Assembly (NCBI GenBank): GCA_008632985.1
Contig: QPGO01000006.1
Coordinates: forward strand, 496,001-551,386
From: Psammoneis japonica
Lineage: Eukaryota
DNA length: 55,386 nucleotides
Direction: 5' to 3'
In this document: positions 1-55,386 of the stretch, in pieces
Position numbering within the stretch: the stretch's first letter is position 1
How the letters are laid out: the number at the start of each line of letters is the position of its first letter
Program-made: the position numbers and the translations under genes
Notes under the pieces: generated by a model
Seen by the model: the letters and a program-made list of their open reading frames with translations, nothing else
Databases searched by the model: none
What the model was told of the DNA's origin: nothing

Positions 1-286
1 GAACTCTCTTGCACAGGTGGGTCGGCACTGATGATGAGTGAGATGAAAAAAGACCGGAGGAGTTTGAATTTTGTGTGTGGTGGCTTTGTCCGAGCGCCAG
101 TGCTCAGACTGTGGCGCGTCCGTCTGAGATGGACGAACCGAGGTGGCAGTGTCTGTGTTGCATTGATCGTCAACTGATGATGATGCGCATTCTTTCAGAA
201 AGCCCAAGCATTGCAACGTGTGTTCTTGAAATGAAGCGTTCTGATTGGTCCAATCTTCCATCGGTGGGGGGCCTGTCACGACTCCA
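1..286. repeat. Direct repeat copy A (cut by window edge); copy B is 3753-3963 + 4357-4432
   Basis: GAACTCTCTTGCACAGGTGGGTCGGCACTG at 1 recurs at 3753. The tail TTGCAACGTG...GGCCTGTCACGACTCCA recurs at 4357-4432, after the MITE. Confidence 0.9.
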
Positions 287-646
287 AAAATGGGGGGGGT
301 GCAGACGGAAGAAGAGGGGGGGAGAGGGGGAGCGAAGCGACCCCGTTGTTGCTGCTTTAACAAGAGAGAAGGAAGGAAGAGAGCAAACGGAAGCAGCAAG
401 GAAAGAAGTGAGACGACCGTGCAATGTGTTGTTGCGTTTTTGCGGAGTTGAAGATAGAGCGCATGAGCCTGATGCGCACAAAAGATTTCTGTGGTAGATT
501 TCACACATGCGCTGTCGCCCCCCATTTCCCATCTTCTATCTTGGTCCCAATTTGAGATGGAACGTTGGCTAGAATCACAGTGCAAATGATGAATCTACAT
601 TTGCAGGCTGCTTGGATGAACAATGTTCATCATGCGGCACTCTTCC

Positions 647-3619
647 TCAAGCAGCCACCCCCAACAAGTTTGTTTTTGAAAGATGAAAATCCCTGGCTCG
701 GAAGCAACAGAATTTTTTGGTCAGATCCGATTGCAGATTCGGCGCCAGATGCAACGGCAGCAAATGTGTTGGCAAACTAGTCCAAAATGGAGCAACAGCA
801 ATTGGCACACAGCATGGCACAGGGCATGGTGCAACAGGGATGGGTGGTGCGCGTCTCGGCGCTGCCTTGTCTTGAGAACACGAGGACTTGGTTTTTTTCG
901 CGCTCGGCCCCTCAGCACACGTCGGCGTCGGCTGTTGTGACTCGCAGTTCCTTTTGCATGGGTTCACCACAGTTGAAGCAGGATTAGATCGAGTTGCACA
1001 TGGGTTTCTTGTCCCACACTTGCTGCACATGCATCTGTCAGGGTCGTTGTTGCTGCTCGCAGCTGCTGCGCCAAATTTTGCTTTTCTCGCTTCGAGTTCC
1101 TCGCCCGCGCTTTCCAGTTGTTTCGGGCATGCTGAAAAATGCCGCTCACCATTGTCTGCTTTCAATTCTTCGACATTTTCATGCACAGGATGACCGACTC
1201 CCGCTTTCTCCGCCAACTTGTTGTTGTGGTCGAGCCTGCTGTGGTTGAGAAACGTCGGCACCCCACGAAAGGCGTGCGGAATCTTGGCGCGCTCGTCCGC
1301 CGTCATCTCGTCCATTCGAAGACGCTGGCGTGTCGCAATGTTGCATTCACACGTTCCAGCAAGGCACAGTGCATCTATGAAGGTGCTCCTGGAACCGGTG
1401 TTTCCAAAATGCTTGACGATGTGATGAAACTTCTCAAGCTTGGATTCGGTGCCGGTGGTGGTGACGTGCGTGTCAAGCTTGCACTTCGACCATTTTGAAG
1501 GCTTGATGACTCTGTGCAAGTCTCCACGTTGCAAAGGCTCATCGAGTCCACGAGCTGTCACCTTTGCATTTTCCACCGCTGGCTTGGCATCTTCCGTGAA
1601 GAGAGGCCTGCCAGAATCTGGATCATGCCGTCCGCCGGCGTCTGCCGCTCCAGGAGATGCAGAGCACTTGTGCCGATCAAACCACACTTCAAGATTGCTG
1701 TTGCGTGTTGCGAGAGGGTGAGTCCACCTTCGCACACACTTCTGGCAGTTTTTCCATTTCTTGCTCTTCTTGATCTCTTGAATTTCTTTGCTTGCACGTG
1801 TCTTGCCGCAGAGCCTTCCAAACATTAGCGCATTGATCACCCGCGCCTCGTTGGATTCATCATTGTGCCGAATGCAATCTTTCAAGTCACGAACGGCACG
1901 ACAGCAATCAATGTGCGTGCCTCGCAAGGTGCGAATGATTTGGTTAGTCCAGTGCCAAAGACCAAGCCGACACACTGTGTCCTGACCAAAAATTTCTTTC
2001 CAAAACTCTTCCTTGTTCGGCCATGCATCAGAACAGTGAACTTGGGGGTTCACATTTGGACGTCTGGCGAATTGCTCAGCAGCATGGGCAAAATCCTTGG
2101 TTTCCAGTGATGGCACCACTGCCGCCACCCCAATTTCCCCCGTCTCAACAGCCATGGTGAAAAGTCCTTTTCCGTCATTGTCTTTGTAATTTTTCAATTG
2201 GTCGAAGGTGTGGTCGGAAGCAATGCTCACACGACAACCGACTGATTGGATCTCTCTTGTGTGTCGCATGTTGTCGCTTGTGCCAGTGTTGGCATGTTTC
2301 GAATCGGCAACTGCGTCAAACATGTCGCGTGCGTTCTGACCTGTTGGTCCATGTCGACCCAACCACTTCTCAAAAGTTGACAACACTGGTGTGGGCGTCG
2401 TGGAACTTTTTGCCACTTCGATCCACCTCAAATGATGTCGCTCCTCCATGTCAAGGTAAGCTTGGCCACGTTGTTGATGTGGGCATGCCGACATGGCATC
2501 ACCGTTGCTGCTTTCCTTCAATTCGTGCTCAATGCATCTTGTTGTTGTCAAGTCCACATGAAACGAGGAGTTCGCGACCGCGTGCCGAACGTCCACGGGA
2601 TGTGACTGTCGGACAAGCTTGGGCAACTTAACCAGCAGCTTGCCATCATTCCCCTTGCATTTGCAACCACATTTGTTGCATTTGCAGTGCATTGCTGTTG
2701 CGCAATCGGTGTGTCCACTGACTTTAAAGATGGGAGTTGCCGGACAGTCCTTTTTTACATCAAATTGCTGGTGCATCATCTCACCACCACAATCATTGAC
2801 ACAAGGCAAAAACACACCCAGACAATTGAGCTCCCAGCGAAGTGTGTGTGCTGTGATGCCCTCCATCTCACTGTGGAGATCATCTGGGGCAGAGAATGTG
2901 TTGTCACGAGGTGCTGTAAATGACAAGGTGCCAGGGGGGAAGTGCTTCTGGTGCCATGCCAGTTTCTTCTTGTTTGCCTCTCCACCCATCATCTCGTTTG
3001 AGTCGGCATGAAATCGAGATGGCAATGAGTCCAACAGGTGCAATGTCAAAGCTTGCACTGGTGCAGAACAGGAGTTCTTCTTTTTCTTGCATGCATCAAC
3101 TCTTTTGCGAATCTCTCTCTTCAGCACCTCTGGAGAAAGAAGATCTTCTTCCACATTCACGGCAGAAAGCAGTGTGTTCTTCGACGGGACGGCAGTGATG
3201 GTGGCAGCAGCAGCACCGGCAGTGGCAGTGACGGGCATGGTGTCGGCAGCATCACTCAACAAGTCGGTCGTTGCAGATGGCTCACTGTTCTTTGAAGCCC
3301 TGGTGTGAATGCGGAACAGGTCCTCCATGCCTTCCTTGGTTGGACGCTGAAAACCCTGCACTTTTTTTGCGTTCTTTCTTGCGCCACTGGTCACAAAGCA
3401 GTGGACAGCCACGTTTCGCTCGGCGCTCATGTTCTTTCCATAACACATGGATTTTGGGCAGCTGGGATCATGGCCCTTTTTGCAGGTGGGTCCTTGTTTG
3501 CATCTCTTGCACTCAACAACCTTTTCTTGAGCAGTGTGACTGTTCGACAGAGTCAGAATTTGCGATTCTGCCTCCGCCGCCGGTGATGTTGTAAACCGAG
3601 GCGCATTTTTTCCTGACAA
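647..3619 (-). mobile_element. Zisupton/KDZ-like (DUF6729-like) DNA transposase ORF, TpA-hypermutated
   Basis: 990-aa ORF with motifs SDHTF, ETGEI, CSDAWP, RLGLWHW and GTESKLEKFHH (cf. Zisupton LDIWH and GSTSLESFH). Cys cluster upstream. Only 3 Tyr found, with excess Cys/His. Confidence 0.6.
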
Positions 3620-3752
3620 CTTTGCGACTCCAGAAAAAGCTCGCTCCTTTGCTTTTTTCGTGGCTGCCTTTCGAGTCTAAGACTGAATGCCCATGGTGCT
3701 GGGAAGCTTGCGGGAGCAACACTTCTCCACTCTGCTGCAATTCCTTCTCTCA

Positions 3753-4432
3753 GAACTCTCTTGCACAGGTGGGTCGGCACTGATGATGAGTGAGATGAAA
3801 AAAGACCGGAGGAGTTTGAATTTTGTGTGTGGTGTCTTTGTCCGAGTGCCAGTGCTCAGACTGTGGTGCATCCGTCTGAGATGGACGAACCGAGGTGGCA
3901 GTGTCTGTGTTGCATTGATCGTCAACCAATGATGATGTGTGTTCTTTCAGAAAGCCTTGAGCAGACGCGTTCCAGCCCTAGGTGGGACTCCGTGTGACAT
4001 TGGGCCCGTAGAATTCTACGTGCGAGGTCCTTAGTACGAGAATTTAATTAATGGATATATTTATCTTCAACATCAAATAAACGGCCAAGTTTGTGGTACA
4101 ATTATGCCTCTTACCACTCGACGTTTTTGCAAATGCACCTGCCCTACGCGATTCTTAAGACATTATAGAATCGCGCTGTAACAAAAAATGTCAAAAGTTT
4201 TTGGACGGATCGCTCAATAAGCGTACCGTAAAATGACACAAAATATAAAAAAATCACGTAGAATTCTACGTGCGCGACATACGACGAGATTCAAAAAACT
4301 ATCGATGTCACAGTTCAGCAGTACGAGGTCCCACCTAGACCTGGAACGCGTCAGCATTGCAACGTGCATTCTTGAAATGAAGCATTCTGATTGGTCCAAT
4401 CTTCCATTGGTGGGGGGCCTGTCACGACTCCA
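3753..4432. repeat. Direct repeat copy B, interrupted by a MITE
   Basis: Matches 1-286 once 3964-4356 is removed. Confidence 0.9.
3964..4352. mobile_element. 389-bp MITE with ~25-30-bp TIRs and 4-bp TSD AGCA
   Basis: Left end GACGCGTTCCAGCCCTAGGTGGGAC, right end GTCCCACCTAGACCTGGAACGCGTC. AGCA at 3960-3963 and 4353-4356. The empty site (single AGCA) is at 207-210. Confidence 0.9.
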
Positions 4433-5766
4433 TTGTGGCCACACGCCCCGCTGTGTGTGCCCCCTCCCAGATCACAGAGACACCCCCTAAAAAGGGGAGA
4501 CGGAAAGTCTGAAGTGTCCCCATGAAGTCTGTGTCCAGGTGCTGGGCACAAACACTTGTGCCTTTGATCTGAGCCAGTCTTCTTAAAAAAACAGTTTTCT
4601 TGCACTGTGGCACTGTGGTGTCACAACCATTGATGCTCTCAAAGTGTGGAGCATTGACAAGAAGAACACCCACAAGAACTCCAACTGGATGAGCAGGCGT
4701 TGCTGTCAGATCTGTTTTGGCCAAGAGATTGAGCAATGTGCTCTCATCTTTTTGCAAAGAAAAACATGTTTCAGAATCTTTTTAACAAGGCACTCATCTG
4801 CAATTTTGGCACATGTTGTCATCTCCCTGAGCTCAGTGGCTGCTTGCATCCCCTCGAGCTCAGCGGCTGCTGCTGCAACTCGAAGGTTTCTGCAGCCAAA
4901 TGGGAGGCTGGGCTTTGCATCTGTGGTGACAAACAATGTGGATTGCTGCAAACAACAACAAGTGTTGTCCATTTTTATGAGCCAGATGGAAAATGCTGCA
5001 AAGCAGTTGTGAGAGATCACACCGACACAGCACATCTGTGTCCCGTGGGCCCAAGAAAGGTGTGCGCTGCTGCTGGCTCCCAGGCAGAGAAGGCTTGCTG
5101 CACTCTTTGTTTTCACAAGATTTCAAAAATGAACTTTGTTCACATGTGATGACAGAAGGAACAAATTGACATTGAGCTGCAGAGCTGAAGACCAGTGGAA
5201 TGTGGTGGAAAGTGGGGATGGGACACTGTCAAAAAGAACTGAAAAAGCTGGTTGTGGAAAAGTGCCACTGAGAGACTTGCTGTTGTCAGTCTGTAGTGCA
5301 AGGCAGAAAATGCAGTCACTTGCCTGTCATTCCACAGTCTTCCACTTCGATGCATCCGTTGTGCAACATCTAATTTCGTTTTGTTGTGCAGCAAGACACC
5401 CAACACTACGATGATGAAGACACCGCTGTGACCGATGAAGGCGGATGTGCTTTACTGTTGACTGACTCAGATAGATACCGGGCCAATACATCCAAAAAAA
5501 TCTACCCTCAGTTCTACCCTGTAGAGAGTAGTACTCATCCTACGGGGAAGAAGACCAACCCGTAGCCATCAGTAGAGAAGCTACGTGCTAGTAATCAACC
5601 TACGCAAACCCCACGCGAGGAGTTGAACCCGAAAAAAAACTCCAAGACGAAGCGAGCGACGCTCAAAAAACACCGCGCCGTCACCTTGACCATGGCCTTT
5701 GAACGCCCGTAGTTCTACTCGGTACCCATTACAGCAAAGGTATGAATGCCAACATTGACTAATGAG

Positions 5767-6475
5767 ACTATGAAAAAAATGATGCTTGCTTTGGATTTTT
5801 TGCTTACCCTTGCCTTTTGGGTGTTTGATGACTTTTGCTGCAAGAGAGGAAACACGCGGCGCCACCGCGTCGGTAACAGTAGCGTTGATATTTCTACTCG
5901 GTGATTTGAGGACAAAGGTGAGAATGCCAATGCTTGCTAAACTTAGCTTTAAAAATCGTATGGTTGTGTTTGCACTCATTACAAAGCCCGTATTTTGGGC
6001 GTTTGATGCTTTTTTCTGAGGCACAGCTTTTCTCTCACTTTTTCTGTTGTTTTGTGGTCGCTCATAGGTCCACCCGGCACCCATTGCAGCGACGGCATGA
6101 ACACCGCTACGGATCAATATGACTATGGAAAAAAATGATGCTTGCAGTGGATTTGTTGCTGCTCCTCACCTCTTGGGTGTTTCGCGACTTTTGCTCCCAG
6201 AGAGGACACTGACAGGACTGCCGCGTCTGACACAGTAGCATTCATAATCAAGCTCGGCTTCGGACTGCAAAGGTAAGAACAACAAAATTTGCTAATAATA
6301 ATGTCGAATATGTTATGGAAATGTTTGTTTGTTGTACACATCTCATGTTTTGTGCGTTTGATGATTGTCAAGTGTGGCGCAGTTTTTTCCTCACAGTTTC
6401 TCCTGTCTCGCCGTCGCTGACAGGCCCACTCGGCACCCATTGCAGCATAGGTGCCAAGGTGAATACGGACCAAAT
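5767..6475. repeat. Diverged tandem duplication, unit ~354 bp
   Basis: GACTATG(G)AAAAAAATGATGCTTGC starts at 5767 and 6121. Both units contain CGGCACCCATTGCAGC and end TACGGA(T/C)CAA. Confidence 0.8.
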
Positions 6476-7272
6476 AGTTATAAAAAAATGTATCTCAAGC
6501 CAAGGATGCGGAACAATCTATTTAAAGATCAACGGCAGCAACCCTTGGTCGTGCCTTCCGCGCTAGGGAGCAGCTTGTTTTCTTCTCAAGCTGGTGGAAG
6601 TGCAATGAGGTGCTGATTGTTCCTTAGGCTAATGCAATTGTTTAGTAATATTTAAATATAAAATTCACAACAGTAATCTCAAATAGGTGCTTTAGAGCTT
6701 GTCAAAGTTGAAAGTAGTGCAAGTCGTTCGTCTGCTTTCCCACAGGGAGTGTGAAGGTTTCTACTGCACTCAGGATGCCTGTGAGTGCTGCTTGCCATGC
6801 CACCATAGATGCAGTTGGCATTGGTGCAGTTGCCGGGGTTGCATACGGCAACGCTCATGGTTGAGATGCCGCATTGAGACGAGTAGAACTTTCGAGTATT
6901 TTTTTTGTTCCTCCCGTCGCACTCGACATCACGCACCAAGGACAGACTGTTTAGATCGCGCGAAAGGGGCGCGCAGGGTAGAATTTTTGGCTCCGAAAAT
7001 TCTACTGTGCCTTCTACCTGAGTGGAATAAACAGTGGATGTACGGTAGATCTTTTTAGAAGATACCAACACCGTATTGACATTTTTACATACGAGAATTC
7101 CACTTTCCAGTAGAAAAATACTACTTGGGTAGAATTTTGGGTGTAACGGTACTGTACCATCGATCGCGATCAATTTTTCACAGAAGCGAACATAACGAAC
7201 AACGATCGACTCAACATCACCATGTTGCACAAATATTAAGAAAGATCGAACTGCGTAACACAAGATCGCAGA

Positions 7273-8025
7273 ATGCTTTTATCAAGGTCAACTGCTCCTC
7301 TCTTGCTTATCCTCCACCCTCGGATTGTTTCTCCCTTTGTACCTCTAGCGACTAAATCCAATAGCTTTTCAGCGTTTGCCATGGCAGCCGAAGAATCATC
7401 GTCGTACTACCGCTCTGACGGAGTCCGCATTCAGCACGATCCGTACGCTCCAGGCATGGCGGAAAAGTACGGATTGCCCGGTTCGACCGATCCAAATGGC
7501 TTTGATCCGTACGCCGACACGGTTGGGCCCGGCATTTACGGAGGCAGTGTCAAGAGGGACTCCAACACGGGAAACATTGAAATTGGCCCGCAATACCAAA
7601 ACCACAACCACCGTCCCGGACCCGTCTATGACAACCAAGGATACAGTTTGATGAGCCGAGCCATTCATGTTGGTCCCGATAAAGTGCAGGAAATCTTGAA
7701 GGACTTTCCAGAATTAAAGGATGAAATCAGCACGGGAGGTGCTAGGCCTCTCCATGTCTGCGGCATGAGCCGGCACGGACAGCTCTCGACACAAGTTTTG
7801 ATTGACGCCGGAGCCGACATGCACGCCTTGGACACTTACAACTACAATGCCCTGCATCGCATGGCGTCCAATGATTTGGAAATTGGTGGCAAAGCGCTCG
7901 TTCAGGCCGGCATGGATCCAAATTACAGGCCAGATGGAGCAGACTCGACCCCCATTGAAATTGCAAAACGATCGCGATCCATCAAGTTTTTAATGGCCAT
8001 GCAAAGTTTGGGGCACTATGATTGA
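7273..8025 (+). CDS. Ankyrin-repeat protein, possible N-terminal targeting peptide
   Basis: GARPLHVCG...VLIDAGAD and YNALHRMA...ALVQAGMDPN ankyrin motifs. Normal dinucleotide composition. Alternative start at 7381. Confidence 0.8.
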   Translation: MLLSRSTAPLLLILHPRIVSPFVPLATKSNSFSAFAMAAEESSSYYRSDGVRIQHDPYAPGMAEKYGLPGSTDPNGFDPYADTVGPGIYGGSVKRDSNTGNIEIGPQYQNHNHRPGPVYDNQGYSLMSRAIHVGPDKVQEILKDFPELKDEISTGGARPLHVCGMSRHGQLSTQVLIDAGADMHALDTYNYNALHRMASNDLEIGGKALVQAGMDPNYRPDGADSTPIEIAKRSRSIKFLMAMQSLGHYD

Positions 8026-9149
8026 GTCATCGGGAGCTATGAAAAGAGTGATAGAAATGTGGAGAGTGACGCTATATTCTATGAACGTGTCCCGCAAGAT
8101 GATAAGAGTGTAGGACCACCAACGAAAACAAAGTTTACCATGTCAAGCTCATAACGTTGCTACACGGCGATTGCAAGAGTGTGACGAAGTCGTCGCCTGA
8201 GAAACAAAAAAATCAAGCTTGAGATTTTCGCGATCTCCTCTCGCTACCTAGATACACGCAATGTAACGTATCACACAACGACGTTAAACGTGCGTCACAA
8301 TCGCTCCAGCTTTCTCATCAGCCGCTGACACTCCTTGACTCTGTTGACTTCGAGTAGCAGTTGTTACGGACATATCGGTAAACGCACCATCCTTTGTGAA
8401 AGCTATCGACAGTGCAATTGCCATCGAAGCAAGATCGTCATGGGAAAAATAGAAAAGAAGCCGCTTCGATCGGGTGTGTCGTCGTCCGTTGACGCCTCGC
8501 CATATTCATCCCTGCAGCAACCAAGGCGAGCTTCCCGATCTTCCACTAGTACGCCTTCACGCTCAACTAAAGCAACAGCCGCTCTGGTTCGGTACGGTTC
8601 AAGTCTGGAAATGGCGCTTCCAGGTCTGCAGCGCAGCTTCGAAGAAAACCTGATGGCAACAGCTCGGATGACACTGACCTTTCGGAGGCATTGTCGCAGT
8701 TGACCGTGAAAGCTTCGAATGGAAGGACTTAGACAACGAGTGGAAATGACGTTTGGCGGATTCTGATGCCTTATTTTATGGGGATGGACGGGAGATCGAG
8801 CTCTAGTAAAGCTTGACAAATTTACGACTACAAAACAAAAGGTCCAGGCAGTGCGTTGGGAACGCAAAGTGTCGTCGAGAATAGATTATGAGCGAAACGA
8901 GTTTTGCGAATCAGAACGCTGATTCCATTGCAAGTAAATCACAGACTGGGAGAGCACATCTTATCGGCAGCAAGTTCAGCGCATACGTTGCACATTCACA
9001 TTGTTGCGGATGCCGTGAAAAACTCCACTAACCAAGGTGTGATAGCAAACTACGTAGACTGATCTTAGTGGATTCTATGCCTTTTGAAACACGGTCATCA
9101 GCTTGTGCTGCACAGTGCACTTTGAACACATTCATAAGTTTGCAATGAT

Positions 9150-9720
9150 TCAGCTAATCGATACCCTGACAGACAAAGTACCATCATCATCACGAGTTGA
9201 TGAATAGTAGCCAGCAACATAACGCGAATTCCGTTCAATCTTGAGACCAAACGATGTCATGAAGTTCTCAAGCTCATGTGCTTTGATATTTCGGTGACTG
9301 GGAGGGTACTTGACAGTAACCGTGGCAGGAGCGAAGAACTGCTCTCCCTCCTGGTCACTTTCGACCCGATTTGGTTGCTGGTATTGGTTTGAGCGGCTCT
9401 CTTTCACTGTAGTTTTCTGAATCAGCTGAGAGAAATATTGCTTGGCGATATCGCAGGCAAGCTTCTCCGCCGCAACAGTTCTGTACTTTGATTCAATTGC
9501 CGTGGATTTCTCTTCAAAGTATTCTCGGTAGCGACCAAGAGAATGAAACAAATCCTTAGGGTCGCCTACACTCAACGTGATGTTCGAGTCGACATAATCC
9601 AACGCAAAATGCTCCATGTCTGCAACAAACTGAGCTCGAGGAACGGACAAGGGAAGCTGTACTCGTGCATCTCTCATGTAATCCAATACGCACTGGAAGC
9701 ACTCGCCGTTTCTTTCAATG
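9150..9720 (-). pseudogene. BTB/POZ (K-channel tetramerisation type) protein, 3' portion, unmutated copy
   Basis: IERNGECFQCVLDYMRDARVQLP resembles the KCTD-type DRDG..F..ILDYLR motif. The N-terminal part of ORF 9150..10037 runs into unrelated TpA-depleted DNA. Confidence 0.7.
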
Positions 9721-9985
9721 GCCATGAGCTGGAGCCTGAAGGTGTGCTCCAACAAAATCACCATTCTTGACATGTCTCTCAGCTTGTGCAGCAAAGGCAA
9801 AAAAGAGTTTGACAGTGCAAGAGGATGCATTGGAGGACCAGTTGTCATCATTGGGAGAGTGTTGTCATTGGTCACCTTGGGTGCAGTGTTGTGCCTTGAG
9901 CTTGTCAAGGCAGCCATCTTCTCGTTGCTTGGCATGGAGAGCGAGGGTGCCAGCAATGACTTCATTGTCTGAATGTGGACATTGC

Positions 9986-10375
9986 TTTGACTCAATTTCC
10001 GTGAATTTCTCTTCAAAGCATTCTTGGTGGCGACCAAGAGAATGAAACAAATCCTTCCTTGGGGTCACCTGCACTCAACGTGATGTTCGAGTTGACACAA
10101 TCCAATGCAAAACACTCCATGTCTGCAACAAACTGAGCTTGAGGGATGGACAAGGGAAGCTGTGCTCGTGCATCTCTCATGTGATCCAACATGCACTGGA
10201 AGTGCTTGCCATTTCTTTCAACAAACAACTCATTGTCTTCTGCTGCGCCCTCTTGTTGCCATCTTTCCGAGCTGATTGTGGCTGACATGCAAGAAGGGAA
10301 TTGATCCAAAAGCGATTTGGAGATTTTGCACTTCATCCCTCCAATGTTGAACTTGACAGTCTTTGAAGCTTCCAT
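9986..10375 (-). pseudogene. BTB/POZ gene duplicate, TpA/CpG-mutated
   Basis: MEASKTVKFNIGGMKCKISKSLLDQFPSCM...FVERNGKHFQCMLDHMRD. Aligns with 9487-9720 and has a 4-bp insertion. Confidence 0.8.
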
Positions 10376-10757
10376 GTCAGCAAAGGCACAAGAAGCTTCA
10401 AGACCTCCTGCCATGCTGCGTTCCCACAGTGATGTTGGCTGATGGAAAAGTGGCACCCAGCTGGCCTTGGCGAACGAAACGAAGAGTGATCAGGTCTTGT
10501 GCCGAACGGCAGAGCAAGCCAGAGCAAGCTAAGAAGGTCAGCGCCACTCACAAAAAGCATGTTTTAGATGTTGTGAGGGGTTCAGAGCCAGTCTCTGAAC
10601 CGAAAAGTGATTGAAGCTGAACCCACACCATGGAGAAGGTCTCATGAAAATCATTCCCGCATGAGAGATTGATTCAGTCACCATTGGACCAGCTGATTTG
10701 TGATGTTCAGCCAGAAGATTCTAACATCGACCATGCCAGAAGATTCTAACATCAACT

Positions 10758-10920
10758 GCGCCCTCTTGTTGCCATCTTTCCTGACCAATCATGGCTGACA
10801 TGCAAGAAGGGAATTGATCAAAAAGCATCATCAGATTTTGTGTTTTGTTCCTCCAACGTTGAATTTGACAGTCTTTGAAGCTTCCATGTCAGAGGTGTTG
10901 GAAGCGTCGAGACCTCCCAC
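10758..10920 (-). pseudogene. Third fragment of the BTB gene 5' end
   Basis: MEASKTVKFNVGGTKHKI; repeats ~10246-10408. Confidence 0.7.
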
Positions 10921-13510
10921 AGCAGTCCTTCTTGCTTTCTTTCTCAGCACCATGGAGCAGAAGTTGCTCTCAACAGTGTCTGCTGCCAAGTTGTGCACAG
11001 ATTTCACCCCCCCTGTCTCCCCCCTTGCCACAGCACCACACCAGGTGCCAGGTGCAGTGCCACACTTGCTGTTCGCTCTCTCTCTGGCAGAGAGAGAGAG
11101 AGCCCTTGACACAAAATGCCCAAATGGCTTCAACAGGTGTTTGCCATTGGATTCCTTCTTCTGCTGCCACTGTGTGACAGCAGAAGCAAACACAGATTGC
11201 TGCTCTCCACTGGCAGCTGGCTGGAGAGCAGGGCCCATCCGTTGCCCTGCGAAACCTGCAAACCTCAAGAATGGATGTGGCACAGCAGACAAAAACATCA
11301 AGGGACATCTGCAACGCACAATGACTTTTCTTGCATTTTCCTTGCCAAGGATGGATCACCCCATCTTTGCTCTTGATTGCAGGCAAACTGACACAAATGT
11401 TGATGATGTGCTGTGCCATGAACTTCAGCCCCATTTTCCAACAGATGGACAAGGAGCTAGAGTGTCCAATGTCCATGACCCTGTCACACATGCAAGAAGT
11501 GTGGTGGGAGACACTGTGGTGTGGCGCATGACTCCTTTGCACATTTGTCAGCATGTGGTGGACAACTTTTTTTGACTCTTTGTTTGCCAGCATGGGTCAT
11601 TGCACAGATTTTTTGTGTGGTCATGTGGAAACACATTTTTGTCTGCACCACTGCCAACCTCAGCTTTCTTCTTGTCATCATCAACAGAGGATGTCATCAA
11701 ATTCAAGCTGCAACTCTTGTTGATGCTTTCATGCAGCTCGTTGAGCTGATCTTGGAATTTCTCTCAGAAAGCTGTCTTTTTGTGTGCGGTCATTTTTGAA
11801 GGTGACTTGCCAACCATTTTTCAAACTGCCTTGTGTTTCTCTTCATCCGTCAGCCTGAGGACCTGTTGAGTCCATTGCACCTGCTGTTGCACAGTCAATC
11901 AACCAAAAATCTGCTCGGTTTTTGTGTGCAGCCTCTTCAAAAGACAAAAAAACATTCTGACTGCAGCAACTGCATTGACAGCCTTGACTTTCCCATCTGC
12001 ATGAGAAGAGTGTCTTCAACAGGGATTGTCAATTTCATCAAAACTTTCCCCAGTTATTTTCTCTGCACCTGCACTCTGTGCCCCCTCATCTTGTCTTTTG
12101 CCACTTTCCACACCTCTCACCTCTGCATGGGCCCCGTCAAATGTTGTCTCTTTGCATCTTTCCCAAAGTCATTGTCTGCATGCCACTTTGGACAGTTCTG
12201 CACTGATTCAGCCAAGTGCTTGTCCTGTGTGGAGTCAGCAAACAAACAAAGATCTTTTTCAGAAAAAGCACCACCCATTTTCTCCTTGCAAACATGCACC
12301 CAATCTGACTCCTGTGAAAGAGTCAAATCAAACAATGATGCATTCATGTGGCAACACTCATGCACTCATGATTTGAAAGGTTGGTGCTGCAATGGCTTGT
12401 CTTGTGTTTGTCACTCTTTGCTGCAAATGCAACTTTGCTGGACAGGTGAAACAGCACGCCCATTTCAAACTTCACTCAGTGTTCATTGCTTGGAATCTGA
12501 GCAACCAAGGTGTTCTCTGTCTTTTTTGTTGACACAGCTTTAGGGTGCATGATCTCTGACGACACGAGCTCATGATCTTTGGAGGTGAGTTGTCGGGAGG
12601 CAGTTTTGGTGATCAAAAGTTGTTCCAATGGAAAGATTCTCTGCGGCAAATTCATCATTGTTCCATGATGGCAGTTGCAGGGCCATGTGCTGCTGCACCA
12701 TTGGTTGGAAGACAGATGGATTTGTCCACAGGGGCAATTCATGCGAACTTGCCAATTGACTCAAATCGAGGACTGCCCCAGAAAAAACTTGCTCAAGATC
12801 AAGATCCTCATTGTGGCCAAAAGTGCAGAAGCTTTGATGCCTGCAGCCAGAGTTAGGCTCATGGTGAAAACAAACATCTGCCCAAGAATGACCGCGCTGC
12901 TGCTTCCGCCCTTTCTGGCAAGCAGACGCAAAGATGGGCATCTTTGGCCAGCCCCCAACTTGCCAATTGCAACTCTGTCAGCTCCCAATGACTGCAACCA
13001 AGAGTGTGGAAACAATGACATGCACCCAGCTGCCTCTGAAAAGCTGTGAATTGTTGTCATCATGCTTCCGTGGGATGTTGCTCACGGAGAGACATTGGCT
13101 TTCTTTTCCCACAAAACGAGCCATCGCTCACAAGGCAGGCTCTCCTGCAGCACTTCAATGATCTCCACAAGCACTGCATTGCATCCCATGCAATGACCAT
13201 GGCCCCTGCTGGCATTGCCTCCAACGTTGCCATGCACAAGGTGTTGCTTCCAGCGCTGCCAAGTTGACAGCTCACCACAAATGCTGAAAGACCAAGCTGG
13301 AGCGACTGCCTGCCAGAGAGAGCAAGAGCATCTCTTTTCCCAAGCTGGCTCCTCTCACACAGCAGATGCTGCCATTTGCTGCATTGGTTGGTGGAGACAC
13401 ATTCCCTTCCAAACTCTGCAAATCGGGCACAAAGAAGTTCTGTCGACAAGCCACGAGGGCCAGCTGGCCACCCGCCATCTCGCACTCCTGAATGAACTCG
13501 CGCATGGGTC
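10920..13510. mobile_element. Degenerate TpA-depleted repeat relic, family unresolved
   Basis: Almost no TpA, few CpG and no coherent ORF. Faint Pif1-like fragments (KIKILIV, LPIATLS, MAPAGIASNV). Confidence 0.35.
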
Positions 13511-13775
13511 ATGAATTATGACTGTGACCGACTTAGATCATGACTACCAAATTGTCTAGTCATTAACAGCATTGGGCATATATAACGTTCAAATCAGAAA
13601 GTCATTGCAAGTCTCATACAGTTCACCGTTGTTTCTACTGGAACTAGAGAGATACCTGACATTTTCAATTCTCCTCGAAACAATGAAGAGTCATTTGAAA
13701 ATTTCGCGCGACATTCAAACAACGTTCGCCTTCACACAAAAAGCACCAGAGTGTAATCGCAACAAGGCCCGAAAT

Positions 13776-14351
13776 ATGGTTTCTTCTTCTGACACACAAG
13801 CTGATTCTTCTCATCCCATGAGCGAGCCTCTTCTAACCGATGAAGAGCCACAGCGCTTCGATGACCGCGTTCCCGAGGAGTTTCTGCAGTACGGAGTGTG
13901 GCTCTCCACGGTGATGGGAGCAACGCTTGGTTTCCTCGCTCCCTTTATTGCTTTAGGTGTCGCTACAGTTGTATCAATAACAAAATTTCCTCATCTGAAT
14001 GTTGACATTCCATTCAATGTTGTATGGACCATCCTGGTGTTGTTGGCGGTTTACGTTTCCCAGCTTCTCTTGCAAAAGACGATCATCCGGCGCTCCCGAC
14101 AGGAAGGGGTCACGGAGGAAGCTCTCGAACTCGTCAAGCTTCGATTTGGTCTAGGTGCTTTGGTAGGCTTACTTCTTTCATGGGCCCTTTCCTGTTTGGT
14201 GATTGGCTTTTCTTTTTGGGACAAGATCGGATTGATATCTGGCGGAGTCATTGTCTTTATGTACACCGAAACTCGCGCCATGAGAATTTGCGAAGAAGAC
14301 TACCGCGTTCAAAGGGTGAATGATCCCATTGTCGGAGTTGTCGTAGTTTAG
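13776..14351 (+). CDS. Multi-pass membrane protein, paralog of 17347..17931
   Basis: About 4 hydrophobic segments. ELVKLRFGLGALVGLLLSWALSCLVIGFSFWDKIGLISG is nearly identical to the paralog. ATG at 13776 is in frame with the ORF. Confidence 0.75.
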   Translation: MVSSSDTQADSSHPMSEPLLTDEEPQRFDDRVPEEFLQYGVWLSTVMGATLGFLAPFIALGVATVVSITKFPHLNVDIPFNVVWTILVLLAVYVSQLLLQKTIIRRSRQEGVTEEALELVKLRFGLGALVGLLLSWALSCLVIGFSFWDKIGLISGGVIVFMYTETRAMRICEEDYRVQRVNDPIVGVVVV

Positions 14352-14518
14352 GACTAAAACAAAAACGGAACACAGCGCTTTCATGCGGCACCTCTCGCCC
14401 TTTAAGTCGCCATAGAGAATGAATAAAATCATGTGAATAACTACAAAGTAACTACCTTTTTTCAAAACGAAAGACGACCTTTGTGTCTCGCCTACTCTCA
14501 CTAAACATCGGCCATTGG

Positions 14519-15847
14519 TCAAGACGAGGACAAGTACTCTTCTAGATCATTTGGGACAACCATGGAGCCGGCAGGTGCCTCGGTAAACATAGGGAGCTTG
14601 TCGCTGCCAAATGTAATCTGAACGGGCCTATCAACTGCGCGAAGGACGGCGTCAGCATTCAAAATGAGATGAAGAACGTGCTTGAAACGCTGACCAGCAT
14701 AGATCCAGCTTTCGTGATGGTGTAGAAGCAGCTCTTCTATCGAAAACATCCTCAGAGACTCAAGACGGTGCTTATCTTCTGACAGCTTGAACTTTGCAAT
14801 ATGAGAGCTACCGTTGATGGAGATTTGCAACAGTTCTCTCATCTTGGGAATAGACGCCTTAATGCTCGTCTGTATTTTGATTGCGCTGTTTGTTTCTCTC
14901 GAAAAGCCATCGACCTGGGAAGATGCCATAATTTTGTATCGCCCTACACGAAACTGGTTGATCGAGACGTAGGCAGTGTGAGAATCCCTCTCGCCGCAGC
15001 AAATTCCCTCGGTCTGAAAGGTAGCATCGGACATATCACTTGTCTCTCGTTGAGGAATTTGCTGAACAAGAAGCACGTGTCCCACCTTCTGAGCAAAGTA
15101 ACATTTTCCAAGGTCATGTCGCTGCCCGCAGAGTACACGAATGAATGATGGCCCAGAAATAAGGTCGATATCGTCAAGGTTCTCCTCGCTCTTAATAGCG
15201 GCTGCTACTGCTCTGGGGACAGCTCCCGGACTGAAAGGCCATTTTTCAGTGCGCTCGTTATTTTCCTTTGCTGGTAGAGTAACTGGTAAGGCCTTTGGTG
15301 CAACGAACGAGGGTGGTTTTTGATTCAGAGTCAACCGCATCATGGACTCTTGCAAAGGCGCTGCATGCGTCAAAGGAATCGACACGGAGGGGTTCTGGCA
15401 ACGTCCATCCCACAACGCGAAGCAGTGAGACTCTCGCACCAGCCAGTTAGGATCCTTGGGTAGAGCTTCAGCAGCCTCACGAGCTCCGTCCGTTTTTGCG
15501 ATCCGTGAAGCAGAAACGACACCACTGGCCACCGCAGCATCGAAAGCGTCGACATCAAAGCCTAGCTCGCAAAGACGACTGCGGTGTCCAGGGCAGACTA
15601 GTACGGATTCAATGGTGGTATCTTTTTTCGGACAACTGTTGCCGCAGATGCAAACTCCACCCACCTTCTTCAGATGCTTAGAAGAGGACAAGTGATCAAA
15701 GCACGTGACGATACCGTTGATTTCCTTGTCGCACAAGATGCATTTTGGTGGCGTAAAAGCTTCACATTTTTCTCGGCGCGTCTGTTTGAAGTGGCTCGAA
15801 GCACGCAAATCACCAGACGAAACCGCTCGCTTCCTTCCTTGGGACAT
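14519..15847 (-). CDS. C2H2 (matrin/JAZ-like) zinc-finger protein with RAI1/DXO-like C-terminal domain
   Basis: CILC-x12-HLSSSKH finger. IMASSQVDG...IKIQTS...LLQISING resembles DXO GEVD...ELKT...WAQSFLLG. Confidence 0.55.
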   Translation of the reverse strand: MSQGRKRAVSSGDLRASSHFKQTRREKCEAFTPPKCILCDKEINGIVTCFDHLSSSKHLKKVGGVCICGNSCPKKDTTIESVLVCPGHRSRLCELGFDVDAFDAAVASGVVSASRIAKTDGAREAAEALPKDPNWLVRESHCFALWDGRCQNPSVSIPLTHAAPLQESMMRLTLNQKPPSFVAPKALPVTLPAKENNERTEKWPFSPGAVPRAVAAAIKSEENLDDIDLISGPSFIRVLCGQRHDLGKCYFAQKVGHVLLVQQIPQRETSDMSDATFQTEGICCGERDSHTAYVSINQFRVGRYKIMASSQVDGFSRETNSAIKIQTSIKASIPKMRELLQISINGSSHIAKFKLSEDKHRLESLRMFSIEELLLHHHESWIYAGQRFKHVLHLILNADAVLRAVDRPVQITFGSDKLPMFTEAPAGSMVVPNDLEEYLSSS

Positions 15848-17346
15848 AATTTTAGGTTCTGCAGAATTGCGGCTATCCAATGACGAACAGGCATTGGTGA
15901 GCTGGAGGGGTGCTCAGTGCTGAGCCTTCTCCAGGACTTTGAGTGCTCGTTCCTCTCGATGTATGTCAAAAGCTCTTTCCACCTTTCCAGTGAAACCCCA
16001 ACCTTATCGCAACGACTTTTGCAAACATTTGTGCTGCCGGGTTTTGAGGTGTACTTCACTTCCGATTGGTTGCATGAAAATCTCATTCCCGTACGCGACC
16101 GATACGTAATGGCAGAGAGATGAAACACTGGCAGTCACCGATGCACGCCATGCTCTTTTTCCAGTCCAAGGAGAGAATGAATACAAGAGCTTCTTTCCGG
16201 TCACTATCCCTAACAAAGACTTGTAAACAGCTCAAGTGGCTGTTCTCTATAGAATACTGATCATCATGATTTGGGCCAGACACCTTGGACGGGCATTGCA
16301 TTGCGACTAATGTTGGCGATAAAATCGTCTTGATTGAGCCACAGTGTCCTATATGATGAACCTTACAGTTCCACGAATCCAGCGGGGGAATCAAGTTTCT
16401 CTCAATCTTTTTATAATGTGTTGCCTCTGAAATGTGGGAGATGAATGCAACAAAATGCGGCGTAGTCTCTGGTAGAGAGTGCTGTCGCAGCAGGTCGAGA
16501 AGTCCCCCTTTTCCGTGGAGACGATAATAACCGTAGGAAACAAACAGTAGTACGTGGCATTCAATCTAACCACCAAACAAGCAACTGGAAACCAATCATG
16601 ACGTATCGTTTCTCCAGCGCGACAAGGGATACAACTTGTATCCCGTATCGCGCTGGAGACCCCCCGCAAGGATGAAAAATCTCTCGGTTCATCGGGAGTG
16701 TACACCAGTGTCCCGGGGGACAGATTGGAAAATCAGTCGACACGCAACCTTGTATCTCTTTTCATGGTTTCATTCCGCGAAGTGACCTGCACAAATCGGG
16801 GTCAGCTTATTCTGCCTAGATGCGAAACGAAATGCTCCATTTGTCCCGATTGGGATTGGGGAATTCCTTGACCAGAAAACTGACGTTTAAAAAAAGATTG
16901 GTGGTCATGTGCTGCCGTCTTGTTGGTACGTAGATGGTCGTCTCCCAGCGTTGAGGTGTATGCGTGTTTTTAGCTTGATCATTTTCGATTTTTGAATTTT
17001 TGTTTTTCACTCTCTCTCAAAAAATGGCGGGAAACATGCGATTGGCGTTAGATTCTTTACTAACATGTGATACAAGGACAAATTTGTTTAAGCAATGGGT
17101 CATTCTGGTTTTATAGCCACCTATTATTACGAAGAAACTAATCTTATCTTCCCTTTCTATTCAGTCCTGAGTACTCAACGGTTCAACGCATCCTTTTGAT
17201 ACTGATCTCTACACAGCCCAACGCGACAACTCAACGTTCAAGTTCCCGGAACAAACATCTTCATTCGGCATCAAACACGTTCCGACACAACCCGCACTTG
17301 AGCCGCAGCAACAATACACACACACTTCTTTCTTACTCGCATCACC

Positions 17347-17931
17347 ATGGACGAATCATCCTCTTCTTCTTCGACACGCATGCCTCTGTTGGCTGATACG
17401 GGTGTGATTGTAGAATCAACGACACCACGACGTCAACAGCAGATGTTTATTCACAACACTCCTCAAGATTTGGAGCGCGGTGTTGCCTTTAGCACGCTCT
17501 TGGGTACAGCCGTTGGCTTTGCTTCACCCTACCTTGCCATTGGCATGACTCTCCTCGTCGCCATTGGTGTTTCCACGTGGTTTGGTATCGTCTTGCCCGT
17601 CCCAGCCATCATGACACAGCTCGTCTTTGTCATGTTGTTTTGTACGCTCGCGACCTATCACGGAATTTTGTTGGGATGGTTCCGGGGACACTCTCTCGCG
17701 GAAGATACCATGGAACTCATGAAGTTGCGTTTTGTGTTGGGTGCGCTTGTGGGATTGCTCATTTCGTGGGTCTTGACGTGTCTTGTGTTGGGATTTACCT
17801 TTTGGGACAAGGTTGGATTGCTTTCCGGGTTGGTGACGGTGGTTTGGTCCTACGAAACGCCTGCGGCGAATCTAAACGAGGATGATTATCAGACGCATCC
17901 TGCCAAGTCTCTACTTATTACAGTTGTGTAA
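17347..17931 (+). CDS. Multi-pass membrane protein, paralog of 13776..14351
   Basis: ELMKLRFVLGALVGLLISWVLTCLVLGFTFWDKVGLLSG; shared EDDY...VV C-terminus. Confidence 0.8.
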   Translation: MDESSSSSSTRMPLLADTGVIVESTTPRRQQQMFIHNTPQDLERGVAFSTLLGTAVGFASPYLAIGMTLLVAIGVSTWFGIVLPVPAIMTQLVFVMLFCTLATYHGILLGWFRGHSLAEDTMELMKLRFVLGALVGLLISWVLTCLVLGFTFWDKVGLLSGLVTVVWSYETPAANLNEDDYQTHPAKSLLITVV

Positions 17932-18313
17932 GAAAAGGAACGTGACTGTTTTAGAGAAGGCCTAGTAGTGTGACGGTGATACCTTATCAAGAAGAGGTGT
18001 TTTTGGCTGTTGATTCCAACTCCATATCACCAAGATGATTCGCCCGCTTGTTGAAACGTAGAAATATATGTAAAATAGTTCTTTGCATAGCAACGAACCT
18101 CCTGTCCTTATTGTTTGCTTTTGGTCATGCCATGTCGGCTAGAGTGACGATTTGACACCGTCCGCCCCTTTTGCTTGACATCATTCGTACAACGGTCGAG
18201 CATTCAACGCACGCACAGACAAAAAAGGTGCACCGACTTGCTTACTTCCGACCGTGTCGACATTTACACCTTTTTATACCACAAAAAATTGATCTCTGCT
18301 GCTCCCTCTCACA

Positions 18314-19150
18314 ATGTCCCTGTCACTTGCTTCCAAAACGAAGACGGCTCTCGTGTTGGGTGTTGCCAACAAGCGATCGATTGCGTGGGCCTGTGTTCGT
18401 GCCTTGATGGATCGTGGTGACTATGATGCGGTGATTTTTACCTACCAAAATGAGCGCTTTCAAAAGACGGCCCACGAATTGTGTCAATCATCAGAAGCAT
18501 CATGCGAAGTAAAGTGTTTGGAATGCAATGTCGAAAAGGATATACCAAATTTGTTTCAAGATGCCATTCCAGAATTACTTCAGAAATCAGACTACAAGTT
18601 GGATACCATTGTACATTCCGTCGCGTACGCTCCACCCGACGCCATGAAGGATGGAGGAAGCTTGTTGCAGACTAGCCGCGAGGCGTTTCATACGGCACAC
18701 GACATTTCCGCTTATTCACTCTTGGAAGTGGCTCGCTGTTCCGAACCAATCATGAGTAGAAATGATTCTTGCATTACAACGCTTTCTTATTTGGGTGCGA
18801 CGCGAGCCATTGCAAATTACAATGTCATGGGACCCGCCAAGGCCAGTCTCGAAGCCATTGTGAGAGGCTTGGCGTTGGAACTGGGATCAAACAATACGCG
18901 TGTCAATGCCGTGAGTGCAGGACCCGTCAACACCTTGGCGGCACGGGGAATTGCACAATTTACCACCTTGCGAAACCATGTCGAAAAGCAAGCACCCTTG
19001 AAACGAAACGTGACTGCCGAGGAAGTGGCAGATACGGTTGCCTTCTTGTCACAAGCTACTGGAATTACAGGACAAACAATCCATGTCGATGGGGGTTACA
19101 GTATTGTAGCGGGACCCGAGCCGCTGCAACATGATGAGGACCAGCAGTAG
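18314..19150 (+). CDS. fabI: Enoyl-[ACP] reductase (NADH), bacterial-type FabI
   Basis: LVLGVANKRSIAW, VHSVAYA, DISAYS, catalytic YNVMGPAKASLE, RVNAVSAGPVNTLAA, ITGQTIHVDGG. Confidence 0.93.
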   Translation: MSLSLASKTKTALVLGVANKRSIAWACVRALMDRGDYDAVIFTYQNERFQKTAHELCQSSEASCEVKCLECNVEKDIPNLFQDAIPELLQKSDYKLDTIVHSVAYAPPDAMKDGGSLLQTSREAFHTAHDISAYSLLEVARCSEPIMSRNDSCITTLSYLGATRAIANYNVMGPAKASLEAIVRGLALELGSNNTRVNAVSAGPVNTLAARGIAQFTTLRNHVEKQAPLKRNVTAEEVADTVAFLSQATGITGQTIHVDGGYSIVAGPEPLQHDEDQQ

Positions 19151-19359
19151 GTATTGCAGTTGGTTAGGGTACAACAAGAGCCTATTTTGTTAGAGGTTGC
19201 ATGGAATACAACGCAGCGTCGGCTCAAGAGCAACTTTATACTAAGTGACAATTGAAAGAGGAGGATAATATAACGATCCATATATCTTTTCAACTGGCTT
19301 GAACGGACAAGACATTCTCAATGGATAAACACAAAAATGCTGCACCGGTTGCTTCGTCC

Positions 19360-20975
19360 TTAAACTTCAATACAAGAGTCAGGCACGCCAAGATCAACCG
19401 ACTCGCGGTCATCCTCTTCAAGCGCTGTCCCAGCCGACTGGGAGCTTAGCACCGTCACCTTGACCATTTTGAGCATATCTTCCACGGCTTGAGTGCTTCC
19501 TTCTTCGCTGCTGGCGTCCTTGTCGTCAGCAGCGGCGCCTTCCAGCAGCGTCAATAGCTGCGCACCCGAAAGACCGTCCGTGGCAGTTCGATTAACCTTG
19601 ATAATCGAGTCACCCTCGAAAATCCTACCCAAAAACGAGCTGGCTGAATCGATTGCTGTGACTGTGGGGTAGCGGGACGAGGACGTGGCGTTGTCAACGT
19701 CAAGCCCAATAATTGCCTTGCTTCCCTTGGTGTTGGGTAGAACGTAGATATCTCGAACAACTTGATTGTTGGCAGACGTCTCTTGCCGTCTTAGCGGAGA
19801 CGTGGGAACTTGCTGCCGCTTTTCAAGCACAAGCTTCTCCAATTGCTCCAACTCGTTGGCCACGGAAGACGACTCTCGCTTGGTTGACACTCCGCGCCGC
19901 TTGCCTGCTTCAGATGCATCACGTTCTTCCTCTTGACCAAGCAGTCCGGTCACGGATGGAGACGGAGAAAAAACCATGGAATCAGCCTTGGAGTTTGGTG
20001 TGCCCAATTGAGCTTCATAGTTTTGTTCCTCGTCGACACAATCTTCGCCGGCCAGATCTTCCGAGTAAGTTGATTCGCTCCCATTGGTCAAGCTGCTGCA
20101 GTCGGAATCAACGTAGACAACTTCAGCGTCATCGTCAAAGTCTACCGGTGATTCCGCAACAATATTCCTGCTGTCAATGTGCACAGCAATGCGCTCCTCT
20201 TCCTCGGCCGTATCAGTGAGAGTTGACACGTTGGAAAGAGACAAGTCTTCTGGGTCAACATTGTGGTTGGCGTCATTTTCCATTGTATGATCGTCCCGTT
20301 GTTCGTCCATGGGAGGTAGCATGCTTGGAGGCGTGTCATCCATCCAGACACCGCTAAAGTCAGACGCACCATTGCTGCTAGCACTCGTCATGCTTCCTTC
20401 GTCACCGCGTCCGCAAAAGCGGCTCTTGAAGCTACTGCCGTCGTCATCGTAGTAGTCTTGTTCGTTTTCACCTTGCTTGGCAGCACGAGAGCGACGGCGC
20501 GCACTGGAACAGTACATGAGGAGAGTGCATAAAATAATTGCGCTTGAGATTCCAATCATGGTGGCAGGAATTACTCGGGATGCCGTTTCTATTTCTCCTA
20601 GCCAACGCCGATGTGACGCAACATAGATCTGCCGGAACAAAAAGAGCAAGGTGAGGATTGCTAACGTCGTTTCAAAAACCATTCGAAAAGGAATATCACC
20701 GTGTCGTCACTTACAAAATCATCAGAGAACACGTTCATTGCGCCGTCCACCCTCTTCCGAAGGAGACCGTGGGGTTCGTTGGAGTCGACATACACGGAGG
20801 TATCTCTTTGGCTCGATCCCCCAGCTTGCTCGTCGCCGTGGACAGGTGGGTAAGGAACGACCCCTCTTGATAAAGGTCGAACGGCAGCAGTCGCCACACT
20901 GCCCGACATGCAAAGAAGGAAGAGACTGGTGCGTCGTCCAAGGACGCGGAGGGAGGAGCGGCAGCAGTTTGACAT
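19360..20975 (-). CDS. Single-pass membrane protein with acidic low-complexity region and C-terminal PDZ-like domain; one intron (20629-20699)
   Basis: A 71-bp phase-0 GT..AG intron joins ORF 20661..20975 to ORF 19360..20682. TM segment VIPATMIGISSAIILCTLLMY; PDZ-like IGLDV...GRIFEGDSIIKVN. Confidence 0.65.
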
Positions 20976-21665
20976 GGCAGCGAATCGATGCTGTTGGGCT
21001 CGCGTCGAGTGGAAAGTGACCAGAGATTTTATGACGCCAAAGAGTAGTTCTTGGTTTCAGAGTTCGATCCGTTCCCTTTATTATGTAGAGGTACACTTGG
21101 TATGGGAAATCGAGAGGTTTCGTTCATTTAGGAGAGTGCCCTCGCAAGTTGTGTGAGTCGGATTTTGAGTATTCAAACCGCTTAAGAATTCATGTATTCG
21201 TATCATGTACTCAACCGTCGACTCGTAATGGCATCGCGACTCGGGTTGTCGAATATAACCCCCGCTGTACCCTAGTTGTTCATCGTGGCGACTCTGTCGG
21301 AGCAACGCTCGGTGGATGGTGGTGGTGCATGCAGTCGTGTATGATCCACTTTGGTATTAGTTCTGCGTAGAATTCTACTCCCAATCGTGGTTGAGTCGTT
21401 TCAATGGTATATCATTATAATACGCGAATGGCATATTTTGGCCACGGCGGCATGTTGGATCGTTTGCACTGGCAATGAAATCAGACAATGAAATCAGACT
21501 TAGGCCCTACCTTTGCAAACATTTTAAGATATGTACTACAGTGCCTGTAAAAAGACCCGACCTACCTCGTTACATAGGGCTATTGTCTTATGCTTAGGTC
21601 TCTAATATCTAATAATAGCTACTTACTATTCTAATGTCAATCGCCTCCATTTTTCGGTCTAAGCA

Positions 21666-22925
21666 TCACTCGGCCTTCGAAGGCAAGTCACGAATTCGAT
21701 TACACGTGTCATAAAAGGCTGACGAAGTGAGGCGATGGATACGGTCATCGTCGCCGTAATAAAGAACTTGACGCGTTGGATCTCCGTCTTCTCCCGGGAG
21801 GTGATTATTGACGACAATCGTGAGACTTCCATCTTGATTGTCCTCCACAGACTCGAGTATTGGATAGCAGCCATTAGGTATGTACTTGTCACGAATCATG
21901 CAAACAATCTCGTCATAATCCATCGCCGCGCCTTTGTCATCTTCCCAAACAATGTCACGAGCCAAAACACGATCAATATGAGGCTGAAATTGTTCCCAGG
22001 CGTCCGGAGCAGATCCATCCAAAGCTGCAAGGTAGTCACGAAGCCGCTGGATATTTCCGAGCATTCCCTCTGACTTGGAGGCAACGCTCGACACCAAATT
22101 CTCAAACCCTGCTTCGTTCTTTGGCGTCGCAGACCAATACACAATCTTGCCGTTGCGAACGACGCCCTTTTGTTCGGTGGGACCTTGGTCGACCCCGTCG
22201 ACAATGTTGCGAACCGTCACACAAATCCCATCCTCGTCGCTTGATATTTGTTCAAGTTTTGCCACATTTCTCCCCTCAGAATAGGTCCTTGCCCACGTTT
22301 TGAAATCATCAAAGCCCATGGTTTCGTTTCCGTGTACAATGACAACATTTCTGTCAACGATTTCGTTGATAATGGGTTCAGCCTTGGCATACGCGTCGGG
22401 AGACCCATCAAAGCAGGCCAACATGGCAGCCTCTTTTTCAGCAATCTCCTTGTTTGAAAAAACCAAGGCTCGCTTGACCAAGGCACCAAACTGGGCGGTA
22501 TCAGGATCAATCGGACGGACACTCACAACCTTTCCGTCCTTAAAACACACAACCTGGCGGGTCACATCATTCTCCGGGCCGCCAGGAATATGATTGTTAA
22601 CGGTCGTTGTCACTGATCCATCTCCATTGTCGACGATGTTCTCCAAGTCGACATAGAAGCCTTGGTTGCACATGGACTGAATCAAAGCCATGGTAGCGTC
22701 GTACGAAAGATCTTTTCCTCCAGGATTTCCAACGACTAGATCCGTGTGAAAGGCTTCTTCAAAGGCCGTCTTGAATTTCTCAGCAGCCTCGGGTGTACCA
22801 TCAAAGATGGAAAAGTAGCGTTCAAGCATGCTCATCTGATTGGCCATGGTATCTTTGGACAGCTTCTCGGTGGCGGAGGCGGTGCTAACGTAGGCACTGG
22901 TGTTGTTGTTTTGGACACGAACCAT
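21666..22925 (-). CDS. Protein of three tandem NTF2/SnoaL-like domains
   Basis: Three ~130-aa units starting YFSIFDG, MLACFDG and YLAALDG, each with LE.....DG...tV.N. The fold call is inference. Confidence 0.7.
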   Translation of the reverse strand: MVRVQNNNTSAYVSTASATEKLSKDTMANQMSMLERYFSIFDGTPEAAEKFKTAFEEAFHTDLVVGNPGGKDLSYDATMALIQSMCNQGFYVDLENIVDNGDGSVTTTVNNHIPGGPENDVTRQVVCFKDGKVVSVRPIDPDTAQFGALVKRALVFSNKEIAEKEAAMLACFDGSPDAYAKAEPIINEIVDRNVVIVHGNETMGFDDFKTWARTYSEGRNVAKLEQISSDEDGICVTVRNIVDGVDQGPTEQKGVVRNGKIVYWSATPKNEAGFENLVSSVASKSEGMLGNIQRLRDYLAALDGSAPDAWEQFQPHIDRVLARDIVWEDDKGAAMDYDEIVCMIRDKYIPNGCYPILESVEDNQDGSLTIVVNNHLPGEDGDPTRQVLYYGDDDRIHRLTSSAFYDTCNRIRDLPSKAE

Positions 22926-23247
22926 GATTGTAGTTGTTGTTTGTTTTGTTGTTGTTGCTTTTGTTTTTTGTTCTCAATTGAATTTTATGAGATTAAATGG
23001 AGAGCAAGCAGAAAAGAGATCGTGCGAAACGACGGGCAAGCCGTCTCCATGGTCACTTCACAAAGCATCACTCCAAAAATGTGGGCTTCACCGCAACTTC
23101 GGACTTCACGCGTCGCTTTCAAACAAGCGTTGAAAGTTGAAACGTGACTCAACGTCATGCTTGCGTCATCATTTCAAACGGGCGCGCGCCTCGCACAACG
23201 CACCCTCTGCCTCCTATCCCCACTCGGGCAAAAAATCGAACCACTCA

Positions 23248-24034
23248 GGCTCGGTCTACAGGTGAACCGCGCCGGATCGGATCGACGGATCGGATCGCGT
23301 CAGAATTCCGTTAGTCGACAGGTTGAACCGGATCGGATCGCGGATCGGATTCGACATTTTGATGAGTCGCAAAACGACATAAGTTTCAAGATTCCAAACT
23401 CCCAAGAACAACAAAGCGCTGACAACAGCGAACAACAAGAAGTGTGGCCATGATGCTTCACATCTTGTCATAACGTGACGATATGACGACAGAACCATAC
23501 TGTTATTACTGCTATACATACATATGAGACCGCATCATTGAGAATCGTTGTCACTCAGTGTTCGCAGCAACGCTAAGGAAGAAAAAGCTATCACTTTTGT
23601 AATTAGGAAACTAATGCAAATGTTTTCGTATTGAAATTTCGAATTAAATAATAAATACTTGTTATTTTGCTTATTCAATGTTTCTCCAACAAATCTATAC
23701 GGCATTATCGGTTTGACAAGCTATTCTATTGCCATGCGACCTTTCTCATCGTCATTTCGAGCATGGGAAGACTTTGACTATAATGCTCAGAATGTTCCTT
23801 GCCCTTTTGGCCGAATCTTATGCCGTTCTGTGTCATAATCGTGTGATGTTGTGCCATTGTCGTGATGACGGCACGGAATCTTCAAAATTGGATCCGACAT
23901 CCGATCCGAGATGGCGGATCAGTCCCACGAAGGCCACGGATCGACTTTTTGACTCGATGGACTAACATTTTAATGGGTTATGAAGGAGTCGATCCGGCGA
24001 TCCGATCCGGCTCGGTTCACCTGTAGACCGAGCC
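23248..24034. mobile_element. 787-bp PIF/Harbinger (Tourist-like) MITE, 3-bp TSD TCA
   Basis: TIR GGCTCGGTCTACAGGTGAACCG.GCCGGATCGGATCG at both ends (inverted). TCA at 23245-23247 and 24035-24037. Subterminal GATCG/CGATC repeats and AT-rich core. Confidence 0.88.
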
Positions 24035-24716
24035 TCAGTGGTTCGCAACTTGCGCAGCGTAAAACTCGCAACTGACACAATAAAGTAGTACCTACACAGA
24101 TACAACCTTTTAACAGAGGCAAAAAGCCATTGTTATCAATGCATTATGTTGTCAGCGGCCACTCGTGTGTGGAGCTCGGTCGCCGTCAAATCACCGTCAT
24201 GGTCGTTGTCGGTGATTTTCTCACCCCGTAGAAACAACCGTAGGGCAGTACCAGAAAAAAATATCGAACCATTGAGCGGTTCGCTACGTAGATAAGTACC
24301 GGGAGCCCCGTAGAATTGGTGAACCATGAGGTGGTTCGGGAGGACGAGCGTAGAAATATACGTGGTAATTTGTACCAGAGGGTCGAATGCAAAATTGAAC
24401 CAGAAAAATGAGGCTCACGATGAACAAGACGGTAGCAGTACGGAGAAGTTTAAGAACATAGTAAACCACTGAAATATAGCATACATATTTTCAAACAGAT
24501 GTTGCTGTATCGACTGATGTAATGTTATTGTAGATATCTCATTATCTTTTACACTTTTACCCATCGTCTATCGGTTCGTTTTTGGCTTGCCGCGAACCAC
24601 TTGATGGTTCGGGGCAGGAATCGCGCGCATTCGTGATTTCGCGCGGCGAACCACTGCATGGTTCGCGCTGGGAGTGGGGTTATGCGACGCACGACACAAA
24701 ATTTGCACGGACTACC

Positions 24717-25381
24717 ATGATCAACGATACGATGGAACAGCAACAACAAACGCAAGAAAAACAACAACAAGTAGATCTTCCTTGGGCCTGGATCAACGCT
24801 GTCAACGATGTGCTTTCGACTGGACCGTTTGAGGAACCAGAGGAACTGCCTGTACAAATTTTGCCTTGGCTGTACCTTTCAGACATTGGCGGGATTTACA
24901 GTCTCTCCAAACTGATGCAACTCGGCGTGACACACGTCCTGACGACGAATAAAATGTATTCCAGTCAAGATCGAGACACGCTCAAAAGAAATTGACAAAA
25001 GTGGGCATCCGTCACCTGGCTGTAGGCGGTGTTGATGATGCGGACTACGACATGATTGGAGCTCATTGGGAAGAATGCCGTGCGTTTTTGCAGCAAGCCA
25101 AAAACCACACAAACAGCAAGGTGGTTGTTCACTGTGCAGCTGGACAAAATCGATCCGGACTTGTTGTGTCAGCTGCATTGGTGTCCATGGAACGAATGCC
25201 GTTGCTAGATGCTGTCAAACTTGTCAAGGAAAAGCGCGGTATCGTCCTGACAAATCGATCCTTTCAGCAACAGCTGTGTGTCTTGGCAGTCGAAGAAGGA
25301 CTGCTAGGAGACAAGCCAACAGGGTACAAGAATGAAGAGCGTGTACTCATGAAACGAAATGATGGAGATAGATGGTCATAA
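24717..25381 (+). CDS. Dual-specificity protein phosphatase, 1-bp frameshift near 24985-24992
   Basis: ILPWLYLSD, LGVTHVL and catalytic VVVHCAAGQNRS. One extra A in the A-rich run joins ORFs 24582 and 24992. Confidence 0.85.
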
Positions 25382-25628
25382 TGATAAAGGTTAAAATAGA
25401 GACGCTAGTTCGAAGTATAGGTCGTGGGGGTATAATTTGTAGCCATTCCAGACGTGCTATGTGTTTTGGCTTCCAAAGAAGGACTGCTAGGAGACAATCC
25501 CACAGGAAACATAATGAAGAGCGTGTGTTGATGACACGAAATGATAGAGATACATGGTCATAATGACAGGGGTTGGACACGCAAGTTGAATTTAGCTTAG
25601 AAGGTATAATTTGTGGCCAATCCAGATA
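25274..25628 (+). repeat. Tandem duplication (~180 bp) of the phosphatase 3' end and 3' flank
   Basis: AAGAAGGACTGCTAGGAGACAA...AATGAAGAGCGTGT...ATGGTCATAATGA...GGTATAATTTGT.GCCA.TCCAGA occurs twice. Confidence 0.85.
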
Positions 25629-25801
25629 TGAGACGCCTACCCATAACGTCAATGAGGTTGAAATGGAGTACAAGTAGCATTAAGATACATGTTTCTATAA
25701 TGTATTCATTCGTCGCTTAGCCGGTTGCTTTGCCTGTTGACGAGGGCACTGTTGACTTCGTCAACTTTTCCAGGCAAACCCAAAGTAGCTGCAACATGTA
25801 T

Positions 25802-26407
25802 TTACCCCTTTGTCAGTTTTGCCTTCTTTTGTTTCTTTGATTTACGCTGAAACACGTGTTTGAGGCTGCGGATACGACCAAGCTTTTTCGGTTGTGGTGA
25901 AGCTCCCTCTACCTTTGCATCTTTTGCCTTATTGGGCGTCTTGGCTTTGGGCGAGTTTGTTACTAATGTGGGAGTAGCGACCTCTGGCGTGTCTGTAAAT
26001 TTGGAGAGATAGCGATTGCTCCGATGACGATTCTCCCCTCGTCGTCTCCTCCTGTAGAGTTGTGAAGAATACGGAGCGGCTTTGGAATTGAACAAGGTCG
26101 ACTTGTTCTCATTGTTCAAGTCATCGTTTTTAGCTTCCTTTGCACCGCCACAAGCAAAGTCCATCCAGCCAAAAGGCATGGCCATGCACCGAGAAACAAA
26201 GGGTTGTTCATCCTTTTCAATCGAAACCCATGATGGATTCGTGGCCAACGTCGACGGATTGCTTGCAATTGTAGAATTCAAATGGGAATTTGACATGGCT
26301 ATGGAATCGGCGGATTCCATACTCGAAAGATCAGTGGTTTCCATGGACGGTGATTCATCCGGAAACGACACCTCAGTGGGGACGGCTTGTGGCTGCTCTG
26401 TCGTCAT
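25802..26407 (-). CDS. Hypothetical protein, Ser-rich N-terminus and Lys-rich C-terminus
   Basis: ~200-aa ORF with normal composition; no family recognised. Confidence 0.5.
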   Translation of the reverse strand: MTTEQPQAVPTEVSFPDESPSMETTDLSSMESADSIAMSNSHLNSTIASNPSTLATNPSWVSIEKDEQPFVSRCMAMPFGWMDFACGGAKEAKNDDLNNENKSTLFNSKAAPYSSQLYRRRRRGENRHRSNRYLSKFTDTPEVATPTLVTNSPKAKTPNKAKDAKVEGASPQPKKLGRIRSLKHVFQRKSKKQKKAKLTKG

Positions 26408-26780
26408 TGTTACCTCAAACCCGTTGATCAAGAAGGAAAATGCATCGAAGGTGACGACGGGAATGAAAAAGTGAGGAGCGATACAAGCGATAAATATTGG
26501 CGAATAATACGTCTACAAGTTTGTATGTGTATTATCCTGTAAAAAGCCATCAACATAAATTATATTCACATTTGTAGATTTGTAGATGAACAATAAAACA
26601 ATTCCACGTGGAAGCACGACTGACTCACAAAAATTGAAAGATCAAAAAGATCTGGGATCGAAGAACGACGAATGGAACAAACCATCATAAAAGCTTGTTG
26701 TCAATCCGGTCCACCGTAGCCTTCACATCTGTACTATCTTCGTCTTTACTTATCAGTTCACTTAGATCTAGGCCCTCACC

Positions 26781-27680
26781 ATGAATAACAATGACAAAAA
26801 CAGTGACGATAAGCAACGCCGTCAACGAGAAGAGGAAATGCACGTAATTGAAAGCGTTTTTCGCTTGATTCGTCATCAATTGCAGACGAGCGAAACGATT
26901 CAAGACATGGCTACAGATCAGAGTGACAAGACAGAGTACTCGGCCGAGCGACGCATACTCATGCAAGTGAATCAATCGGGTCTCGGTCAAGGTGTCTTGG
27001 CGGGTGTGGTGACCTTTGTCGTTCTCAGGCGTGCTCCTCATTATCTCGCAAAACGATTTGCTGCTCAACAGCAGCAGGAGGAATCGCCAAGAGTGGATAC
27101 AAACTGGATCAACCAAATCCATTTCAGTCTTCCGCTTCTTCTGCAAAACCCGATCGCCCCCCATTGCCTTTCGAGCGTTACGATTTGCCTTGGACTCTGT
27201 CGTGTCCTTGGTGGTTGCAGCAAGCACGTCGCTGTACTTCACAAACTTGAATACCGTCATGGACAAGATATCCAACATTCCCCTCGTCGAGGGCAAATCC
27301 ATTGTTTCTCAAGAGTTTTGCACTCCAGTGACGCAAGAGTACAAGCGACTATACCAAGAAAATCCAAAGGTTTGGAACAATTCGTCCAATCCAACTCTAA
27401 AGGCGATTCGTGGTTTGTTCACAATTGTCAGTTGCGTCAAGCACACGAAGAACAACTACGACAAGAGCAAGGATTGTCCTTGAGCCAAAAGGACTACAAG
27501 TTTCCAAGCATCCCCTCACCGGGAGTTAACAGGGATGTTTCGATTGATGCAGAGCAAATGAATAACGAAAAAGACGAGTTTGGGAACGACGTCAACTACT
27601 TTGAGAGCAACCAAGAATTCTTTGGGGAGCAGGACAAAATAGTGTTGATTCTTTTGAAAAGGAGTGGGCGGATTCAATGA
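26781..27680 (+). CDS. Hypothetical membrane protein with two compensating frameshifts
   Basis: Start and end of ORF 26781..27680 look coding. The middle reads better in ORF 27016..27483 (FALDSVVSLVVAAS...IPLVEGKSIVSQEFC). Confidence 0.6.
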   Translation: MNNNDKNSDDKQRRQREEEMHVIESVFRLIRHQLQTSETIQDMATDQSDKTEYSAERRILMQVNQSGLGQGVLAGVVTFVVLRRAPHYLAKRFAAQQQQEESPRVDTNWINQIHFSLPLLLQNPIAPHCLSSVTICLGLCRVLGGCSKHVAVLHKLEYRHGQDIQHSPRRGQIHCFSRVLHSSDARVQATIPRKSKGLEQFVQSNSKGDSWFVHNCQLRQAHEEQLRQEQGLSLSQKDYKFPSIPSPGVNRDVSIDAEQMNNEKDEFGNDVNYFESNQEFFGEQDKIVLILLKRSGRIQ

Positions 27681-28371
27681 CATCTGATAGCGATAGTAAG
27701 GATGGTGGCAACCGCGGTTTCTAAGAACAGGTCATGAATAAGTACTGTAGTCGTACTCTTAGAAAGCAACACGATTTCAAAACTGGTTTGTCACCAACTG
27801 CATCACTGCCAACAAGTACTTCTAATTGTACAGATGCGCTTTGGTGACATGATAAGTGTTGCAGACTCTTTGTCTTCTTCTCGCCCGACACCTCATTAGA
27901 ATTGTCCATAGCTGCCCTCTACTAGAACTTGAATCGTAGCGTAGGAAATTGCAAAAATCTCTAGGAATGGATGCGATAGCTTATTACATCCCGTAAGACG
28001 TGCCATATCTCCGCACCGACGGTGGTAAAGGGAGGAGAGAAAGCTTGGCAGCAACGCCCACGAGTTCTAACCGTATAGAAGTCCCCTCTGAAGAGGCTCT
28101 AGTAGTGGCCCACAGGTAGCAGGCACCTTCTCGAACATGACAATGGCGTGCAAACGGCAGTCTTTCGCGGCACATAGGCCTTTGTGGTACTAATAGATTT
28201 CTGGCCACTTGGAAGTTGCCATGTGCCCTCATGCACTGTACGTCAAAGCTGGCGTTTGTTTCCGTGGCGACCGACAGGGTGCGCAACAATGAGGATTCAA
28301 TTTGCGGGCGCCTTTTGTTCGGTCAAGCATTAGTTTTGAGTCTCAAATGCATCGAGTGCAACTGATATAGA

Positions 28372-28961
28372 TCATTCCGGTGGTGAAGTTGTACCCTCCT
28401 CAATTGCATCCAAAAGCCATTCAAACCCTTCCTCCAGACCATCTCCTGTAATGGCAGTCGTCTCTTGAACGTGCCACCTTCTCTTTTGAGCCAGTGGGAC
28501 AAACCCAGCGCCTCGCTTACCCGGTCAGCCGACATGGCATCCTTACAATCCTGCTTGTTGGCACAAACTAGAAGAACAGCGTCCTTCAAATCCTCCTGCC
28601 CCATGACGTATTCGAGTTCTCGACAAACTTGTTCTTCTCCTCGAATGCGCAATCTCGAGTCCACCACAAAAACAATGGCATCCGTTCCTGGATAATAGCT
28701 GCAATGATTTCTATAGCCCTGTCCATGCAGAACTGTGGCGCCTCCGCCAATATCCCACAGTGACAGGTTGATTCTGCGCTCCGGATATCGCAACGTCTCT
28801 TGGTTGCAACCACAGGTTGGAATCGTTAAAAAATTGCTTTTGAAAACCAGCCTATTGAATATAGTTGTCTTTCCGGAATTATCCAATCCAAGAAGCAACA
28901 CTTGGTACTCTTTGGGAGAACAAAAGATGGAGCCGACGGTGCTGCTCAAAGACGATCCCAT
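28372..28961 (-). CDS. ARF/ARL-family small GTPase, frameshift near 28480
   Basis: MG start, GLDNSGKTT (G1), TIPT (G2), WDIGG (G3), NKQD (G4). The shifted frame gives the typical end WHVQETTAITGDGLEEGFEWL with a stop at 28372. Confidence 0.85.
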
Positions 28962-29464
28962 GCTACTACTATATTCGCCCTTTAGACTGTAGACCTCCTT
29001 TTGCGCAAGTCGATCGCTTCAGGCGTGTGCTTCAGGTTGATGTATGTTCAATCAGAAGCACTCCCTCCTTTCTCCGACCTGCTTGCCAGCACAATAATGA
29101 TCCGACAATACAGCGAGGCGATGTTGATAGTGATGAATAGGGCCCTAACACTTTTCTGGCCTGCTGCTTCCCTCATCAAGAGTCGAAAACGATACGGTGA
29201 GTGGTCGCGCTCAAAAGAAAAAAATGAGAAGAGCAAGAGCAAACGCAGCCGAACAAAATAAAAAAGGACACTCTAATCGGCTATGATCAAGGTACGTGTA
29301 ATAAAGAGCGTGACTTCTTTCTAACGAAAAGATCAAGATCTGAGGACGGATAGATCGCGCAAAACCTGCCGAAACTGCGATGCCATCATCATCATAAAAC
29401 GACATTGTGTGCATCGAAATCAAAACTACGAACGTTTTGTCTTCCGCATAGACAGTCCATTATC

Positions 29465-30085
29465 ATGACGAGAGCAAACAATAATAATGTCGTGATTCGT
29501 CCAATAGAATCTCGAGATGCAGCACAGGCCGCTCAGGTGTGGTGTGATGGCTTGCAACAAACTGTGGATGCCCTGCCACAGGAAAAACAAGAAGCCGTCC
29601 GTTCTCATTTTGCCAAAATGGTCAGCAACGAGCGTGTAAAAGGAGGCATGACGGGAGTCAACGGCGAGGGTTTGATTGATTTTTACATGGGGGGCGGCGG
29701 CAGCAAAGATCGTTGCATGTTTGTGGCTGTAGAGGAGCATCAAGGGGATAACAATGAGGTCTGTGGTGATGTTGATGTGTTGGGTTTGGTGGGCATCAAG
29801 CGCGGTATGGACTACAAGAAAGATCCAGCAGCAACAGACAAAGATTACAATTGGTGTAGTATATGGAAAATGTCAGTTCGTGAGAATGCTCGAGGAAAAG
29901 GAGTCGGATCTCAACTCATGCAGGTTTGTGAGGAATGGGCAAAAGAGCGCAGTCCAATCGTCGACGCAATTCGATTGTACACGGGAAATCCCATTGCTGC
30001 TAGTTTCTACACCAAAACTGTTGGCTTTGTTGAAATTAAAAAGACGGATCATTACGGCATTTATGAAAAGAAACTCACACTGTAA
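29465..30085 (+). CDS. GNAT-family N-acetyltransferase
   Basis: VIRPIESRD start, KMSVRENARGKGVGSQLM acetyl-CoA motif A, NPIAASFY...GF. Confidence 0.85.
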   Translation: MTRANNNNVVIRPIESRDAAQAAQVWCDGLQQTVDALPQEKQEAVRSHFAKMVSNERVKGGMTGVNGEGLIDFYMGGGGSKDRCMFVAVEEHQGDNNEVCGDVDVLGLVGIKRGMDYKKDPAATDKDYNWCSIWKMSVRENARGKGVGSQLMQVCEEWAKERSPIVDAIRLYTGNPIAASFYTKTVGFVEIKKTDHYGIYEKKLTL

Positions 30086-30419
30086 CAACAAGAACCCCGA
30101 GTCGGCGCTGACACACTTGTGGACTTAGGATTCGGTTCATTGCCGGAGCCAAGCTCGATAAAGTCAAACTACCAGAACAAGAAGAGAAACTATGTAGAGA
30201 ATTCTCTTAATTAGCCTATGCAGACACTGAGCATGCGTACACCATTGTTGTGTCTCACAAGATTGCAGCACCGGAGATAGACATGCATTCCATCCCGTAG
30301 AACAACCAATAATAGACGGGATTTCGGCTACGAGATATGGAGCGACATGTCTGTGGATATGTCCAATCGTCACCTATGACATGTGGTCGCCTCAATCATG
30401 GCAACACCTGTCATTGCAA

Positions 30420-33400
30420 TTCGGTCTTACTTTTCAGAAAACATTTGCCAACAATCATCATCAGAAATGTTCTCTCTAGAGCTTCAAGCTGCAAAAGACA
30501 AAATGAGCACTTGATGCACAGACAACATGTGTTGGGCAGGCAAATCAGCAAAATTGAGAGCTTGTTCTTGGTGCAAGGTCCTTCTGCAGCAGTGCTGGGT
30601 GTGTTGCCAGTGGCTCCAGTGCATCTCCAGCTGGGGCCATGGATGCTGGCTGTCCCACACCCTGGCACAAGGTTGCTCCTGTCACCAACACTGCAGCAGA
30701 TGACATCATGAAGCTGTGCAATGGTGGCTGAGAGCCACCACCTCAATGGCCAGCTGTTGTCATTCTCACTCTCTAGAAGAAGAGCAGCAAGCAAGAGGTG
30801 ACAATGGAAACAATGCTCTCTCCCTCGCTCACACTCCCACATGGCCACAGGGTGGATGGAAGTGCGTGTGGGTCTGTTGCCACCAGCTCCACTTGTCACC
30901 AAGGCAACTTTCAAAAATTCCACCAGCAGGAAGTGCATGATTGGCACCCTGCCATTGTGCCACATCAGCAGTGTGACTGGGTGCAAGTGTGGCATCCAGT
31001 CACCCCTCCAGTGTTGACACTGCTCTGCACATCAATCTTCAAGAGCTGCCATTGCTGCTGCTGACCTCTGAGATGCTGAGCAGCTCATGTTGCCACCAGA
31101 CTCCTCCTTGCAGTTGATTCCTCCAATTTTGGAAAGGAAGATGAAAGTCCAGGGCCCCTCTTTTCTGGAGTTGATTCACGCACATCTTCATCTCAAACTG
31201 TGGGTCACACAGATGATGTCAACCCTTGGGGCCAAGTTGTGCACCTCAGCACGCAGACAAAGACTTCAATGTGCCCCTTGTTGGCTCCAATGAAAAGTCT
31301 GGGTTGTGGTCAGGACATTGTGCCTCTGTTGAGTGTCTGATGCCCTGACCAAGGTGGCAGATGAAATGTTGCCATGATCCATCATGATGAGCACACACCT
31401 GGCAACCGGTTGCTGTTGCAGCACCCCCTTCCAAAGCCCTGTGATGTCTTGCAAAGGATTTGAAGCACATCATTTCCAAGTGTGGTGCAACTTGCAATGA
31501 AGAGAGGCAATGCTTGAAGATGTCTCTCCCCACACATCAACTCTCAACTCTGCAGTGCAGTCTCCTGCTTGATTCATTCCCCACCTTTCACCACTGTGCA
31601 TGACTTTGTGGTGCATTTGGACAATCTCCTTGCTGACCCCATTTTCCACCACAATGTTGATGACATCAATGCAAGCACCAAAGATTCATGACACTTCCTC
31701 ATCCTGTCACTCCCTCTGGACATGATGGACTCAGTGGCGAGTGGAGCCTCAACTGGGATCAGAGACAAAAGATGGGCACTGGGGTGTCACGGAACAATTT
31801 CTCTGCAAACTGCTTTGACCCTGAAATTCCTCCCATGTTCCACATTTTCTCCATTTTCCACACACTGACAAAGCTCAAAAAGCCATGGTGGCCCTTCTTT
31901 CCATGGAGCCCTCTGTGCTGCTCCCAAACAATGAGCCACCACTGTTGGCAACCCCTTGGCTTCATCCCTCATGCTGCCACAGCCCCACTCTGAAGAAAAA
32001 AATGTGGTTTTTAGATGCAACATGAGGAGCTGTGATTGCATCCTAAAAACAATGATGGAGCCCTCATGATTGAGGCACACAGAAGACCGCCCCATCAAAT
32101 GTGCCCACAGTCAGCTGGGAGAGAAAGTGGGCTTTGCACCAGAGTGTGGCACCACACTCAGCACCCCCAGTTGGAGATGGTCTGATTGCTGGCCAAGCAA
32201 TTGAAAGAGTTCTCTTGGGACAGGGATGAAAGCTGCCAAGCAAGTTGGTCGTGCACGCTGCTCAGCTTTGTCAATGTCTTGTTTCTCACAGCATCTGCTG
32301 GAGGAACTGAGACTTTCCATGCACTTCATCCTGGCCCCAAGTTGGCCATGGCTGACTTGAGTTGTTCCACTTTCACATGGAGTTGTTGATGTCAGCTGCT
32401 TGGCAGAGCTCCAGCCAAAGCTCAGCCTGAATGATGCAAAGCCAACAGAGCAGATGTTTGCCCTGACCTTGTCAAGCTAGTTGGGGTCATCAGCAGCACC
32501 CCCAATGTCAGTGGTGGGTTGCTCCAGCAAGGAATTCAGAGCCGCAGATGGGAAAATCAAGGAAAGAGTCATGCTCAACAAACACCACCATGATTTCAAG
32601 GTGTCGAATGTTTTGAGAATGTGCAGCATTGGAAAGGGGAGCCATGCAAGAAAAATGTTGACAATTTGATGCTGTGAAAAGATTTGCTTTGAGCCCAAAT
32701 GGCTTCAGCGGGTGACCTCAGGGGCAAGCAAAACACCCATCACCTGCGGGGGCTCTGTTGCACCTCCTCTGACCAGCTCTTGCTTCCCAACAACTGGCAG
32801 TCCTGCAGGAGCAGCCTTGGGAACAACAGAGATCATCTCCAGTGCATGACCCAGGTGGTTCAATGCCATTGGCTTTGTCAACAGCCAGCGAGGAAAGTGG
32901 CAGCAACAAGCCAAAAGCAGCTGAGTTGTTGTGGGAACTCAAAAGGACTCAGGGCCCAGCCCTTCCAGTGGGGGCTCAAACACACATCAGACCATTGCTC
33001 TTCTCAAGCTCATGCCATGAACAACAGAGTCAGCCTGTTTTCTGGTGCAATGGCAAATGATGAGTGCTTGTCAGTGTTGACACAGAACACCAGCTGCAAA
33101 AGAAGAAGCAAAAGTCGAACAAATGCAAGGAATGTGCATCAGCAAGTTGACAAAGCCTCAGCCAGAGCAGTGCACTTGCTGTTGCTGAAGCAAGTGCGCA
33201 CTTCATTGATGCAGCCCAGCATCCCAACTTTTGAAGTGACCAGCTGGGAACTCATGTTGCCCATCTTGAATTCAGCAAACTGCTGTCCCGTTCAAGCCTG
33301 CTCAACATGGCTGCAAAGCCTTGAATGTCCAAGAACCAAATCACGCTCTTGACAGTCACCCCATCTCCATGCTCAATCACCCCCACATGAACTCTCAACG

Positions 33401-34300
33401 AAACTCAGTGTGGTGTCACTGTGATTGCTTCCCTCAAAGAAGAAGGCATCTGCCTCACACCCCTTTCACCATCAACCACCTGGGAGCTCCCAGGTGCTCT
33501 GCTTCCTGCCTGCTCTTTAGAGCTGGCCAAGACAACCCCACTCCTGGTGCCCCTCCAGCTCCACCCTGGAAATCAGTGCCCTCTTTGCAACACCCATCTG
33601 TGCATGGTGCTGCCCCTGCATCAATGTTCAACTTTCTCTGTCAGCCATGCCTTTTGCCCTTTTCTCGCTGATGCAGCTTCCTTGACCAGCACACCATCAC
33701 CTCCACTCAATTTGGTCTCACCTGCTTTGCCACTGCTCCTGCTCAATGGGGCCTTCAAAGCCTCAGCTTTGCCATTGCCAAACCCCTTGCTGATCAGCTT
33801 CTCTGCTGTTCCACACACCAAGCCACATGCACAACTTGCTGTCTCCACTTTCAGAAGCAACCCACCCATTCTCCCCACCTGCGACACTCCTGTTTCACCC
33901 CACCACAACATCTGCGCTCCACACCACACTGCTGGGTGACCCTTCATGTGCACATGCCAGAGCAAGGTGTCCCCCTGGCCCACCAACAAATGCAGCACAA
34001 TGTGCTGCTGGCAAACTCAACCAGTCCTGCTGCCTCAACCAGCCCCACCTGCTGACAGACTGATGCTGATGCTTGTGTGAGTTCTCCAGTGTGCACAACT
34101 CTGCTGTCCACACAAGCCACAACACCACCGCCATGACAATGCACAAACCCAAAAGCAGCAACACAACAAAAATGCTCCCCAAAGGACATGCAACACAACC
34201 CCATCCTCAAAGAAAACCAGAACAACAAAATGCTGTGAGTCATTTGAGTGAATTGTTTGCCTCTTTGTTGTCAATGGACATTGTCAAAAATGCCAGGGCA
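30420..34300 (-). mobile_element. Heavily mutated Ty3/gypsy-like retrotransposon relic
   Basis: On the minus strand, RNase H-like KTLTKAEQR (~32250-32280) and LLGQQSDH precede integrase-like RTSIHPVAMWECER (~30830-30870). No intact ORF; TpA essentially absent. Confidence 0.4.
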
Positions 34301-37300
34301 AGTCAAAAATCATGGCTGATGGGTCTCTTGCATGTTGTGCCAAGCTCTGCTCCAGAGCAAAGCACTCTAGAGCAAAGCACTCCAGAGCAGTGGCCCTTGA
34401 CAGAGAGTCCATCTGCACAGTCACACCTGCAGAGCTGGCTGACTGTGACTCTGCTGGTGTCACTTTCTTTGCCCAAACTCCGCCCACAACCTGGTCCATG
34501 TTGTTTCATCCATTGCCTCTCTGGAGACCTGACCAGATGACAAAAGCTTCAGGATTTGATTCCTGGACACAAATGACATCTGAGGACTTGCGCCGTGCAG
34601 AACATTGGCCTGGAAAGGCCCCGCTGCTGCAAGCTTGTGCAGCACCAGATGACCACGCTGGCAAAATGGCAGCAAAGTCAAAAGTGGGTGGAACAATGCA
34701 AACTGTGATGAGCTGCTGAGTCTCGCGTCACAGTGTGCTCAATGGAACATCTTCCTGAGGCAGTTCTGAGTTGCCTTGCCTGTTTTCATGGTCCCAAGTG
34801 CCGCCAGCAGTTTGTTGCATCTGCGCATTTTGAGGAGCCCGGCCATGCAAGCCTCCATCTCCCAACTTCACCCAGCGCAAAACCCACCAGACTAAAAACA
34901 AAACCCCAAACTCCACGTTGACAGCGCTGCTGCATTTCCACCCTGCAACTCCAGCAACAAGCTGACCCACACCCCTGGCACATCAACAAAATGTGGCAGA
35001 AATGCACTGCAATTCTTTGCCAAAAATGATGTCACAAGTCTGTGGCACCCACCAGAAACAGATGGCAGCAGGAAAAACAGGACCCAACTGGATGTCAAAT
35101 TCAAACATGCACTCACCAATGCTGCAACCAAGCTCTCCTCTTGGGACAGAAAGCAAAGTCATTGAGCAGAGGTGGATGGAAGGGGAGTTGTTGAGACCTG
35201 AGAGGCATGAACAGAAAACAGTCAACAGCTTGGCAAGTCAATCATCCAAAAATGCCTTTGAGACATGTGGACTTTGTGCTGAAACTTGTGCAGAATTGTT
35301 GGCAAACACAAAAAAAGCCAAATCATGTTGAGCCAGGTCTCAAATGCCAACTTCTGGGGGCATCAATGACAGAAGATTGTTTGCCACATGCACCAGAGAA
35401 CTTAAAATGACAACAGAAAAAGGGGGGTCATTGGCACCTGAGAGGCATGGACAGAGAACAGCCCAGAGCAGTTTGGCCAGTTGGCCATCTGAAATGGCTT
35501 TTGGATCATGCAGAGCATCTGATGAAGACAGCGTCAGACTGGATGAAGAACAGGATGGTCAGAGGTTGCAGGAAACTTCCTCATTTTGCCAAAGACATCT
35601 TTGCCATGAACAACGTTTGTTCAAGAAAAAAAATGGAGGATCCAAGCAACCACACCCTTTCAGCAGAACAAGATGAGAAATGCATTGATGATTGAGCCAA
35701 CTTTCTGTTGAGATCAGAGGAAGAGGGCGTGCATCTGCACTGCATTTTTGCCACGCAAATCCTGAGAAGTTGACAAGGACAGGGTTGCCAAGTTCAGGAA
35801 AGAGATGGACAACAAACAAGGTGGCTGCAAAAATCAATTTAGACAGCACACAGGTGCACATTGCTGCACCGCAGATTGTTTTTGTTTGTTGGTGCAATGC
35901 AGTCTGTGCTGCATCAGGAAGAATCATGGGCAAGGATTGGATGGGTCAACAGCACTGAGTGCACATGCATGCAAAATGTGCAGCGGGTGTGCATCAGCTG
36001 CAACTGATTGGAGGCAAAGTTGCAAAATGTTCAGACCAAAAAATGTGCCACAAATGCAAATGGTGTGAGAGTGCACAGGATTGAACATGGACGCAAGCAC
36101 AATTCAGCCAGGCTCCTCAGCAGAAAATTGCGCATCTCAGTGCTGAAGCAGAAGTGGCTGCACCATGCATCCCACAAACAAATCACACTTTTTTGCAAAA
36201 GAGGGAAAATGCACTTGGCGCCAGTCATGCCACCCCTGACAAGCAGGGGCGACCCCCCCAATGACAAGAGGTGAGCAATGGAAAACATGACAGGTGCAGC
36301 AAGCGCACATGACTCAGCACCACAACTGTGGTGGCTTGTGTTGGATGAGTCAGTGATGAGAGCCATTGGATGAGCTGCAGAACAACGCACCTTTGACAAC
36401 AGTGATGCAGCAAGTGGTGGGTCAGCAGTCATGGGTGGCATGCTCATGACAGATGGGAGAGAAGAACAAGACAAAAACAGCAAGCAATGAAAGAAAAAGC
36501 AGTGCAATGACAAAGTGAGCAACAGGGACAAGATTGGAATGGAGAGCTGCCACAAGAACACATTGTTTTGACAGCACAAATTTCTGAAATAAAAGGCACT
36601 CAAAAGTCCAAATGGAAGCAAGGGTTTTGCTGAGATGGCTCTGTTAGATCTCAGCATGCTGCAAGAAAAGAGATGACAAATTTGGGAAATGTCGAAGGAT
36701 GAGGTGTGATGGCAAATGACAACAAAGAGGAACAGCGCCTGCGGGGAAATGAAAAAAGAGTTTTTCCACAAGCACCATGCTCACAAGGTGGTTGGGGCAC
36801 AAAAAGAAAATGTCCACAGGCCCAAAACAATGCCAAGATGCCTTCTCTGGAGGAATTGCCAGAGGGGGCAGATGTCATGGAGTCCCAGAGCTGTTTTGCC
36901 TGCTGCTTCTTGCCAACAGCTGTCATTGGGAAGACAGCTCAGAAGCACCAGCTCAAACCAAGGCACTGCTTGAACAAGCTGGCATCGGCAAGTGACAAGG
37001 TGTTTGGTCTGCTGGTGGTGAAGAACAGCTGGAGCAAGTGGGCTCACATGCGCGGCAAAACAAAGGAAGAGATGAAGGTGGAAAGAGAGAGCGGATGCAT
37101 CCCCGACAAAAAATGCAGCACGGGGAAGGGGAAGCAAGCAAGAAGGAATTGTGGCTGGAACAAGCAAAGGCTGGAGAGGTGCTGAGGATTGGGAAAATGC
37201 GCGCACAATGAAACATTGAGCAAGGACACCAACAAGTGCAGTGAAATGTGGTCAAAGGCACTCTGGGAACATGTGCATGGCAGAGAAGGAGCACAGGAAG

Positions 37301-39810
37301 ACAACAGCAATGATCTGCAATCAGAGAAAGATGAGACAAGGACAACATTCAACATTGAAAGCACAGAGCTGTGGCACCTGGGTGCACAAGCAGCTGTTCA
37401 AATTCACTCACTTCCCAATGATTTGCAAATGAACACAAACAGAGCCAACCAGACAGGGGCAGGGGTGCTGAAAAGGAAAAAAAAAAACACAAAACAAAAA
37501 TGACAACAAAGGACACAGGAGCAATGCTGCAAGATCAAACATGCCAGTGCAGAGACACAAAAGGGATCAAGCAACTGACCCACATTGTTTGCCATTGCAC
37601 CTGTGCTGCAAAGTCAGCACAATGGTGTGGCTGCCTGCATCAAATGCGGCAGAACCCAAACTGCAGTGCGGCCAAAACCTGCATGGAAATTGAAGGAAGG
37701 ACCTGAATTGTTCCATTGGGCCACAACCAAATTGTCCCCCCGTTTGATGAAGGAAGAAAATTGCAGAGAAGAGCAACAAACACTCCAGGAGCCAGAAGAG
37801 GTCTGGGCCAGTCCCTTTTAAATGCACAAGATTGCTTGTGATGACAAAATGAAGGCATGTCAATGAAAGCCTCAGTTGGAAAGGGCAGGCAAGTGCACAA
37901 GATTGCTTGTGATGACAAAATGAAGGCATGCCAATGAAAGACTCAGCTGGAAAAGGCAGACAAGTGCCGCCATCACACCATCTGAAAGAAAAGGCAACAT
38001 GAGTGCCAGATCTCACATGGAAAAATGTGCAGGGGTGGCGGCTGTGAAACCAAGAGGCAGAGTTGTGTGCAAAACCCAGACCCATCAGCACACTGCCAAA
38101 ATCTTCCAAAGTGGCATTGGTGGCATCATGTTTTGGACAGCAAAAATGGCATGGTTGCACGGCAGGAAGAAAGGGTTGACAAAGACCAAACTCCTGCATG
38201 CATGGATGAGACTCCAAAAAAAAAAAAGAAGAAGAAGCACAATGGCTGATGCCCAAAGCCCCATTTGTCATGAGCAAGCTTGGCTTGTTGTTTCAATGAA
38301 GAAAGGAAAAGACTGCAATTGCTCCATCAAGAAGGCATCATGTTCACCTGCAGCCCAATTTCTTTGCACCAGGCATCGCTGGAAAACCGTGATGCTTGTC
38401 CAAGAATTTGCAAAAGTTTGAAAACAAAAAGAAGTTTGCGGCACCACCCTCACGAAAGTCGAGACCGCAAGATTTTCAACAAGTGCTTTTGGGCACAATT
38501 TGCCAAGAAAGGAAGCAAGCCAATTGCAAATGCAAAATTGTGAGACACCTCAAGCAAAATTTGGAACAAGGACTCATTTGAGCAGCCAGAGACATTCAAG
38601 ATTCAAGAGCGACTTGAATTTCATGCCAACATCATTGCATCTGAACCTGATGTTGCTCAAGGAGACAAATGAGTTCAAGCCGTCATCGTTTCTGATGATG
38701 CTGTGCAATCTTGTTGTCATGTCAAAGAGAAGAAGATTGCTGAGGAAATTGAGTCTCCAACAAGTCCTGACAATCAAGACAATGACAAGAGGTGGTGAGG
38801 CACATGAGTTTCATCAAAAAGGCCCCAAAACTCAATCAATCACAACACACACACTCCCCTTCACAGGGTTGCCTTCTTCAGATGGCAGAAAGACTGTTTG
38901 ACAAACACCGACATTGTCTGCATCCCTGAAGCTCTGATGTACACTTTTGTTCACAATGCGTGCACTTTTCAGAAATTGTGATGGCCAAAAAAAAAGAAGC
39001 CAGCCAACACCCAAAGAAAAGAAGGACATCAAGTGCGCCACAAATCTGCCCCTTGACATTTGCAACAGGTGCGCCAAAGGATGCAGAAAAGAGCAAAGCA
39101 TGAGACTCCCAAGCAGATGCACTGTGGTGGTGCAAATGCAGCAAAAAAGATGCCAATGATGCAGAGATGCAATGAGTGATTGACCATGAATGCAAGATGA
39201 CCAACCCAACTCCACACACAGCTTCAACAAAACACAAACAGCATCTGTTAGCGAGTGATGATCAAACAGCACGAAATGAGGAAACAGAGACAAAAAAACT
39301 TGCCACCACAATGTTGTTGACCACCCAGATGTCACCTGCACCACATGATGCAACCAAACAAGCCACGGGTCCAGGCACATGAGCTTTTGCAGCATGTGCA
39401 GGGCAGCCAAAGCACACCAGGAAATCAAACGAAGCAGCACGCCAACAGCAGTGCATCAGATGAGGTTTTGCCACCCACAACAAAAGGGGCACAGAAAGAG
39501 GAGGTAATTCCATTGTGTGGGCCACACTGCTCCGGCTGTCAGTGCTGATGACTGCAGCTGTGTGTTGGCTCTTGCAAGCAGAGCAGCTGTGGTGGCACAA
39601 TGTTGGAGGGGACTCAGTCAAGAGGCAGGGGAAGTGGTGCACCCCTCTTCAGCCACAAATGCTTTCCTTTGTTCTTCAGAAGAATCGAGGAAAAGAGAAA
39701 GCAAAACAACTCAACGGCCAATCCAAATCTTGCTCTTCATCGTGGGGAGCCGCACAGGGCTCGTTCAATTTGCGTTGCGTGGGATGCAATGTTTGGCCTG
39801 TCCTTCGGGG
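34300..39810 (+). mobile_element. Degenerate DNA-transposon-like relic(s), TpA- and CpG-depleted
   Basis: ASDKVFGLLVVKNSWSKW...CGWNKQRLERC (36990-37185) resembles the SDEAF..N.W...GWS.EG..RY accessory ORF of some DNA transposons. Internal tandem repeats. Confidence 0.4.
37823..37967. repeat. 71-bp tandem repeat x2
   Basis: TGCACAAGATTGCTTGTGATGACAAAATGAAGGCATG at 37823 and 37894. Confidence 0.9.
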
Positions 39811-40070
39811 TGTGTGGCCTATGAAACGTCACTCCCACATAAGATGAAAGGCTAATTAACTTGATAAAAGGCTTATTTTCGGCTATATGACGTCAATTTA
39901 GGCTACTTCTTACCGCCTTTTTCAAAGCCTCGAGTCAAAACGATGTAGATCTCTGATCACAAATTGCGTACCGTGTTAAAATGTAGTAACTCTTATGCAA
40001 ACACAATGGAGAAAATGTGTTGTTTATTACGCAAGTCTGATTGTAAGACTCCCTAAGGTTCGGTGTCATC

Positions 40071-41177
40071 TTACTGGATCGGCATGCGCAGCATCATGCC
40101 GTTGTCCTTGACGATTCCGTTGCAAATCACACATGAGCAACCGACGGCATGGGCGTTGCCCGAGGAGCAACTTTTACATCCACAAGTTGCCCCATGCTTC
40201 GCAGAGCTGCAGCTACTGCAAGCACAACCAGCGGCGTGAACGGCGGTGGCGCACGACCCGCAAACGCAACCAGCAGCGTGCATACTACCAGCGCTGCAAC
40301 TGCTGCACGAGCAACCCACGGCGTGCATGGAAGTCTTGCAAGATTCACAAGCGCATCCAGCGGCGTGCATCACCGAGCTGCAACTGCTACAAGAGCATCC
40401 AGCGGCGTGCATCATCATCATAGAGCTGCAGCTGCTACAAGAGCATCCAGCGGAATGCATGACGGTCTTGCAAGATCCACAAGAGCAACCAGCGGCGTGA
40501 AGAGCGGTAGCGCATGATGCGCAAGCACATTCGGCACCGTGGTTCATACTACTGCAGACTCCACAGGTACATCCAGCGTCGTGCATCACGGACTTGACGG
40601 GAGCCGAGCAGGTGTCGCAAGAGCACCCAGCGGCGTGCATCGTGGCGGGAGGCTCGGCGCAAACGCCGCAGATGCAAGAGTCTCCGTGAAAGCGCACAGG
40701 AGACGTTGGGATACCGCACGAGTCGCAAGCACATCCAGCGGCATGCATGACGGCAGGGGGGCTGCATGCGTCACATGCGCATCCAGCGGCATGCATCGCG
40801 GCCGGGGTACTGCAGACACTACAGTTGCAACCGGCGGTATGATTCGCGGGGACGCAAGAACTGCATTCGCATCCTGCAGCATGAGCGCTATGAGCCTGAA
40901 CGCAGGAGCAGCTCTTACAAGTACATCCTTCGGAATGAACTCCAACAGCCTTCAAAAGGCATGATCCGCACAAGTTTCCGGGAGAGCAAGTCGACTTGCA
41001 GGACGTAAAGTCTTTCTGAAGCGAATGGGTGTCAAACGTAAGTTGGCTTCCAGAGCTCGCCCCGATATGAAAGGAACGAGTCGTACCCAAGCGAATTGCA
41101 TGGCGAAAGGCATACTGCGGTCGCATCAAGAGCGATCTTGCCGACTTGGCGGCAATCGCCGCATTCGCAGACGCCAT
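40071..41177 (-). CDS. Large metallothionein-like protein, 18 x H-x3-C-x-C-x2-C, with mitochondrial-type presequence
   Basis: Repeats such as MHAAGCACDAC and HGDSCICGVC. The first ~45 aa are Arg/Ala/Ser-rich with no acidic residues (…RLGTTRSFH). Confidence 0.8.
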   Translation of the reverse strand: MASANAAIAAKSARSLLMRPQYAFRHAIRLGTTRSFHIGASSGSQLTFDTHSLQKDFTSCKSTCSPGNLCGSCLLKAVGVHSEGCTCKSCSCVQAHSAHAAGCECSSCVPANHTAGCNCSVCSTPAAMHAAGCACDACSPPAVMHAAGCACDSCGIPTSPVRFHGDSCICGVCAEPPATMHAAGCSCDTCSAPVKSVMHDAGCTCGVCSSMNHGAECACASCATALHAAGCSCGSCKTVMHSAGCSCSSCSSMMMMHAAGCSCSSCSSVMHAAGCACESCKTSMHAVGCSCSSCSAGSMHAAGCVCGSCATAVHAAGCACSSCSSAKHGATCGCKSCSSGNAHAVGCSCVICNGIVKDNGMMLRMPIQ

Positions 41178-41247
41178 GGTTCGAAGGAGAATTGAAATGA
41201 TGTGGCGATCGACACCTTACGTAGATTCTACGGGAGATTTGTACTAC

Positions 41248-41455
41248 TGACGTTTGCAGAAAAGAATTGAGAAAGCACGAGGTCTGATCTCTCTGAAATC
41301 TCTCTTCGCTTTGATAGATGATCGTCGTCGTTCAACACACGTCATCGAACGCTTTTTTGACAGAATAGATACGCTGACGTGAGCAAGGCCCTTCCCCATC
41401 CGAAGTACAGGAGACACTGGTACAACACGTCAGATTGACGAAGATATTCTGACGT
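41248..41455. promoter_or_regulatory. Cluster of five TGACGT/ACGTCA motifs (CCRE/bZIP-type) in a bidirectional promoter
   Basis: TGACGT at 41248, 41375 and 41450; ACGTCA at 41339 and 41427. Confidence 0.65.
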
Positions 41456-41699
41456 CGTTGAGAACCCAAATGTCACCGTGTTGATTGATTTGATTGTGTG
41501 TGAACGCAACGATGAGAAACAAAATTTCAAATTCGACGAACGCGTACGTATGTGAAGATCTCACGTAGATTCTGTACGGGGTCCACAGGCGAAGAAGTCA
41601 TGTCAACATCACTGCTGTAGAGCTAGATCTTCGCAACCCTCACAATCCTCGTTTGTTGTCAAGTAAACGCCTTCACAAGCTTCAACCATCACGATAACC

Positions 41700-42491
41700 A
41701 TGTTGTTCTCTGTTGCCGTCAAGCGTACCGCCATGGCCGCCGCCAAGCACGAGGGCCGTGCCCTCTCCACGGTCGCATCCGCCTTCGGACGTGCCGTTGC
41801 CGCTAAGAGCCCTGCCTCGACTATGTCTCACACTTGTGGTCCCAACTGTGCGTCTCCCTTCTGCACCCACAAGTCTCCAACGGCTCGTCAATTTTTCTCT
41901 TTTAGCACGGATGCGCACGATTTGGACACTTCCACCCCCGACAAGTGCCTCGAGGCCCTCGAAGCGGGCAACGTACGCTTTACCGAAGGCGACATTATTG
42001 CACCCAACCGCAACATGGACCGCGTCAAGGAACTCGCGGGTGGCCAAGCTCCCTTTGCCGCGTTTTTGTCGTGTGCCGACAGTCGCGTGCCCGTCGAGAT
42101 GATCTTCGATCAGGGGTTTGGTGACGTGTTCATCTGCCGCGTTGCGGGAAATATCGTCAACACCGAAACGATCGGATCGTTGGAGTTCGGATGCGCCGTG
42201 CTCGGTGCCAAGGTCCTGTACGTCTTGGGTCATTCCAGCTGTGGAGCCGTCAATGCAACTATTGCGGGAGATGCAGTTCCCGGCGTCATCAGCTCCTTGT
42301 ACTACGGTATCAAGCCCGGATGTGAGGCCGGTCACGGTGACTTGGACGCCTCGATTGCTGAAAATGTCAAGTTTCAGGTCAAGCAGCTCGAAGTTTCTCC
42401 CGTCTTGAAGGGCCTTGTCGCTGAAGGAAAATTGAAAATTGTCGGAGGAGTTTATGACCTCGCCACGGGAAAGGCGAACAGAGTCTGCTAA
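41700..42491 (+). CDS. Beta-class carbonic anhydrase with mitochondrial-type presequence
   Basis: LEAGNVRF, Zn ligands CADSRV and GHSSCGAV, RVAGN, GSLEFG, GGVYDLATG. Basic Ala-rich N-terminus. Confidence 0.93.
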   Translation: MLFSVAVKRTAMAAAKHEGRALSTVASAFGRAVAAKSPASTMSHTCGPNCASPFCTHKSPTARQFFSFSTDAHDLDTSTPDKCLEALEAGNVRFTEGDIIAPNRNMDRVKELAGGQAPFAAFLSCADSRVPVEMIFDQGFGDVFICRVAGNIVNTETIGSLEFGCAVLGAKVLYVLGHSSCGAVNATIAGDAVPGVISSLYYGIKPGCEAGHGDLDASIAENVKFQVKQLEVSPVLKGLVAEGKLKIVGGVYDLATGKANRVC

Positions 42492-42869
42492 GAATGCACC
42501 TCATGCATGAATGATTGGAGCTGGATAGAGTTGGCGGTCTGTCTATCCTACCTGTGGCTCTTTAGGATTCAACAGCATAGTATATTATATGATAGCACAA
42601 TCATTGCTGGTATGTGTACGGTATTATTGAACTACCGTCCATAGAGGGGCTCTTTCGTTCACCGCCTTACTCTGTACATTCTCCGCTGCGGCCTGTTTTT
42701 CGCACTCTTCTTGCTATTCTCGATCACGTGTGCTGGTGGGCGTCAGCAACAAAAAGTGACAAATGACCGCATCAACCAGTTTCACAAGGTCGCGATAACG
42801 ACGAAAAGCACAACTCTCGGACATCATCACTTGCCGTGCAAGACAACACAGTGCACTTAACCTGAAGTG

Positions 42870-43759
42870 AATCTGTTTCAAGGACAAACTTTTGGTTGTC
42901 CAGGAGGGGCTTGACTTTTCCTGATAAAAACAGACTCGTGAGGGTCTTCACATCATTTGCAACGGCAGGAGCCGACGTGTCACAAGTGCAAAGCTTGCAG
43001 GCTGGTCCTCCAAAGTTGGACATGAACTCATGTGACATGAAACTGGTGCCTGCATGAAAAAAACCTTTTCCATCACCCACAATGGTGACAACCTTTCCTC
43101 CAATGGCATCCAACACCAAATCAAGCTCCTCTTGTCCTTCAACTCATCCATCACGAGCTGTTCCTTGCAGCCAGTCACTGCATCGGCACCAAGTCCCTCA
43201 ATGAGATCCATGGCACTGCCTGTCAAGTGCACATGTGACACTCCCATGGCTTTGGCAATCTGAGCCGCCAGCGCTCCAACTCCACCGGATCGCCCAAAAT
43301 GGCAACCGGCTGTCCCTCCTTCAAAACAATCCCTGAGTCACCAATCCCTGCAAGGCTGCAAGACCAGCCAATTGCGTGGACGCAGCTTGCTCAAACAATG
43401 CTTTTTGGGTTTGAGGCTGGCTGCTTGTTCCTTGACCTTGGCACATTCGGCAAAGGTCCCACCAGCAGCAGCAGCATCTGCATGGATTTCGTCTCCAACT
43501 TTTGGAGAGTCACGGTTGTCTCTGGCCCAATCTCCTTTGCAGTCCTGGAGACATCAAATCCAGCACCAAAACCGGGTTTTGCACCAGGAAAGGTGCCACT
43601 CATGAGTTTCCAATCAATTGGATTGATTGAGGCAGCGTGAACCTTGATGAGAAGTTCACCCTTGCCAGGAGTGGGTCGGTCGACATTGCCATCTGCCGAC
43701 AGTGCGTCTGGTGAACTTGTGGTGGGGTCACCAATTTTGTGCAAAACAGCAGCCTTCAT
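42870..43759 (-). pseudogene. MDR-family NADPH:quinone oxidoreductase-like pseudogene, TpA-depleted
   Basis: MKAAVLHKIG...PTPGKGELLIKVHAASINPIDWK, GGVGALAAQIAKAMG, LGADAV, VLDAIGG, GKVKP, spread over several frames. Confidence 0.8.
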
Positions 43760-44114
43760 TTTGGTGAAAACTTGTTGAACGGTGATGTGCGTGTTTTTGT
43801 GTATTATGTTACGTCCAGTGTCATGCCAACACTGTCACAGCGACAACACGTCGCTCATCCAAGTTGTCTAAAACAACAGTTCACCGCTTTGACCTTGGAT
43901 GTGTTTCTTGGTCCAAATGGGCCGTCCAATGAGAATATGCTTTTTCTATCTCTCGCCACCACAACTGCGAAGCACACCATGTTCTGGATCGCCTTGACCG
44001 TCACCACCCGCCAACTCGAACGACAAGTCGCAACGAAGCAACTACAAATGCCATATTGAACTGTACAGGCCTAAATAGTTGAAAATTCTGAAAATTTTGT
44101 TTGCACTCTGCATC

Positions 44115-45118
44115 ATGAACAACAAAAAGATTCTCTGGATCGGCGGATCCTCCGGATTGGCTCGGACCTTTGTACAACGATACGGACAACTCCAAGGCCT
44201 TGTCTTGTCTGGATTGGAACCGTCTGCACCCTCATGGTGGCACGGACTGTGGATTTCTTGTAATTTGACCGATACCTCGGCTGCTGCCATGCTGGATTTG
44301 TCAAGCTTTGACGAAATCATTTTGAGTGTCCGTGCTCCCCTCGTCATGGGCCACGCCACGCGTCACGAGGACTTGTTGGGTGGTCTGCAAGTGTTGCTCA
44401 AGCAAATCACGTCAAGACAACGCCTCTTGCATATTTCATCCGTGGCTGCCGTGAAACATTTGCAAGCACAAGTGGAAATACATGAAAACACCCCGCTGCC
44501 GCCCATGTCGAGCTACACGGCATCCTATGATGTCTTTAAACGAAAAACAGAAGAATTGGTGGCTCGTGCTTGCCAAGAAAAGAATGTTTCCTATACGAAT
44601 TTACGGATAAGTGCCATTTTCTCCTTGGATGAGAACTGCATCCAATGCGGGGCGCTACAACTCCAATCGCGCATTGGTTCGTATCTGCCCATAAAAATTG
44701 ATTGCAACTCGAGTCGCAACGTGGCTGCCGCTATTTATTTGTGGCTCGACAAGAAGGAAAAGGTTGACAAGCTGTATTACTATACCCGGCCCTCTAGCGA
44801 AACAAGACATGTTCCATATGGCGAACATTTGGTAGCATATCGCAAAGCATACAATGTTCGATTCTGCGTTTGGCTCCCATATTGGTTTGTCAATATTGTG
44901 GTGGCATGTTTTCACATGATTGTCAATTATACGTGGCTACATCATGTTTCAGTGGCTGTTTCAGTGGACTACTTGCTTCAAGTTAGCACTCGAGAGCATT
45001 CCTTTTCCAATGAATTGTTTCTTCGGGATTTTCCTGAAATCTCTCAAGAGAAGAATCAATTTTGGAAGCCTTCTTGAGACGAAGGCACGTGCTTGCAAAG
45101 AAAAAGAAGGAAGCCTGA
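44115..45118 (+). CDS. NAD-dependent epimerase/dehydratase (extended SDR); probable frameshift near 45050
   Basis: ILWIGGSSGLAR Rossmann motif, HISS, YDVFK (YxxxK). Alternative C-terminus EESILEAFLRRRHVLAKKKKEA* lies in a shifted frame. Confidence 0.75.
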
Positions 45119-45247
45119 ATTCTCATGTCAGTGAGCGCAGCTGTCGTAAACACGCAATGCGAATGATTTCGTGCCGTGAATGCGAGGCTTTTCCGCCGGT
45201 ACCGGAGTAAGTTGTTGTGCGATGCTTGAAAAATTATGACTACATGA

Positions 45248-45931
45248 TTGTGTTTGATCTTGACTTTACCGGCCAAGAAAGCAGATTCGAAACAAGTCGC
45301 AAAAGTAGGAGGCAAGAAGAAAGCGATACAAGAGTCTACCGCTGTGATTGTCGGAACCGCCAACAATGTTGCCAAGTATGTTCCTCACGTCATGGCGGAT
45401 CTGCACCGACTTGGAAAAAGGTTTCAATCCTACCACTGCTCCAATCACAACACGACCATCGTATCTGTTTCCATGATTCACAAAGGGGGAGTACAGATGC
45501 TTACTCAGGCTAGAAACGTTTCTTTACAAGCGGTGAAATCAAACCACAGCAACTATGACTGCATGATTGTGTTTGATCTTGACTTTGCGTGTTCCATCAA
45601 CACGACAGCATTCGCGAATGCCATTGAACATTCGGACAAGTGGGACGTGATATCCTTCACCTTAGTTCCTTATTGGAACTGGTGTGCATTCAGGGCTCCG
45701 TTTTCTCACGACGAGTTCTTGATCAAGCTCAAAACCATGACTAACGATGAATTCCTGCAGGCGGAACCGGCATTTCACCATTCAGCGATATACAAGATGG
45801 ATAAGCTTGCTGACGTTGAGTACACCTTCAAGTCGGGAGAGTCCGAGTATGTTCTTCTGCGCCAACTCATGCGGGAGAAAGCTAAGGCACGAATAATGGT
45901 GCCTCCAATATCCTCTGTAAGAATGAGTTGA
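45248..45931 (+). pseudogene. Partial CAP59/mannosyltransferase-like glycosyltransferase
   Basis: AVIVGTANNV, LTQARN, MIVFDLD (DxD), AFHHSAIYK. No clear start. A ~35-bp segment is duplicated at 45233 and 45552. Confidence 0.45.
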
Positions 45932-46381
45932 CCTAGAGAACATGATACAAAGCTAGAAATAGAGCTGGAATTCTCTAGCAGGTAGTCGACTCGTTTTATC
46001 GGTGAATTCTCCGGATTGTGCAAAGACACGGCGAACTCGATTGCTGCTTGTTGTCCAGATTGGAATCATCTGCATGGCCGTTCAGCGTGAAAAGCTCGAG
46101 GTATTGAGAAGGGTGAAAAGGCAGCTGCAGAATCTACTGGAGTAGTGCTATTCGTTTAGCCCTCAAAAGATTGCGCTTGCGTTGTTAGTCTCGTGTCAAT
46201 AAATATGCACTTCTTCAACGCAAGCAATATGTCACGTAGTGTGATATGCAATACAATTATATCAAATTACTCTCTGTCTACTAGCTAAGTTCTCATGGAC
46301 ACGTCATCCTACTACCCATACGCAACATGTATTCACTACTACTACCTCTCATTGAAATTCCATGAATGGCGATAGCTCACC

Positions 46382-47539
46382 TCATAGATCAAGGAACTTG
46401 TCAATGTCTTCAGGAGACCAAGAGCTTTCGTCACTCAACGAAGAGTCGGTAAGGTCGTCAGTCTCCAAATTAGGCGGATCAAGACCGTCAATCTCCACAT
46501 TGGGTGGATCAAGGATCTGAACGTTGTTTGCACCCTCGTCTACAAGGACGGGAACTTCGTGAAGAGGGGCGGCGATGGTGCTCCTGTCGGCGAGGTCGTC
46601 AATCTCCACATTGGGCGGATCAAGGATCTGGAGGTTGATTGCGCCCTCGTCTACAAGGGCGGGAACTTCAGGAGACCCAGAGCTTTCGTCACCTAACGGA
46701 AAGTCGGCAAGGTCGTCAATCTCCAAATCAGCCGGATCAAGGCCCTCAACCTCCAGATTGGGCGGATCAAGGATCTGGAGGTTGATTGCGCCCTCGTCTA
46801 CAAGGGCGGGAACTTGATGAGGAGGGGCGGCGATGGTGCTCGTGTCGGCATGGTCGTCAATCTCCACATTGGGTGGATCAAGGATCTGGAGGTTGATTGC
46901 GCCCTCGTCTACAAGGACGGGAACTTCATGAGGAGGGGCGGCGATGGTGCTCCTGTCGGCGAGACCGTCAATCTCCACATTGGGTGGATCAAGGATCTGA
47001 ACGTGGTTTGAGCCCTCGTCTACAAGGACGGGAACTTCATGAGGAGGGGCGGTGATGGTGCTCGTGTCGGCAAGGTCGTCAATCTCCACATTGGGTGGAT
47101 CAAGGATCTGGAGGTTGATTGCGCCCTCGTCTACAAGGGCGGGAACTTGATGAGGAGGGGCGGCGTTGGCCCCCCTGGGGGCGTTGCGGCGATTCATCCT
47201 GTCGCGGCGCAACACATCTCGAAAGGCTTGAGCCACCTTTTGCCTTGCTCGCTCGGCACGCATCTCGTGCCAACGGTCGGTGGCTCGGTTCCTCCGAACA
47301 AATCGGCCACCATTGCTGTAGATCTGTTCAACAAGAGCGGTGGAGATTGTGGTTTTATCACGCTTGCTAGCAGCTTCATATGCGGCGCTCCTCTGACGAA
47401 CCTCTTGAAGATACCTCTGACTTCCCACATGGTTGTTCCTTTCAGCACCACGTTCCACAATGACATCACGATCGGTGACCGCATCGGGGATGGGATCGGT
47501 ATTGTCTGGGTATCGGGCGTCCATCGTGTTCAAATGCAA
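46382..47539 (-). CDS. DUF6824-domain protein with acidic ~40-aa tandem repeats
   Basis: DVIVERG...NHVG...K..IS..LV....GGRFV...W......ARQKVAQAFRD, followed by ~6 copies of VP.LVDEG...QILDPPN.E. Confidence 0.85.
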   Translation of the reverse strand: MHLNTMDARYPDNTDPIPDAVTDRDVIVERGAERNNHVGSQRYLQEVRQRSAAYEAASKRDKTTISTALVEQIYSNGGRFVRRNRATDRWHEMRAERARQKVAQAFRDVLRRDRMNRRNAPRGANAAPPHQVPALVDEGAINLQILDPPNVEIDDLADTSTITAPPHEVPVLVDEGSNHVQILDPPNVEIDGLADRSTIAAPPHEVPVLVDEGAINLQILDPPNVEIDDHADTSTIAAPPHQVPALVDEGAINLQILDPPNLEVEGLDPADLEIDDLADFPLGDESSGSPEVPALVDEGAINLQILDPPNVEIDDLADRSTIAAPLHEVPVLVDEGANNVQILDPPNVEIDGLDPPNLETDDLTDSSLSDESSWSPEDIDKFLDL

Positions 47540-47994
47540 ATGAATGATGCTAAATTCGTTTTATGAGAATTCTGTGAAAAAAAAATGAGGCTCTAGCGCG
47601 AGGGTTTCACCGTGTAACTTCTTTTATTTTTTCTCTTCATCCTGACAAGTACGCCCGAGACGATCGCCTCACTAGCGAGACTGAAAACAATCTTTTCCAG
47701 TGAGCTCAGTAGCGCCCACTTTTTCCTCTCTCTTGCGCACATCAAGCAGGGAAATCATCATCCGATTGTGTTGCCCCCATGACGTAAGCTGCCTTTTTCT
47801 CTTTAATATACAATGTCACAATATCAGTATAACACGACATAATGTGAGCGAAGCATCGAGTGAATTTCAGACGCTGATATGTGACGGCTTGACCCGAACA
47901 TGGTTGCAGCATCAATTGACACCGCCGATCCGTAGTGGCGGCGGCACATCCACAACATTGTCGTCATGCGAGCATGATAGAAGTACAGTAATAA

Positions 47995-50900
47995 CCCCCG
48001 TGAAGATTTTCGTCTGTTTTTTGTCCGTTCGTGCCCACAGGGGCACGAAAGGAGGCCACGCAGGACTGTACCAGCAAATCCTGTAGATGCACGTTTCCAT
48101 GCCAACAAGATTCATGAACCTCTCAAACGAAAAGAGACAATGGCGTCGTTCTGGATCAACGCCGTAGTTGCTACGTCTGAAACGGCAGCGCGCCGCTTTT
48201 CTGCTCGTAGACTTGTACGCTGTCCTGGTACAAAGGTCATTGCATGCATAGAGTCTACGATGAGGTCACACTGAAGGAAGAATTCTCGAGTTTGAATTCT
48301 CAGCAATCAACCGAGTTTGTTTACTTTCTATTTTTTTATGCTGCCAACCAAGTCTTACAATCACACATCCCTGATTCTACCTGCATAAGACGACACTGAG
48401 ATTTCAGTCCATGCATAAGTTCACTTGCACCAATGGATGAATCGGCGTTGTGCTCGGTGACGACGTCCGAATCAGATTGGGTGGAGTGTTTCAATCCAAC
48501 AGAGGACTTGAATTTTTGCGACGAGGATCTCCACTTGATTGAGGACAGCTTGATGGATGAGCATGATAGAACCGAGCAGTCAAAGGACCGTCCAAAATGG
48601 AAAGTGGACAATGATGGGAAAGATGTTAAGATTGCCTTTAGCCAAGCTCCCCAAAAGGTGTGGGAGACGGCCAAAGCCGAGATTACAGAGTGTCAAGGTT
48701 ATTCAGAATGGTTCCAAGGACGCAAGCATGCATTGACCTCCTCTGGTTCTGATGCTCAAGTTTCAGTTCACCTTAGATTGGACAAAGCGCGAGAGCAGAG
48801 GCAGTCGCATTGGGTGTGCCTTGAGAAGCATCTCGACACGGCATCTGGTGTCGAAGATTTGGTGTGTCAAAATGATGACGATGATACGGCACCGGCTCAG
48901 AATGACAACAATGATGCCACTGCACAATCCAATCCAATGACTGTTGGTGAAGGGAATGCTGCTGGCTCAGAGGACACCGATGATGATGACATTGTAGATT
49001 GGGCTGAGTTGGAAAAACACATAGATTCAGACATGGAAGAGGAGGAGCGGATTTCTGTTATCGAGAGTCGCCGTTGGGAAGCAAAGGAGGCGTTGAAGAA
49101 AGCAAAGGAAATTCTTAGTGATGCAGTTGACTCCACCAAACGAAATGAGGTGTTGCGAGCCAAACTAATGTCGGAGTTGAAAGCTGGCGAGCACAAGGAT
49201 CTCCTGAAGGCGTTCGTCAAACAAATGGGGTGGAAGGTTTGTAAGACGCACAAGGCAAACCTGAAAAACGCAGTCACGTGGCTAGAGTGTACCCCCGCCT
49301 CTCGACCCTACATCGTGCTGAACAAGGAGCAACTGAAGGCAAGCATGTGTAATTGCTGCTACTGACATTATTTTACTATAGATCTAACTGAGTCGCTCCG
49401 AACCATTATTTGCTGACAAAGGCAAAATACCGAGAATGTATTAACAGCACGATGCCGTCAAGTGTGACAAAAAACGATGACTTCATAGCGATTCTGAGCG
49501 GTGAAGTCTCCGCACCAGTTGCAAGAGATGGCGATAGTGAGCCAAAAACGCCACTGGAAGCAATGGTGAAAACCACTTTTCTTCCACCACTCAAAGGTGA
49601 GGCGGCGGAGCTCTGTAGATTGGGACATGAGATGGAAGAACAGTGCGGAAAAGATTTTCTTGGTGTTGCAAGCGGCGAAGGAGTGCGACTCGAAAACAGA
49701 TCCGTATTTGTTGCAAACAATCTCTTCAGAGCCGGCCTGCTACAGAAGCAAAATCGCCCTTGTCAAAAGGACAGTCCAGACTTCCTCTGCACTGGAACAA
49801 TAGACGATAAGCGAATCGTAGCGGTTGTCGAGATGAAGGCGCGTTGCAAATCTACTGCCGCCGCCAAGGAGTTACGCAAGTTCATACTTAAACGTTCAGA
49901 GGCAGTTCAGGTGAGCTGATGCACGGAATAACTATTTGATACTGTCGTTGTAACGGTAACTCACCTCAGTCTCCACGACTTCCTCGCTACAGTGCGCTCA
50001 TCATGCAAGCACCCTTGGAGTCAACCACGTCATTCTTGCCACTGGAGACAGAGTAGGCCTTACAGCAATGGTGGTTATTGAGTGCTCCGACGAGTTCCTT
50101 GAAAACTACGAAAAGTGCATCAACGACATGTACGAGTCGGCATTGAAGTGGGCGTACGAGGAGGGCGTCGACATTCCAACCGAAGAGCTCAAGGCTGCTG
50201 TGAAAACTGCACGAGTAAAGGTGGACTATGAGTCATTTATGAAATCAATTTACTTTTGGAAAGAACTGACGAAGCCTCAGTACTTACCACTCCCACCGTG
50301 CGAGAGGATCATTCCCATGCAGGATGCGCACTGGAACAACACCAAGCATGGGTCGGACGTCAAAACCCAGTACTGCCAAAACCTATCAGCCCCAATTCCT
50401 GTCACATCTGCCGGAGCTAAGGCATACGACCGCATGCAAATGACAGCACTATCCGACATCCACAAAGGCGCTACCATGTTTATTACCAAGGAAGATCTCA
50501 ACCAGTGCAATTCCCTTCACGACTTCAGAGACGATGCAAAGCACAAGATGAGCTTCAGAAAAGCACTCCTTCGATTGTCTAAGTTTTTCAAGAAGCTGAG
50601 CCAGCAAAATCTCCAAAGTGGAATTGGTTCTCCTTCGTCTTTTACAGGGATCGTTACACCATCACCAGCAACTCCAGTGCAGCCGCCGAGGTGGATGCGC
50701 GGTGAAATTCAAAAGGAACCAACCAATTTTGTAGCAAAAGGAACTGGAAAGTCTCCCAAGCGCTCTCACCTAGAAGCTCTACTGAAACCAAAGGACAGTT
50801 CTGAAGAGGTCCCTTCCAAGCGATTCAAGAGTTGTCGGGGTGTACCTGTGTTCAGAGCAAATGAAAACAATGGAAGTAAGAAAGGGAGTGGAGCTTTGGC

Positions 50901-51345
50901 GCGATGTATCATGTGCGACTCCAAGACACATTGGCATTGCTCTGGCTGTCGTCAATGGTATTGTTGCGATAGTCCCCGTCCGCAAAGCGCTGGAGTCCCA
51001 TACTTTCAAGATTCGTCAACGTACCGTGATGGGAAAAACAGGGATCGACCAATCGCCGGCGTGTACACATGCTTTATGCACTGTCACCCATCCATTGTGA
51101 ACCAGGGATAGTAATATGTATTTGTATTTAGTGAATATATCATCTTTTTGACCACCGGCGTAATTGTAGTACTTTGGAATATCATTTGTTGACAAGACGA
51201 GCGTTGTGTTGATGCTTTATCAATGAGAGCCGGTGTTTGTTTTGCACGTACAACTCGGTATGAAACCTACAGGGGCGTCGTTCGTGCCCACAGGAGCACG
51301 AACTTTTGCGTTCGTGCCCACACGCGCACGAAACTATCACGCGGG
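47995..51345 (+). mobile_element. piggyBac-like element (3351 bp) with YqaJ-like nuclease domain; TSD ATAA
   Basis: Ends CCCCCGTGA.. and ..TCACGCGGG, flanked by ATAA (47991-94, 51346-49). Subterminal TTCGTGCCCACA hairpin repeats. Coding motifs are listed under the next feature. Confidence 0.75.
48433..51111 (+). pseudogene. Fragmented or spliced transposase: YqaJ-like domain, piggyBac third-Asp motif and C-terminal Cys-rich domain
   Basis: WFQGRKHALTSS; KDSPDFL...VVEMKAR (PD-(D/E)xK); WNNTKHGSDVKTQ (cf. YN...GGVD..DQ); CIMC..THWHCSGCRQWYC...CFMHCH. Three collinear ORFs. Confidence 0.65.
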
Positions 51346-51667
51346 ATAAGGCCTCTCGCTCATGCGCGGGTGATGTGTATGATTCAATTTCTCCGCGGTC
51401 TTACCACAGTTGTCCGTATTTTTCTACATACGTAATGGCTTCGTCCATTAGGTACTGAAGCTACCACCCGCGTCTGAAAAGGCTACGTACATTTCAACGT
51501 AGATTTTGTACTGGACCCAAGAAATTCCAAAAAAATAAAAACGACGAAAGTTGTCCTTGACACTTGACACTTGACACACAATAACTATTGACGTTGTGTT
51601 GCTGCGAGCCACCCTTTTCCTATTGCAAGAGCAACGCAGTCGCTGTGAACAAGACACACGATCTACC

Positions 51668-53660
51668 ATGAGCGACTCCGATCCTGATGATGAGGTCAGG
51701 ACTGAACTCCTGGCGAATTTAGAGAAAGACATTTCTAAACTGAAACACGTGAACGCGAAGAAGGAAGTAAAGATCAAAAAGCTGGAAAAGGAAAAATTGA
51801 GCAAGGATAGACAGATCGAACAGCTGGAAAAGGAAAATGCGAGTAAGGATAGACATATCGAAGAGTTGGAGGAAACAGTCACGTCTTATCAAGGTAAGTT
51901 TCAAGTGGCGTCCCGACACCAGCACCTTTTCTCTCCTCGTTTCATATATGCGATGAATCGTCACTAATCATTTTTTCTCTGCGTCAAAGAATTCGATGAT
52001 TTTTTGAGTGAGCCCGCACAAGATGACGCAGCCAGCCCTCAAGGGCAAGCCGCGCAAGCCCCTGTTGTCTCGCCAGGAGGCAGTGGCGAATCGCACAATA
52101 ACGGTGCGAGGATCCGGGAATCTCTCCATATGTTCTGTTGTGTCAAGTCCGCCTAACACCTTTCTCTATTTCGCATTTCCAGTTTCAACAGATTCGTCAT
52201 CAGTTGCGCAGGTCACGGTCGCGGAGGGAGACTCCGAAAAATCATCCTCGCCGGTAACGAGTGCCAAAAGGACATCCAGCAAGCCCAAGTCCATTCCGCC
52301 CAATTCCGTTCATCTTCGACACCGAGCAAACAGAAATGCAACTGACGGACAAATGACGTCGCTGTGGAGAGAGTTTGTGCTAAGTCACGAGACGGTGGGT
52401 GATATGAATGCACTTGAAGTAAAGCAACACTTTTATGAGTTTTTGCTTCACAAGTATTGGCAAGAGTTTCTCCAGAGTTATGACGGCGATCTGAATGCTC
52501 CCGACGTGGAGAAAAGGTTCGATGAATACATGCAACATAAGCAATATGCAAGAAATCCGCGTTTCTTTGTTTGCATCGAGCGGGGAGGAGAAAACAAAGG
52601 GTACGGGGACCTATGTGTGAACTCCACCGGCAAACGGTTCCGAGAAGCAAAAGACGTTGATATCACTAACAACGTCAATGACTTGAGACGAGATCGGAAG
52701 CGAAAGCGAAAGCGAAAGAGACCTCCCAGCCAGGATGATCACTATGAAAAGGATGACAACGAGAGAGACGATGATGATGACGACAGCGACCCTAAAGGAG
52801 GAGGAAAGAATAGGGGTAAGCGTCAACGCAAGGCGACCGGTACACCCCGAGCTGTTTGTCAAGATGAAGGAGGGAGCGGAACAGCTCCTGGCGACAGCAC
52901 AAGCACAAATGGGCAAAGCAGAAATTGTTCGAAAGACTCGGCGTCATCTGAAGATAGTACAGAAAAAGATGAGCGTCGAAAGGAAGACGAAGTATCCTTC
53001 AATGCATTCGCTAGTGTCGGAGCAAACGGCGACGACGGAAAGGAAGCAAGATTCTCGGTGGTTGAAGTTTTTATTCCGGCTACCGACGCTTCAGTAGTGT
53101 CTCAAATCACCAGTCATTGTGATTCACCCGGATCCCCTACTGCAGCAACTGACTCGTCTAATGAAAGTCGGGTTGCGGATTCTCCAAAGGAACCTGCTAC
53201 TACCTACGAATTGCCGGACGCTCCCAGCAGCACTCAGATTAATTTCCTACCTTCATCGCCTTTCGATGTGTTTTTAGGAAGAGGCAAACGAAATCATGAA
53301 CGAAATCGTTTCTTTCACAAGGCTATCGAAGAGAATCGAAAACGATACCGCGAGGCTACCAAGCAAGAAAAGACTAGCATCGCACAGGAAATTACAAATG
53401 GGGTACGATGCAAAGGAGGGAGGTTTCTTCGAAAAGATGACGCAACAGGAATGTACGTCGAAGCCAGCGAAAGGGTGGCTAGAGCAAAGGTGAGTCATGC
53501 ACTGCGGGCACCAAAGCCCGCTTGTCCATCGCCGCAACAAGGTGCTTATAAGAAGAAAGAGAGGGTCATTCATCAAAGTGATCAAGGAATTTTCGAGAAT
53601 TTATTTTCAAGTCAACGTCAAATTTATCAAGAGCTGTTGGAGTCGAAGGAGGATACTTGA
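51668..53660 (+). CDS. Coiled-coil protein with C-terminal DUF6824; introns 51894-51989 and 52104-52182
   Basis: Two phase-1 GT..AG introns with CTAA(C/T) branch sites give a continuous frame. DVFLGRG...GGRFL...ARAKVSHALR; NLS-like RKRKRKRKR. Confidence 0.8.
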
Positions 53661-54006
53661 TTGAACATGCTCTTGTGGATCTGCCCAACGTGAGCAGATT
53701 AAGGCGACGCACCTATCCAATACATTACAGGTGACCTCGATCATCTATCACTTTATTAACAGACACATAGAGATACATCCTTTCCCTTTTCTCATTGCTA
53801 TGGACACTAGATTGGCTCTGGTGGTATCCTCCACAGCATCGCCGTCAAGTTGGGTCTGCAGGAGATGACGTGACAGCGTTTGGGCGTTTGCTCAAAATGG
53901 AAGGTTGCAGAATTGTTCCGGTTGTATGCTCGAAGCCAAGGATTCAGAGCTGGAACAATCGTCACCAGAGGAACTGACCACGCACGGATCTGAACCCAGG
54001 CGAAAT

Positions 54007-54121
54007 ATGAAAATCTTTGTCAAGCTTATGACTGGTAAGACCATCACTCTAGCCGTTGACGCATCTGATTCTGTTGACAACGTCAGGACCAAGATTCAGG
54101 ACCACGAAGGTATCCCCCCCC
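54007..54121 (+). CDS. Divergent ubiquitin-like domain, truncated by gap
   Basis: [38 protein letters not shown]. Confidence 0.8.
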
Positions 54122-54637
54122 NNNNNNNNNNNNNNNNNNNNNNNNNNNNNNNNNNNNNNNNNNNNNNNNNNNNNNNNNNNNNNNNNNNNNNNNNNNNNNN
54201 NNNNNNNNNNNNNNNNNNNNNNNNNNNNNNNNNNNNNNNNNNNNNNNNNNNNNNNNNNNNNNNNNNNNNNNNNNNNNNNNNNNNNNNNNNNNNNNNNNNN
54301 NNNNNNNNNNNNNNNNNNNNNNNNNNNNNNNNNNNNNNNNNNNNNNNNNNNNNNNNNNNNNNNNNNNNNNNNNNNNNNNNNNNNNNNNNNNNNNNNNNNN
54401 NNNNNNNNNNNNNNNNNNNNNNNNNNNNNNNNNNNNNNNNNNNNNNNNNNNNNNNNNNNNNNNNNNNNNNNNNNNNNNNNNNNNNNNNNNNNNNNNNNNN
54501 NNNNNNNNNNNNNNNNNNNNNNNNNNNNNNNNNNNNNNNNNNNNNNNNNNNNNNNNNNNNNNNNNNNNNNNNNNNNNNNNNNNNNNNNNNNNNNNNNNNN
54601 NNNNNNNNNNNNNNNNNNNNNNNNNNNNNNNNNNNNN
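54122..54637. other. Assembly gap (N run)
   Basis: Run of n characters. Confidence 1.
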
Positions 54638-54825
54638 TTGCTGCACATCTGCTCTCTGGCTCTTATACTCGTGGATATCCTCGTCGTCGTCTCCGCTCCC
54701 AGCACAGGAATAAAACTTGCGTCCGTGATTGACCATCATGGAGTGTTTGTACACTTTCTGATTTTCACTCTCTGTGCTTTGCAATATAACAGGGTTGTCA
54801 TGCAACAGTGCTTGAAGAGTAAAAA

Positions 54826-55386
54826 GCGCCTCCCAAAAGAAAGAATGGAGAAACTGAACGAAGTCGATATACCCTCGAGTGATACGGAAGAAACATGGGA
54901 AACCATGTTTTCACTGCTGGAAAAGTACAAGAAAGAAAGTGGTGACTGCCTTGTTTCCCTCTCGGTCCCACGCCTTGCAAGATGGGTAAAAGAGCAACGC
55001 AAAAAGAAGGGGTGCATGCTGGAATCTCGGAAAGAGCGACTGGATTCTCTTGGGTTTGTGTGGTCAGTCCCAGAAGCCAGATGGGAGAGTATGTTCAAAG
55101 AATTGGGGAGACTACCGACCGTGTTTTTACCGACAAAACGGCATTCTCCTATTCTATTCTGTTCGTGCGTCGAACTCATTTTTTGTGTTCTTTCACGTTT
55201 CTTCGCGGCACGGCAAATTTATTGCATGCGGATGGAATACAGGAACAAGACGGGTCATTGCAACGTACCCAAACGATATCCTTCAAATCCGCAGCTTGGG
55301 CGCTGGGTTCATAATCAGCGCCTTCGTAGTAACCAAACCCCTCTTCATCGCCTGGAAAGACTGGAAGCTGTCGGTTTTTTTGTGGA
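54826..55386 (+). CDS. Helicase-associated (HA) repeat protein, runs off window (not in ORF track)
   Basis: Own translation: WETMFSLLEKYKKESGDCLV...LARWVKEQRKK...RKERLDSLGFVW...WESMF...YRNKTGHCNVPKRYPSNPQLGRWVHNQR...RLERLEAVGFLW. Confidence 0.8.

Follow-up and report, generated by a model that had tools for sequence, protein, structure and literature searches.

Sharp-edged blocks of diatom DNA stripped of TpA point to a targeted mutator

The genome of the diatom Psammoneis japonica contains a duplicated BTB domain half of which one copy has no TpA dinucleotide at all. Which process has removed TpA from this copy, and why was its neighbor spared? The duplicate lies in the window analyzed here, 55,386 nt of one genome (assembly GCA_008632985.1, contig QPGO01000006.1, positions 496,001-551,386, forward strand). 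A first-pass annotation, made from the letters alone, had described the difference as a directional TpA to TpG/CpA hypermutation and had proposed a repeat-targeted mutator.

Repeat search and alignment of the two copies (A and B, Table 1) over ~235 bp gave 208 matches, 24 transitions, one transversion and one 4-bp indel, the latter an insertion in copy B relative to A that shifts the frame. Eight of the 25 substitutions were TpA in A and either TpG (five) or CpA (three) in B, so that every TpA of A was affected; these are exactly the eight sites that the first-pass annotation had listed. A further nine were CpG in A and TpG/CpA in B (9 of the 14 CpG of A), in agreement with its count of about nine CpG and little else. 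Four more belonged to two TG/CA swaps of neighboring bases (9610-11 and 9700-01), which left three other transitions and the transversion. Copy B thus had no TpA in 237 bp, against 8.8 expected from the background density of the window, and not a single private CpG. Counted per base, 8/16 TpA bases differed compared with 3/123 bases outside any YpR step (odds ratio 40, Fisher p 6e-7); the same test for CpG bases gave p 1e-5. The codon differences comprised 18 nonsynonymous and 5 synonymous changes, from which we conclude that they track sequence context and not protein function. The four Tyr codons of A read His, Cys, His and Cys in B.

The frame with copy B (ORF 10013-10456) matched PF02214 (BTB_2, KCTD-type) with an E-value of 1.2e-10 and 42 bits (cut-off 21.4), covering profile positions 1-87. 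The frame with copy A covered the second half only (positions 44-87), with an E-value of 7e-4 and 20.3 bits, just below the cut-off. The duplicate spacing is 500 bp, and the 264 bp separating A and B (9721-9984) resemble neither the first half of the BTB domain nor the tail of A.

The direction of change was determined with BTB relatives. A full HMMER scan retrieved 804 of them at E up to 1e-3 (a word-based protein search with the copy-B frame had given eight candidates, none significant), and A and B were aligned with the best 20 of the 804 that matched in one stretch. Twelve residues differed between A and B in the shared half. The outgroup state was found in A at nine of these, in B at one (Val/Ile) and in neither at two. 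At all five residues with a TpA codon (Val/Met, Tyr/His, Val/Ala, Tyr/Cys and Val/Ala), A had the outgroup state. The polarized sites leave out 9520, 9529 and 9557, where B is out of frame or the site lies across two codons. For the CpG-linked residue differences, the outgroups backed the CpG state of A at four of five (Glu, Val, Arg and Asp), the fifth (Val/Ile) backing B. The earlier argument for polarity, that a DYMRD motif had become DHMRD, held up: the residue is Tyr in 16 of the 20 relatives, Phe in four and His in none.

Copy A was itself not fully intact, a point missed in the first-pass annotation, since one ancestral TpA and one CpG were lost from it. One residue that is Tyr in 20/20 relatives is His in A and Cys in B, meaning that TpA was lost in both copies, and another that is Arg in 19/20 relatives is Cys in A and His in B, meaning that CpG decayed in both, in different directions. 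Overall, A has lost 1/9 and B 9/9 of the inferred ancestral TpA, at a distance of ~265 bp (p 4e-4). Restricted to the outgroup-polarized sites, the losses were 1/6 and 6/6 (p 0.015). The check proposed earlier, that TpA change should exceed change in other contexts, came out in favor of the claim for the A/B pair, with the direction polarized by outgroups.

We have then looked at the whole window with a 1-kb profile and a listing of TpA and CpG positions. Four blocks, named D1 to D4, were nearly free of TpA (Table 1); their borders were sharp to ~30 bp and together they made up ~18 kb of the 55 kb, one third of the window. The blocks held 43 TpA in 18,026 bp (~670 expected), compared with 1374 in the 36,844 bp of background, corresponding to observed/expected ratios (o/e) of 0.04 and 0.55. 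The CpG o/e was 0.34 in the blocks and 0.99 in the background, and TG and CA were raised to 1.80 and 1.64 (background ~1.2 each). The other dinucleotides and G+C (0.48-0.51) were nearly equal in both, including ApA with 1.25 in blocks and 1.16 in background. The deficit of the window as a whole (TpA o/e 0.39, TG/CA ~1.4) is therefore due to discrete purged blocks. The intergenic DNA adjoining every border was TpA-rich.

Table 1. Positions of the duplicate, the purged blocks and the features inside them (obs/exp, observed/expected counts)
Feature	Position in window	Strand	Description
Copy A	9486-9718	minus	Second BTB_2 domain half and conserved tail; 8 TpA, 14 CpG; unmutated state
Copy B	9985-10221	minus	Second BTB_2 domain half; 0 TpA, 5 CpG; purged state
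D1	1-3956 and 4353-4487 (cut by window start)		TpA 20/152 obs/exp; CpG 200/231
D1, main part	1-3956		TpA 20, 148 expected; CpG 196, 224 expected
D1, continuation past insertion	4353-4487		0 TpA
D1 open frame, 1009 codons	650-3676	minus	Three distant homologs
MITE-like insertion, 396 bp	3957-4352		Terminal inverted repeats ~25 bp, internal 18-bp direct repeat
D2	9688-13516 (3829 bp)		TpA 8/143 obs/exp; CpG 62/217
D3	30478-39819 (9342 bp)		TpA 15/348 obs/exp; CpG 93/528
D4	42926-43801 (876 bp)	minus	TpA 0/33 obs/exp; CpG 24/50

This distribution explained the fate of the duplicate. The left border of D2, between 9708 and ~9750, falls where A and B cease to be similar (9720), so that copy B is inside D2 and copy A just outside. 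Only copy B was hit because it sits within a purged block. The pattern that the first-pass annotation had seen in the duplicate was indeed present in copy B but was not confined to it, spanning instead a block of 3.8 kb. Moreover, copy A, ~265 bp away, keeps its TpA and CpG, which argues that A-B pairing was not the trigger. The idea of a repeat-targeted mutator thus survived in one part only: the changes are confined to stretches and far above those at other sites, but pairing between A and B did not set them off, A having been spared. The annotation's further suggestions, that repeats are the target, that the mutator serves genome defense and that it works by adenine deamination or by error-prone repair in methylated chromatin, are inferences. 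Beyond chance matches of 7-13 bases, no terminal repeats were found at the ends of D2, D3 and D4.

At the right edges of D2 (13424-13516) and D3 (39686-39819), the last 100-130 bp were TpA-free with a normal CpG density, and CpG decay seems to end short of the border of the TpA purge there. Elsewhere in the window, a 516-N scaffold gap lies at 54122-54637, and DUF6824 occurs in two frames, 46400-47183 and 52008-53660, the first with internal tandem repeats of ~110 bp (78-94% identity). For an epimerase-like frame of the background, 48 relatives were retrieved with a best identity of only 48%; the two of them with species names are diatoms, in line with a source diatom that has no close representative in the protein collection searched.

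The genetic code sets the consequences for reading frames. Conversion of TpA turns codons for Tyr into those for His or Cys and can never produce a stop codon. As TAA and TAG are removed (3.9 per kb in the blocks, 32.6 in the background) and no new stops arise, the blocks carry long spurious open frames. We have scanned 44 of the 63 block frames of at least 100 codons against Pfam. None of these 44 matched a transposon family, a transposase or a reverse transcriptase. Only the dehydrogenase of D4 passed, besides weak below-cut-off matches to Kp4, zf_topless, PLAC8 and ADH_zinc_N. D4 is a broken gene for a zinc-dependent dehydrogenase/quinone reductase (ADH_N E 9e-7, ADH_zinc_N weak), and its purge spans from ~45 bp before the ATG to ~22 bp after the TGA. 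Of D3, 26 of the 32 frames of at least 100 codons were scanned, with one weak below-cut-off PLAC8 match and 25 frames without a Pfam match.

Direct repeats at 1-286 and 3753-4432 flank D1, with a long open frame between them. Tyr makes up 0.3% of this frame and 2.9-4.5% of its three distant homologs. At the 23 columns with Tyr in at least two of the three homologs, the frame has His 11 times, Tyr three times, Cys once and another residue eight times; Phe was kept at 13/26 columns and Trp at 5/7. The direction from TpA to TpG/CpA claimed by the first-pass annotation was therefore polarized twice, by the BTB relatives and by the D1 homologs. The frame has Cys/His-rich N-terminal motifs and belongs to a family without a Pfam match; Pfam searches with the three homologs gave none, and a metagenome scan for relatives of the frame returned 34 pattern matches, none confirmed. 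A language-model look-up in a protein atlas related it to DUF6729 and Mutator-like clusters, which is only a lead. The frame may be an undescribed diatom transposase family.

The right-hand D1 repeat contains a TpA- and CpG-rich, MITE-like insertion that was not purged (30 TpA, 28 CpG). Either the purge is not a standing property of that place or the insertion is very recent, and the insertion may mark when the purge of the D1 locus ended. The insertion is probably multi-copy. Also in D2 are two first-half BTB copies (10243-10408 and 10756-10917). Between them, at 10710-10756, is a 25-bp tandem duplication (22/25 bases match at 95%) of which both units retain a residual TpA in CTAA context. 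Segments of D2 were found at 2-3x the local read depth (207 at 10510-10710, 137 at 11917-12117), with loose contig ends leading into other TpA-poor sequence, indicating that some of D2 has further copies elsewhere in the genome.

The repeat pairs lying wholly within blocks allowed the timing of the changes to be examined. Over 284 aligned bases of the D1 repeats, 12/12 transitions were at YpR steps, with one transversion and three CA/TG double changes; the first-half BTB pair in D2 had five such double changes. Such doubles are expected if a single ancestral TpA or CpG has changed separately in the two copies, and their presence in within-block pairs indicates that the process acted on chromosomal DNA after duplication. 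With YpR transitions and only one other substitution in the D1 repeats, the purge was fast compared with ordinary substitution. D1 had a TpA o/e of 0.09 and a CpG o/e of 0.75, whereas D2-D4 were depleted of both. This supported an order in which TpA is lost first and faster, with CpG decaying later. As TpA was lost from D1 with three-quarters of the CpG kept, the TpA purge was not merely riding on the decay of methylated CpG.

The surviving TpA were not a random sample. Relative to background density, survival was 0-2% for RTAY, 2-8% for half-sites and 22-30% for YTAR (CTAA/TTAG, CTAG and TTAA), and this ~10-fold better survival of YTAR over RTAY looks like the substrate preference of an enzyme. 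As to which base of a TpA changes, tetranucleotide gains favored T to C after a purine by ~2:1, and the Tyr codons of D1 went to His over Cys by 11:1, which fits the opposite rule. The two opposite flank rules each fitted 2/4 discriminating A/B sites and neither was kept.

Several features are plain in the window: the changes are directional and limited to TpA and CpG, the borders are sharp, the process acted after duplication, and TpA was lost ahead of CpG. We consider it likely that these features reflect a targeted, unit-limited DNA hypermutation that strips TpA first, with slower CpG decay afterwards, in a manner resembling repeat-induced point mutation (RIP). Such a process would act on DNA already in the chromosome and be limited to discrete sequence units. 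Within these, T:A to C:G transitions on either strand would turn the self-complementary TpA into TpG or CpA, and hardly any TpA would remain. Loss of CpG from the purged units would follow at a slower pace, with deamination of methylated cytosine as its simplest cause. Copy B would have been converted by lying inside such a unit and copy A spared by lying outside.

An enzyme would presumably carry out the conversion, and its targets would be repeated or silenced DNA, as in RIP. Under the preferred chemistry, a TadA/ADAT2-type enzyme would deaminate the adenine of TpA in DNA; the second choice would be a modification of the thymine in TpA that makes it pair with G. Targeting by repetition or silencing is plausible. 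Signs of multiple copies within the 55-kb window are the 2-3x depth of parts of D2 and the repeats flanking D1. Simple homology triggering was not supported, since copy A and the MITE-like insertion, which are short (235 and 396 bp), were left untouched; copy A may have been spared by being below a length threshold. More tentatively, the blocks might be the product of a natural locus-targeted T:A to C:G system at TpA, guided to repeated or silenced units as a genome defense. It is possible, and we put it forward with similar reserve, that the enzyme of this system is a DNA adenine deaminase or one that aminates or oxidizes thymine, making it the mirror image of RIP. A full-text literature search, with subscription journals and supplements outside its scope, found no description of TpA to TpG/CpA hypermutation, and the blocks point to a targeted DNA mutator of an apparently undescribed kind.

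Fungal RIP changes C to T mostly at CpA, thereby creating TpA, lowering G+C and making stop codons; it hits both copies of a duplicate, is tied to the sexual cycle and requires a RID/DNMT-type protein. The blocks share with ascomycete RIP the saturating transitions in discrete sharp-ended units with a strong dinucleotide signature, the action on chromosomal DNA after duplication and the inactivation of transposon-like and duplicated genes. Like methylated RIP relics, they also appear to decay further at CpG. The differences are equally clear. The change is from T:A to C:G, TpA is destroyed and TG/CA gained, G+C is unchanged and no stop codons are possible. Unlike in RIP, one duplicate (A) was spared while B was purged, pairs wholly in blocks having both been hit, and the host is a diatom and not a fungus. 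Deamination of 5mC would fit the CpG half of the pattern, judging from outgroup Arg codons (CGN) that became Gln, Cys or His, but it cannot remove TpA, and D1 shows TpA loss with CpG largely intact. The earlier statement that neither 5mC deamination nor fungal RIP accounts for the pattern was thus borne out: TpA is removed, in the direction opposite to RIP.

Two further processes change A to G next to T. ADAR hyper-editing produces clustered A to G changes on double-stranded RNA with a preference for a 5' U or A, and polymerase eta errors at WA motifs in antibody hypermutation change A to G at TA and AA. The clustering and the 5' U are shared with ADAR. In contrast to ADAR, ApA is untouched here and the repeats were hit independently as DNA; in contrast to polymerase eta, AA is not depleted in blocks from which TA is almost absent. 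With ApA intact, the mutagenesis is of neither type. The tRNA target of ADAT2, A34, always follows the conserved U33, that is, it lies in a UpA step. An ADAT2/3 enzyme has been reported to deaminate both C (TCG preferred) and A in DNA (PMC10354150). The activity was demonstrated in vitro and in E. coli; its preferred context for adenine was GAA, hypermutation of a genome was not reported, and it differs from the present case, in which TpA is the target. A further parallel is the CpG-targeted hypermutation of repeats in basidiomycetes (TCG to TTG; PMC3318451 and PMC5381629). Repeated elements are hit there and a YpR dinucleotide yields TpG/CpA; that system is cytosine-only with no TpA component, and TpA loss is here the faster and more complete part. 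Diatoms have been reported (PMC9998398) to possess DNMT4 relatives of the RIP protein RID.

Other explanations can be weighed against such a targeted process. A genome-wide bias against TpA and CpG could have left the blocks as old non-functional DNA at equilibrium, with selection keeping TpA elsewhere. The background is compatible with some bias of this kind, as its TpA is also low and its TG/CA raised (o/e 0.55 and 1.2), copy A has lost one invariant Tyr codon by a like change, and the blocks have broken genes and no recognizable intact one. However, synonymous TpA persist in 11 background frames, their o/e being 0.42 across codon positions 2-3 and 0.52 across positions 3-1, and 30/276 Val codons of these frames are GTA. 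A and B are also of the same age and yet differ as described in their TpA losses, the single non-YpR substitution between the D1 repeats indicates a fast purge, and both the insertion within D1 and the intergenic DNA at each border are TpA-rich. In addition, mutation-accumulation lines of another, model diatom gave a spectrum without such an effect, the mutable contexts being CG, CC and TG and the bias GC to AT, according to PMC6604790. We regard a genome-wide bias as improbable.

An origin on RNA or cDNA, by transcript editing followed by reverse transcription, would make the blocks inserted retro-copies. D4, which matches one gene with short margins on both sides, and D1, flanked by direct repeats like an LTR element, would agree with this, as would the sharp borders. 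On the other hand, the D1 repeats differ in outcome at the same sites (the three CA/TG double changes) and were thus hit as separate DNA, B is collinear with A with the border exactly where similarity stops, and the two strands of B were hit about equally (five TpG, three CpA). Nor is ApA depleted (1.25 vs 1.16), contrary to the neighbor preference of ADAR-type editing, and the end of D4 has no poly-A remnant. An RNA or cDNA origin has, in our judgment, as little chance as the genome-wide bias. A depletion so extreme and so specific to two dinucleotides would also fit blocks kept free of TpA and CpG by selection, for instance as a way to escape a nuclease, RNA decay or transposons that target TA. 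The blocks, however, hold frame-shifted genes in which conserved Tyr residues are now His or Cys, and the excess of nonsynonymous changes between B and A marks dead copies that are not under selection. This makes maintenance by selection very improbable.

We have also compared the assembly with sequencing reads. Of the words sampled from the region, 95% occur in one public read run, and contigs derived from it at a depth of ~60 reproduced 8500-14500 as a single clean path that agrees with the assembly across A, B and both D2 borders. A 3358-base contig spans A, B and the left D2 border with one difference and a 6668-base contig of equal depth spans the right border. The contigs have no TpA in B at the A/B sites, so the read check proposed earlier excluded an assembly error; the run may be the source of the assembly itself, and this support is then not independent. 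Five letters differed between assembly and contigs (10345, 10616, 11191-11192 and 12854), all transitions and all in D2, with none in 2.2 kb of flanks. Among them, a residual TpA at 12854 appears as CpA, and 11191-2 shows a CA/TG swap. They may be allelic variation left by the same process. An artefact of assembly or consensus, of misread modified bases or of arithmetic coupling between TpA o/e and CpG loss (the effect of Duret and Galtier, as cited in PMC3829696) is the least credible reading, for although heavily modified DNA can be miscalled and the reads may not be independent, a misread symmetric modification would be expected to mix TpG and CpA reads at each site, B also has an indel and non-YpR changes, and the Duret and Galtier effect does not apply where the raw TpA count falls and not the ratio alone.

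A targeted mutator acting on chromosomal TpA would have consequences beyond this locus. For annotation, the purged blocks carry long false open frames and hide dead genes and transposons from similarity searches. Such a process would also bear on the long-standing question of why genomes under-represent TpA, by offering a system where the loss of TpA can be dated and mapped. We know of no spontaneous or enzymatic process that removes chromosomal TpA by transitions to saturation. If the process is enzymatic, it would be a natural counterpart of the engineered adenine base editors and the first RIP-like genome defense outside fungi, with the opposite chemistry. As a genome defense, it would eliminate TA target sites and codons for Tyr while introducing no stop codons.

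Follow-up and report, generated by a model that had tools for sequence, protein, structure and literature searches.

Does a beta-carbonic anhydrase (CA) gene that lies head to head with a gene for a His/Cys repeat protein in the diatom Psammoneis japonica form a functional unit with its neighbour, as an earlier inspection of this DNA (here called the original prediction) proposed, or do the two merely adjoin? Carbonic anhydrases are a major sink of scarce oceanic zinc, and to our knowledge the means by which diatom organelles obtain and buffer zinc have not been described.

The locus and its gene pair

The analysis covered a window of 55,386 nucleotides, i.e. the whole stretch of DNA under consideration, and the features of the locus are collected in Table 1. 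The divergent arrangement of the two genes, with start codons 522 bp apart, was reproduced to the base, and the start codon of each gene is the earliest ATG in its stop-to-stop frame (40074–41216 for the repeat gene and 41667–42488 for the CA gene). Divergent orientation by itself is not above the level expected by chance; the sequence content of the intergenic region is not chance-like. Of the 86 stop-to-stop ORFs that reach 130 aa, 50 were searched against Pfam, and no further CCM or metal genes were identified nearby. No orthologous gene pair was found in homologue searches or in a metagenome scan, the latter of which, performed with the CA, returned no orthologous CA locus and four distant loci of 40–47% identity. 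Additionally, where contigs from three environmental runs and from the probable source run, the latter almost wholly removed by filtering, matched the locus (at least 80% likeness), their cover lay on the CA ORF, and the repeat gene was represented by one 37-base piece.

Table 1. Features of the divergent gene pair (window positions)
Feature	Position	Strand	Remarks
His/Cys repeat protein gene	40071..41177	-	368 aa, single open frame
18 units H-x3-C-x-C-x2-C	40122..40940	-	residues 80–352, spacing 14–19 residues
Non-repetitive N-terminus of repeat protein	40941..41177	-	79 residues, first ~35–40 presequence-like
Divergent intergenic region, putative shared promoter	41178..41699	.	522 bp between the two ATGs
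Five TGACGT (CRE/CCRE-like) sites	41248..41455		41248+, 41339-, 41375+, 41427-, 41450+; alternating strands
Beta-carbonic anhydrase gene	41700..42491	+	263 aa, complete ORF
CA presequence-like N-terminus	41700..41822	+	residues 1–41, conserved in diatom orthologues
CA His/Cys motif SHTCGPNCASPFCTH	41826..41870	+	residues 43–57
Pro_CA catalytic domain	42060..42473	+	residues 121–258, Pfam and PDB alignment
Zn ligands C125, H178, C181	42072-42074, 42231-42233, 42240-42242	+	Cys-His-Cys set

A carbonic anhydrase of the CAH4/5 clade

The assignment of one gene as a beta-CA was borne out, as every catalytic residue is present and the product matches Pfam PF00484 (Pro_CA) above its curated cut-off (E 5.6e-35; 121.3 bits against 25.7; residues 121–258). 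The Asp127/Arg129 dyad is present, and C125, D127, R129, H178 and C181 are invariant across 43 aligned sequences and align to PDB 1ym3. A search of the PDB matched 36 beta-CAs, the best being 1ym3_A at 9.8e-31, and AlphaFold2 modelling from the 43-sequence alignment yielded a confident catalytic domain.

The best match is 81% identical, named orthologues derive from Nitzschia, Entomoneis and Amphora, and a Chlamydomonas protein annotated as 'mitochondrial carbonic anhydrase, beta type' (P0033) is 68% identical across 73% of the query length (E 1.5e-73). A midpoint-rooted FastTree phylogeny of 116 of 121 CA sequences, a set from which PtCA1/2 are absent, assigned the window CA to a clade of 20 tips (support 0.992); five of these tips bear names, namely Nitzschia, Entomoneis, Amphora and MMETSP entries. 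The clade is nested in one of 47 tips (support 0.96) that includes CAH4/5; all 18 labelled tips of the larger clade are eukaryotic or transcriptome-derived, and none of the four tips labelled bacterial falls within it. Support is weak (0.634) for the node at which the window CA and the CAH4/5 branch join directly. The comparison with Chlamydomonas CAH4/5 made in the original prediction was thus apt in terms of both identity and common eukaryotic clade, while its Phaeodactylum framing did not suit a protein with such a best match and such named orthologues; judged by these relationships, the window CA does not appear to be of the Phaeodactylum type. In diatoms, beta-CAs are regarded as rare and mitochondrial CAs as gamma-type, according to the available text of PMC5853954.

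The His/Cys motif noted earlier in the CA N-terminus is indeed present, and its C46 and C50 are conserved without exception in an alignment of 13 sequences from diatoms and green algae; it does not mark a link peculiar to this locus, as the motif is common to the diatom and green-algal members of the alignment, that of Chlamydomonas among them. AlphaFold pLDDT values are below 50 at residues 1–47 and 49–72, and the Cys motif is therefore without a predicted fold. The possibility that the Cys segment makes the CA a Mia40-type twin-CX3C substrate was considered and rejected, given the irregular Cys spacing and the abundance of Pro and Gly in the segment.

The repeat protein and its relatives

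A regular-expression search of the second protein recovered the 18 units originally described, to which metal binding is attached as a predicted property: all 18 C-x-C-x2-C cores have a His four residues ahead of the first Cys, and 15 of the 18 units fit H-x2-G-C-x-C-x2-C. Its 368 residues include 59 Cys (16%), 22 His (6%), five Phe, one Tyr and no Trp, and the stretches between the ligands consist almost entirely of Ala, Ser and Gly, basic and aromatic residues being scarce. The calculated pI of residues 36–368 is 7.0, and the mass is 36.2 kDa for the precursor and falls to approximately 32 kDa once residues 1–35 are removed. AlphaFold2 modelling of this protein without an alignment produced no confident fold (mean pLDDT 43.7). 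Searches of Pfam (at E≤1) and NCBIfam identified no family, the PDB yielded no relative (a single chance-level match at E 0.36), and the ESM Atlas gave no usable match, with a low recognition score of 1210.

Among 1.84 billion representatives, 38 proteins score E≤0.001 against the repeat protein; they align over the repeats only, and no full-length orthologue was found in that set. Word-index searches returned no matches at near lengths and three at shorter lengths. At least three exact units at a spacing of 13–16 residues are present in 30 of 39 retrieved proteins, and no unit occurs in 120 CA homologues. A consensus built from 125 units of 23 relatives coincides with that of the window protein, which, with its 18 units, belongs to a family defined by at least three H-x3-C-x-C-x2-C units spaced by 13–19 residues. 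The named members are from Thalassiosira pseudonana (P0130) and Seminavis robusta (P0131), the latter labelled 'expressed unknown protein'; these are the only named diatom proteins among the 23 relatives, the others being taken as stramenopile-like from their N-termini. The relatives are small (120–300 aa) and carry four to eight units. Some possess extra C-terminal domains, and in bacterial look-alikes the unit is fused to a STAS domain (P0132), which suggests a modular accessory domain. Furthermore, some display a Tat-like RR motif, the match of P0131 to TIGR01409 (E 0.021) being below the cut-off. BLASTP against P0148, the sole relative with a mitochondrial-looking N-terminus, aligned the repeats and not the N-terminus, and an ESM Atlas search with P0131 gave no usable match. 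The small proteins that carry the His-Cys3 unit, as defined by this pattern, make up an undescribed family, of which the window protein is the largest known member, although resemblance between short repeats rich in Cys can arise by convergence. The available text of PMC5853954 reports no beta-CA for T. pseudonana; since the family occurs in that species and most of its members are of the signal-peptide type, it is not tied to the window CA.

N-terminal regions and predicted targeting

Targeting was assessed by home-made N-terminal measures rather than by a trained predictor (TargetP, HECTAR, SignalP or ASAFind). The basic, acid-poor nature previously ascribed to both N-termini is evident, as each protein has six K/R within its first 40 residues, together with no D/E (repeat protein) or one (CA). 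The longest uncharged stretch in the first 45 residues does not exceed ten residues in either protein, and the maximum Kyte-Doolittle 11-mer value is 0.85 for the repeat protein and 1.32 for the CA, compared to more than 2.0 for most short family members, which possess a hydrophobic signal-peptide core and an x-A-F type site. Neither protein has the hydrophobic core of a diatom plastid bipartite presequence by this crude measure. The N-terminal hydrophobic moment is 0.56 for the repeat protein and 0.57 for both the CA and P0033. By these crude measures both N-termini are mitochondrial-presequence-like and resemble those of CAH4/5, in agreement with the original prediction: the window CA is probably mitochondrial, and the data suggest that the repeat protein has the mitochondrion as its destination, whereas most of its relatives have a plastid- or ER-routed look. 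A ...VASAF... stretch in the CA superficially resembles the diatom plastid cleavage motif; plastid import through it was rejected, as a hydrophobic core is lacking and the Phe is missing from several orthologues, P0009 and P0010 among them.

A cluster of TGACGT sites between the genes

The window contains 34 copies of TGACGT, a mild enrichment over the 26 ± 4.6 expected, and five of these lie in a 208-bp span inside the intergenic region, three of them extending to TGACGTG. When TGACGY was counted in 106 non-overlapping bins of 522 bp, 64 bins had none, 26 had one, 11 had two, four had three and one had five, and the intergenic cluster is the densest of the 55-kb window (Poisson P(≥5) of 4e-4 per bin). 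The sites are located 71–278 bp from the ATG of the repeat gene and 245–452 bp from that of the CA gene, such that two sense and three antisense sites lie within 300 bp of the former and one sense and one antisense site within 300 bp of the latter. When the 27 ORFs with a length of 200 aa or more were compared, only the gene pair and one other had sites on each strand at no more than 300 bp from the ATG. Both genes thus have TGACGT/C on both strands within approximately 300 bp of the start codon, which PMC11142338 and PMC7378808, in their available text, describe as a mark of the CO2-responsive PtCA1, PtCA2 and PtBST1. TGACGT is also a general bZIP site, for example as an aureochrome target (available text of PMC5812316). 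Co-regulation of the two genes is plausible on the basis of this arrangement; as only two sites lie within 300 bp of the CA ATG, the cluster may serve the repeat gene only. Of the co-regulated module envisaged in the original prediction, the promoter part has thereby gained a concrete lead in the five alternating-strand sites, and the partnership part is weakened by a repeat family that is not tied to the window CA.

Interpretation and alternatives

Our preferred reading, to which we assign a probability of roughly 0.55, is that this divergent pair, in a diatom of raphid-pennate type, consists of a CAH4/5-type CA gene and a gene for a His-Cys3 protein, the latter predicted to bind metal, and that both products would reside in the mitochondrion. 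The presence of five alternating-strand TGACGT bZIP sites in the common 522 bp makes joint switching of the two genes likely, perhaps through the CO2/cAMP pathway of the Phaeodactylum CA genes. The CA precursor would carry a cleavable presequence for the mitochondrion and a linker rich in Cys, and the enzyme would interconvert CO2 and bicarbonate in that organelle, to serve carboxylases and the urea cycle or to recapture respiratory and photorespiratory CO2. The repeat protein probably binds metals and would behave as a giant metallothionein: with four soft ligands per unit, the mature protein could hold some 18 or more ions of Zn(II), Cd(II) or Co(II), and a larger number in the case of Cu(I). 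Zinc storage or delivery by the repeat protein to the CA is, conversely, an unsupported inference. A dedicated mitochondrial module switched by CO2/cAMP, in which the repeat protein, induced together with the CA at low CO2 from the common promoter, stocks roughly at least 18 Zn (or Co/Cd) and metallates the Cys2-His CA, is the stronger version of the proposal and one that we regard as improbable. If true, it would make the His-Cys3 family a long-missing organellar metallothionein/metallochaperone system of diatoms, whose plastid and thylakoid-lumen versions would serve other zinc enzymes.

The genes may instead be chance neighbours, the repeat protein being a general metal buffer or detoxifier (Cu, Cd, Zn) of a sediment-dwelling diatom and TGACGT a generic bZIP element acting mainly or only on the repeat gene, an explanation that is possible if on balance unlikely. 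By chance, divergent orientation is expected in approximately one in four neighbouring pairs of genes, no CCM or metal gene appeared in the vicinity among the ORFs searched against Pfam, no orthologous pair emerged from the searches, the family is found in T. pseudonana, and all five sites are nearer to the repeat gene; yet two opposite-strand sites do lie within 300 bp of the CA ATG, their arrangement is the one that the available text of PMC11142338 reports for diatom CA promoters, and both proteins share an unusual non-signal-peptide N-terminus, unlike most family members.

Two further explanations concern the repeat protein itself. One His and three Cys form a classical structural zinc ligand set, and the protein could be an array of zinc knuckles that binds protein or nucleic acid, or have an organellar thiol redox or Fe-S related role, rather than act as a metal store. 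The fusion of the unit to other C-terminal domains in relatives, such as STAS in the bacterial look-alikes, and the Tat-like RR motifs of some members, typical of cofactor-loaded cargo, are consistent with such a role. However, the Ala/Ser/Gly sequence between the ligands and the neutral pI are poorly suited to nucleic-acid binding, Pfam recognises no partner domain in the window protein, and 16% Cys in C-x-C and C-x2-C spacing is metallothionein-like, which renders this explanation very improbable. That the 368-codon frame is no gene at all, having stayed open by chance in a GC-rich minisatellite, is barely credible. No orthologue was found, the repeats yield shorter opposite-strand ORFs as well and the ESM Atlas score is low, but the frame runs for 381 codons from stop to stop against 122 aa for the longest competing frame, and a non-repetitive N-terminus follows the first ATG in frame. 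Tandem Repeats Finder detected only the most regular part of the array (40266–40499; period 42, 5.4 copies, 68% matches), and the His and three Cys are kept in 18 of 18 units despite a mean nucleotide identity of 63% between unit cores and mixed synonymous codons for the ligands (CAC/CAT 10:8; TGC/TGT 12:6 and 8:10). Moreover, gene models from named diatoms contain the unit, and one of these models is labelled expressed. This pattern of conservation indicates that the repeat gene is real and that its ligand residues are under selection.

What is new here is a diatom CA of the CAH4/5 clade, an undescribed His-Cys3 family and the intergenic TGACGT cluster. The locus supplies a CAH4/5-type beta-CA of raphid pennate diatoms that can be cloned, and reveals a family without a Pfam entry whose variants have the look of being targeted to different organelles. 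The 522-bp bidirectional putative promoter offers a compact test bed for transcriptional coupling of carbon and metal homeostasis, and even without such coupling the family would be a promising candidate for the protein-based metal buffer that is still missing for diatoms.

Comparison with known systems

The CAH4/5 proteins of Chlamydomonas share their Pfam family with the window CA, with 68% identity over the catalytic domain, and likewise have a basic N-terminal presequence followed by a Cys-rich stretch in which two Cys are aligned and invariant in the window CA too. The mature mass of 20.7–22 kDa reported for CAH4, as given in the available text, would place its start at approximately residues 58–72 of P0033, i.e. 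apparently within or just past the Cys stretch of that protein. The window CA differs in being a diatom protein, a mitochondrial site and low-CO2 induction being established for CAH4/5 alone (available text of PMC5876011). The intergenic cluster resembles CCRE1-3 of the Phaeodactylum genes PtCA1, PtCA2 and PtBST1, described in the available sources as bound by PtbZIP11, in the hexamer TGACGT/ACGTCA, its presence on both strands and its proximity to the start codon. In contrast, those promoters belong to another diatom and drive plastid proteins, and the five sites described here, recognised from sequence alone, lie in a bidirectional putative promoter.

The repeat protein resembles metallothioneins, especially the His-containing plant and bacterial types, in its 16% Cys, its C-x-C and C-x2-C spacing and its His as a likely ligand, as well as in a repeat region that is nearly devoid of aromatics and of low structural order without metal. 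Metallothioneins are classically smaller than 10 kDa, whereas the repeat protein is 36 kDa, has a strictly periodic His-Cys3 unit and an organelle-type presequence, and matches no curated metallothionein family in Pfam or NCBIfam. In reviews, only one diatom metallothionein is predicted (in T. pseudonana) and essentially none is characterised, according to the available text of PMC7216689. The interplay of CAs and metallothioneins is the subject of a review (PMC7460868, available text), and the transfer of zinc from mammalian metallothionein to apo-carbonic anhydrase in vitro is the concept invoked by the original prediction; the window pair differs in being known from its genes alone, any transfer or interaction being conjectural. 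The literature searched contained no metallothionein-like gene genomically coupled to a CA gene, and for C-x-C-x2-C in diatoms it yielded one unrelated paper only. The nearest counterparts of the repeat protein are its His-Cys3 relatives (P0130 and P0131), which are identical to it in unit consensus and spacing; the relatives have four to eight units and mostly a signal-peptide core, whereas the window protein combines 18 units with a mitochondrial-type N-terminus.

A divergent gene pair and its setting

The genes for a beta-carbonic anhydrase (CA) and for a His/Cys repeat protein lie head to head with 522 bp between their ATGs, each ORF starting at the first ATG of its own stop-to-stop frame, and the ORF boundaries match those of the original prediction exactly. 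The window (G+C 48%) contains 86 stop-to-stop ORFs of 130 aa or longer, and Pfam searches of 50 of them identified unrelated neighbours, namely an SDR, an Arf GTPase, a GNAT, a phosphatase, ADH-like and epimerase-like proteins and DUF6824, the last of these in two ORFs. Additionally, a 933-aa ORF with no Pfam match carries a His/Cys/Arg-rich patch, and a 67-aa ORF ends in a His/Cys cluster resembling the HTCGPNC motif of the CA, a likeness that may be a chance coincidence.

Coordinates and strands of features in the window
Feature	Position	Strand	Remarks
933-aa ORF	647-3448	-	one H-x3-C-x-C-x2-C match near 3239
67-aa ORF	39345-39548	+	ends ...LCGPHCSGCQC
Second TGACGT cluster	39826, 39888, 39890	-, +, -	
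Repeat protein ORF	40071..41177	-	368 aa, complete, intron-free
Intergenic region	41178-41699		
Intergenic TGACGT sites	41248, 41339, 41375, 41427, 41450	+, -, +, -, +	
beta-CA ORF	41700..42491	+	263 aa, complete, intron-free
Metatranscriptomic contig cover	41700-42498		90-99% likeness
Insertion in a relative's contig	41845		24 bases, in frame
DUF6824 ORF	46385-47560	-	E 1e-21
DUF6824 ORF	52008-53657	+	E 5e-21
Assembly gap	54122-54637		516 N

The carbonic anhydrase and its relatives

Residues 121-258 of the CA correspond to Pro_CA (PF00484, E 5.6e-35, Pfam), and 36 beta-CAs in the PDB match the protein, 1ym3_A being the top match (9.8e-31). The enzyme possesses the Zn ligands C125, H178 and C181 as well as the D127/R129 dyad, and none of these residues varies in a 43-sequence alignment. 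The CA protein of P. japonica itself is absent from a collection of 5.8 billion proteins. The Phaeodactylum framing originally given to this enzyme is not borne out, since its top match in that collection is an unnamed protein (81% identity), while the named orthologues (66-71% identity; all transcriptome-project entries) belong to Nitzschia sp. RCC80, Entomoneis paludosa and Amphora coffeiformis. P0033, the Chlamydomonas 'mitochondrial carbonic anhydrase, beta type' (CAH4/5), displays 68% identity over 73% of the query. In a midpoint-rooted FastTree phylogeny of catalytic domains (116 of 121 sequences; five were left out as too short or lacking a landmark motif), the CA belongs to a clade of 20 tips (support 0.992), five of them named (Nitzschia, Entomoneis, Amphora and MMETSP entries). 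That clade is nested in one of 47 tips (support 0.96), where every one of the 18 labelled tips is of eukaryotic or transcriptome origin (green algae, glaucophytes, Chromera, MMETSP/EukProt entries) and none of the four tips labelled bacterial occurs; the node directly joining the diatom and CAH4/5 branches has a support of only 0.634 in this midpoint-rooted tree. The presence in raphid pennate diatoms of a beta-CA that is, by sequence, probably of CAH4/5 type is counted among the solid results. Metatranscriptomic contigs of one library span the whole ORF, which is compatible with transcription of the CA of close relatives and does not prove it.

The His/Cys motif predicted in the N-terminal extension of the CA is present (SHTCGPNCASPFCTH, residues 43-57), with C46 and C50 invariant and G47 nearly so among 13 aligned diatom and green-algal CA sequences; as it is common to diatom and green-algal members, it has no special tie to the neighbouring repeat gene. 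Among the first 60 of the 121 sequences, diatom-like CAs carry up to eight Cys ahead of the catalytic domain, comparable clusters occur in green-algal and several other CAs of the eukaryote clade (as defined by the tree), and the motif is absent from the probably bacterial sequences that have Tat-like RRxWL leaders. The length of the Cys-rich linker differs among relatives: the contig of one close relative bears an insertion within it, in agreement with the greater length of the Cys clusters in orthologues P0002, P0003, P0005 and P0007. AlphaFold2 (43 sequences) models residues 73-263 confidently, whereas residues 1-47 and 49-72 stay below pLDDT 50. From the mature mass reported for CAH4, its start would lie at approximately residues 58-72 of P0033, within or just past its Cys stretch, from which it appears that the motif may be lost wholly or partly upon import.

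The repeat protein and the His-Cys3 family

The repeat protein contains 18 C-x-C-x2-C cores, each with a His four residues upstream and spaced by 14-19 residues; 15 of the 18 units have the form H-x2-G-C-x-C-x2-C, and nine have a Met before them. Cys, Ala and Ser each make up 16% of the protein and His 6%; Trp is absent and Tyr occurs once. All 18 units keep the four putative ligands, though with differing codons (His CAC/CAT 10:8; first Cys TGC/TGT 12:6; second Cys TGC/TGT 8:10) and with a DNA-level identity of only 63% between cores, which is the signature of selection acting on the protein and argues against a young satellite as the explanation. The protein has no match in Pfam, NCBIfam or the PDB and no confident predicted fold (pLDDT 43.7).

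An exhaustive phmmer search of 1.84 billion representatives yielded 38 proteins at E<=0.001, one at <=1e-10 and none at <=1e-30. At least three exact H-x3-C-x-C-x2-C (His-Cys3) units, mostly at 13-16 residue spacing, were found in 30 of 39 relatives (these 38 and one further match), and such units in none of 120 CA homologues. From the 39, 23 were picked by eye as stramenopile-like on their N-termini (120-300 aa, 4-8 units each); the consensus of their 125 units, H-[GA]-A-G-C-x-C-x-S-C, agrees with that of the window protein. Two of them have names, one being a gene model of Thalassiosira pseudonana and the other a protein of Seminavis robusta annotated as 'expressed unknown protein'; the others are unnamed. 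In most of the 23, the N-terminus has a hydrophobic core (Kyte-Doolittle >2) and then a site of x-A-F type, as known from diatom proteins bound for the plastid or ER. Tat-like RR motifs occur in three relatives (P0131, P0147 and P0158, as RR-x-F-[LV] after a signal-peptide-like start), which hints at Tat routing into the thylakoid lumen, a route that imports folded, cofactor-loaded proteins. P0131, from S. robusta, gave E 0.021 against TIGR01409, below its cut-off, and no usable lead in an ESM Atlas search. In P0122, P0124, P0131, P0147 and P0140/P0141 the repeats are joined to conserved C-terminal domains of at least two kinds, none belonging to a Pfam family. Look-alike arrays were also observed in other, probably bacterial, proteins, one fused to a STAS domain.

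The first 79 residues of the window protein align with none of the relatives, and P0148, whose N-terminus is likewise basic, aligns via the repeats alone. This argues that the window protein is the largest and an apparently differently addressed member of an undescribed His-Cys3 family, homology versus convergence of short Cys-rich units not being certain, and, P0148 notwithstanding, the only mitochondrial-looking member seen. No description of the family was found in literature on diatom metallothioneins and on Cys spacing, and the relevant part of one review lists, for diatoms, only a predicted metallothionein in T. pseudonana (PMC7216689). The family as read from these sequences is likewise counted as solid.

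The intergenic region

The window contains 34 copies of TGACGT, whereas shuffled sequence gives 26 +/- 4.6, and 5 of 100 shuffles reach 34. Five of the 34 sites are packed, with alternating strands, into 208 bp of the intergenic region, 71-278 bp from the repeat-gene ATG and 245-452 bp from the CA ATG, and three of these carry the extension TGACGTG (11 such sites window-wide). The cluster is also the densest among 65 TGACGY sites (both strands): when the window is divided into 106 non-overlapping bins of 522 bp, 64 are empty, 26 contain a single site, 11 two and four three, and five are reached only in the intergenic bin (Poisson P(>=5) = 4e-4 per bin). Furthermore, only three of 27 ORFs (a mechanical list, >=200 aa) have both-strand sites in the 300 bp upstream of the ATG, i.e. 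the repeat gene (two sense, three antisense), the CA (one and one) and one other. A second, smaller TGACGT cluster lies 176-245 bp past the repeat-gene stop codon, its last two sites forming the palindromic TGACGTCA; this stretch (39826-39895) has no convincing ORF and no Pfam match.

As far as described in PMC7378808 and PMC11142338, the CO2/cAMP-responsive elements CCRE1-3 of Phaeodactylum PtCA1/PtCA2 are TGACGT, ACGTCA and TGACGC and are bound by PtbZIP11, and both-strand motifs within approximately 300 bp of the initiation codon likewise characterise the low-CO2-induced PtBST1. The intergenic DNA, as a putative bidirectional promoter dense in the CCRE hexamer, is a further result regarded as solid, and its cluster represents a real lead as a candidate for CO2-linked co-regulation of both genes, tempered by the hexamer being a general bZIP site and by the position of all five sites nearer to the repeat-gene ATG (71-278 bp) than to the CA ATG (245-452 bp).

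Predicted targeting and the module hypothesis

Targeting was judged by crude N-terminal measures rather than a trained predictor. Both proteins bear the predicted basic, acid-poor presequences, the first 40 residues containing six K/R and 0-1 D/E; a hydrophobic core is absent (maximum 11-residue Kyte-Doolittle 0.85 for the repeat protein and 1.32 for the CA), while the helical hydrophobic moment is high (0.56 and 0.57, respectively). This type of N-terminus is common to diatom orthologues of the CA. The CA is thus predicted to be mitochondrial with some assurance, while for the repeat protein the same location is slightly favoured.

The original prediction envisaged a co-regulated mitochondrial module in which the repeat protein stores or delivers Zn (or Co/Cd) to the CA. 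This is favoured by the motif-rich putative promoter common to both genes, by the same unusual N-terminus type on both proteins and by a Cys2-His enzyme adjoining a His-Cys3 array. It is weakened because the repeat protein has no full-length orthologue among the 1.84 billion representatives, whereas CA orthologues are plentiful, because the repeat family occurs in T. pseudonana, for which the relevant part of PMC5853954 reports no beta-CA, and because the neighbouring genes are unrelated. The observation is therefore confirmed and its interpretation partly supported: co-regulation of the two genes is given a probability of roughly 0.45, and a repeat protein dedicated to the Zn supply of the CA is considered improbable. 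The Zn-delivery hypothesis is now easy to test.

In its relevant part, PMC5853954 treats diatom beta-CAs as rare and describes the localised mitochondrial CAs of diatoms as gamma-type, plus one delta-type in T. pseudonana. Chlamydomonas CAH4/5, according to the portion of PMC5876011 concerned, are mitochondrial, have a mature mass of 20.7-22 kDa and are induced by low CO2; their hydrophobic moment (0.57) is like that of both window proteins.
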